DNA of 56,763 nt, counting the filler, from Sphacelaria rigidula (lineage: Eukaryota), in the NCBI GenBank assembly GCA_964200075.2. It is 6 parts of 6 records of this genome, joined end to end, with 100 filler letters (N's around TTAATTAATTAA, not from the genome) between each part and the next. Parts side by side here need not be neighbours in the genome. Positions count along the whole stretch, not along the records: positions 9,479 to 18,856 come from CAXNAA020008634.1; 5 more parts are not named here. The stretch is one strand, 5' to 3'. The position numbers and the translations under genes were made by a program. The notes beneath the pieces were generated by a model that was not told where the DNA came from, made no database searches, and saw only the letters and a list, made by a program, of their open reading frames with translations. Shown piece after piece: positions 1-56,763 of this stretch; the first letter of the stretch is position 1, and each line of letters opens with the position of its first letter.

Positions 1-501
1 TTACTTTTTCCTTGTACCCCGCGTCTTCATCTATGGACAGCATTTCGTCTTGGTGGGGGGGGGATGCTGTCATGCACGAAAGGAAACAACGGCTACCGGC
101 TACCTTCTGCGAAAACAATTTCTGAAATTATCCGAAAAATGATACATTCAGTAATTTCCTATTTCGAGGGAAAATGATGAAGCAGCCGAGAATCATGCAC
201 AGAAGCTCGATGCACATGATCGTGGTTGACAGAAGGGGGGGGTTATTGTGGACGAAACAGCGCGTCTTTATCTAGTATACTAATGGCCTTATCGTCATCA
301 TTGGCGTATTTCCCAGTGTCAAGGGGCTCGAAATCGCATGCGCTTTCGTTCCTTCGGATTACGAAAACTCAATCCATAATGTGCCGATCGGGAACGATTT
401 CGCGGTAACGTTCACATAGCCTTCTGCAGGATCGTCACGACAGTCGTTTTATCTCAAACGTTGCACAGCCACAGGATACGCCCATTCCACGAACAATGAT
501 T

Positions 502-3500
502 TCAATGTGTTGGTAGTTTGTGTGCGTGCCACCGAAGGTTGGGGCGATTCTGCTGAGCTCGAGCGTCATCCTAAGATAGGAAGGGAGGGTATTTTGGGCC
601 ACTCCTTGCACGAGAATGCCACCTCATGCCGTTGCTAAACGCGGCAACTTTCGTTCGAACGCTCTTGGCACCAATAAGACACACTCATTAGTGCTGCTCG
701 ACACCGTTTTCACCCAAATGAAGCGCAACGCGAGTGTTCCACGTCGTTTGACACATATCTGAGACCCTGTTTTTTGTGCAATCAAACACCCTGCCCCCCC
801 CCCCCCCCCCCCCCCCCGCACACCCCCCCCCCCGCCAGACCCCACACACCCAGAACCGCCGCACCCCCCCNNNNNNNNNNCCCTGTTGCTCATATCTATA
901 CCACATTTTTTTTTCCAACAAAAAACCCCCCCCCCCCCCCCCCCCCCTCGTACGAACACTCTCGGAACGAAAAAGAAACAAATGCCTCCAACATCCCCCC
1001 CCGGCTTCGTATGTAGGTTTCTTCCGACATTGCGGCAGGTATCTTAGTATGCCGCATCCACGACAATAGATTGTGAGGATTGGGAAATCGGAACAAATAG
1101 AACGTTAAAATTATACTTGTGGGTAAAATGATCTTGATATATTGTACCTCCAGCTGAAGAGACGTCTTCATCTGATCAAGCTCCTCGGTCATCGCCGTCA
1201 TCGCCATTGCACCTAAGCCTGCATCGCTTACCCCGGGGTACCCTTCTCGAGGAACCGTTTTGCCGCCATATCCTCCTTCCGTATCGCTGTATCCGCCATT
1301 TTGACTGCGAGCCGTAGGTTTACTGTGTTTATTTCGCTGTGGTCTGGTGAAGAACCCTTGTCTCTCTGTTTCCACTTGCCGCTGTGCAAGCAGTTAGGTT
1401 CGAACCGCAGGGGAGGTGGAGGTCGAATTCAGACAGTGTGTCGCACTAAGTTTCTAGCTTCACCCATGTCTGATGGGTTTGGCCGCCAAATCTCGCTGGT
1501 ACCTGCCGTGCCAGTGCCCTTTCCGGAAGAATTACGAGCTGGGCCAGCCTAGAAGCGGATTTGAAGTTTGCAGGCCCTACTCCGGTCAATATTCAGAGTC
1601 GGAGCGTAAAATTTGGTTTGGACAATGCATAGGGCATGAAGAAAAAATACGTCGGTACCAAAAGTTTTTTTTCCCTTTTTTCATGAGTTAAGGGCAATAA
1701 TCAGTTTTCAGGAATCAGTAAAATGCCCGTACCTCATGAAAAAAGAGAAAACAAAACTCTCGGAAGCATTATCAACAAAACTCAGTGGGTCAGGTTTTTT
1801 CAATCATTCTTTCACTGGTTTAAGGTGTTCTAATGTGGTAAAGACCATTTCTTCACGAGAACGCCCTAATCTCTACGAAAAAAGTAAAACTAGTAAAGGC
1901 TCCTTTTTTTCATTCGCCACACTTTTGTGGTTCTCCATCCTAAGTTTCAAATCAAAATTTTAGAAATTGAGCTAAAGCATTGAGACAAGGCCTGAGAGCA
2001 ATGTTCATTTCTCCTCAAAATTCCACTAAAAACACGAAAAGAAATGAAAAGAAATGAAAAGAAATGAAGAAAAATGAAAAGAAATTACGAAAAGGTAACA
2101 AGCTGTTTAATTTTATTTTGTTGTGCACTAGCGGTTCACCATACAAAACGTCATAGAACAACTCTCAAAACCTGAGATGCGATATCCAGATTGAGGGCAT
2201 CTAGTGCCTCTGCTCGTAATATATTGATTTCAGTATGAAAACTTATGTGCGCCATATCTCGGGATAGATAACGAATTAGATTAAGGTGAGGGTATATATC
2301 GTCTCCCCGTGCTCCAGGGAATGGCCACACCATGATTCGTCGTCATCCGCTGAATGCATTGATCGGGGGTTTCATATATATGTTAGCATAGACGCCATCT
2401 CCGTTAGGTATAGGAATTACTAGACACGGGGTTCAATCAACGAGAAAATATGGTCCTAAACTTTTGAGCTGATGGGCGCCTTCCCCTTGGTTAGACGATT
2501 AATACAATATGCGCATCACGGCCCAACTCGTCTGTGTCGATGAGATATTGCTTTTAGAGCTTAAATCCGTTTTTAGGCTGGCCCAGCTCGCAGGGTCTCG
2601 TGATGCTGACGGAATCTACTGATACTACAGTAGCATGCGACGTTTCCAGCGTGTACGGGCACAAAAGTGTCTGCTGAAATGTTAGTTCTAGTGGACTATA
2701 ATGTGAAATACGGATGAATATCCTAGAACTCTCTCTCCTTTTGGGGAAAAGATAAACTGTTACACGTTTAAGAGCTGAACATGCAGACACTCCAATCAAG
2801 TACCCATTGAAATCCAAGCCGCAGTCGAGTGACCTGTGAACCCACATATTCCCGAAGCTGATCTTGACACTGCGGATAGAGGATTGAATCTACGTGGTTT
2901 ATTGCACTGCACTGAGATCATATAGTGATTGGCATCACATCGGAACTAAATAGTTGTTTATGGCGTCTTTAAACTGAATAGGTTTGTACCAAGGTATAAT
3001 CAAGTGGGTTGTGACTCTGCACTAATTCTAGCGGTGTTGGATACCATACCTGAAGCAAGCGCTTTCAGGAAGGAAACGGTAAGCTCGAGGAAACTCCATG
3101 CACTCGAGTCTCAGTGGAAACCCTGTGTCGGCACCGTTTTCCCCCCCCTTCGATTTGAGCCAAGCCATAGAATGTCAACTTTAGGGGTATACGTCAGGTG
3201 TTATGGTTCCATACCACGGACACATCCCTGCGAAGCCGAGATTCAACGTGTGGGAAAGCGTATCAACGGCGTCTGTCCTCTGCAATCTCCAGTTTATTTC
3301 GGGATATCGGAAGCAAGATGCGCATGTTTACGGGAAAATGATACAACAACGAAGCATCTACTTCGTCGGGCTTCCGTACTAGTAAGCTTCGCAATCAGCC
3401 AACACGAAATGATCGAGAAAGCAGCTTGCAAGCATCCATGGTCACCCCAGCTCAATGCCGATTGTTCCAACGACTTACTCACATAGCTAGGCGTCACAAT

Positions 3501-6500
3501 GTTCCCACCGCCGGCAGCCGCTCCCTGGACAACGTGCTGTTCCGAACCATCTTTGCCTTGTTCACTGCCCTCCTGGTGGTCGGCCCCGTCACTACTGCCG
3601 CTGTCGCCTCCGTTGAAAAGGTATCCGAACGCCGACCCAGCAGTCTCTCCGCCTTTTCCTTTGAAGAGTGCGGAGCCGACGCCGCCACCGTTTTCGGTGC
3701 CAACGCGACTTTCCACTGGAGCGTGAGGTTCGTGGCGGTCTCCCTGTCCGTAGCCTTTGACCACTGCTACCACGGTAGTTCCTGAAACGTTTGAAAGGCG
3801 CTTGGATCATGAGTTTAGCCGTGATTATTGTTTTTAGTTGAACGACCGGCCGGTAAAGCGACGTTCTATATCTTAGCTTCCAATATTGCTCAGGATTAAA
3901 CGTAGGCATCAACTTCATGCTCATATTTATGCGTGTGGACTAAAGGACCGTCATGCCGTAGCACGACGGCCATGTAGCGCACAGATATGTCGGTGCCAGT
4001 TTTGTCGCCTGTTGTCACTGTGCCGAGATTGTGAAATGCAGGCAAGGGTGGCGTGCACATCTCAACAAGGCACCTGAGCCGCGTTGATTCTAGCGCAAAT
4101 GTTTGAGATACAGGGTCATATCACGCTTCAAGAACGACTGAAAGACAGTCACCGATAGATACTGCAGTCTAGTCCCCCTACAAGATGTGTGAGGCATACC
4201 GCAAGGTCGATGTCTACGGGCAAGTACTAGTTTGAGTACAGCACGCATCCGCTAGACGTGGATGGTCGGAGGCGTAGTACTGCTTTTTCAGCGGTGCTCA
4301 CGGCGACTCGACACGTGCCCCTTTTGGATAATGCACGCCTCTCGATATAGATTCGCCCGTGATATATCACGCCCCCTCAATTTAAACAACCCTCTACATG
4401 CACCGCTCCTCGACGTACCCTGCCACTCCATCTAGAGCACCGGGTGGAGGCCTACATAAGCGCAGCCAATATGAAACTTGAGGGCGCGTGCCGCGGCATG
4501 ATGCGGCATTAGTTTTGTTCCCAGTGTGGTCGGTCGGCCCGACCACCGCATCCCTGCGTACATGCTGCCACTAAGCCTATGCCAGGCATACGTACCTACG
4601 TCTGAGAGGCACCGTAGGCACAGGAATGGACGCCAAGCTAAATGCATTCCAATAGTCGTATAGTGACGGACGGGTGAGTGTTGCTTGGGAAATGGGAACA
4701 TGCATGCCCTGGGAACCCTTTCCCAAAACAGTGTGCCGCCAAGAGGATATGACAAATCATGTACACAACTTGCCTTGATGATTTCCTTCTGAGGCGTTGA
4801 AATTGCTTAAAAGCGAAGACGGCTAGTGCCTGCAAGCATGCAATACCCCTAAGCGAAATAGACCCATGACGAACTGTACCTACGCCTTTCAGCAGAAGTA
4901 TAACCACGGGCATGGACACCAAGAAAAACAGAACCATAGCAGGCGGCATCAAGGCCGGCAACGAAGAGCGAATGGTCCTCCCGAAGCTCTCCGGCAGCGT
5001 ACAAACCGGCAAAGAATCTCGAAATTGTTTGTCGAATGTCATCTGTCCGGGTGAAAAAGAAGCACGTAGGTGGTGAATGATTTCGGCGGGATGTGTCGAG
5101 TGATGGATTGTGAGCGATGATGCGACGGGGAGCGAGTCGGGTGGGACTTGGAGATCTCGACTGCTCATCTTATTGGACAATGTTACGACCCACCAGGCAT
5201 AAGTTTTCTGACCATGCGCACGCATCAACTAAAAGACAGGCCGCGGGTTCAAGGCGATATCTACGTCAAGTGGATCTGACTCGGTGGGGAAAGTTACCAA
5301 CACGTGCAAAACGCAAGATAAGAAGATGAAAAAGGGAAGGTACCTCTGGTCGGTCTATGCTCTTCAAAATATCGTTTCAAGGATTATGTTCGGAACGATG
5401 TATGTTCTCGATCGAGCCGCGTGTATCTCCTCGCAAATAATGAGTCGTGTGAGCATATTTTGTGTCCGAAACGATGAGGAAGGAAATGTCGAGTATAGCA
5501 TCAGTGACGACCTCTTGGTCATTCGTGTAGGAGCTACAAACTGTCCTAGACCGTACCAAGCTCCTTGATGTACTACGGTAGAACTTGGCTAGTGTGCGGC
5601 TACTGTTGGTACTCCACAACCCGTATCGAGGGTGAAAAAGATTGTTCGTCGAGACTACAGGCTCATCCCAAAGATTGGGGGGGAGAGATTCAAAGCAGGA
5701 AGAAAAAATAGACGCGTATCAGGTGTCCGGGAAGAACCTCTGATATCACGGTTTAGTGCTACGAGGCTTGTGAAATATGCGAGGAACATGAACAGTCTGT
5801 TCTAACTCGCAGTTTGGCAATTCGTTTGCACGTGTATTGGGGGGACTCGATAATGGAAGACAGCAGGCAGCCGGAGCGTACTGTAATTCTGCGACGGTCT
5901 TCTTTCCATTACTTCGGTAGTATGTACTGTGCATCTACACGGCTTGGAGCTAGCGGCGCTCCGCGACGCTTGATATAAACCATTGCAGGTGTTAGCCCAC
6001 AGCTAGCCATTCACACGACTGCATATTGCGAACACAGTGTTCGTCAAATCTCATCGGCAGCATGTAGCAGTATGTTCTTCATCATCGAGCTAGGACTCAA
6101 GTCCGGCTGGGCGTTACGGTTCGAGGAATGTAATCATGACCGAAGGGAAGGAAAACGTGAACACGTTTATATATTCTCATGTTTCTGTGTTCAACATCCC
6201 ATATCACCTCGAAACTAGGTAGCAAACAAGCTTTTTCGAACTAAGTAGGATGAACGCATATTCATGCACCGAATCGTAGCAATAGGCTTTTGCCTGGATG
6301 TAACGATTCACGTGCGCGTACAGGCATTCTGCGGCACCCAAAGAAGCTCAAATTCCTCGGTGCCGCAGATGAACGCACCGGACGATACTGCCATTAAAGA
6401 ATTCACCGAATGCCATTGAATGAATCGACGCCGTTGTCACCTGCCACTCCTCCAACGACTTCTCTTCGGACACGCCGACTGCTTCCGAACTCTGCTCCAG

Positions 6501-6690
6501 GTACCCCCCCTGCACCGCTGCCACCGTCGCCGCTCCTGAGTTAACTCCGCTCTCGTTTGCCTCGTCTTCCTCAGAAGAACCTATCGGCTTCGTCGAAGCA
6601 TCGGCATTTGAAAGACCCCTCTTGTTTTCGATGATGGGTGATTCGTTCGTCTGAGGTTCTTGCACAGCATCCCCAGTCTCTGACCGGTGA
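502..6690 (-). CDS. Putative multi-exon gene of unknown function (low-complexity, acidic/Gly-rich); model incomplete
   Basis: Open segments bounded by AG/GT sites: ~6690-6441 (..EEKSLEEWQ|gtgaca), 3781-3483 (tttcag|..GGNIVTPSY|gtgagt), possible 36-nt exon 2869-2834, 1381-1148 (gcacag|RQVETE..MKTSLQLE|gtacaa), terminal 570-502 (cttag|DDARAQQNRPNLRWHAHKLPTH*). Phases are compatible from 3483 onward; the 6441-to-3781 junction is out of phase, so at least one exon is missing. No recognisable domain. Confidence 0.4.
1535..2590. mobile_element. Non-autonomous Tc1/mariner-like element (MITE), ~1.06 kb
   Basis: Left TIR cgagctgggccagcctagaagcggattt (1535-) matches the reverse complement of the right end, cgagctgggccagcctaaaaacggattt (ends 2590), at 26/28. 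TA precedes the left end; CA follows the right end (possibly mutated TA). AT-rich non-coding interior with (gaaatgaaaa)n near 2036-2085. A second copy at 28193 is also preceded by TA. Confidence 0.75.
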
Positions 6691-7318
6691 CTGTAAGTAT
6701 TCACCTTGTGTTGTCTGTCGTCCGAGTTTCAGCGGGGTGGGTGATGATACGGAGGCAGAGGCGGTGTTCGGTACAAGCCTGCTTCGCTTTATCTGTAATT
6801 TTGTTTTTGCCTGTATCGCTTGAAAATGGGTGTTCTATAGACATTTCTTGGGTGCACCTGCTGATTTTTGCCTCATAAAGGAGTAGGGGACAAATATTGA
6901 TACATGAGCCTGGACAAGAAGTACAGTGACGACACTGACGAGCGTTCACCAAACTGCTGCGATAATGGGGTGGATACTTGCATCGAAGACACGAACTGGG
7001 CGGGGACGTCGATGTCTACACGCTGTTTCGTTCGATGTTGTCAAGCCTGCTGAATCTTGACAACCGGCGTCAATTCCACACAGCCATGGACTCGTGGACC
7101 ACATCATCACAACCGTAGGAAAAACGAAACAGGAGTTCGTAGAGGAGATGAAAGAAACAAGATAATGTAAACTAGCATTGGTAACCGAGAAGCTGTGCGT
7201 CGACCTACGTGAAGTAAACTCTGGAGTTCTCAGGGTGTGTAGCCTTCTAGAGATCAGATAATCTTGTGATACCCACCGTACGAAATCCTCCGCAGACATT
7301 CCGCACGATCCTCTGGAT

Positions 7319-7326
<8 letters not shown>

Positions 7327-7359
<33 letters not shown>
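7327..7359. repeat. (TA)n/(TG)n microsatellite
   Basis: atatatatatatatatatatatat followed by gtgtgtgtg, read directly. Confidence 0.85.
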
Positions 7360-7360
<1 letters not shown>

Positions 7361-9108
7361 GTTTGAATGACTGATCATCGTGCATGCAGCCATCCGCTCA
7401 AATCTATGCTTGGTTACAAGATAGACGCACCCGAGATAATTACACGGAAGTATTTGCCCAAGGCAACTCGAGGGAACTGAAAAATGAAGGGTGGGGGGGG
7501 AGGGGGGGGGGGGCAAAACGAACGGAGCGAACTGAAAAAACACAAGAAAAAAGAGAAGGGAAGGAGAAGAACAATCTAGCAGCGATCTGGGAAAAGAGTC
7601 CGACAGATCCTTACCGCACGGCATCGGGTAGAGAGACCGCAGGAAACAAAAAATAGACGAAAACATGAACAAGAACACGAGAAAAAAACAAGAGAAGGTA
7701 CGGAAAACGGAGGATCAAAGAATGGAGGAAGAGAAGGACAAAGCGAAAAATGATGAAGAGGGAACGAAAGGAAGGAGAGTCGGAAACAGACCCAGAATAT
7801 AGCAGAAAAGTTGCTAGGGAATACCGTCAGCGTTGCAGGGAAAGGGAAGATGTGGACAACCGATGGGACAAGACCAGAGCATCACGTTTCGTACTACTCT
7901 TCCCGTTCGTCATTCATCTTTTGTCAGGGGCAAAGCGGACATCACCTCCGTCATATCTATCTCAGATTCCTCGTGAGCTGTTATTACGAAGACCCCGCTT
8001 TCTGACTACCGACTCCCGACGCGGAATCAGCTCCGTCCGATTTTCGATTCAAGGAGAAATACTCTACTCGAATGCGGAAACGCTCAGTCTCCAAATGAGC
8101 TAGTACCTGCTGAAATAATGTATTCGTGTTCTGAGCACCAGTATCAACTTGAAAGTAAACTCCAAACAACCGTTATACCTGAACGCTGCCATGTTTGTCG
8201 CCTCGACGTACTACTACTATGGTGAAAACTATATAGTCCTACGACCGAGAATATAGGATCAAATCATGCACCGGATGACACTTCAAGGAAGCGGTTATAT
8301 CCCCTTGATCTAACCTGATTGAACCTCAAACTCACTGTCCTATATAACGTTCATTCTCAGCAACGAGAAATCTCGGGTAACAGAAGGCAATCCAATACCA
8401 AATTCGAACAAACCTGCTGCAACTCTCACGCCGATTCTCTTGTGACCAGTAACACCTGCGTTGATGGTTCGAGTCCAACATTCTTCTGACGGCTGCAACG
8501 CTGCCCTGGGATGACGAACATCGACTGTTTCACAGCTCTGCATGCACTTGTGCAATCAATTTCCCTCCCAACCCCAACGCTAATTGAAGTGGTCGGAGAG
8601 AAATACCGAATAATGCGACCAGGGTTTCAACAGCAGCCTTAACAGCTAGGAACAATTGCTCGAAAATCATCCAAATGTGTTCCCAATTCGTCATCGCCTA
8701 GACAGTCCGAGGCAGGAAGTCTCCATGATACTTCCTCCCGCCTCTAGAAAGTACTACCGAATATTACCCTACCCCCCCCCCCCCCACCCCTTGATTTTCA
8801 TCGCGGATAGAGGGTGCATGTTTGGAACGCAAAGCAAACCCGCTGCTTGTAGTCTCGTTCCCCGCCTGTTTCGAGAGGAAAATGGGGAGAAAAATTCGGA
8901 ACGCAAGCCGTAGCCGGCGAGTCTTGCAGCGAGAATCGAGCCTCCTTGTCGTTCACTAGCGCCGTACACCCCCTCTTCCCGGGCTACCCGAGTATGTAAG
9001 CGGGTCATTGGTGTTCAAATTCCCACAAAACATAAGTTCAACGGGAACCACCGAGAACTTACGGTGAAGATCAGTCTTCATTCCTGAATATGTGGCACGG
9101 AACTTTTC

Positions 9109-9276
9109 ACACTCTGAACAAGATATGGTCAATAGATGTAATAGGCAAGAAGTGTACTGGATAAAGTATAGACCTATTGCGACTATTTTCGGCCGTCAAT
9201 AGTTGCAATAGGCTTACACTTTACCCAGTACACTTCTTGTCTATTGCACCTGTTGACCATATATTGTCCAGGGCGT
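9109..9276. other. Long imperfect inverted repeat/hairpin (candidate pre-miRNA or foldback element)
   Basis: Arms 9112-9187 and 9198-9273 (76 bp) are reverse-complementary with about 12 substitutions and no indels; 10-nt loop ttcggccgtc; perfect core caagaagtgtactgg/ccagtacacttcttg. Confidence 0.8.
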
Positions 9277-9298
9277 CGAACGTTAACATGCAACCTAG

Positions 9299-9378
9299 CG
9301 TGTGTGTGTTGTGTGTTGTCGTCCCATTTATTTTGGGCGCCAGTCTGCTCCTTTCGGGATATGTGGGCGCATCAGCCG
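9299..9378. repeat. Dispersed repeat (GT-rich end + gttgtcgtcccatttattYtgggcgccagtc), SINE/LINE-tail-like
   Basis: Near-identical to 28149-28190 in a different fragment. Confidence 0.65.
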
Positions 9379-9478
9379 NNNNNNNNNNNNNNNNNNNNNN
9401 NNNNNNNNNNNNNNNNNNNNNNTTAATTAATTAANNNNNNNNNNNNNNNNNNNNNNNNNNNNNNNNNNNNNNNNNNNN
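9379..9478. other. Artificial linker (44N-TTAATTAATTAA-44N)
   Basis: Six-frame stop linker, identical at five equally spaced positions. Confidence 0.97.
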
Positions 9479-10023
9479 ATGGACACAATCCCGGGGAGCG
9501 GTTGATTCTCATTTCAAAATACGTTCTCATTTTTCTGGGAACCCTGTTCATTAATGATGCAGACACACCCGGCCGCTGAAAGCCATGAAAAGCCTGCTCT
9601 GTATCGTATCGTAGATTCTCAATCTCATGAAAACATTGATGTTGTCGGTTGCTTTATGAAACGCACGTCACCGCCTTGAATGGAATACTGGACGGCGTTC
9701 CGTCAAACAAAGGCCGTCTTGTGTAGAAAACGAGCTAGCACTTGAAAAATGCGCGTGGGATGTGGGAGTCTATGCGTCGGTTTTCGTGGCTCGATGTATC
9801 GGCGCTGTCCTACCTCGTTGGTCTTGTCCGCCGCACTACAGAGTTTCCGGGCTAGCGCTGCTTCCAGAATTGCCGCAATATTGGCCTGTGCGCAAATCTA
9901 TGCCTCGATCTAAGCATAACTTCTCGTTGGTGAGAGTCATCACCGGTCGTTATGGTGGCATCACTTCACGACTGGAGACGTGTTCACTCAACCGGAGACC
10001 CTACTCCCCGACGCAAGACAGCA

Positions 10024-10740
10024 AAATGAGTGTATACAGCAGAGTTTTCAGTAACATGATCCGACTGTGTATAACGGACGCGAGACAAATCATTTTCAAC
10101 TAGCCCCGTTGATCATCTTCGAGGCCCCGTCCCAAAAGGGTCGACACATACTTTTTCAAATGCACCTGAAATAAATGTTCGGGCTTTATCACTCTATCAT
10201 CTATCAACTTCGAGAGTCTCTCGATGATGAACATCTCGAACGCATATACAAACCCCCTTCGCATGACTCTGAACATCTATTTCAAAAGCGATCGTACAGT
10301 TCAAGGGAAATGGTAAGCACCGAGAAGACGCAACGTAAAAAATGAGTGTATACAGCAGCGTTTCCAGCAACATGATCCGACTGTGTAGTACGGACGCGAA
10401 CAAATCACTTAATCTCGCACACCCCCCCTCCCCCCCCCCCCCCCCCCCCACTCTCCGCCCCATCCCCCCCGCCGCCGCCGCGGGCCCGCCCCAGTGCTTG
10501 CGGCCCNNNNNNNNNNTTTCCAGCACCATATCCGGCCTGTTTAGACCGGCCCCAAACAATCCCTTTAACCCCCCCCCCCCCCCTTCCCCCCCCCCCCCCC
10601 CGTATTTCTGTTTGAACATACCGTTACACCGCGAGGGTGGGTCACGTGCTGAATCGGCATCCATTTCATTTGGAAAAAAAAATGTACTGACCCTTCTGGG
10701 ACAGGGCCTCGAAGACGATCAATGAGTCATGCGAAGGGGG
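10024..10740. repeat. Rearranged repeat cluster: direct repeat plus two inverted-repeat pairs
   Basis: Direct repeat ~10024-10091 and ~10339-10408 (aaaatgagtgtatacagcag..catgatccgactgtgta..cggacgcga). Inverted pair 10109-10142 and 10689-10722 (31/34). Inverted pair cccccttcgcatgactc at 10253-10269 and 10724-10740. A 10-N gap lies at 10507-10516. Confidence 0.65.
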
Positions 10741-12051
10741 CAGTTCTGTCGTGCGGAACTAACTCTGTCCTCCTGTAGTACATGGGCACCAAATGGAAGT
10801 TGGGAACTGCTTTTTCGGGCAGACAGGAAACAGCGTCAAGCAGCCGTACGCTGGATGTTTTAACTCACGACCTCGATGGAACATGATACCAGGTAGGCAG
10901 CAGCAACTGCTGTGTGTCCAAGTGCCCCTTGGAGCAGGTTTCCCCCAAACCCCCGAATTCAATAGGGGTTTTAGAGTACAAAAATGTAGCAAAAAACGAG
11001 TCGTCAAATCGAGTCACAAAAAACGAGTCGCCGTAAACCGCCGAGTAGAAATGTCTATCCGGAGCAGAAACCAATTTCACGAAATGAATTGGAGTTGTCT
11101 TTTCTTCCACCTTATTTACGAACCCTTCCATTTCTCGGGATGATTTCGGAGTGTCGGGGGATCAACGCATGTTTCCTGGAAGACTCGTTACATACTCAAC
11201 ATTTTGAGACCGCAGATTTGAGCGGCACTACCGCACGACGTAGACTCCCGGCAAATAGTTCCCGCTACCGACGCGTCTCCATGTTCCCTGAGATGGAAAT
11301 CAGATACGTAACGGAGGGACGATTCTGCCGGTACTCAAACCTCAACCTTTCGTCCCCTTACCGCTGTCAGAGGAGGCAGTTGCGTGAACGGGACGCGGCG
11401 GTATGAGGTATGATTACAACTGCACCTCCCTTCAAGGTACCCCACGGGTGATGCTACGCTAGGGGTTGCCCTCTTTCAGCCGGAAGGTTTCCCGGGGCCG
11501 CTCGGGCTGCTGGACAGGTCATTCCGAGAATGGGCGTCGTTTTCACCTAAAAAAGACTGAAAATGATGCTGACTGACAAAAGGGCCCCTGCGTGCAAACT
11601 CGATGTTGATGGGAGTCCGGTCTCCGGAGATTTGGATTGCATAGTAAGCCCCATTTATTTGAGCCCGTGAAAACAAACAAAAAACAAAAACAAGGAGTGC
11701 AATCCATACCGTAGCATTGCTCCTACCGAAAGTACTAAAGCATCCGCCAAAGACATGCCATAAGATCGAAAAAGAGACGAAAATTAGCCAAAATGTCTAC
11801 AACCATGCTACGAAAACATGTTTGAAGATGATCAGTGATCACGAAATGATATACAAACATTTTATGCCGGCCTCCACCTCCCCTGGTCACCATCCAAACA
11901 CAGTGGCACCGTCACGCTCGGAAACAACTCCACTCATACTCTTTGCGGAGAGTTTCACGAACCATGACCTGCACAGAAGACAGATAGCGTTGAAAAGCGC
12001 CGACCCAAAACAATCAGGCGTGAAAAGGCGTGAACGGTCCCTGTCATCGAG

Positions 12052-13713
12052 CTACCTTTCTCGCGTGCGGGATAAGGACGCGGACACGCAACCAGAGGAA
12101 GCAGAAGGGGATAATTCCAACTTCACGTCCGCTACATCTTCAGACATCATAGCATCCCTCACTGCCTCATCAAATAACCGCTCCACCTGCGCTGTTTGGC
12201 GTAGCCTCTTTGAGTTCCTTCCACTCGTGATGTTACTACCGTAGCTCATTTTCACAGCCGTGCCTCTGGAGCCACCACTGCCCATGCCGTCGCAACTGCT
12301 GGGTTGCGCAGTGAACAGTTCGCTACTTCTCACCACCTTAGAAACTCGCGCTGGTTCAATAGTCGTCTCCTTTTCCATTTTCATTCGCGTCTCTCCCCGA
12401 TCAAGAGAAACGAAATATACGGACGCCGTATCGGGAGGCTGTCCCAGGATGGGAGGCGGTGTCGTTTTAACATTTGCACCCCGTTGCCTGGCACGGATGG
12501 CTCGCGAGCTGAGACGAGCATTAGTGTCGCGGGTACCATCGTTCGCGTTAGGACCGGCATCCGATGAATAGACGCGCCCTTTACCGTTCACCTTCTTGCC
12601 ATCGGCTACGCCAAACGACGGGTGTTTCGAGCAACCCTGCTTGCCGCCTCGATTGTTTTTCCCGTCAACCATGCCCGCCGGGGCGTGTGTGGCGCAAAAC
12701 TCCGCCTTCCTGCCATCGGCTGCACCGAACGATGGGTATCTATAGCAGCCCTGCTCGCCGCATCGCTCCTTTACGACGTTGATCATGCCCGCCGGGGCGT
12801 GTGTGGCGCAGAACCCCGCCTTCCTGTCACCGGCTGCACCGAACGATGGGCGTTTGTAGCAGCCCTGCTCGCCGCATCGCTTGTTAACGACGTTCGTCAT
12901 ACCCGCCTGGGCGTGTGTGGCGCAGAACTCCGCCCTTCTGCCACCGGCTGCACCGTGCGACGGGTATTTCGAGCAGCCCTCCTTGCCGCACCGCTTTTTC
13001 ATCACGTAGATCATGCCCGCCGGGGCGTGTGTGGCGCAGAACTCCGCTTTCCTGCTACCTGCTGCACCGTACGATGGGTGTTTCGAGCAACCTTGCTCGC
13101 CGCATCGCTTGTTTCTCACGTCAACCATGCCCGCCGAGGCGTGTTCGGCGCAGAACTCCGCCTTCATGCCACCGGCTGCACCGTACGATGGTTGTTTGAA
13201 ACAGCCCTCCTTACCGCACGGCTTCCTTTTCACGTTGACCATGCCCGACGGGGCATGTGTGGCGCAGAACTCCGCTTTCCTGCCACCGGCTGCACCGAAC
13301 GATGGGTGTTTGGAGCAACCCTTCTCACCACACGACTTGCCCACGACGTTGACCATGCCCGACGGGGCATGTGTGGCGCAGAACTCCGCCGTCCTGCTAC
13401 CGGCTGCACCGTATGACGGTCGTGTGCAGCAACCCTCCCCGCCGCACAGCTTGCTGAGGACGTTGACCATGCCCGCCAGGGCGTGTTTGGCGCAGAACTC
13501 CGCCTTCCTGTCACCGACTGCACCGAACGATGGGTGTATGGAGCAGCCCTCCTCGCCGCACCGCTTGTTTTTCACGTTCGCCATGCCCGCCGGGGCGTGT
13601 GTGGCGCAGAACTCCGCCTTTATGTCACCGGCTACACCGTACGACGGCTGTTTGAAACAGCCCTCCTTGGCGCACTGCCTGCTGGCGCACTGCCTGCCGA
13701 CAACACTGGCCAT
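12052..13713 (-). CDS. EsV-1-7 cysteine-rich repeat protein (9 complete + 1 partial 38-aa C-x4-C-x16-C-x2-H repeats, low-complexity C-terminal tail); may be a pseudogene
   Basis: 553-aa ORF with consensus CGxxGCxxxPS(F/Y)GAAGxRKAEFCATHAPAGMVNVxxKR, the EsV-1-7 motif expanded in brown algae; 114-bp DNA period. Upstream in the same frame is a degenerate repeat with an in-frame TAG (13771-13773), behind a splice acceptor at 13791-13793. Confidence 0.88.
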   Translation of the reverse strand: MASVVGRQCASRQCAKEGCFKQPSYGVAGDIKAEFCATHAPAGMANVKNKRCGEEGCSIHPSFGAVGDRKAEFCAKHALAGMVNVLSKLCGGEGCCTRPSYGAAGSRTAEFCATHAPSGMVNVVGKSCGEKGCSKHPSFGAAGGRKAEFCATHAPSGMVNVKRKPCGKEGCFKQPSYGAAGGMKAEFCAEHASAGMVDVRNKRCGEQGCSKHPSYGAAGSRKAEFCATHAPAGMIYVMKKRCGKEGCSKYPSHGAAGGRRAEFCATHAQAGMTNVVNKRCGEQGCYKRPSFGAAGDRKAGFCATHAPAGMINVVKERCGEQGCYRYPSFGAADGRKAEFCATHAPAGMVDGKNNRGGKQGCSKHPSFGVADGKKVNGKGRVYSSDAGPNANDGTRDTNARLSSRAIRARQRGANVKTTPPPILGQPPDTASVYFVSLDRGETRMKMEKETTIEPARVSKVVRSSELFTAQPSSCDGMGSGGSRGTAVKMSYGSNITSGRNSKRLRQTAQVERLFDEAVRDAMMSEDVADVKLELSPSASSGCVSASLSRTRER

Positions 13714-15664
13714 GCTTCCCGGCGTGCGTGTGGCGCGGAACTCCGCCTTCCTGCCACCGGCCGGACCGAACTATGGTGATTTCAAGCAGCCTGCACGAAA
13801 AAAATAGCACAGATAATTAGCTGTCGCGCTGATCTGTATGGGATCGTACATCATAATCATAGTATCGGGGTCGACAAATGGCATCCAGGCTGGAGTGGAT
13901 GACAACCCAACCGTGGAGTCAGCAGGCGAGGTGGATATCTACTGCGGCATGGTCGCTACAGGCGGTATGGTGCCTTCTCCATAAGGAGCATAGTGACAAT
14001 GCTGTGACTACGGCACGGACGACTTGACAAGAACGGTGTTCAACTCTAAACACTCACAAAACCCCTTACTGCAGGTGACCCGATACAAGGCCGGGTTGAT
14101 CCATGCCGAGTAATTCGGCCTAATATTAACAAAAAGGCGTACAACCGATTTTGAGTCGCTCTTGAAAGGGCCGAACCGGCCTTATGAAATGGGCCTAATG
14201 TCGGGTCAACAAGCTGCAAGCGTTGTCCTAGTTGACGGAGAACAGAAGCATCGCATTGTACGTCATTGATGGTATTGTGTCGTCTCTGGGGTGATACGCA
14301 CCGCCGTCAGCCCGTAAGCCGTTCGAAATTTTGAGTGCAGAGATGACTTTTGTTCGGGAGGTGGACCGGATGCGTACTATCTCCCGGTCCTAAGTGGTTA
14401 TATGATAGAGGATCAACAGTGCTATCGGAACTTCCCTTCAGAAGTCCCTTTATGACTCACATCCGGGCCTCATTTTGCAGCCTCAGAAAACGTTTCGACT
14501 GATGGTGCATCCCTTTCGTAGGATCACTTCACTCAAATTTTGACATCAAACGTCCACTGGGATGAGATGTGGCATGCGAACAAGCCATTACACATCGCCA
14601 ACTACAAAAAAACGTGAGCAAGTCTGGTTCAGCTGGAAACTACCACACGTCCACCAACCGGCACCCTGGGGTACAAGACGTCGGCATGATGCGAGACAGG
14701 GGTCATCTGCGGGCTAGAGTGTGAACGTGTGCAGGTGTGGGGCTACCGGAGCCTCAGTCATTGTGGCTCGCTCGCCCATGTTCCACGGGGTGCACTTGAA
14801 CAGCACAAACTGGGTGTACTTGTTATTGAGACTGCTCCGGAGGCAACGTTGTTACGCGAGGATACGCAAAGCACGGAAGACGTGACCGTGTCTCGGCCGC
14901 TGGGAAACGAGAATACCCTGGGATTGCAAAATTAGTTTGAGGATGGGTTTCAAAAGGAACACATCTGGTGGAGGCGCAACCAATCGGCACTTCCCCCACG
15001 AAGAGTCAAGCCGGAGTGACGCTCAGGGTCAAGAATGATGCCTCCACCATGAGCACATGAACTCGTCAGGGCCACAACACGGCATAGCAGATAGGATTTG
15101 TCTCCATACGAAAGTGGACTCAGGGGTATTTCGTGATCGTTGATACTGCTGTATAGAAAACGGTACGGTGTGCTGAAGAACATACGTCGTTCCAAAAAGA
15201 GAGAACGAAGCCAACACCCAGTCAAGTCACGAGGAAACGACATCATATCATCATTAGTTCCGCTGCTGTGAGCCACAAGCACGCCAAATTGATGCTGTCA
15301 GAAATAGAAGAGAAGCGTTGGCAAGCGGTGGGAAACAAATTCACGCGTGGACGAGGACCTGAAAAAAGAGCTGTAAAAACACGCAGACATCTACGTCATA
15401 TCACACATCGCCTTCACAGAATATAAAATGATATGTTGGAGGCATTTGGCCGACGAGTGAGGTGAGGCTTAGACTGAGATTTCGGCAAGAGAATACAAAC
15501 AAGGCAGAACTCGCTTGTACTCGGATTGTTTGCCATATCGAATGGTAGTGTATCTTCATTATGAGCAGTCCCCGAACAAATGTGCGAATCCAGTCCACCA
15601 TACCGCAGAGAGTTGAAATGATACAGTGGTTTTCAGCTGAAATAGAGGATAGTCGAGATCATTT

Positions 15665-16754
15665 CAAGGGCAGGTCAACTAGAGTATGTACTTTTGAGTA
15701 CTCGAAATACTCGAGTATTCACTCTACTCAAAGTTTGAATAGGTCGGGTAAGGTCTCACATACTCTACTCAATTTTTTAGTAGATCGAGAACGACCTCGA
15801 ATACTCTACTCAAATATTGAGTAAGCACTCTCAGTATTATTTGAGTAGAGAGTATCACTTGGGTATGGTAAGTACCCGTGATCGTCGGCAACTTCGTGAC
15901 GTCACTCCACAGACTATGTTGATGCATGGGCGAACGATGGCCATCAAATAGTATGAGCGAATGATGGGCTTAAAAAAAAAAAAACGTGGAGGTGAATGAA
16001 CAGTGCAAGACTTCGACTGCCCAATACTTCGATATGATTCTCAAGCTTTTGAGTACCCCGTTCGACAATACCCAAATTTTTGTTTTGCCCTAGCCTTGTA
16101 CCATTTGGTGCTGATCCAAATGCTATCTCGAATATACTGTATCCAAATGTTTGATGAAGTTTGATCTTGAAACAGCACTAATGATGGGTGGGCAACTCTA
16201 GGAATACCTCGGTATTTCCTCTACTCGAGTTTGAGTATCTTGCGTGCGAACTTGAATACTGAGGTTGAAGTTATCGGTACATCGGGTCCGGCCTTAGACA
16301 CCCTACCCAACTTTCGGGTAGATTGAGTATGGCCGCCAATACTATACTCAAATTTTGAGTCGATTGAATATGACCTAAAATACTGGACTCCACGGTTGGA
16401 GTCGGTCAAGTACGGCCTCAAATACTTTACTCAATTTTTGAATGGATCGAGAACGGCCTCAAATATCATGCTTGGATTTTGAGAAAGCACTCTCAGAAAC
16501 ACCTGAATATAGAGTACGGCCTCAAATACTCTACTCAAATTCTGAGTCTGTTGAGTATGGCCTCGAATACTCTACTCAAATTTTGAATGAATCGAGAACG
16601 ACCTCAAATATCATGCTTGAATTTTGAGAAAGCACTCTCAGTAACACCTGAGTATAGAGTACGGCCTCAAATACTCTACTCAAAATCTGAGTACTAGAAG
16701 TATGACCCTTTGAAAATACTCAGTATCGAGTATACTTTACTCGACCTGCCCTTG
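15665..16754. mobile_element. Non-autonomous hAT-like DNA transposon, 1090 bp
   Basis: TIR caagggcaggtc is perfect for 12 bp and extends to 20/23. Flanking 8-mers gatcattt (15657-15664) and ggtcattt (16755-16762) form an 8-bp TSD with one mismatch. ~41-bp subterminal repeats lie at both ends. No transposase ORF. Confidence 0.82.
16323..16693. repeat. Subterminal tandem array, ~41-bp unit with a ~145-bp higher-order repeat
   Basis: Unit approximates gagtacggcctcaaatactctactcaaattttgagtcgatt, about 8 copies; three further copies lie at ~15715-15825. Confidence 0.85.
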
Positions 16755-18856
16755 GGTCATTTCGGAGTGTGCGAATTTCGTAAGTGCTTTCGGTTGCTAC
16801 CACTTATCGCAGTGGACGTTTGATACAAAGGTTTGGGATCGGTAGATACCCAGTCAGCGCCTTCACATTTGCACACACTCATATCGGTACTTAATATTGA
16901 ACGACTTACAGGGTGGAACATTTTCGAGGGTCCTGCGACTACCCCGCCCCAGGCTTTGACCCGACAATTTCGCATTATTGAAGCAATCCCGATCGTTGTA
17001 ACGAAACAAATGAAAATGAATGTTGACTTGGAATTCTATCCATCCATTGCCTTGGAGCCAAATAACTGTGTCTTTTGGTCTAGGGACAATCGATGACACT
17101 CCCTGATGAACAAGGTGAACCGATTCCGATCACTCTGGTGAATAACTTGACAGCCCAATTGTTTTCCTTGCCTGTTCATTACGTTAGAGCCGAATTGATT
17201 GTTTTTTGGCCAAAAAAAAGCAAAGAGCATCCCTGTCGATTCAATCCGTAAGTCGTTCAGTGCTAAGCGCAGAGACCATTTTCATTTCGAAGTGTGAAGC
17301 GGATGCCTAGTATTTCGCGATCCCCAAGCGTTGGCGTCAAGGGTTCACCGGGATGCGTGATGGGTGCGCGAAAAAGCTATGGGAAATCGATGGCAACCAA
17401 AAATCACAAGAACTCCTCATTTCAGCTCAAACCACCGCAGTCCCGTTTACAGGGATTCCGTATCGTATCATAGTTACTGAATGACGTGTACTACGCAGTG
17501 CAGAGACTGCGGAACACCGGTGCTCCACGACAACGTCATCGTGGGAAACCAGCGTTCATTACACTTCGTGTAAATTACACGTTAAAATGGCATCTCAAAC
17601 TGCGCTTCACTTGGAAATGTTCATGAAACATTTCCTTCAGTACTTTGGTTATTGAGTGCGCTTTCCATGATCCGAAGGCTGCAATGAGTTCGGGCAGTGG
17701 CGTTTCCCCGATAACAGGTTTGGAAGCCGTTTTTTACGACTCTTGATACGCTCTGGCGCGTTCCACACCAAGCCGGGTAGTGCGCCGTCGTGATGGTTAT
17801 CACCATCGTTGACGTGTTCAACGAAACAGCGAGCGCTGTATGGCCCAGTGCCTTCAGCTATGCACTCTCGCATACGGCGCTGAATTTGTGCGGCTGCACA
17901 GCATGTTCCGTAAAGTATACAGCTGCGCCTTGTACGGGCATATCACATGTACCGCCGGTGCAGTTGCCCAGCGGCACTGGCTGCATTGTAATGCTACTGC
18001 ATCGTACGATGTGTAGTGTTGTGGTGTGTACACCACCTCGTGCACTACTTTTCACGTTTGTATTGTTTGTTCAGCTGGTCGCAACATGCTTGATAGAGGC
18101 TATTTTGTGTGATTCCATGTTCCGGCCGACCTCGACTTCTCCGAGGACAGTCCGGTTCTCTCGGAACGATGGACGGGAAAAGCATACATCGGGGGGAAGT
18201 GCCCATTCTCGGAGAAGATCCCCCTCTCCCTCTGAAAGGTCTCACGAGGAGCTGCGTGAAAATAAATCATCACCTGTAAGAACCGCTCGAACCCTGTCGA
18301 TCGAGTACTCCATCTGACCAGAACAAGCGGCGTTGAACCTTTTCTCCGCCATATTTGTGTGTTTGTTCGCACCTCGCCGCTCGTCTCATGACAAAGGATG
18401 CCGTTGTTTGAGGAGAAACGGAAAAGCGTGCAGCAACTGCGTGCAGAAAACTCCCGACGTGCGACAGGATATACGTGGCGACCTGGCGGGGATTCTGGTT
18501 TGGGGCTGGTTAAGCAGCCTTCGCCACTTCTGGGGGGAACTTGTGATCATGGGTCGATGAGAGGAGTCTGCTGTAGTGTTTGGCGTAGTGGAACAAAAAC
18601 GACATCTGTAAATTGTGCTCGCCATTGGTTGTTTGCGTTGGTGCAGAAAATACCCTTCTGTAGCTTTTTTATGCGGTGCATGCGTCAACGCTGATCCCTC
18701 GGTTTGTTTCCGTTGTCTCATTTGCGGGGGTGCGTATGTTACGGCTGTCGGGGTCACAATCTATTCATTCATTTGTCATACGTTGATGTCATACTTCCTC
18801 TGTCCCATAAGTCTGTATCGTTATGTTTGTACGGGCCCTTAACGATGTCCGATTTG

Positions 18857-18956
18857 NNNNNNNNNNNNNNNNNNNNNNNNNNNNNNNNNNNNNNNNNNNN
18901 TTAATTAATTAANNNNNNNNNNNNNNNNNNNNNNNNNNNNNNNNNNNNNNNNNNNN
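18857..18956. other. Artificial linker (44N-TTAATTAATTAA-44N)
   Basis: Same linker as 9379-9478. Confidence 0.97.
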
Positions 18957-19204
18957 AACGACTCCCCCCCCCCCCTCCTTCCAATTTTTCCCCCCCCCCC
19001 CCCCCCTTCTCGAGTTCCCTTCAGGTGATGTTCTCGCGTTCATTCGCGTTGAGTACCTCCATTTTGCGATGGTACATGTGGGCCACTATTGGTGAGAAGT
19101 ATCGTAATTCTGCGATGCACCAAATCATTGCACCGCATAAAAAATTGCCGTCGTCCCCGTCGATGTACTGCGTCACGGATTCAGTCGTCATTCAGGTGTC
19201 ACAC

Positions 19205-20000
19205 CGTGTATGTGTCGATTCCGTCATAAGCTGCCATAGCCGTTCCAGAGGCCACAATCATCGCCTTCACCAACGCATTAGACGGATTAAACATGTCCGT
19301 GGGCGAGGCCTGTCCTGTGGGGTACCAACCCTGGAAGCGAAGAGGGGGGGTAGCAAAATGAAAGGGGGAGGAGGGGGGGGTGCGTTTACGCTTTTGGCCA
19401 CCAACAGCTTGAAGGATTTTCCACGGGGGCAGTCGTGTGTACAAAGCAAGATACAGAACGGTACACTGGCATACATACATACATACATGGGTGGACTGAC
19501 ACAAATTAATTGCTCTGCGGTCGAAAGGTTCACACTATTGCAGGAATTCCCGACAGCACACTGAGTCTTGTTGAAAAAACTCAAGGGGTAGGGTGGCACA
19601 AGGTGATGAACACGGAGCTGGATAGTGAGCGGCGAGAGGGCGGTGAGTACGGTTGGACGGATTAGGACTTGGGTGTTCGGGCAGAGATGTCGTATCTACG
19701 GTGCGAGTTGTGATAAACCGGCTCCGGCAAGGGGGGGCACATTAATGCACCCCTCCGGAGGTTGTTGGCCACCAAAATTATTGCCATTCACGCACGAGTA
19801 TTGTTCGAGTAGCATGTCTCATCGAGGGGCAAGGCGTGGGGTGGTAGGGAAACTGACCCGCACCACCTCGACATTCTATTTCGGTCGTATTGACCTGAGC
19901 ACAAGACATGCAGCAGCAGCTGCTGCTGCTACTACTGCTACTGCTACTGCTACTGCTACTGCTACTGCTGCTACTGCTGCTGCTACTACTACTACTGCTG

Positions 20001-20061
<61 letters not shown>

Positions 20062-23000
20062 GACTACTTCTACGACTACGACTACGACTACGACTACGAC
20101 TACGACTACGACTACTACGGTGACTACTGCGGGTATCTCCACTACTGTCATCGCGCAGGTACACATGGTGGTAGGAACGTGCCTGGACGAAGTACTGCCG
20201 AACTAGAGCAACGGATCCAGCCACCACGGGTGTGGCCATGCTTGTACCTGCCATGGAGCCAATGTCGCACGTTTCTCCATCGTCCGGGTTTCCCTTTGAA
20301 ACAAATCGCAAGGTAACAACAGATGTTGCGGTTATTGACACTGGCATTATCATACTGTCACAACTTGTATAGTTGCTAGACAATGACAGCATGGTGTTGT
20401 GCGTTGAACAATGATGACAGCACCATCGGTGCAGTTGGAAGCTTACAGCATGATGCCGTCGACCGGTATTGTTGGGGGAGGAGGGCCAACTGTCACGTTG
20501 TGGTGGTGCAGGGTCACCGCTCATTTTCTGTTCTATTATGCGGATTGAAAGGAAGAAAAGGAGGGTAATCCCCTTCACTATATACCAGCATTTTTTACCG
20601 CTCCCACCCCTCTCACGTTTGTTCATGAAAGGATCGTTCGAATTGCACACAGCCATCACCAAGGACAACATCAACAGCGACCAGAGAGTGTGGCGAACGA
20701 TAAAAGAGGCCTCCATCGGCACACGAGCTACCTGCGCGGAAAACAGGTGATAACCCGGAGCCACCACATCCGGCTTAATCCTGTTGTCGTCAGCCGTAGG
20801 TCCCTGAGACGAAAAATATGCCACCTCACTTATGTCATCTGCAAGACCGGCGCTGTTTGGACTGGCTTCGCTCGCCCCCACCGTGATCACATTCTTCGCC
20901 AAGGCCGGCGACAGGATCGACCCTGCCCCGTAGATGTACTCGCCCTGGGCAATGTGTAGTCACGCATCATAGAGGACAACTGGCTACGCTGGGGACAGGA
21001 GTTGTACTGATGAACCATGGATGTCTTGGGTGAGTCATATGATACACTCCCCCGCTGAATCGGGTAGACAATACAGTAGCTACCTGCAACTTGACTTTTA
21101 CGTCGTTCGTACAGTAGACGGTGCTGTATTATTGATTGAGGGACCGCAACAGGCAGAATAGGCTGAAGTTTGGTAAAAACCAAAATTATGATAATATTGC
21201 CGGATCGATAACCTTTTTCTTTTTCCGCAGACTTGAACAGAAGAACACTCAACGATTGTTTTGTTTCTTTCAACTCTGATGTCATGACCTTGACGGCTTC
21301 ATATCTTGTATTACTATTTTCTCCTTTTGCCTTGCTATAGGAGACGCAATTCGTGACCCTCAAGAGAGAATTCGGTCGAACCATTGCAAATACGTCAATA
21401 GTTCTCAACACACAAACCATCACACCCAAAACGGTACAATACGTCGTCCATCTTAACCCTGAAATGGAAGACCTCGAACGAGAAAAAGTCACCCACATCT
21501 GAGTTGCACTCGGAGATTGAGTCGCCGCAATTCCCCGCGGCAACGAGGATGACCATGTCTGGGTTACTGTACGCGAACGCGTCCAGTTGTGCATCCAGGG
21601 TGGTGTACGTTGTTCGCACTGCCCCCCAGCTATTGGTGCTAACCCGAGCACCGATGTCGTACGGCGGCTGCAGTAGCTGGGTCTAAGGTAGCGGTGTGTG
21701 TGCGTGTGTGTGCGTGTGTGTGGAGAGGAGGAGAAGTTGACGGGAACGGTGAACGTATTTTGATTGACGCATATGGATTCGATTGTGCCCACAAGACTAA
21801 CCACGTGGCTCTGGAGGTCTGGAGAAGGAATCGTACGGTAGGGGTACATTTAGGATGCTCGCCCTCGTCAAGCACAGACATCCACATCAAGATACGAGAT
21901 ACAACAATCTCAGGAAGACATTTACATCACACGGTCCAACGTGGGGGGTGTATCGCGGTCAGCAATGAGAGCTATATAGGATGGTACGAGGTGCTCGCTC
22001 GAAGCTCGCTCTAAGTACTCAGAGGAAGAGCGACAACGAGTGTCACTTTCGAGGGCGACAGGAGGGCCGCTCAGCAAGGGCATCTGGGAAAAGCGGTGCA
22101 AAAATCAGCTTGAGTGGTCCTCGCATCGATTGCGTCTCTTCCGACGTCTCCAAAGGCCCACGGTGCGCCCGGGCTGAAGTGGTCGCGCTGGAATGCCGCT
22201 TTCTAGACACCACGGCTATCTAGATCTGAATATAGCATGTACCATGTACCAACAACTGTATACCTATACACGGGGTGAACGAGTTTCTCAGAAACCTGTA
22301 GCACACAAGACTTTGCGGGCTTCCTACGATCCTGTATTTGTGGACTCGGTCGCTCTCTGAGCGGTATCCGTCGCGCTTCTTCAAAACATCGAAAACGAAC
22401 AAGAGCGGCAATTTTCAGAGCTCCAACTTCTACAAAGGAGCTCCCTCGCTACATAACTCGGCCAAATCGCCCTGCCTCCGCTGTCACACGCATCCGTAAA
22501 GTATTCCACACTTGCTTGTACGTGGCCAAAGGGAAGACATCGCCGGGCCTTATCGCTCAGCACTTGTCGTTGTGACTGTACTGGACATTTTAGATTTTTC
22601 AGCAATTTCCCCCCTACCTGAAAGCCGCAACAAACTCTCAAAAGAAACGGCAGGTTTAGCTAGCGCCCTGTGCTCGCCTGTAAGTTGGTAGGGGTCACAA
22701 GGGCCCCCTCTGAATTTCCGAAGTCGAAAACCGACAACTTCGCTCCGAATGCCATCTGTTTCCGGCGGGCATATTCGCGCGACAGAATCAATCGTTATTG
22801 GATACGTTGGACACGGAAATCAAGCATGGGTTGTGTCTGCGCGGTGAGGTCTGTGTGTGTGAATGGCATGTCTGAATCTGGTGATGCCAGCAGACAGTTC
22901 TGATTAGGACGTAAATCGTGTAGCGTTTGAAACCGCGCCGTTGTGTTTTCTCACATTTTGTCCATGCCGCACAGCTGCAAAGCCGTGTGCAATAACCACA

Positions 23001-26000
23001 CTTCTTGTGGCAACATACGGTAGTCCGCAAGGGCGATGAGCTCCGAAACGGCCAGGAGAAAAGCAGATCAAGCATACGGTTTCGAAGGACGCTGAAGGAA
23101 GAAGTGACATGAAGTGTCTATACCCAGGTAGCTATTGTACCCGTCGTGGCGTACCCCGTCACCAATGTGCTCCCCTGGAGAAGTGTCGCTGATCGCCCCG
23201 GCAGCACTGCCCGCGACATGTGTACCGTGCCCGTCTTGATAGTCGTAGCAGTCAACATATGCGACATACTGGACCACCTGATTGTAGCAAACAGCGCACG
23301 ATAGTACCGCAGGCGTTATGTACTGCATGACGTGCGTCGCGTTTGCTCTTCTTGTAGGTGACGGGCTGTCAAAACAATTCGCACGATCGTTTGGAGAGCA
23401 CTTTTCAAAGTATAAGACGCTTGCAACTTGGATAATTGAGAGCAATAGCTACATCAGCCACCGGTACGATTAGAAGCGCGATGTACAAGCATGCATCACA
23501 TTTGCATGCCCTCTATGGTGTCGGACACGCGATGACACAGGCCACGCGGCCATAAGTGCATTGCGATAGTTACAGAAAATGGTCACCTTGCGCTTGGTGA
23601 GGTCGTAAACTGGATTGCTGTAGGTGGAGCACTCCACGTTATCTCCGTCATCTTCTCCAAAAAAACAGCTCGACACGTCCAGCCCAGAGTCAGCCAAGGC
23701 GATGATCTGTGTTTCAATGTTGTCGGAAGTTGACGTGCAGGAAAGCTTGCCAGAAGTGTGACATTTGCGGCACAATGCTTGAAAAATGACTATATTTCCT
23801 ATGTCCCACAAGGAAAGTCCGTCATGATCACACGGACCCTTTACCGCGTCCAATACCGTGGGCGGTATTTTTTCGGAAATCTTCAGGGGTTTTCGAAAGC
23901 ACAGAGAACAATATTGAAAACCCGAATGACGGCAAATACCGCGAAAAATAGCACAACTTGCTCTGTTTCTTCGGTTTATCGCTGGCATACGATAGCTACG
24001 CCTAGTTCGAAACCACTCGTTTACAGTGAAGCCTTCAATTACTTCAAAACAAGCAAAATTCGTCGAAATTTGGCCATGTTTGACCCAACGATTCTAAGGT
24101 TGTTGGTCGATTATTTTGCTTTTGTTTTTCCCAGCGGCCATATCCACAACTATATAGTTCCAACGAACCTAACCATAACACCGTAAGCACCTCCGCTGGC
24201 GAGGTACGGCCTATCCTCCGTAACGGATTTCACATATGGGACAGAGAAAGTATGAATCAATAGTTTTGGGGTGCGCTTTGCGACACACGGGTTCTACCCT
24301 ACATAATCCTCTACTGAAAATCGAAGGGGGGAGAAGCAGGCTTGATCAAATTCCATATATATATTATATTTTTTCCTGACGTGATGTCTGATGCAACAGA
24401 GGTGGTAAACGAATGAACCCCGACACACACCATTGTGCCCAACGGCTGCACCGTGATTGGACTCAGTCGGTATTGTACTTTGACATGATTAAACGTGTCG
24501 CCGTATCACACTTCCCATTTCTAGCACCTATATCCTCCAAGACAAACGAAATATATCCTACTAAGCCCATTCCTTACTGGTAATGACCAAGCAGCTGCGC
24601 CTCTCTCCATCGATATGATGCTTCGCGGTAGATGTCTGAAATCTGGAAACGGCGGGCCCTGTGAATTTTCGACTGGAGGTCTGAATGCTTCACCAGATCG
24701 TAGAACCAAATATGTGAGTCGAGATTATCCTCAGACAGCAAAAACAGCCGCCGGACTCTACTCTAGCGAAAGCAGCCCAGGTTTAGCTGACGTGTAGATC
24801 CGACCGATCACCTCAGTTCTGCCATCGATGTTTTGTTCCCACACCGGGTACGTCGTTTCCTGGCCGCTCTGCAAAATCCAAGCAGCCTCTACGTTCATAG
24901 GAATCACTTTCGGTAAATCGTCCACGTATGCCACCTCCGGGCGGGTGGCGAGAAATGCCATCACAGTCATCAAACAGTACGCGTTTTGCTCCTCTTCCCT
25001 ACCCAAGGATCCCGCGCCCCGCAACACCACCCTATCATGTGCTTCCACGTCCCCCCGTCGCGCGCTGCCGGTAGAACTGCCTCTGGATTTTGCTGTATCG
25101 GGAGTGCTTCGCCGCCTCCGCGGTCGCCAGTGCCTGTGCTGATTGCCCGGCGCTTGAGTTTGTTGTTCTTCATCTCCTGCTACTTGTGCGTGCAAGCGTG
25201 CGAAGTTGCAGGCACCGTCCTTGCTGCTGTGGTTAACGACTTGGTCCCAGAGATCCGCGGGGTCATGCAGGCCGTGTTTCGCGGCCATAGTGGTCTCGCG
25301 AGATGGTATACCCGTCATGGTCGCTTCTACCCTTTCTCCTTTTTTCTTTTCCTCGGCTGTTTCCCAGTAGTCATCCTTAGCCATTTCGGTATTCTTCCGC
25401 GTCCACAAAAATGCATGTCTTAAGTATCGATTCCACAATTCCGCTGTCGAACCGAAAGTGGTCAGGTGGTCAACCCATTTGTTTGTCATACCTATGCCCC
25501 AAGATCCCGGGGTGAGAGTGACCTCTAGATCGTCGGGAACACCGTGGCTGAATCGGATTTCCCGTCGCAATGATTCCTCAGCGTACGTTTGTGGTGCTCC
25601 TGGTTCACCAGATTTGCCGGTGCCACCAGAGCGATAATCACTAGTCGATGCCCCACTTTCTTTACTCCCTAACGATACAGTGCTGTCCGCTCCTTGTTCT
25701 CTTCTTTTGTCCTTTCGAGGCTCAAATTCTACGTGCAAGCTGCGCGAGATCTTGGCCAGATGAGGCAGGGGTTCAACAAAGTGCACCCCGGCAGCCTCCC
25801 GCACTGCATCGACGTCCGTCAGGCGTAGTGCGGCTAACAAACAAGACCTATTCCCGCGAGAATAAGCTAGCTGGGTGCGGGCATGGTGTACCTTCTTCTC
25901 CACGAGGCGAATCGCATCCGGATGCCTGTTGGTGCAAACCAAGAAGGGCGAGCGCACTGCCTCGGCTAAAGCTGGCACGGCGTGTTCTCTATTTTCAGCG

Positions 26001-27405
26001 TTTATGGGGGGTTCGTGGCGGGTGCGGGGTTCGGATTCGTTGGGAACATCGTCAAGATCTGTTTTAGGCGGTTGTGGTTGAACCTGTCGCGTGTCTGTGT
26101 TGTCGCTGACGACGAGTGCGTTGTATTGTGAGGACTGCAGAAAGGACCACTCTTCATCAAGTGCTTCTCGAAATGCCTCTTCCCGGCTGGTCATGGCGTT
26201 CTCCAACTGCGGTGTAGGTAAGCGAGCAGGCAGTTTGCAAACGGACGTGGTTTCAAGACGGTGCAAAGGCAAACCGTGCGACATTTGGATAATCTTCATG
26301 TGGTCAAGGTCCGAACCAAGGAGTCACGGCGTTGACACCGCTGTGCACGATGCATGCTGCAGCATCAGATGATATTCGTAGTGACCGGGACGGTGTTGCT
26401 AACAGTATCAAGGAAGGTAACACCAAACGAATCGCCAAGATGTCACTCGTGGCGAACATTCGTCCTACTGTACGCCCATCACAGGAGCATTTTCTAATGA
26501 GTATCCGTATTTACATGCCGCAACCGTTCGGACCTGGATTGGTGATGGGGCGACCCATGAAGACATACTCACTTGTGCATTTCTGTACGACATCAAGCCG
26601 GGTAGTTCGCCAAAAAATACGCGAACAGGGTCTACCGTGTCGTTGGTGTCGACGGCAAGTACTTGGTATGCGTACTTGGTATGTACCACAGGTGACAAAT
26701 ACTGAACGGTAAAGCGCACGGTGACGATACTATGCCGCCCTCACCGTAGTACATGAGTAGCATACAACAGATGCATGTCGCGGACGCCAAAGAAACGAAG
26801 AACGCTATGCGTAGCATTCTTTCCCGTTTTTCTGAAACGTGCTTGCTCAAGTTGAAGTCACCACGCACGAAGAGACTGCCTACGATGGGTAGCGTTTGGC
26901 ACAGGACTTGGAGCTACAGCATGGGACAGCCTCTCGCACAGGGCTCGTAGCTGCCATGTGAGGGCGCCGTGTGAGGGCGTGGTCCAAATTCGAAATGAAA
27001 CATTACTGCTCTGTGTTGTCGTGTTGCTGTCAAACACATTCATGCACACGGCGTGAAATGAAGGAACTATTGCCGCACATCATTACCTCGATGGCCACAG
27101 CTTTGCAGCTGAATAAAACCGACGCCGGTCGGTGTTCTGTATCACGCCGGCAACGCCCATCTATCATATCTTACCTCCTTTCCCAAGCTTGTGTGCCACA
27201 TGGACTCCAGGTGCTGTAGTGTCAGGCGCTGGCGCTGCTGTGCAACTCCTATTCGCGCGTAATTGGGGTCTGCTTCATCATGCACCTCTAACAACGGAGC
27301 GCTACTGCTGGGGCGCACAGCGTCGAGGAATGCATTTTCGGCCGTAGCTAGCACTATGCCCGTGAGTATACCCGCAGACACCGTCAACACGATGCAGCGG
27401 TTCAT
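19205..27405 (-). CDS. Secreted subtilisin-like serine protease (peptidase S8, KP-43/TagC-like); 3' end missing at the linker
   Basis: Exons 27405-27175 (signal peptide MNRCIVLTVSAGILTGIVLATA), 26206-24812, 23706-23587 (IIALADSGLD, catalytic Asp), 23277-23155 (DGHGTHVAGS, His), 22755-22678 (MAFGAKLSVFDFG), 21682-21497 (STNSWG, VAAGN oxyanion Asn), 20944-20732 (AKNVITVGA, FSSQGPT, RIKPDVVAPG), 20293-20183 (GTSMATP, Ser), 19330-19205 (GWYPTG..PSNALVKAMIV). All joins are phase 0; 861 aa assembled with no stop reached. Confidence 0.92.
19910..20128. repeat. Compound trinucleotide microsatellite (GCA/GCT/ACT/ACG)n in a subtilisin intron
   Basis: About 70 triplets read directly; the source of the poly-S/T/L/V ORFs in the ORF track. 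Confidence 0.95.
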
Positions 27406-28148
27406 GGTCACAAAACGAGTACCAGTTATGACGAAGGAAAGCTAGTAAACTAAGTTCCTCCTACACGATGAACGACACATGCTGTACAGTTTCACGAACA
27501 TAACACTCGGTAGAATAGAGGATGAGTAAACCGCACCCACCAAAAGTTCGCCAGTAGCACGAGTAAAAATCTTGAAGATCCAGTATCTTTTGGAAGATGG
27601 CGACATGCATAGTCATCACGTGATATAATCACTCAAGGGTCGACGTTGTATATCACCCCAGAACCGGGCACCGAGGTACGAGAGACGGTCGACTTCGGCG
27701 TGGGAAGCCCTATTCATTCATAACCGGCGTGTTGGAAGCGCTCAGGGCATAGGTTCCGTTGAACAAGATGGTGCATTCATGGCTATTCTGCAAGATACTC
27801 CCGTGCGATTGGCCGCTCCGTGCAAAAAGTCCCGCCGAAGGAGGACAGCCGGCGTATTTCTACCCGCACGGGCAGAATAAGAGAACCTACCCCCAAGAAT
27901 AGAACTAGTTCCACGAAACGTTTGAGCAGACCCGCTGGTCCAACCAAAACATTCTTGAATTCTCCCGCGCACAAGAGAGCCGACGCATATCACGCGCGCA
28001 GCACACTGCATGACGCGCGCACGCACAGTAGTCATAGCCCACACATACGTGCACAGACAAGTGACCACAAGCTAGCAAGGTGCTGCCAGCGAGGAGGTAC
28101 CGAATCACCACACCCTTGGCGTTGAAATTCTTGCTCTTTGTGTTGTCG

Positions 28149-28190
28149 TGTGTGTGTGTGTTGTCGTCCCATTTATTCTGGGCGCCAGTC
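28149..28190. repeat. Dispersed repeat, same family as 9299-9378, interrupted by a mariner-like element
   Basis: tgtgtgtgtgttgtcgtcccatttattctgggcgccagtc, then TA and the TIR. Confidence 0.65.
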
Positions 28191-28192
28191 TA

Positions 28193-28333
28193 CGAGCTGG
28201 GCCAGCCGAGAAGCGATTCTGCAGTTTGCAGGCCCATTATACGGCCAATACTTGGAGTTGGACCCTGAAATTTGGTATGGGCGATGAGTAGGGCATAATG
28301 AAGAAAAAATACTGGCGTATACAAGGGACTTTT
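28193..28333. mobile_element. Left end of a second Tc1/mariner-like MITE copy, truncated by the linker
   Basis: TA + cgagctgggccagcc..gtttgcaggccc..aaatttggt..tagggcat..gaagaaaaaatac, colinear with 1535-1650. Confidence 0.75.
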
Positions 28334-28433
28334 NNNNNNNNNNNNNNNNNNNNNNNNNNNNNNNNNNNNNNNNNNNNTTAATTAATTAANNNNNNNNNNN
28401 NNNNNNNNNNNNNNNNNNNNNNNNNNNNNNNNN
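28334..28433. other. Artificial linker (44N-TTAATTAATTAA-44N)
   Basis: Same linker. Confidence 0.97.
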
Positions 28434-28550
28434 ACCAGGCTCGCACTCAATCACCAAGCGCGAAGCGCCGTGGTGTGTTCGGCGAGTCGCATGAAGGGTA
28501 AGCTGCACTCTGCCAAGATTGTTCGGCCCAAAGCCTCCTGATTATCTTTG
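28434..28550 (+). repeat. Dispersed repeat, long G-tract family (partial copy)
   Basis: caatcaccaagcgcgaagcgccgtg..ggcgagtcgcatga..taagctgca..ttgttcggccc matches 33854-33968 and the reverse complement of 35590-35700. Confidence 0.8.
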
Positions 28551-29533
28551 CATTTGGACACCCTACAATGAGTTGCTTTATTATCTGGTGTTGCCTTTCC
28601 CGGGGAGGGGGGGGGAAGGAGCTATCCTGGTATCAATCACACGAACCACAAACCGAATGATTTGATGAAAATAGAATAAAAATCGAAGAAGAGTAAAACA
28701 CAACTTATAAGGGCCCGTCTTTCCAGGGACCCGAAAAATCTATGGGAAAACATCATCTGGTGATGGACGCTCTATGATGGACAGATGCATGATCAACTAT
28801 CGATCACACGGTAGCAGCCACCAATCACAGAGCATCAATCGTCAAATTATTGCTTCTCAACCTTTAGGTTACGACCTCCAGCAAATGACCCCAGACAATT
28901 TACGGCACACTTGGGGTTCGGAACAGCTGTTTTTTTCATGAACATATGAATGTTGGGCAGATGTGTAGGAAATAGCGCCAGAGAGCCCCTGACCAGTCTT
29001 GAGACACAAGTGACGTGCGTGTACACTTTGTATGTCTTCGCTGAGCTATTTTTGTGGGGCACATGCTTTCATGCCTTGCGAGTAGAGCACGGTGGCAGTC
29101 GCCACTGCTGCGACATACGTAAACATTGTGCAACTTCCTCCATCTATGCTTTCGCAGCAGACTTGTTACGTTTCGGGGCAGGGTTAGCACACATCGAGCG
29201 TGTTCTGGTCTGGCCGGCATGTCACATCGTCTCAACTGCACTTTCCGTTTTACTATCTCTGTGCTGCCGCTGCAGTTGCAGCTGCTCCACTACCGCACAC
29301 GCGAACTCTCTTCATGATCCGTGCCTGGATACAACGCAATGCAGCAGTCGGCGCGTCATCGTTCTTCGTTGAACACATACTAATGCATGCTGCCGCTATC
29401 TCCGCTCGAGTATTCCGCAACGACATTACGGACGGTGTGAAGTTATGTTGACAGCACAAGCGGTGCCAGACAGGAGGCAACAAAACACTACGAGCAGAGC
29501 AAAAAACACGTCTTCTCTGCTCATGATATTATT

Positions 29534-32500
29534 TCATCGATTTGTCGATACCCAAATGTTCACATACACCTTCGCCACGGAGTCGGCCACCTGTCTTTCA
29601 TCCAAGCAGGAACAAGGTGACCATTCCGACCGATCATAACCCATCAAAATGGTCACTCTCCTCCTCTCGGGCCCCTTCTCCGACTGATTATTTTTCGCGG
29701 CAAACTTCCAAACATACATGGTTGAATTCGTGAGCGTTTCGGTTGTTCTACGACCAGGCACCTATCCCCCCTCTCAAACAGCATCCCCCCTGCCCACTGG
29801 AAACTCCTGGATGTCCCCCTGGACTGTCAGCAGGCGAAACTGTTCCAAAGCAAAGCTCGCAGTCTAAGGGTTGACCCTTCGACGGTGAGAGTAGGTCATC
29901 TGTTGAATCGTCCTCACTTTCACTCGAAAAAATTATGCATGATCCAGATGGGTTACCCCCGAGGTCTAAGGGTCACACGATTTTTCGGATCCCCTGAAGA
30001 CAAGACAGGCCCCAAGTCAGACATGGGCGACACCAGACGAAGGGAAACAAGAATGCAGAACAAGAACAATAGAAGAAGACAGAGACAGGCGGATACAGCG
30101 TACGAACAAACCTTCGCTCGAGTTCCTCGAAGCCCTGCTGTCCTCGCATCACCGTCCCGCCAGCAATACGCCTGGTGATAACAGAAGCCCATGCAGCACC
30201 GCAGTCATGAATCAGAAAGGGGGACGGGACGGGACGGGGGGAAGTAGGGGGTGGAGAAGGGGAACAACCATCTCGCAGGAAAAAAATATAGCACAAGCAC
30301 GAGAACGCCATCTGCACCGCACGCATGAAGGTCAAGAATGAAAGAAGAAAACCTCCAAAGACCAGACCGCCATGAGGAGGGTAGGGAAAAAAATGAGGCC
30401 TCCGCCACAACATCACTTCAGTCTCATACGACATGCCACACGAGATCGCTGCTATTGCAGTACTGCATCATACTCGTCGATATCTATATCTTATCCGTCT
30501 CGAAAGGGATGCGTCGTCAATGGTCGAACGACTAAGGCAAGCAGCGAATGAATACGCCCCTCCCCCCCCCCCCCCTCGAGACACTCTCAGGGTTACAAGC
30601 AGCCACATTGAGCCAATGTGTCCCAAGGCAAAAACGTGTCATGACTTTCGTTGATCTTACACGTCCTGCGGAAATGGGTGAGAAAAATGAAGGAAAGAGA
30701 GGGCGAGAGAGAATAAACAAGTTCATGGTCAAACTAGCCAAAATCGTCTTTAGCGAAAAATAATTTTCTAAGCGGCCAACAAAAAAAAATGCAGGACAAC
30801 GAAGAGGTAAAAAGGGGGGAAAGACGAACCTGGCATCCATGATCGAGTACCCCTCAAACCTCGGCGACAGCTCCGCTACCCACGATTTCTCGGGGTGGTC
30901 ATTCAGCTTTTCCACTAGAAGAGGGTCGTTCACGGGAGACGCACTGCTCTTCATAAGCAAGTCGACAGTTTCAGTATGTTCAACCTTGTGTCAGTTACGA
31001 GTAGGGCACGCGAAGAAATGAAAAAAAAAAGGAAAGAAAATAAGCAAAAGCAAAGTCAGGAAGAAGAAGACCCATCAACCAGGAGGGTGAGATGCACTGC
31101 TCTTCATGGGGAGGTCGACATTTTCGATGCGTTCAACCTCATGTCAGTTAGGGGCAGGACACGCTAGTATCTCCGCGTACGCACGGCGCAGTTTCGATAT
31201 AGATTGTTTGTTGAGTAAAGTATGCGCATACCTCTTTGCACGCCCCAGACCTATATCCTTGCTTTGTTCTAACCCGCTCATGCCTATCTGCTGACATGAT
31301 GTCACATGCACCATCTTAGTACTCGTGCCCCGCGAGTCTTTGTATGTCAGGTAATCAACCACTTGCTCCGGTGTGGCGTTCTCCCATCCTACGGGCCTCC
31401 CGAACGCTTCATCATAAAACGATCGGAATAATTCGCCACCACACTCTTACGCCTGGGCCCTACCTTAGCTGCTCTTGCCTTGGCAAACGCCGCTAGCCTC
31501 TCATTAAGTAAAAGCTCATTAATGCTTGAAGGCTTTTCCCCGTCGGACCGCGGTGCCGGTCGCGTTAATTTTGCGTGCACTCCGCAATTCTGACAGACCC
31601 ATAATTTCCATCACTATGCCCCAGACACACGCACGTCTCTCTTTCGAACTTTCCCTTCGCCGCGGACCCGGCGCTAGAACCCGCGTCGCTGTTGTTGCTA
31701 GCCATCGCTGTGTGTGTTGTGCGTGTTGGTGTGTTGTCCTCAACCCAAAATCTGGTGCTCTTCTCATCGCTCGGCTAGGTTGGCTTTAGTTGCTACTTCT
31801 TCCCGATTGATTTGATGCGGCTGCGACGGGGATTGACTGCTGTTCTCGCAACGTTATTTGTATCCTTCCCCTTTTCCTGACATCACCATTTTGTGTCGAA
31901 ATCTCAAAAACCCCGCCATCAGGTTAGGTGAAAATATGATAACCAAGGGGCGTCAAGAGCACGCTCTCCACATTTTTTGGTTTGTTCATTCTCCGCTCTT
32001 TCGCCTCGAGTTCCCTGTAGCGAGTGTTCCTGTCTCCGACACAGTACGTCCATCTCGTGACCATGGTTGTATATCGTAGCGTTTTCGCGAAAAACTTTGT
32101 CTCATCAATAGATCCAAGGTCAGACGACGGACGTGCATTGGTGCAATCTTTCACGATTTGGGAGCTACAACCACAAGCACAAGCACACAAACACACAAAA
32201 CACGTACACACCTCCGGCGAGACTAGGAAGGTGAGCTCGTCGCACCGGATCGCAGCATTCTCATCCGTGTCATCCACCCCAACGCTTTCCCGGAAAGAGA
32301 TGTGCACGGACACTCGTGCAGCATCCGTTTGGGGAGGATCAATGCTGATCGCCTCTTTGAACACCTTCGACGACATTCTCGGCACTGCACATGGTATCGA
32401 GGGACAAGAAAATAAGGGGTGGTGGGAAGGAACAAAAAGAGAAGAAATGGCCTCGAAAGTCGAACAAAACAAGGGAAATGGGCACGTGACGGACAATTGG

Positions 32501-35500
32501 TTTCAAAACAAGCAACCACGATGGGGCGGCGGTGGGAGGGGGGGGAAGAGTCCTACCTTGGACGCCAGATATGGATACTATCCCGTAGAGAGTAGAGATG
32601 ACCTCGTGAACCACGGAGGGTGAGCCACGAGCGCGGGACTGTCTGTTCATTCATGCGTGTCACACTCCAGTGTGTGCGTCATACTCCAGTGTATGGGGAA
32701 TACTCAATGTGAGTCTCTGTGTGTATGTGATGTGTTTTTGTGCGATGTGAGTTTGTGTGTATGCGCGTACAAGCCGACCTTCTCCGCGGCGCTGCAGTAC
32801 ACGACCGGAGAGTACACGGCTCACGGGACAGTAGTACAAGAGTTAAGGGTGGGCAATATACCCATACACGCGGCTGCGCCACAGTAGTTGAACTGATACA
32901 TCTTGAACTCGCTTAGGGCAAGGTAGGGGGTTTGATTCCTAGCAGAGTTTTCCTTCTATTGTATCTCTTTCTAAGGAGTGTCTCATTTTCGTCGTTGACA
33001 ACATGAGAACGAGTGGAAAAAATGACACAGCAACTTCGACGGACGTCGACGCGGCACGGGAGTGATGGTCATGACCCAATCCGCGATATCACAATGTCAA
33101 GCATGTACCGAAGGAGAGATGAGTCAAGCATTAAAGACTACGAGCTAGTCCCGAGGAAAAGGGGGGGGGGGTTGGAGTGTGACGAGGAGGAAAGAACAAA
33201 ACAGAACGGGGCAATAGCAGCCCCCGCTCATGACCGTCTGGGTAGATCATCTAGGTCTTCACTAACTCTACAGATGATCTAGGTCAAATCCGTGCCGATT
33301 CTACACATGATCCACCCTGTAACAAACTCGATCTCCTCCAGCCCCAAGACAACAAATGCCAAAATTCAGCTATTGGACCACCCACTGCAGCACTTGTTTT
33401 TACTTTTCTGGTTTGCGTCCTCCGAAAATGTGGTGACGGTAAGAGGTCGGAAGTACGCTTATAAAATACCTGAAGCTGCGTGCACGGCAGGTATAAGAGG
33501 AGAGACCGGGGCTGATCCCGTTAAACGATGGATCCCTTCCGAGGTTGGAGGGGGGTTATAATTGATTCGACATCGATTGGATTATTAATTGCCGCACATT
33601 TACTGATGCGCGATATGACTATGGCATGCATGATCATGAGTACACCCCCTCCCCCCGCGAACCCTCTGAGAATTGCCGTCGGCTAGCGACGACGCTACAC
33701 AATGCTCCATTCACTGCGTAAGCTAGGCAACCAGGTCACCGAGGGAAGGGGGGGGCAGGGGGCGTGTACTCATGATCTCGCATGCCACAGTCACATGACC
33801 ATTGATCTCGCATCCCTACGAAGCCGGGACGGAGCACGCCCGGTTTTTGTCAGACCAGGCTTGCAATCAATCACCAAGCGCGAAGCGCCGTGATGTGCTT
33901 GGCGAGTCGCATGAGGGGTAAGCTGCATCACGCTGACGTTGTTCGGCCCGAAGCGTACTTATCATCTTGTATTCGGATGACAGTCTCCAATGAGTCCCGG
34001 CTCTTCCTGATGGAAAAATCAAGCTAGTCAGTCAGAAACAAATGATCCATCCGGTCGATTCCAAGATAAGCCCAGGAGGCCTTCTGCGCACATGATACAC
34101 AATACCCAGGTGCATTGCTCACGGCCACAAAAAAAAAACGTACATAATTCATTTTCAAAGTCAAAATCATGCCGATGCGACACATATGACCCGACCCTGG
34201 GGGTGACTACGGACAAGGTCGAACTAAAACGCACAGTACAGCAGTAGTACCATGCAATACAAATGCTGTATATGTGCAGTATGGTTCAGCGTTGTGATAT
34301 CTCCCCCTGCTGCGTTCCTTCCCTTTGTCTATGGGTGTTACCGACGATCAGATCACACCAAGCATTTGGAGAGCGTCACCTCTTTCTGCCGCTAGCTCTG
34401 AAATTAAACCCTTGGATCCCACCTTGGGTCATCTGGGTCTTACATCGATCTTTCGCGTCAAAATTGTGCCACTTGACCACAGGTGACCCACCCTGAAGGT
34501 GGTTGTATAAAGATAAACAAAGCCGAACAACAATGTACAGTGTACAATGCAGAATACAGTGTTGCCTCCTCTCTCCCCCGTTGCATTCCTCCCCCATTGT
34601 TCCCGTTGCCCATGACTATCACCATGGCTCAGATTGCAAGAAACCTTTGGAGAGCGTGCCCCATCTCTAAAACAGAACTCTTTGACCACCACGGTGGGTC
34701 ATGCGGGTCCTGCATTCATATTTCAAGCCACATCATACCAATGCAATATATAGGAACACAAAACTGAAGCTTTGGTGCAGCGGAGTTGTGAAAAGACGGC
34801 AGGCCGAATGTGGAGGTAAAGATAAACTCTGCACAACTAACAAACAGAAGAGCATAACACAGTCATCTTGGTGCTGTCTGTTTCAGTATACGCCACGCTC
34901 TCCAACTTGGGCCCTCAGGATACTGTGTTCACAAGCAGCAGCGCTGCTCTGTTCATAACTTGTCGGAGTGCATTATACATTGACACACTTTCAGGCACCG
35001 AAACGAGTCTGCTCCGACTTGGACCTCTACTCCCATTTTGCTTCCCCCCGTCCCGCCTGCGTTGTTTTATTCCATTTGCTTTTCTTCAGATCGCTGGCTT
35101 ATTCAGGAGAGTCCATCGATACGCCAGCTAAGTCACCCCTGTTCTCGTCGGTCACGAGTGCGACTCGAGCGCAGTTTTTCGCGTTGTGTGCTTCAAATCC
35201 CAATGCATGTCTCGACTCAGTCGTGTTCCGGGAACGTCCCGCGCTCGGCACACCAGACGTTTTTTTTTTTTGCAGATCTTCAGGAAACGCTTCAAGAAAA
35301 CTGTACAAATGACTGACTCCGGACATGTGTGTCAGGGGTGTGCAGGTGTATGTAGCGTCTGAACAGGGAGGGCGGCGCCTGGACGCATGATTTACCCATC
35401 CTGAGGATGTATCTTTGGATCAAGTGTATCCACATGGTAAAAAAGCAAACGAAGATAAGCTGTCTATGGTCCAAAAAATGTTGTCCAACAGCCCGGACAC

Positions 35501-37609
35501 TTTTCGGAAGCTAACACCCACTCCCCCCGGTTTGCACCCTTAACAGTAACAGAAAGTGAAACAACTCATTGGAGGTTCATCATGTGCAAGATATTCAGTA
35601 GGCCTCGGGCCAAACAATCCTACCAGGATGCAGCTCACCATTCACGCGACTCGCCGCACACATCACGGTGCTTCGCGCTTGGTGATTGCAAGCCTGATCC
35701 GGTGAAAACCCGGCTTGCTCTGTCCCGCCTTTGTAAGGACACGAGGTCAGTGGTCTTATGACTACGGCACGCAAGATCATGCGTACACTTCCCCCGGCCC
35801 CCGTGGGAAATGACAAAAAAATAGGACAGGATTTCGTGAAACATCCTGAGCTCATGGCCGGTGTGTGCAAGGTCAGTCAGTTATCGAAGGTTCCCAACAG
35901 ACTGCACGCATTGACCGTATGTGTACCGTGCGCAGCGCCTGGCATCGCCCAACCAACGCAGCTGCAGTGTATATATACAGTGCAGGCAAAAAGATAGTTG
36001 TAACTGTCGAGCCCGTACGTGCTGGTGGTCATGCTTCAATATTTTCACATCTAATGTTGTTGTTGTTGTTGTCGCCGCCGTCTTCACACTAAAAGCCGTT
36101 CTGATGTCTAGGAAGTACTTCTCTTTCCGTACTGAGCATCTGATGCGGATGCCTTCAGTGGTTACAGGCTAACTGCCCAAAAGAGGGTACGGTATAAGGA
36201 AATAAAGAGAATAGAATACCTGAAACCCAGAAAAACCAACACAAACGCGATACAATTAAAACAATGGACAAATACTCCCCCATAAAATCCGATGCCGCAG
36301 GCGACCATTCGGACGCATGGAGATGAGAGCCCACCGCCCCCACTCGACACGCGAAGACAAGCCAAAACGAAAAAAAACACCCCGAAGAACGCGATAAGAT
36401 GGCGATGGTTCTATCCTTGAACCTTTTACTGAAGACGACGGGCATACACGAGACGAACAAAACAAGAAATATATCCATGCAAACGTGGCCGGATTCACTC
36501 ACGGTTCCACGTGGCAACGCCAACGAACTCGGTCTCTGCGGGCATCGGGCACTGCACGCCGGCAACCTGGTCGCAAAAGTCGAACTGGAACTCGCTGTAG
36601 ATGGCGCCTTCATTTTCGCTTTTTGGGCGTACCTGCACCAACCACATAGCGCGGGACACAAGACAGGGGTCGCGTTGAGCAGAGGCGACACTTGTCCTGC
36701 AGTAGTCGGCGGTTTAACTAATTAATTTTGAGGCATTCTGTGATTTCATCGTAATTGGTGATTTTCTTGGGTTCTTTTCGCTTGCCACTACTCCTCACAT
36801 TGGGGATCTGAAGATATTTGTATCCGCTACACCTTCCAAGAAAGAGAAAAAGAAAAGAAATAATCTGTACTCAATATTGGGTGACATACGGGCTGACCGG
36901 TCATCAAGGGTTTTGCGACGTTTCAGCCCAGATTCTTACTCTTCAGTATTTTCGGTCGATCGAGCCTGTCCCGATCATATTTCTAAAATAATGTACAGTT
37001 TCATTTTTTTGAAATTATGCCTACTCATTGCACTAGAGCCGAAAAACTGTCTTACACGGTCAATAACACCCTCCTGATGAAGGGCGTATTCACTTGTTTC
37101 GCCCGATAACACGAACTAGCACTGACTTGGGCACTGTGTTTTGAGGATGATCTGTTTATTGTACCAAAATCTACCGACGCTAGCAATTTCGAGTTCTATC
37201 GAGGAGTAGTACGCGAGGAAAACCTCAAAACCCCGCTGAACAGTTAGACCGCCCACTACTGTACGAAATACCCTCCTGTTCCATGTGATAATTATTTCCA
37301 CCTTGCCGCATTTCGACATAGCATAGATCGAAGAATCGAAACCACCTTCTTATCCCGCGCCCCTGCCGAATCTCATCGCGGGACTGTGCGCCAAAGATTG
37401 CTCGGAACGACCAACATGGGCTTCCCGAGAGCTGAAAGTTCTGAATGTCAAACGGGGAACACGAACACTTGATTACCTGCATCTTAACACTCCCGGGCGC
37501 GATGTAAGCCCTCGTTTTGCCCTTTATTTCCACGGACACCGGAGATCCCGACTCCAGAGCAGGTTCTAGTCCAGAGTAGTTGATCTGGTGCACAGAGTGA
37601 ATGCCCAGC
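29534..37609 (-). CDS. Partial gene encoding ML (MD-2/NPC2-like lipid-recognition)-like domain(s); 5' end lies beyond the linker
   Basis: Exons 37609-37477 (aaacag|..LGIHSVHQINYSGLEPALESGSPVSVEIKGKTRAYIAPGSVKMQ|gtaatc) and 36632-36503 (gtgcag|VRPKSENEGAIYSEFQFDFCDQVAGVQCPMPAETEFVGVATWN|gtgagt) join in frame and show the ML pattern with DFC..CP. Phase-compatible downstream exons: 32638-32557, 32384-32212 (..VSVHISF..AIRCDELTFLV) and possibly 29590-29534. Intervening exons are not resolved. Confidence 0.5.
30496..30575 (-). repeat. Dispersed ~75-bp repeat, short G-tract family
   Basis: tccgtctcgaaagggatgcgtcgtcaatggtcgaacgactaaggcaagcagcgaatgaatacgcccc is the reverse complement of 43365-43441 and has the same orientation as 53472-53548. 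Confidence 0.8.
31117..31633 (-). pseudogene. Decayed ALOG-domain ORF (N-terminus of a DIRS-type tyrosine recombinase), mobile-element remnant
   Basis: Joining frames across frameshifts at ~31597 and ~31392 gives CVCLGHSDGNYG/CQNCG..INELLLNERLAAF..RRKSVVANYSDRFM../GWENATPEQVVDYLTYKDSRGTSTKMVHVTSCQQIG..KRYA..KQSISKLRRAYAEIL..N*HEVER. This fits the ALOG pattern P..V..FL..D..G.T.VH...C...G..R.A..I.KLR. In-frame TGA at 31144-31146. Confidence 0.7.
33612..33657 (-). repeat. Fragment of the G-tract dispersed family
   Basis: Reverse complement ggggggagggggtgtactcatgatcatgcatgccatagtcat matches 33751-33795. Confidence 0.65.
33748..33968 (+). repeat. Dispersed repeat, long G-tract family (~220 bp)
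   Basis: Colinear with the reverse complement of 35590-35802, with 28434-28550, and partly with 47895-47945. Confidence 0.8.
35590..35802 (-). repeat. Dispersed repeat, long G-tract family (inverted relative to 33748-33968)
   Basis: Reverse complement reads gggggccgggggaagtgtacgcatgatcttgcgtgccgtagtcataagaccactgacctcg..caggcttgcaatcaccaagcgcgaagcaccgtgatgtg. Confidence 0.8.
36054..36108 (-). repeat. (CAA)n-tailed retroposon 3' end (SINE/RTE-LINE-like)
   Basis: (gtt)n..gtcttcacactaaaagccgttctgatgtct matches 56691-56742 (gtt)n gtcttcacattaaaaaccgttccgatatct. Confidence 0.6.
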
Positions 37610-37810
37610 CTGTTTTGACGCGACACGAGAGAGATGAAGTGCGGCGGCGAAGACAACAGCACAAACACAGTACAATATCGTTCAAGCAGTACGACGTGAG
37701 GGGGAAACGAGAATCACTAATATTTTCGGGGGGGGGGGGGGGGGGGTGGGGGAATAAATGGCGAAAGTTTCCCCCAGAAAATTTGGAAAAGTCGAAAGGG
37801 CTACACAGAA

Positions 37811-37910
37811 NNNNNNNNNNNNNNNNNNNNNNNNNNNNNNNNNNNNNNNNNNNNTTAATTAATTAANNNNNNNNNNNNNNNNNNNNNNNNNNNNNNNNNN
37901 NNNNNNNNNN
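37811..37910. other. Artificial linker (44N-TTAATTAATTAA-44N)
   Basis: Same linker. Confidence 0.97.
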
Positions 37911-39328
37911 AGTACAATAACATCACCGCCAAAACTTCGCCAATCGACCAGCGGCGGTGCCGTGCATCTACCGAGCTGGTCTGCAGTTCACAGCAATATG
38001 CTCAAGTCGAGCTGATTTGGTAAACTTAACGACTCATGGTTGGAGATGCAAATGCGGTACGTACTGCTGGGCCAGGATGAATCATGTTGTTTTGGTGCCG
38101 AAAACGTGCGGTCGAATCGAATTCTTTCGTTTCTGGTTCGTCCACGCTATTAATCTTCTCAGATGGTCAAGAACATGAATGCTGTGGACGTATCAGGTAC
38201 GAGCAAATTTGATTCCACAGTACGTTTGCTAGTCAAACACAATTTGATAAAACACGGCCTTAATATTAGCATTTTTTTTTCGATCGAAAAAATGAGGCGG
38301 TGGAATTGATTTGCGCGAAAATTTCTCGTTTTTTTTTATGCGGTTGGGTCCGGATGGATTTTCAAGCTTTCGATCGAAGAAAGCCAGCGGCATTCGTGAA
38401 ACGGTACACGGTCACTCGTGTACAGTACAGGCAATCTTGAGTGTGCACTGCTTGCAAGCAGGGTATCTTGAGTGCGTGTATGCGTGTTTCGTGCAGGAGG
38501 ATATAAAGGAGAAGCGGACAACGTGCAGTGCAGACAGCCCAGGACCAGCAGTCGTCTCTGCTTTCAATGTGACCGGAAAAGGACTTCAGCAAAGTGCAGC
38601 TTCGTACCGCCTGCACTGTCCATGAGCGTGCACGCAACTCGATTGCCCACCGTACTATACTGTTCCGTCGCTGATGCCCACCATGAGAGAACATGTGCAA
38701 GTTTTCGCCAAGAAAAACAAACAAAGCACACCAGACTACTTCGATGTGTCTGTATCCCTATATGCTCAACTCGTGCTCTATGCTGTAGGGTTGCGATGGT
38801 GGCTGAGAATGAGTTGGATGAAGTTTCCGTGGTCCTGTGAACAGGTGTTACTTGGCGTGGTGATCTGTGAGATGGGAGTCAGTGCCGCTTCGTGCCTTCG
38901 ACGGCATGTTTTCGGTCGAAAACGATTGCTTTCTACCTCGTTGCATTCTCCTCCGCGCGCCGCTAGTGGTGATTTTGAGTTCAGCCCTTCAGGAACATCA
39001 ATGCAGTGAACCTATGAGATCGGCAAACAAAAATTCGACCGCACTTTTTCGATCGAAAAAAAAAGTGCGAAGACACGCGCCCTAAGTTTGAGTTGAAGCC
39101 TTCAAGGAACATAAATGCGGTGGACCCATGAGATCAGCAAAACAAAATCGACCGCACTTTTTCGGTCGAGAATAATCGTGCTAAGACACGCTCAAAGACA
39201 CGACCTGGAGACGCGGCCTGACTACAAAATGCGAAAAAAAAAACATGATCCAAAACTCTAGTATGTTTCCGTGGTTTTAATTGGTCCATGTCTCCCCGCT
39301 GTATTCGATGACGAGTTTCCACACAGCC

Positions 39329-39506
39329 AGGAGTTTTTCGTGTGTGTGCTCAGCAGGTTTTGTGTTTGATGTCGAGGAGTTCTTGTGTTAGTATGTTGAG
39401 GAGCTCTTGCATTTGTGTGTCAAGAGTTTCTTCGTGTGTGTACTTGCTCAGGAGTTCTTCTGTTTATGTGTTGAGGAGTTCTTTTGTTTGTGTGTTGGGA
39501 GTTCTC
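39329..39506. repeat. Degenerate ~24-bp minisatellite, about 7 copies
   Basis: Unit approximates aggagttcttgtgtttgtgtgttg. Confidence 0.75.
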
Positions 39507-41488
39507 ATGTTTTCTATTGTTGGGAGGAGGCTCCCCCCGGTTCTCACTTCCCACTTCCACCACTCCGATCCTCAATTCGACTTCAGCTTCTCCTCTCCAT
39601 AAAGCTTGCACCGTCTCCCCGTGGAAGAGAAATACTACAAGCCTCACATACAAGCTTCACTCTGGTGTAGGACTGCACCACGGGCATATCCCTCGCGGGT
39701 TTCCACTGAGGTGCGACCACTGTATGGTGTAGATACTCTCGTAGATGCATATTCCCCACAGCCAGGGTACACGGGTGAGCGAGAGGCGAGGGCACGTCGA
39801 TAGTTACAGGAGGGTAAACGAGTAGATGATCCAAAGCACACTGCAGCCCAAAGAAGTAGTTGAGTTGCCTCTTTTCGCTGAGTGCTGAACGCCGCATGGC
39901 TCGTAGGCTCGTTGTGTAGCTGTATCTGAGGTCAGAATGGTCGTGCGTCCGTGCACGTATATCTCGAACGTTGTGGTACGATTTCGTCACGTGGTGATGC
40001 CCAGCATCATGAAGCGAACCTTGACCACATGTGGGAGACAGGTTCTCACGAGGTAGGCATACCATGAGCGAAGCTGTTGCAGGGGATGCATAAAGTACAC
40101 AATAATATCTGTGATCGACAATCACAGGGTGAGCCGATAATACCCCCTAAGCACGCGGTCCTCCCACGCATTACAAAAGGTACGTATCCAGTCTTTTAAC
40201 ATATACTTCTAGCTTGCACCTCAGTAGCTCTCCTGAGTAGCTATGAATAAATGCGCTACGTAATGGTAGGATGTGGTCAAGATGAGCACGCATTCTCAGC
40301 CAGACCAGACTCTGACCTAAAATATGTTTACCAGGAGGGTACACTGTGGGGGAAGTTATAACAACATCTCATGTCGACGATGTAGTGAACATATCGACAG
40401 CCGAGCATGTAGTGCAATGTATAAAGAAAACTGCGGTGTCATTGCCAACAGATCGCTCCTAGAAGGATGGGACTATCGTCGACAAAAACACGCCCAGAAT
40501 GTCCCCACTGTGTACGTTCAAATTGGTGTTCATATTTCAGACGAAATGTGACGAAGGAAATGCACGCTACGGTCGACCTAGTCACAACAACGTTTTCACG
40601 ATTGATTCCCCAAATTTTATGTTGCCTGCAGATACGTGCACCCTCCTCAATACCTTAAGGGTAGGGTTAGAAAAAGGGTACACGAAAAACAAATCTACAC
40701 CTCAGAACCCAGTTCTTATTTTGAACATCTCAGTGGAGGTTATACCGTCTTGTATGCCGCAGTCCTATGATCAGTTGCGGCCGGGGGGGGGGCGGGGGGG
40801 TGTACTCATGCGGGGGGGGACGGGGACAGGGAGGGGGTTGATATATCACCTTCCCCCTCTCCCCTCAAACGCCATAAAAACTCCTTCATGACTAATGCCG
40901 AGATAGCCCCCCCACAAAACGTGCACGGGAGACCGTCCGACAAACCGGCTGCGATCCCACTTTTGGGCTCATTTGCAGCAATACCGCCCACATGAAAGGC
41001 TTGCAGCAGTCTGAAATCAGCTATAACGCCAAATAAGTCGCGTCATGGAACACGAAACCAGCTCTAACGGCAGTTATGATCATCGCCTCCGCGCACATTT
41101 TTGGCCGGTTTGGGGGGGGCTTTCTCGGCAGCAGTCTTATCTTATGACGTGTTCTCACGCGGTGCTGAGTCAATGTGTACCCATCGACGTTTGCGAACGG
41201 GTCAAACTATGTTCCAACTGCCCTGCCTTTAATACTCTCGGCATGAGTACTGTCTAAGGCAAGAAAGAGGACCTGCACGCAAACTTATCCCACTCGGGAA
41301 ATAATGACAGTTTCGAAGGACCACCACTCAGACGGGCATCACTCAGATCCTCCCGAACCTCCAGCACTCCATTAGATTTTACATAAAACTGCAAAAGCTT
41401 TGCATCCGGTTGCGATAACACTCGATCCACCCGCCGCATCCCTCTTGTCTGTCGGTGCACATATCGGCAATCCTTCGTTGCAGAGATC

Positions 41489-44400
41489 ATGTTTATCATT
41501 GCACTTCTTCTCTCCTGCGGGATGGCGCACGCTCAGTCTTACGACAGGATTCGCGTAAAGCCGTTTGACAGGACGTTTAGGGTGGACTCATACCCTGAAG
41601 ATGAAGACAGGCCCTACCGAGTGGTGTTCTACGACGACGGGATCAAGTCCAGGTACAGGTTTAACGACGAAGGGCTTGTGAGGGCGATATACGTGGAGGA
41701 CGAGCAGTTTTCCGTGCTCTACACTTCCAGGAACGAGCTGAAAAGGGTCGAGGAAAGGGAGAGGAGAAATACGCTCGCTATAGATGGGGAAGATAACGAG
41801 GAGCGCTTGCGCACTTGCGCCGAGTGTACCGCAACATGGACCTTGATGTGCGGCGTAGGTGCGTTAGGTATTGTCACGACTCCGTGGGCCACAAGCGCGC
41901 TCTCTCCGAATCCTTGCTTACTCGTTAATGTCACGCTGAATCAGCGTGGGAGAGCTGTTAAGCCCCAAGAGAGGTGTGAAGCGTGTACAAGTGTAGACAA
42001 TGGCAGTCACGCGGAGCAGCTACTATGTATGCGCATTGCTCCTTCGAAGTGTTGCGGAGAATTTCACGGTCGAGAATGCACTAGTGTAATTTTATGGCAA
42101 TCCGCTATCGTACTGCAAACACGTAGCGTCCTCATATATCGCTCTGATTTACAAATATATCGTATTTGTTCTATGTGTTTTGTCTGTGTGTCTCTTCGTT
42201 CCTAGTCTTTCTTCATACGTTCTTCCTGTTTGTTGTCTGCACTCTTTTTCGGCGCGTATTCCCGCTACGTTCACGCCGAGTGTGTCTAATTGCTGACCGC
42301 GGCTGAGTCCCTTCAGGATTACCTAGTGTCCGAGAATCAATTACTCCATCAATAATTATATCACGACAATTGCGTAACACCACTCAGCAGTTACCGCTTG
42401 AGACGGCAGGAAAAAAATTGCCAGGTAACCCATAAGTATTGTATATATATCGTATTTCTGTACAACGAGCGTAGATACAAATGTGCACGCTTGACAAGAA
42501 TACCCCGTCGACTGAAACTATAATAGAACCTCGCTTCGAAAACCTCAATCGATTGAACCTCGGGCGTACATGAAGATGAAATGTACGTCATGCACGGAGC
42601 AAGGGTCTTGGCACGCCCAGTTACACTCCTACTTTCGTTTCGTTGCGATATCATTCAGGTTTGGACTCCGTATGCGATTTGGTTGGTCACGGCGATCCCC
42701 TCACGGAAGATGACGTCGTTGAGTCAATCAACATCATGTGCACCGAATTCGCAGCGGTGTGTGACGCCATGACGGCTACTCAGGCCTGCTCAGAGGAATG
42801 CGAGACAGGTGAATCATCCAGTTAGGGTACACCGTGTAATACAATGCGTACAATTTCGCAGCAGGGGCGGTTGCTTCATGAGCACGACACCAAGCTTGTT
42901 GTACGTGGCCGCTCGAGAACGATGCAGCGATGATGGCTACCGTCCGATCTTTAATCTAACCTCGTATTGCATGATTGTTGTAGATACGGTTTCCTTCTTG
43001 AAAAGTATAATGTAACACAAAAGGGGAGCAGAAGTCGAGAGACTACGGTTTGTGTTGTATATCATGTGCACCACCAGCACCGTTTGGAGCTTTGTCTTGG
43101 CATGCGACCCGCCAAGGTACCGTTTCAAAGGCAACTATTTCTCGACCTCGTTTCTTCCCTTTCTCAAGCTTCGAATCCGTTGATGTCTATAATCAACCCA
43201 TCTGTAATGTGTGAGAGGACCGCGTGCTTGAGGGACCGCATCGCAGTTCAAACCACCTCAGGATCGATATTTTCTAAACCAATCAGCCCAGTCCCTGCAG
43301 GGACCACGCCCTTGACCCCAACCCTAACCCCAGCCAAAACCATAACCCTAGTCATGACGCATGGTGGGGGGGGGGGCGTACTCATTTGTTGCTTGCCTTA
43401 GTTGTGTGACCATTGACCACGCATCCCTTTCGAGACGGAGCACCATTCCTTAGTTGGGGGCTATTTCGAGCCGCTTCATGCGCGAAGGAACCACCTAGAA
43501 AAGTCAGCACAGGCAACAAAGGTCATTTGAATGCGCGTGGTATCAAAGTATCAACACTATTGACACCGCTTGACAGAGGTTCCACCACACACGACACAGC
43601 ACAGCTCACCAACGAATACACCGGCACCAACTACAAGCTCCAAGCTCAGACGTTGGTATGTCCACGGGTGATGGAGTGGTAGCTGTGCACTCAAAGAAAA
43701 AAAGTGACGGGCAGAGGTGACGAAATGCGGTGCTTAGCCCTTCCTGAAACTAGTGCTTCACATGGCTAAGGGCTAAGCAACACACAGCCTAATTCATCTA
43801 GCTCATAGGGGCGAGAATTCGTTCAAAATCGATAATTGTTCATCTTGAAGCTGACGGAATTGTCAAGAACCCGTTCATTGTATGGTATTTGATATATCTA
43901 TATCCGATAGCTATTTTGAGATGGTGGCTACTGGTGGTATACTTGTGTGTAGTGACGTGATTTGGACGCTCGAGGATTAAACAATTCTGACTACTCTACT
44001 CTAAGCGCCGATCACGAAGCGCTCTCCCAGCTCTCGGTGTGAACAAGCATAATGAGTATTCTTGTCGTCAAGGGTACCTCGCAGTCCGCAGAATGGCGTT
44101 GAAATCGGATGATACACGGTAACCCGGTACCGGGCTTAAAATAACAACCTGAAACGTACCGAGCCCCCCTTCGAAATGAAGCGGTTTGCGAGTCATGCCG
44201 CCAATAGAAGCGTGCAACAATCGGGTGTTTAACGGCGCATTCTGGCGTGCTGACTAGGCAGTACATGAACATTGCACGACCTTCATCCTCCTCAAGTGAC
44301 TTGTTCCGGCTGTCGATCGTCTCACACTAACTTCGGCTCCCATCGTCGCCCTCACCACTGTCGATCTTTCACCCGCCGAAAAGTGTCACCTGTAGGTGAG

Positions 44401-44870
44401 ACGTCGGAACCCGCTGCCACAACGCTTACGACAGCCGGTGAGTACTATTCTTCGCGTGCCATTGTTGTGTATTGGCTCTGTCAGAAACTTATGGGCAAGG
44501 CATAGTTTACGTTCATTTTGTATTACACTCTACTACAGTAGTCGAGGTCTGTGCAGAAAACACGATGCCTCCTCTCTTTTGTGCGAATGCAGCGACTTTT
44601 CGAGCCTTGGATATTCCGAACTCACCGTGGGAATTGCTAACGTTCCCCGAAAACCGTTCCTAACCGCCGCAATGACAGCGGGCATGTGCGACGGTGAGAT
44701 CGAGGGTATTCAGGACAAGGACATCTGCTGCTCGCTGGGGTGCGGACAGTGCGGCGGCTCCGGCTGCTCTAGCGCCGGTGGCCTCACCGCCGATGAGTGC
44801 TGCACGACCACCATCGAGGACTCCGGCGTCGTGTGCGGCGAGGACGTCGGCGCCCCTTGCATTCTCAGTG
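41489..44870 (+). CDS. Secreted Cys-rich modular protein (signal peptide, charged domain, 8-Cys module, Thr linker, 10-Cys module); 3' end unresolved
   Basis: Exons 41489-41858 (MFIIALLLSCGMAHA-QSYD..CAECTATWTLMCGV G|gtgcgt), 42659-42808 (attcag|..LDSVCDL..QACSEECET G|gtgaat), 44396-44437 (ctgtag|..ETSEPAATTLTTA G|gtgagt), 44679-44870 (gacag|..GMCDGEIEGIQDKDICCSLGCGQCGGSGC..ECC..VC..APCILS G|gtgaga). All introns are phase 1, and the exons show strong GC3 bias. Confidence 0.8.
43365..43441 (+). repeat. Dispersed ~75-bp repeat, short G-tract family
   Basis: Gn-cgtactcatttgttgcttgccttagttgtgtgaccattgaccacgcatccctttcgagacggagc; copies at 30496 and 53472. Confidence 0.8.
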
Positions 44871-45876
44871 GTGAGACTGTCTTGCGGTGCTGTGGGTATC
44901 AAGTGGAGCACATGAAACCACACACTCCAAACAAGTCCAGTATGACAACGACAATGTCGAGCCCTCGTTCATTAGTTGCGGTACCAATAGTGACGGCGCA
45001 AGTTGTAGTAGAGATGGCACCAGTATTATCTTGATGCGTCCGAGTAGCGTCCGAGTACCTTTGGTTCGGTCACAACCTCGACCTCACACACTGCACGAGT
45101 TCGTACGAGGAATATCGGAAATTACTGGCTACCTACCCAGGTTGGCTCTGATTCACACCGCTTGCAATATCCTCGGATAGGGGTTCGGACTTGTCATGGA
45201 CCACGGAGTATTCCGCCGACGGAAAAGTATACAAACAGCACAATAGACCACGGTCTCGCACTATCTCGGATTATTGTTCTCGGATGTCGACGTCCGTCTA
45301 GGGACTGGATATCTCGGACGGTCAGCTCATATGAACATCCGTCTTTCAGATTGATACCCGTACACCAAGTTGACATCCATATCACAAAGGGCATACATAC
45401 GTCAGGTCGACACCCCACATCTATGTGATACCCCAGACGGGCATCCGGGAAATACATTGATGTTTTAACCGGACGTTTCAAATAGATATGAAGCCCCCAC
45501 ACTGATATTCTAGACGAATATAGTAGCGCGGATAGATGTTGCACGGTGCAAGGCTCCCGAGGGAACGGCTCCGAACATCTCACGTCAGAATGAACAGCAG
45601 TCGCAACATGCATAGGGAATGGAGTGTCTGCGCTGTTGGCCCGACGAAACAAAAAGCTGGTAGACAAAGCGACAATCCAATGTGGAATACGTGAAAGACA
45701 AAAAGGCAGGGCGAACAGACTCCATGAGCCATCGTCGTTTCTAGTTTGGCTCGACAATCATGTTGGTGAAGAGTACCTGAATATTGCAGCAGGTAGCGTC
45801 GCGCTCGACGTACAAAATGCCGAATCACAATACACCGATCTACTGCGTCCCACACTTGACGTGACGTTGTACATCG

Positions 45877-45914
<38 letters not shown>

Positions 45915-47287
45915 CGGCTCCTGTCTGACACGCTCCCTCTCAAAGAGCAGAAAAAGAAAAAACAAAAAAAAAANNNNNNNNNNAAACCCAGCTGCCCCGC
46001 CTCCCTTCGCCCCCCCTTTCCGTCACGTTTTCGCCCCCCCCCCCCCCCCCCCCCGTGTTTTGGCTTGTCCGGTACAGTTTAACCATGCATCGGAGCGATA
46101 TCTTCACCCGCTTTACCAGGGAATCGGGCGGCTGACAGAGCGTTCGCATCAGCATCGGTGTCTGTTCGAAAATTGACACCCAGCTCATAGTCTGGGTGTA
46201 TTTTCCATATTCTCAGTTTTGACTTCATAATAGATAGTGGTACAACCTGTTGCGGTTCAATGACACTATATATCATGCAATACGATTTCATTCGTATCTT
46301 TAATATAAGATATCTTTACACGTGTAGCCATATAGACACGTAGGATAGTACAGTGACAAGGAGTGTGCTGCCATGGTTCGTTTTACAGTAGTGTCCTGTA
46401 TCAAGGTAGCTAGGTAACGTAGCTTGCAGTAGGTCTAGTCTGCAAGCTGGAAAAACTGACACGTCAGAAGCGTTGAATTGAGGATACGATTTAATCTCAC
46501 GTACGTATAGGGAATCTGGTTTTTGTTCCAGGTCTGAGGATGCTTGGCGTCGGTCACCTCCACCGCCCATGCACCCACTCTCCTTCGTTTCCCCAGCTCT
46601 CTGCATTTCAAAGGAGGCTGCTGATATTAATCGGCCAAGTGACGAGCCCCAAACACCATGTGTCTTTTCCATCTTCTGCTGCAGAAGCAAGTGGTCTAAC
46701 CACCACGGTTCAACCTCTACCATATACTACTGTCTGCGTGACGGTAGTCGGTCTGTCTCGAGGACAGCACTGCACAACACGAGCCAATATTTTCAACAGT
46801 GTAATGAAGCCGCTGCAGAGAGGAAGATTAGCGAGCGCGACCTACTTGGATGGCTTCCCACCCACAGATTTTCCACCCAAATTGATTACACCGCACCGAG
46901 CAGTCCTTTTGCCTGATCGACTCCACGTTGTCTCCAGCGGATGATTAGCGACGATTCCGCGAAAGCTGCGCAAAAACTGCGGTGTCCATTGGTTTTATAT
47001 ATGGAATTGTGGAACAAGTACTGCCAAGTTGTGTTCCGATGTCGAAGCAAAATCCTATTACGAGCCGCAGTTTCAAACATAGAGGTGTATACGGCATCAT
47101 CTTTATACGAAAATTGGTGCATGGCAAGGATGTTTTAGGCATCAGTACATCATCCGAAAGCCAGAATGCGGATTTCGGCAGGGACGCTGGATGAGAAATC
47201 GTGTGAGTTGAAAACTATTTGTGAGCAATGCTACGGTAGGGGTGCACTTTTTTCGCGAAATTATGTCTGGTTCAGAGGCTCCTAACG

Positions 47288-47387
47288 NNNNNNNNNNNNN
47301 NNNNNNNNNNNNNNNNNNNNNNNNNNNNNNNTTAATTAATTAANNNNNNNNNNNNNNNNNNNNNNNNNNNNNNNNNNNNNNNNNNNN
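47288..47387. other. Artificial linker (44N-TTAATTAATTAA-44N)
   Basis: Same linker. Confidence 0.97.
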
Positions 47388-49305
47388 GGTAGCTGTTGAC
47401 AAGTACTACACGTCACACAAATTTGCGTTTCAATGACCGAAATGTTGTGGTCCTACGGGAACACCCAATTTCGGGGAATTTCGGCTATCCGATCGGATCA
47501 ATCGGGTCACCTGAATTCCCCGAAATTGTTTCTTCATTTGGAATCACAATATTGCGGTTATTGACATCCATATTTGTAGGACATGTAGCAGTTATAATTA
47601 GCTACCAGTAGGTACAGGAATGGAACCATCTTTCGAAGTTTTAGTGTCGATACGAAGATTTTCATCCTCCGGGTTCTCATCTTCGATGTAAATCTCCATC
47701 CTCAACATACATGATCGGCTGTTATGAGGGCCTCTGGCGAAGTCTGGACTGCAAAAACTGTCGTATTTGCTTGTTACTCTGCCATTCCCCTCCTCTTTGT
47801 GCCGCGATATTTTCAAACTGGTTGTCCAACTGCATGTCGTCATTTCGGCTTTCCCGTGTGAAAAAAATGGCTTCCTCCGTCACTTGGGTTTTTGTCACGA
47901 TTTTGCATGCCGTAGTCAAGAGACCATTTACCTAGAATCACTTCTTGGCCGCGATGATGCAGTCATGTTTTCGCAGGACCAGTGGTCGAAGGGGGGCAAC
48001 CTAGGATGTGAGACGTCGGCAAAGAGCGATGCAAGAACTGAACGTCCGAGTCAAGGGCCAGTGCTGTGCAATGCAGGCGTTGATGAGGAATCATATGCTT
48101 GTGACAAAACCGAGTAGTGCGATGCGTAGTCGCCACCGGCAAGTACGAGGGTCATCGGATAAAATTGTAGCCTGTCTACGGGAGGGGCTCATCTTGGAAT
48201 TCAGCGAAGGCCAGCCTTGCTCTTCCCTCACTTGTTCGGGAATTTAAGGGTGGCCCTCATTACGGCCGTACACGATACGTTCACTGAGTTGTATCTAAAC
48301 CGTCAATTGTGCTACACGGGGTTTCAACAAGTTGAATGAAAAAATATGCAGTGCGTATTTTCCAAGTTTTGCACGTAACAATGTTCTCGTGAACTCCGAG
48401 GGTTCAGGGTTCATTAGAAGTGAGTAATACCATTTGCTCGACTTGGAATGATTTCCATCGCGTGTGCTTTTCGCAACACTGCCATGTGCTTTCAGCTGAA
48501 CGCCGATTTCCTACTCAGGAATCGAAGGCTTCGACGGCGAGCTACTGCAGGAAGTGTTTCGGGCCTCATGGAGGGGCATCTTGAAACCAAAATATTTCAG
48601 TCACTGGTTGACCGCTCGTCACTCCCAGTCGTACGGTGGGCTCTCGATTTCACGAGAACGCGGTCATGTATGTTGTGACTCGCAATGTTTGTTGATGAGC
48701 GGTCGAAGCTCCATGTCTGATTTCTCATTTTCATCTAGGCGCAAGCGAGGCAGCATCGATCTTAGCGCTCGGGAACGCGATAGGTGATCATCAAGCAGAA
48801 CGTTGGAGGTGAAGCGATGAGTGACTTCCAAGTGACACAACGAAGCGGGATATCAGTCTGAGAGGACGGAGGACGTCAACGGTAGAACCGATCGGCACTC
48901 CCTCCGCACCGATAATCAAACGAGTACTAGGCGGCTTCATTGCGGTGAACACGCATCGCACGCACTCGCTCCTTCCACAAATACGCCGGGAAAACGTCAT
49001 GACATGGTACAAAAAAAGAGCAGATATTCTTCTCCATCACATGTTCACGTGGCTCTCCGACTGTCCGTCGTGAGACAGCGTTCCCCATATAGCAGCAGCA
49101 GGCTTTTTACAGGACAAGAACAATCAACCGGCAGCGAACGACCTTAATCCTCGCACAGCAGCGTCTCATCTCCATCTAGGACGGCATTTTCCCCATGATT
49201 CCACGACAAGAAAAAAGCATCTTATCCGGCATGGACGGGAAAAACGCCAGTTTCACAACCACGAGGAGACGGGCTCCTGTTCGCAAGGTAACTAGGTTGT
49301 GCGCT

Positions 49306-52300
49306 CTAAGAGCGCGGCTTCTCCTTCTTCTCCAAGTAAAGCGCGAGCAAGGCAACACCTGCCACCTTCACCACCTTGAACCGAACACCGGGGATGTCAC
49401 CCACAGCATGACCACGACGTCCGAACCCAGAGATGAGAACTTCGTCCTGCGTGTGGAGCACACGAGAAATTGTCAAAAGCCGAAGGGGTGGGGACGTGCG
49501 CGCAGGTGGGGGTGGAGGTTTGGCTAGGTCAAGTTCGAATCAAGCTCGAGTGTGAAAACGTACTCAATAATGTACACGGCTTCTACCCGTGGTATACGCA
49601 GACGTTTCTGTTCGAGTACACGTGACGGTGAGGATCACACGAGTATACATTCCCGGACGCTCTTCGATGGCATTCACGAACCAAATATACCACGTCATGG
49701 ACTGCACGAAAACCACAACACTTCATTATTTAGCATAGTTTTGTACAAGTTGAAGCGATCGGACAACTCAGAGGTTTCCACGTGCCTGACGAGGGAGGGG
49801 AAAAGAGAGCGTTCCTGTTTGTTGCTCACCTCCGTCGTTCGGCCATAAACCACGCATCCGTCGCGATACAGAGCACCGTTCCCTCTCATAGATGAGGTTC
49901 CAGAAGGCTTGGAAAGGAGTGGGCATATGATTTTCATGGTGATTTGTGGAATGATTCAAGTTCTCCCACAAACCGACCGGTGTTGCTCACCAGGAGGGGG
50001 ATCCGGATTCTATCATGTGAAAAAAACGTGAGCGTTCTTCGCTGTATGCGTAGTCTCCTCCATTTACACATCCTTTCTCGTGCGATCAACAGCTGCGAAT
50101 GACACTTGACCAGCAGTGGACAGAAGTGGAACCAGTGTGAACTGTACTTGTATTCAGCCGCTGATGGAAAAAACTGCGACATGATACGACGTAAGCCACA
50201 TCACAACATGGTGAACTTCCGCGCCTACAATCAATGCCTGTAGCAGTACCGAAACTGCTAAGGCAAGGCGAGAGGGTATGTTGCTTGAGTGCATCACAGC
50301 ATGAATGGTAAAAACCGAACAGTAATCACTCGCGCATTACGGTACCACCTTTCCGGCTTCACTACAACGCATTCCCTTGTGGTTCAGCCAGAAACGGCGC
50401 TCACGGGTCATGTACTGATACCGCTTCACAGAAACAGGCGTGTTTGCGCAGGTTGAAAAAATGAATCTGGGGAAAAATGGGACCATGGGCTACACCAGGC
50501 GTTTTACGAGAGAAAGGGGTGGGGGCTGAAAGCCGAAGAATCAGCTTCAATGAAGTGGAAAAAAATCCTCGGTCACTACGATACTCAAACATCAGTGACA
50601 CGATGAACGACATGGTCTGATACGACCCGTTCAAGGAGCCAAAAAAAACGCGGGCACTCACTCGGTCCACAGCGGTCGGTCGTCACCGACGGGGAGCAAG
50701 CGGCCAAAAAATCTGGTGCCGATCACGGTGGTGAAATATATCGATAGTGGTGTCCGGCGACATTTGCGCGAGAACAGATCCGGCTGGCAGGCTGTGCGTA
50801 TACATCCTTGCAGCCACACACTGGAATATTCGAGGTAAAAATGTCAAAGCCCCAATATGACAAGATGAGCACAAAAATGGGCACCAACACCCCAAAACGG
50901 TGTAACTCTAGTGTGCTCACGTTCTCGTCCGTGAAGTTGAGACAACCATCACGGGGTACGAACGCCGCCAGTTTTTTTCCGTTCTTGATCAATTGAACGC
51001 GCACGCACTTCCGGATAGCCGAGTTAGGCTGCTTCGCCTCGATGCCGCTGCTCCCATCCACAGTTGTAGACACCGGAAGTTCATTTTCCAACATTTCGCC
51101 GTGTAGAGTTGGAAGACACGCACGGTCAACGACAGCGAAAAACATGAACGACGGAGACGGAAACCGTTTGCTCGGCGTGAATTCCCATCTTTCGATTCTT
51201 CGCCTGAAACGATAGCTGTCCTGCAGGTCAGAATCGGTGAAGGCTGAAGAAGCAGTTTTCTGCAAGTGATTACCCACGATGTAGATATTTTGTAGCAAGC
51301 TGTACATCAACACAATGGCCATACGTGGTGTTACCCATTGTTTGCCACGTGCTGCGGCATGAGCTCAACAAACATTACAGGAAGATCTTTATTTTTCTCC
51401 AACATTCCGACAACGCCTGTCTCATCGATGACATCTCCATCTCTGAGCAGGCACGACACACTGTGCCACACAGCTCACATCATATGCATACCATGTGGTC
51501 AGAGTACTTGCCATCCAACTCCTCGAAATATATTCGACCACCCACCATCGAATTGCGCACAACCATATATAACGAACTAGTTCACGGTTAGGACAAGTCA
51601 TCACGACTCAAAATCAACAATTTTACGATTTTTTCAGCCTAATTGCCTTAAAGGGAGAAAAAAGTTCATCGCTGGTCCAAGGGGTATCCACGCAANNNNN
51701 NNNNNCATTCCACGTGTCTGGGCTGCTTATACCTGGGTTGCAACGCTGAAATGAAGCCTAGGGAGTGATTCGTCACGAGTCGATCCATTATACCAAAACC
51801 AAGCAATTTCCAGACGAATCAATATTTGTCTGAACCTTCAACTCTTCACATCCCGGGAGAATTTTTTTGTTCGGCTCAAACAGCTACATAACTCTCAACC
51901 CTGGAATAAAGGCCTGAAGACCAAGGACTGGTCGAGTATAGCCAGTGGATGGTCAGCTCAATCACCGGGACGTCATTTTGTATGGTTCTTCCCGAGTCTT
52001 CAACTACACGGGTCGACCTCAATGATCATATTGTTGATCGCTTTTACGTGATGACGGTGCCTAGTTTCAGGTAGGATCGTACCCGATGGAGTATCTTAGA
52101 TAAATCTTTTGATCAACAAACTTTCTCGTGGAATACCGCGCGATCCAAAAACGTTTGACGGAGAAAATTTGTCAAAAGTCATGAACCGAACAGGTTTGAA
52201 CTGAGTATGTCACAATACGTGACATGAAAAGAAGGATAGGCACTGATTTACGCATATCCACGCCTTGATATCGATATTGAGGGAAACGAAAAGAGCACAA

Positions 52301-54299
52301 CTGAAGGTTGCCACCAGTCGTTACCGAACACACCATGAAGCTGATTCAAGAGGCAGCCTCGAACACCCGACGTTTGCAATCATTGACACACTCACATTTT
52401 TTCCAAAACGATTCCCTTGGCCATGGAAGATCCACCTAGAGGGTTGGCCTTCATGGCAGTAACGGAGTGCGACTTGTTGTAGTCCTGTCAGCGAGCAAAA
52501 CACAAGAGGAGAGTGTCAAGCGAAGACGAGGACGTGCACCGGAATAATCGGCCAGTAGATACGCACTTTACTGTGTCATTTCATTTTCGTCATCCGGTCA
52601 TGACGGAAGTGGAGTGAAGGAAGGGCCAACCGACCGAGACGACGGAGCAAGCGCCGAACCAGCCGAGAACGAACAGACAGAAACACAACACCCAGCTGCC
52701 CTGTGTTACAGGGCAGTACACTGCAGGGTACAGTGAAAAAAAGTGCACTACTTTCGGACTATTTTGTACGGAGAACGACTACCTCGGCAATTGCAGTGGA
52801 TAATCGAGGGCGCGACGCGTTGCCAGTGTCCTTCTATAATTGCCGTCGACTGTTTTCTTGAGCAATGCATGAGGTAAATAACAATACGGTTTTTGCTAAC
52901 AAAGCTTCCACGAGGAACGGGGAACCACAACGGGACGGAGGGGAAGGCGTTCGGCCTTGAACTATACCGCTGGAGAAAAACTCGTGTACTCGCACAGGCA
53001 CACACAGGCCTTCTTTAGCACGTATTGCTTCAGGACAAGACACTGTAAACCATAGCCAAGAAATACAGAAAAACGCGGGCATGTTCTTGGCTTTTTCAGG
53101 TTCCTCGGGCGTTGGTATGAGATTTCGGGAATTCAGACAATAAAAGAGTTACTTTATTCGTCAACAACGTTACGAACCAAGTTGTTCGAAACCAGGGCAC
53201 TTGACGTTACATGCCACGAAGTTCGTCACGCGTCACAAGTTCAGCCAGGGTATACTACGGTGGGGGATTACGTGGTTCCGCACCGTAGTCCTACCCTGGC
53301 TTGACACTTGATTTAATTTGGAATGACTGTCAAGGGTGCTCCCGTGTATGACGTTATTTGTGACGTGTCACGTCAAGTGCCTTGTTAAGAACAAGGCTCC
53401 ATACCCTACCCGAGCATTGACGGAAATTCCGCCTTGTTTTGGTATGTCACTCGAAGCCCCCCCCCCCCTTTGCTCCGTCTCGGAAGGGATGCGTGATCAA
53501 TGGTCAAACGGCCAAGGACCAAATGAGTACGCCCCCACCCCCCCCCCCTTGCCGGGTAAACCTTACAGAACACGACCTTGGAAATACGAATCGAAACATT
53601 CCAAACAGACTAACGGGAGACGCTCATTTGTCGTCACCATTTGCAGACCCGTTGTTTCAAATTCGGGCGATGATACGATACGCTGACAGACGTTCGAGGT
53701 CAAAACTCCACGGGGATGTGATCAGTCATCATTTTTCATGTCAAAGATTTCGTTACTGGTGGGTGATCTCACATTTGTGGTGCGGTAAACAATAGTCATC
53801 TTCCGAGCACAGACTCAGCCCCGAGAGTAGCAAAGCTGGGGGGAAGCGGGATGAAAATCGGGTTACACCGGTTCTTCGGTCATCCGATGAGACCAAAGTC
53901 GAGGGTTTTCTCATCTGCGTTTCACCTGCACGGGCCCCATCTGCAAATTCGATCTCCATAATGCTGACGTTGCTTACACCACATACAACACACGCTTCGA
54001 TTTAGACAACTTCAGGGGCTGCAACACACGCGTTTGAAATACCATCGTCGCGTGGTATACTCGCCAAAAAACAACCGACCGAATAAATCACACAACACAG
54101 TGGGGAGAAAAAAAAAATGGAGCAGATCAAGAATTTGCGTCCAACCAAGATTATCAACGCGGAAAAAAATCGAGACATCACAAGCCACAATTGCTGAAGA
54201 AAACGTCTGCATACATACCTTGCTCGCCCATCGCTGAGAGCGTCGGTGGATGCGGAGCTTGCGCCCCGCGCGAATACCCGCCGGCTTTCCTTTACCCAT
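49306..54299 (-). CDS. RPS23: 40S ribosomal protein S23 (uS12), 145 aa, 4 coding exons
   Basis: Exons 54299-54219 ([27 protein letters not shown]), 52484-52396 ([29 protein letters not shown]), 51047-50921 ([42 protein letters not shown]), 49446-49306 ([46 protein letters not shown]). All introns GT-AG, phases 0/2/0. Confidence 0.98.
53190..53386. mobile_element. Small foldback MITE-like element in RPS23 intron 1
   Basis: Outer inverted repeats ggcacttgacgt(t/g)aca(t/c)g(c/t)cac at both ends; inner hairpin agccagggta-t-actacggtg..caccgtagt-cc-taccctggct (53243-53301). Confidence 0.6.
53472..53548 (-). repeat. Dispersed ~75-bp repeat, short G-tract family
   Basis: gctccgtctcggaagggatgcgtgatcaatggtcaaacg..aaatgagtacgccccc. 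Confidence 0.8.
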
Positions 54300-56360
54300 T
54301 TTGTCTGATATGGCCAGGGGGGAAGAAGAAAATGGAACAGCATATGCCGCGAAGTTAGGTCGAACATTCGTTGAGCCTCTGCGCGCCTATACCACTACCG
54401 AAACAGTTGTAAGTGTGACACTCAGCGTATAACATGCGACCAAGAAAAGTTCCCCGAGAAAAGCCCTCGCGCAAAAAAACGCTTGTGAACCGGAGTGAGA
54501 ACTGAGGGAGGACAGTAAGCACACTCGGTGCACTGTACAATTATGTGAAGTGAAATTGAGTGCCATCAAGATTCTGCCTGCTTTCTTTCCCTCCAGGTTT
54601 TCAACCTGTTTCATATTCTTCTTGTCCCTCTCATTCAATCATCATCTCCGGGTCCCTCGTGGATCAGTGAAGCCGGGACAATCCGTCAATATTCGGAGGA
54701 GTTGGCAATGCAAAAATACAACATATCAAGGGTGAGTCGGGTAGGGTAACCGGGTATTTTCTTTTCTCAATTTGGGACTGAGATGGTCCGGTCTTCAAGC
54801 TCTGACTCAAATATTGGGTGATGCTATTGTAGATGCAATCGCGATCTCTCCTGTACCCGATATTGCGGTGAGTACTGTATTCAGTAGGGTCTCGATAATC
54901 CACCTCGAATCTCGGTAATTGGTGATGTCCGAAACGTTGAAAAAAAAGACTCGCCACATTGATCGCCGTGACTGCAGGAGATACGCGATGAATCATCAGT
55001 ACAAAATAACGAGACAGTCAGATACCAACTTGCACCCCCGATAGCGCTTTCGTACAGAGCCAGGATGTTCGAAGTTGAAAAGGGCAGGCGGTGTTTTGTG
55101 CACACACCGTGCCCGAGAAATTAAGGAAGAAAAAACGGTCGGGCTTTCAGCACCCGAAAAAAATTAAAAATGGGCAGGCTAAAAAGTACAGAGATGGTAA
55201 CTGGGAACAAGAACTCCCTTCTTCCCGGCATGAGATTGTACCTACTCTGCCCAAAAGGTAGGCAGCATCGATACCTGGGTAATTTATCTGGGTACTCAGT
55301 AGTATGTACCCTACGCGACCTGCCGTTGAATTCTTCTGTGGACAGCTCCCAGATTGCCGGTCACACACTGAGTGATCCTCATGGATGCATCGTAAAATTT
55401 TACTGCTCCCAGTGATCAGAGTAGCATACTGCACAGAGAGCGCTCGGCTGCACACTTGATTCGTAGTCCGGTGCCAGGTAACCGCGAGTGCATCGATACA
55501 ACAAAACCCAATTTTTTCACGTCAACATTCCGGGCTCCCGGCTAGAGCACCACAAATGCACTAAATGCGACTGTATGCATGTGCCGGTCCTCTTGGCGTT
55601 TGCTGTCGTTCAAGGCTGGTGCCGGCTCGAACATGACTGTAGTGTAGGGAGGGAGAGCACGATGGTACAACATTGCAGTGGTCATTTCGTACTCACACCG
55701 AACCACAGCTCAGCGTAGTAAGCGGATGTGATCAACACGAGACTGTCAATTTTCACCATAGTCGCGCAACAGAAGACTGACACATTTGCGGTACATAGAC
55801 CAGCTAGAAGCTGGTCTTTGGGGAAGGGAACGGCAGCAACAGGACTGCACGATGCTACCCGCAACCCAGCTTGGTAGGTTCCATGTGCCGTATACACCAC
55901 TAGTATCATACTGTCTCCTTGGCGGCACCTTCGTGGGCAGCCGACAGGAGGCGGGCATCTCCGTGCGAGAGGAGCTCTCCACACACAATACTATGGCCGA
56001 TTGCAAGAGGGGGGTCGCGGCAGTTCTCATACGAACAACCTGTGTACTCTGCAACAAATATCACTCGAAGGTACAGCAGGAGTATGTTACGTTGCACCAA
56101 ACAGGGGATAACGCAACACCCACCGCCGCCCACAGAAACGGACACAAGGTCATGCTGACCAGGAACCGTGTCCACCATGCTCTACAACCGGTATATTTAT
56201 CCAAGTCAGGTTTCCCTTTGCAATTGTTTATTGGTCCATACAGAAGCAGCAACTCGATGCTGGTCCTTTCCTGTATTGATCAGACTTGTGCCATTGAACA
56301 TACCTGTGGGAAGAACCTAGTGGCCTGATGGCACCAGTAGGGTTGCACGTGCCTTAGCTG

Positions 56361-56362
<2 letters not shown>

Positions 56363-56395
<33 letters not shown>
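56363..56395. repeat. (CTG)n microsatellite
   Basis: About 10 consecutive ctg units, read directly. Confidence 0.9.
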
Positions 56396-56399
<4 letters not shown>

Positions 56400-56690
56400 C
56401 GGCCGTGACCTGCTCCACACGAAAAGTACGTAAATTGGCGTTTGCAATAGGGGCTAGGGGACTCTAGATAATGACCTCCGCGGGTTCATCACATCCGTCT
56501 GGCACACACACATGGAGTAACGGTTTCGGTTTGACAAGAGCACTACTCTACTTCGTGTGTACGACATGGAATGATAGCAGACAATCTCAGTCGGTGAGGA
56601 ACCATGTTGAGGTATTGTCATTATTTCAAGCGAATGTTACAGCAGTTCACTCGCTTAACGCATCTCGTGTTAGGATATCTTGGGAAAGCG

Positions 56691-56763
56691 TGTTGTTGTT
56701 GTTGTTGTTGTTGTCTTCACATTAAAAACCGTTCCGATATCTGCGCGGTACATTGGTACTGGG
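56691..56763 (-). repeat. (CAA)n-tailed retroposon 3' end, running off the window
   Basis: Matches 36054-36108. Confidence 0.6.

What the first reader, a model, noticed from the sequence alone, without database searches (positions are those of the whole stretch)
12586..13674. EsV-1-7 array with position-specific hypervariable residues: possible modular recognition code
Seen: nine in-register 38-aa repeats with a nearly invariant scaffold (C1, G5, C6, P10, S11, G13, FC22-23, H26, GM30-31). The three residues between C6 and P10 switch radically (FKQ, SIH, CTR, SKH, FKQ, SKH, SKY, YKR, YRY, and SKH in the partial tenth), with a second variable basic patch at positions 35-38. Established: EsV-1-7 repeats are shared with phaeoviruses, expanded in brown algae, and occur in the Ectocarpus developmental regulator IMMEDIATE UPRIGHT; I know of no established ligand. 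Inference: a fixed C3H zinc-binding scaffold with variable K/R/Q/H/Y residues resembles C2H2-ZF, TALE and PPR arrays, and could be a programmable nucleic-acid-binding system for transposon or virus recognition.
Basis: partly seen in the sequence, partly recalled or inferred. Interest (0 to 1): 0.75.

Follow-up and report, generated by a model that had tools for sequence, protein, structure and literature searches.

The report
Brown-algal EsV-1-7 zinc-repeat array gene
This is an intact gene of the known but functionally unexplained EsV-1-7 zinc-repeat family of brown algae and giant viruses, and the residues that differ most from repeat to repeat sit on either side of each zinc knuckle, which gives a concrete place to test whether the repeats read DNA.

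Summary
It lies on the minus strand: nine in-register 38-residue Cys3His repeats plus a partial tenth, in an open 553-codon gene (12052-13713). Pfam PF19114 matches at E=1.2e-138. The closest relatives are Sphacelaria rigidula paralogues (48-57% identity) with the same conserved C-terminal tail.

The "hypervariable 7-9 triplet" needs correcting. Position 8 is a conserved Lys (K 49%, T 23% family-wide). Positions 37-38 are a conserved K-R pair. Position 7 is only one of about a dozen variable sites. The positions that differ most between repeats of one protein, in three separate protein groups, are 9 and 36, then 35.

Position 36 co-varies with position 9 of the next repeat (z=4.8) but not of its own repeat (z=0.2). 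Between orthologues, 9+35+36 change less than other variable sites (13/205 vs 112/980, p=0.03). There is no sound evidence of positive selection.

A DNA-reading role is plausible. Of 202 relatives with a C-terminal tail of 120 residues or more, 112 share one endonuclease-like C-terminal domain. A published Ectocarpus transposase carries the repeat. There is a weak in-register match to the first zinc site of the plant SBP DNA-binding domain. Neither binding nor a code is shown. Earlier notes of this scan reached a similar DNA-targeting idea on other DNA.

The parts
12052..13713 (-). Open reading frame of 553 codons plus stop (stop codon at 12052-12054). It starts MASVVGRQ..., 13 residues before the first repeat.
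   Evidence: The annotated Sphacelaria rigidula paralogues start at the same relative place (MVNV..KRC). Scaffold codons have pN=0 with pS=0.40.
12649..13674 (-). Nine complete 38-aa EsV-1-7 Cys3His repeats, 114 nt each: R1 13561-13674 through R9 12649-12762.
   Evidence: TRF, Pfam PF19114, motif scan, codon table.
12592..12648 (-). Partial tenth repeat (GGKQGCSKHPSFGVADGKK). C1 is replaced by G and there is no C23 or H26.
   Evidence: 47-55% nt identity to the full repeats.
12055..12591 (-). C-terminal tail of about 180 residues. It is predicted disordered but conserved among 16 paralogues, with basic motifs (SSRA.R.RRR; TKRLR) that look like nuclear-localisation signals.
   Evidence: pLDDT under 50 from residue 357 on. 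Tail cluster of 16 including the window. Conserved motifs. P0235 is 100% identical to residues 444-553.
13714..13791 (-). Decayed upstream repeat, now outside the coding frame. It has an in-frame TAG at 13771-13773, and C23 and H26 are both replaced by R (FRATRT).
13668..13697 (.). Exact 15-nt tandem duplication at the 5' edge of repeat 1. It gives QCASRQCA.
   Evidence: TRF row 2; translation.
11347..12051 (-). Possible 3' untranslated region (weak hint only).
   Evidence: Exact contigs of three runs guessed to be RNA cover 11347/11650/10909 to 12520 at depth 22-29. Depth upstream of 13770 is 3.0-3.6. The run X1 is flat at 62-73.

Best explanation
SHOWN. An intact gene of a Sphacelaria-type brown alga encodes a 553-aa EsV-1-7 family protein with nine tandem 38-aa C-x4-C-x16-C-x2-H modules, a partial tenth and a conserved, basic, disordered tail. 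There is a weak hint that it is transcribed. Both ends of the array leave complete ligand sets only if each repeat uses its own C1, C6, C23 and H26, so one zinc per repeat is the fitting reading.

INFERRED. The array is a nucleic-acid (most likely DNA) binding multi-zinc-finger. The strand that enters each zinc knuckle (x35-x36-K37-R38 of the previous repeat) and the strand that leaves it (x7-K8-x9-P10-x11) run side by side. The repeat-specific residues 36 and 9 (less so 35, 7 and 11) therefore sit together with the conserved basic K37, R38 and K8. The basic residues would hold the backbone, and the variable polar residues (R/Q/H at 9; S/N/H at 36) would give each module its own preference. 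Whether that amounts to a readable per-repeat code is open.
For: Family and integrity: PF19114 E=1.2e-138. Scaffold codons have pN=0 against pS=0.40. The tail is conserved in 16 paralogues.

Repeat-specific positions: within-protein repeat-to-repeat difference is highest at position 9 in all three groups (0.81 / 0.77 / 0.79). Positions 36 (0.77 / 0.76 / 0.75) and 35 (0.75 / 0.61 / 0.76) are next. The groups are a viral-like group (104 proteins, 630 repeats), Sphacelaria (20 proteins, 97 repeats) and other brown algae (17 proteins, 77 repeats). An alignment-free check on 797 repeats of exact 38-aa period gives 9 (0.80), 36 (0.77) and 35 (0.73) first. In the Sphacelaria subset of that check 36 and 9 are first, at z=3.6 and z=3.4 over the other positions.

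Coupling: position 36 of repeat r with position 9 of repeat r+1 gives z=4.8, and 35 with the next 9 gives z=3.7. Position 36 with position 9 of the same repeat gives z=0.2. Nearer pairs (36 with the next 2, 3, 4 or 7) give z=-1.9 to 1.5. The null was 500 within-protein permutations. H36 followed by R9 occurs 79 times against 38.8 expected.

Constraint: between orthologues or close paralogues, 9+35+36 vary in 13/205 columns against 112/980 for other high-entropy positions (p=0.033). Positions 35+36 vary in 6/128 against 450/3037 for non-repeat columns (p=0.0007).

Geometry: AF2 places beta bridges at repeat positions 12-13, 22 and 32-33, with repeats at pLDDT 85-95. A 33-with-next-12 hairpin register would pair 36 with the next 9.

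DNA link: 112 of 202 tails of relatives form one C-terminal domain. In an alignment of 40 of these proteins it has invariant D, E-x-D-E and R-x-N-P columns and a nearly invariant H. Its Atlas look-alikes are PvuRts1I-like and DUF559 endonucleases at 0.84-0.88, which is a lead only. The TcMar-2_Ec32 transposase has an N-terminal EsV-1-7 domain (PMC12477816, passage read). Pfam SBP matches in register, repeat 1-34 to profile 1-34, at E=0.04-0.06.
Against: No binding data exist for any EsV-1-7 protein. The held papers call it 'of unknown function'.

The variability is graded, not a discrete class. In the whole set, positions 9, 35 and 36 are only z=1.6-2.1 above the other positions. In the strict Sphacelaria set position 35 drops to 0.44.

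Positions 7+9 evolve between orthologues like any variable site (10.6% vs 10.5%) and not significantly slower than non-repeat sequence (14.8%, p=0.19).

In this array, dN at 7 and 9 exceeds the array-wide dS (0.60 vs 0.34) but not the local pS (pN 0.41 vs pS 0.58). Synonymous difference is three times higher in codons 1-12 and 32-38 (32%, 33%) than in codons 13-31 (9.7%). A regional mutation or gene-conversion effect therefore explains part of the pattern.

The SBP score (14 bits) is below the cut-off of 27. The nuclease assignment of the viral tail is lead-level only. This gene has no such domain.
Confidence: 0.4

Rival explanations
1. The array is a zinc-stabilised protein-protein (or other non-nucleic-acid) interaction scaffold. 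The repeat-specific residues shape partner surfaces, as in LIM, RING or B-box modules.
For: The only structural neighbours, all weak, are RING, B-box and A20 fingers: best Z 2.9-3.1, rmsd 2.6-3.9 over 38-45 residues. According to the 2026 preprint, EsV-1-7 genes in Ectocarpus carry no other Pfam domain (passage read). The tail is disordered.
Against: Z values around 3 are below what unrelated models reach (notes). The conserved K8, K37 and R38 basic set, the endonuclease-like and transposase fusions, and the in-register SBP similarity point to DNA.
Confidence: 0.3
2. There is no specificity function. The variable positions are simply the least constrained surface sites. Uneven concerted evolution (a homogenised core, diverging edges) makes them look position-specific.
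For: Synonymous difference is 9.7% in codons 13-31 against 32-33% at the edges. Local pN/pS at positions 7, 9 and 35-36 is at or below about 1. Positions 7+9 equal other variable sites between orthologues. Entropy forms a continuum.
Against: The same two positions rank first in three groups that do not share recent arrays. The 36-to-next-9 coupling exceeds that of nearer pairs. Positions 9+35+36 are slower, not faster, than other variable sites between orthologues.
Confidence: 0.25
3. The locus is a decaying pseudogene copy of the family.
For: The upstream repeat is broken by TAG and has lost C23 and H26. The tenth repeat is partial. The only identical database protein is a 110-aa tail fragment.
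Against: There are 553 open codons. No scaffold residue is lost in nine repeats, although pS is 0.40. The start is at the same place as in annotated paralogues. The tail motifs are conserved.
Confidence: 0.05

Closest known systems
EsV-1-7 cysteine-rich repeat family (Pfam PF19114 / IPR043822; Ectocarpus IMMEDIATE UPRIGHT; EsV-1 gene 7)
   Same: Same motif, spacing, 38-aa period and tandem arrangement. Brown-algal and giant-virus relatives.
   Different: It has no IMM-type N-terminal domain. It carries a tail shared only with 15 Sphacelaria rigidula paralogues. F, Y or C at position 7 in 5 of the 9 full repeats is unusual for that subfamily.
Giant-virus EsV-1-7 array proteins with an endonuclease-like C-terminal domain
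   Same: The same repeat, 6-15 copies, with the same variable positions 9, 36 and 35.
   Different: The window gene lacks the nuclease-like domain. That domain's identity rests on invariant acidic and His columns and an Atlas lead below 0.9.
First zinc site (Cys3His) of the plant SBP DNA-binding domain (PF03110)
   Same: Cys3His ligands (PMC5768680, passages read). In-register Pfam alignment of repeat positions 1-34/38 to profile positions 1-34/38. The identical C-x4-C-x16-C-x2-H spacing is recalled from memory, not taken from a call.
   Different: It scores 14 bits against a cut-off of 27. There is no second Cys2HisCys site. It is tandemly repeated, whereas SBP is a single two-zinc domain.
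C2H2 zinc-finger, TALE and PPR arrays (modular readers)
   Same: Tandem small modules with a fixed scaffold and a few repeat-specific residues. This is a functional analogy only.
   Different: No sequence or fold similarity. The model has no helix. No ligand or code is known.
WRKY19 zinc finger repeat (PF24906)
   Same: It overlaps the C-x4-C-K knuckle of EsV-1-7 repeats in relatives P0015, P0039 and P0084 (31-36 bits).
   Different: Only profile positions 1-13 of 24 match. There is no hit in the window protein at E<=0.01.

Membership tests
EsV-1-7 repeat family (PF19114) | Match to the Pfam model above the gathering score | tested here: met
   451 bits against a cut-off of 25, E=1.2e-138, 9 stretches.
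EsV-1-7 repeat family (PF19114) | C-x4-C-x16-C-x2-H ligand spacing in tandem units of about 38 aa | tested here: met
   9 of 9 repeats. In relatives the period is 38 in 639 of the anchor pairs counted, with 39 next at 39 pairs.
EsV-1-7 repeat family (PF19114) | Zinc binding | not testable with these tools
   Inferred from the invariant C/C/C/H: CCCH in 1597 of 1824 repeat hits.
IMMEDIATE UPRIGHT orthologue | The unique IMM N-terminal domain ahead of five repeats (criterion in 10.1101/2024.02.19.579948) | tested here: not met
   Only 13 residues precede the first of nine repeats. No comparison with the IMM sequence was made.
SBP domain (PF03110) | Pfam gathering score | tested here: not met
   14.0-14.6 bits against 27.
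SBP domain (PF03110) | A second Cys2HisCys zinc site following the Cys3His site | tested here: not met
   Each 38-aa unit has only four ligands.
Modular nucleic-acid readers (C2H2-ZF / TALE / PPR kind) | One module reads a fixed number of bases through defined residues | not testable with these tools
   Only indirect evidence: repeat-specific positions 9 and 36 and their coupling.
Modular nucleic-acid readers (C2H2-ZF / TALE / PPR kind) | Shared fold or sequence with one of those families | tested here: inconclusive
   Foldseek found no match at E<=0.001. VIA best Z was 2.9-3.1, to RING and B-box domains. The PDB sequence searches found 0 hits.
WRKY19 zinc finger (PF24906) | Match to the Pfam model | tested here: inconclusive
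   No hit in the window protein at E<=0.01. Relatives give partial hits to profile positions 1-13 of 24.

The most novel reading that the evidence does not exclude
EsV-1-7 arrays are a fourth kind of modular DNA reader. Each zinc knuckle presents a two-strand patch in which residue 36 of one repeat and residue 9 of the next (helped by 35, 7 and 11) choose the bases, while K37, R38 and K8 hold the backbone. Giant viruses would use such arrays to aim endonucleases. Brown algae would have turned hundreds of them into regulators such as IMM.
Probability: 0.2. Interest if true: 0.85.

Novelty: new member of a known kind. Interest (0 to 1): 0.5.

Why it matters
EsV-1-7 genes form the largest orthogroup of brown-algal genomes. 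There are 2018 genes in 31 genomes, and they include the developmental regulator IMM (passages read). Yet the repeat has no known ligand. Naming two coupled, repeat-specific positions beside each zinc knuckle turns 'unknown function' into a short list of mutations and repeat swaps to test. If the arrays read DNA, the viral nuclease fusions would give natural pairs of array and target from which to work out the rules.

Tried and rejected
- No whole genome is held for this window, so no genome-wide census or paralogue DNA was available.
- Macaisne et al. 2017 is not held. It is cited only through other papers' text.
- Foldseek against PDB found nothing at E<=0.001, with the full model and with the 3-repeat model.
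- VIA wide gave a best Z of 2.9 and 3.1, to RING, B-box and A20 fingers. This is too weak to name a fold.
- phmmer and profile searches of PDB sequences found 0 hits for the protein and for alignment A2. Alignment A3 gave 3 chance-level rows at E>=0.099.
- The structure tool gives no coordinates, so the 'one face' test could not be run.
- A first mutual-information run on 145 strict repeat pairs was underpowered and dominated by same-position similarity of neighbouring repeats.
- A search for longer fused forms found only 3 proteins.
- A Pfam scan of 60 viral-like relatives found no Pfam family on the C-terminal domain. The only other rows were short weak hits within the repeat arrays or at the N-terminus.
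- P0018 has no close Ectocarpus orthologue in the database (best 59%). Orthologue groups were instead taken from 90% clusters.
- A single-repeat profile for a profile-profile comparison with SBP could not be built.
- No listed run is on record as RNA. The depth contrast in three runs guessed to be RNA is only a weak hint.
- The acceptor-like ttttttt..cag at about 13794-13807 does not extend the reading frame, because the TAG at 13771-13773 is in frame.
Full report
**1. What is there**

The region 12591-13675 is a tandem array of period 114 nt, 9.5 copies, 81% matches and no indels. It is coding on the minus strand. The stop-to-stop frame 12052-13770 gives 572 residues. From the first Met (13713) the protein has 553 residues:
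- 13 lead-in residues;
- nine 38-aa repeats of the form C-x3-G-C-x3-P-S-x-G-x8-F-C-x2-H-x3-G-M-x7;
- a partial tenth repeat whose C1 is G and which lacks C23 and H26;
- a tail of about 180 residues.

Pfam EsV_1_7_cys matches with E=1.2e-138 in nine stretches. Upstream of the Met lies a decayed repeat with an in-frame TAG (13771-13773) and with R in place of C23 and H26. A 15-nt exact duplication sits at the 5' edge of repeat 1. No other EsV-1-7 copy is in the window. GC content is 0.59 in the 12001-14000 bin, against 0.45-0.53 elsewhere.

**2. Is it a working gene**

In the nine repeats the eleven scaffold codons tested have pN=0 with pS=0.40. The whole array has pN=0.17 and pS=0.27. The closest proteins are unnamed products of Sphacelaria rigidula at 48-57% identity. 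The best of them cover 92% of the query and start at the same relative place (MVNV..KRC).

The tail groups with those of 15 S. rigidula paralogues and keeps shared motifs, including the basic SSRA.R.RRR and TKRLR. AlphaFold2 models the repeats at pLDDT 85-95 and the tail below 50.

Exact contigs of three runs that are only guessed to be RNA cover the 3' part and unique pieces of the array at depth 13-38. Depth just upstream of 13770 is 3.0-3.6. The run X1 is flat at 62-73. That is a weak hint of transcription and no more.

**3. How big the family is**

A full scan of 1.84 billion representatives gives 6152 clusters at E<=0.001, 3429 at E<=1e-10 and 925 at E<=1e-30. The literature read here counts 2018 members in 31 brown-algal and sister genomes. 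[quoted passage not shown] Two searches of the held library ('EsV-1-7', 11 papers; 'EsV-1-7' plus 'DNA-binding', 3 papers) turned up no paper that reports a ligand or a code.

**4. Testing the 'hypervariable 7-9' claim**

I extracted repeats from 240 relatives plus the window with an HMM. There were 1824 repeat hits. I kept the 1202 that have C/C/C/H intact and at most two gaps, of which 1193 are unique.

Entropy ranks position 7 first (3.70 bits). Positions 14 (3.68), 2 (3.64), 28, 25, 3, 9 (3.42) and 35 (3.39) are close behind. Position 8 has 2.43 bits (K 49%, T 23%). Position 37 is K/R in 94% and position 38 is R/K in 100%. So there is no unique triplet, position 8 is conserved, and 37-38 are a conserved basic pair.

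The sharper question is which positions differ between repeats of one protein. Over all proteins with four or more repeats, the mean pairwise difference is highest at position 9 (0.82), then 36 (0.78), 35 (0.77) and 7 (0.71). The next position is at 0.68.

I then split the proteins into three groups:

| Group | Proteins | Repeats | Top three positions |
|---|---|---|---|
| Viral-like | 104 | 630 | 9, 36, 11 |
| Sphacelaria | 20 | 97 | 9, 36, 35 |
| Other brown algae | 17 | 77 | 9, 35, 36 |

In Sphacelaria most positions differ in only 0.13-0.49 of pairs, but positions 9 and 36 differ in 0.77 and 0.76.

An alignment-free check used only repeats of exact 38-aa period (797 repeats in 204 proteins). 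It gives 9 (0.80), 36 (0.77) and 35 (0.73). In the Sphacelaria subset positions 36 and 9 are first, at z=3.6 and 3.4. Position 35 drops to 0.44 there, and in the whole set the three positions are only z=1.6-2.1 above the rest. The pattern is therefore reproducible but graded.

**5. Coupling**

The null was 500 permutations that shuffle repeats within each protein.
- Position 36 of a repeat shares information with position 9 of the next repeat (z=4.8, n=1217).
- Position 35 does so too (z=3.7).
- Position 36 and position 9 of the same repeat do not (z=0.2).
- Nearer pairs (36 with the next 2, 3, 4 or 7) give z=-1.9 to 1.5.

Thirty-two pairs were tested. Favoured pairs are H36 then R9 (79 observed, 38.8 expected) and N36 then Q9 (105 observed, 72.7 expected). 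Shared descent of neighbouring residues in repeat duplications can add to such a signal. The weaker values for nearer pairs argue that this is not the whole story.

**6. Rates between orthologues**

I used 14 groups of orthologues or close paralogues, 56 proteins in all, mostly Ectocarpus species. They came from 90% clusters and from pairs of 70% identity or more. Three groups had no differences. Residues whose surrounding 17 columns were under 60% identical to the reference were dropped.

| Positions | Variable columns | Share |
|---|---|---|
| 7+9 | 16/151 | 10.6% |
| Other high-entropy positions (vs 7+9) | 109/1034 | 10.5% |
| Non-repeat columns | 450/3037 | 14.8% |
| 35+36 | 6/128 | 4.7% |
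| 9+35+36 | 13/205 | 6.3% |
| Other high-entropy positions (vs 9+35+36) | 112/980 | 11.4% |

Positions 7+9 do not differ from other high-entropy positions (p=1.0) or from non-repeat columns (p=0.19). Positions 35+36 differ from non-repeat columns at p=0.0007. Positions 9+35+36 differ from other high-entropy positions at p=0.033. The refined set differs between repeats yet is kept somewhat better between orthologues. The effect is modest, and the groups are few and related.

**7. Selection within this array**

At positions 7 and 9, dN is 0.60 against an array-wide dS of 0.34. At 35-36, dN is 0.97. The local synonymous values are as high, however: pS is 0.58 and 0.53 against pN of 0.41 and 0.54. 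Among codon pairs with the same residue, 31.6% differ in codons 1-12, 9.7% in codons 13-31 and 32.7% in codons 32-38. The core is thus homogenised or constrained at the DNA level and the edges are not. I do not claim positive selection. Repeats 1 and 5, which share FKQ, are also the closest pair in DNA (87%), so that recurrence is shared descent.

**8. Structure**

Two AlphaFold2 runs were made:
- the full protein: mean pLDDT 69, pTM 0.46;
- repeats 4-6 with flanks: pLDDT 83.6, pTM 0.56.

Both show no helices in the confident repeats. Beta bridges fall at repeat positions 12-13, 22 and 32-33. If 32-33 pairs with 12-13 of the next repeat, the antiparallel register puts 36 opposite the next 9, 37 opposite 8, 38 opposite 7 and C1 opposite C6. 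Residues 36, 38, 7, 9 and 11 would then share one face. This fits the coupling in section 5, but it is inference, because the tool returns no coordinates.

The ends of the array support zinc ligation within a repeat. The preceding decayed unit lacks C23 and H26, and the tenth lacks C1. Only the C1-C6-C23-H26 register leaves nine complete sites.

No known fold was found, and no solved relative by sequence.

**9. What the repeats may bind**

Of 202 relatives with a tail of 120 residues or more, 112 share one C-terminal domain. In an alignment of 40 of these proteins the domain has invariant D, E-x-D-E and R-x-N-P columns and a nearly invariant H. Pfam does not name it: in 60 scanned, no Pfam family covered the tail.

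The ESM Atlas puts it nearest to PvuRts1I-like and DUF559 endonuclease clusters at 0.84-0.88, which is under the 0.9 bar and so a lead only. Its structural neighbours are Nucleocytoviricota clusters automatically named 'Endonuclease family protein'.

A published Ectocarpus Tc1/mariner transposase has an N-terminal EsV-1-7 domain (PMC12477816, passage read). Pfam SBP aligns in register with a repeat at E=0.04-0.06, 14 bits against a cut-off of 27. The first SBP zinc site is Cys3His (PMC5768680, passages read). Its identical spacing is my recollection. Pfam Zf_WRKY19 overlaps the first knuckle in some relatives.

The conserved basic K8, K37 and R38 and the R/Q/H and S/N/H make-up of positions 9 and 36 suit a nucleic-acid surface. 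None of this shows binding.

Earlier notes of this scan on other genomes had already proposed DNA targeting from the nuclease fusions and had noted the SBP likeness. I took these as leads and tested them only as far as stated here.

**10. Verdict**

This is an ordinary, intact new member of a known, large, functionally unexplained family. Its 'hypervariable 7-9' should read '9 and 36, then 35, with 7 and 11 following; 8, 37 and 38 conserved'.

My odds:
- The array binds nucleic acid through the knuckle-flanking patch: 0.4.
- It forms a readable per-repeat code: about 0.2.
- It is a protein-binding scaffold: 0.3.
- The variable positions have no specificity role: 0.25. This reading overlaps the protein-binding one.

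Nothing here bears on transposon or virus recognition by this gene.

Noticed in passing
window 10600-11067 and 15514-16917: Very high-copy sequence flanks the gene on both sides. The summed contig depth in run X1 reaches 35,000-195,000, against about 70 for the single-copy stretches between. These are probably transposable-element copies.
   Followed up: no
window 19781-20959 (-): An open frame of 393 aa with a partial subtilase match (Peptidase_S8, E=6e-15, profile positions 161-212 of 288). It is probably one exon of a protease gene.
   Followed up: no
window 50726-51364 (-): An open frame containing a ribosomal protein S12/S23 segment (E=1.9e-17, profile positions 22-65 of 110). It is probably one exon.
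   Followed up: no
window 24761-26323 (-): A 521-aa open frame, the second longest in the window, with no Pfam match at E<=0.001.
   Followed up: no
window 9379-9478, 18857-18956, 28334-28433, 37811-37910, 47288-47387: Paired runs of 44 N separated by 12 bases recur about every 9478 bases. Short 10-N runs occur elsewhere. The regular spacing looks like masking or scaffolding rather than biology.
   Followed up: no
relatives P0024-P0240 (112 proteins): A conserved C-terminal domain of about 170 aa lies behind EsV-1-7 arrays of viral-like proteins. Pfam does not cover it. In an alignment of 40 of these proteins it has invariant D, E-x-D-E and R-x-N-P columns and a nearly invariant H. It is preceded by extra C-x2-C pairs.
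   Followed up: partly
window 13015-13674, codons 13-31 of each repeat: Synonymous sites in the core of the repeat are three times more alike than at its edges (9.7% vs 32-33%). This suggests short-tract gene conversion or a constraint at the DNA or RNA level.
   Followed up: partly
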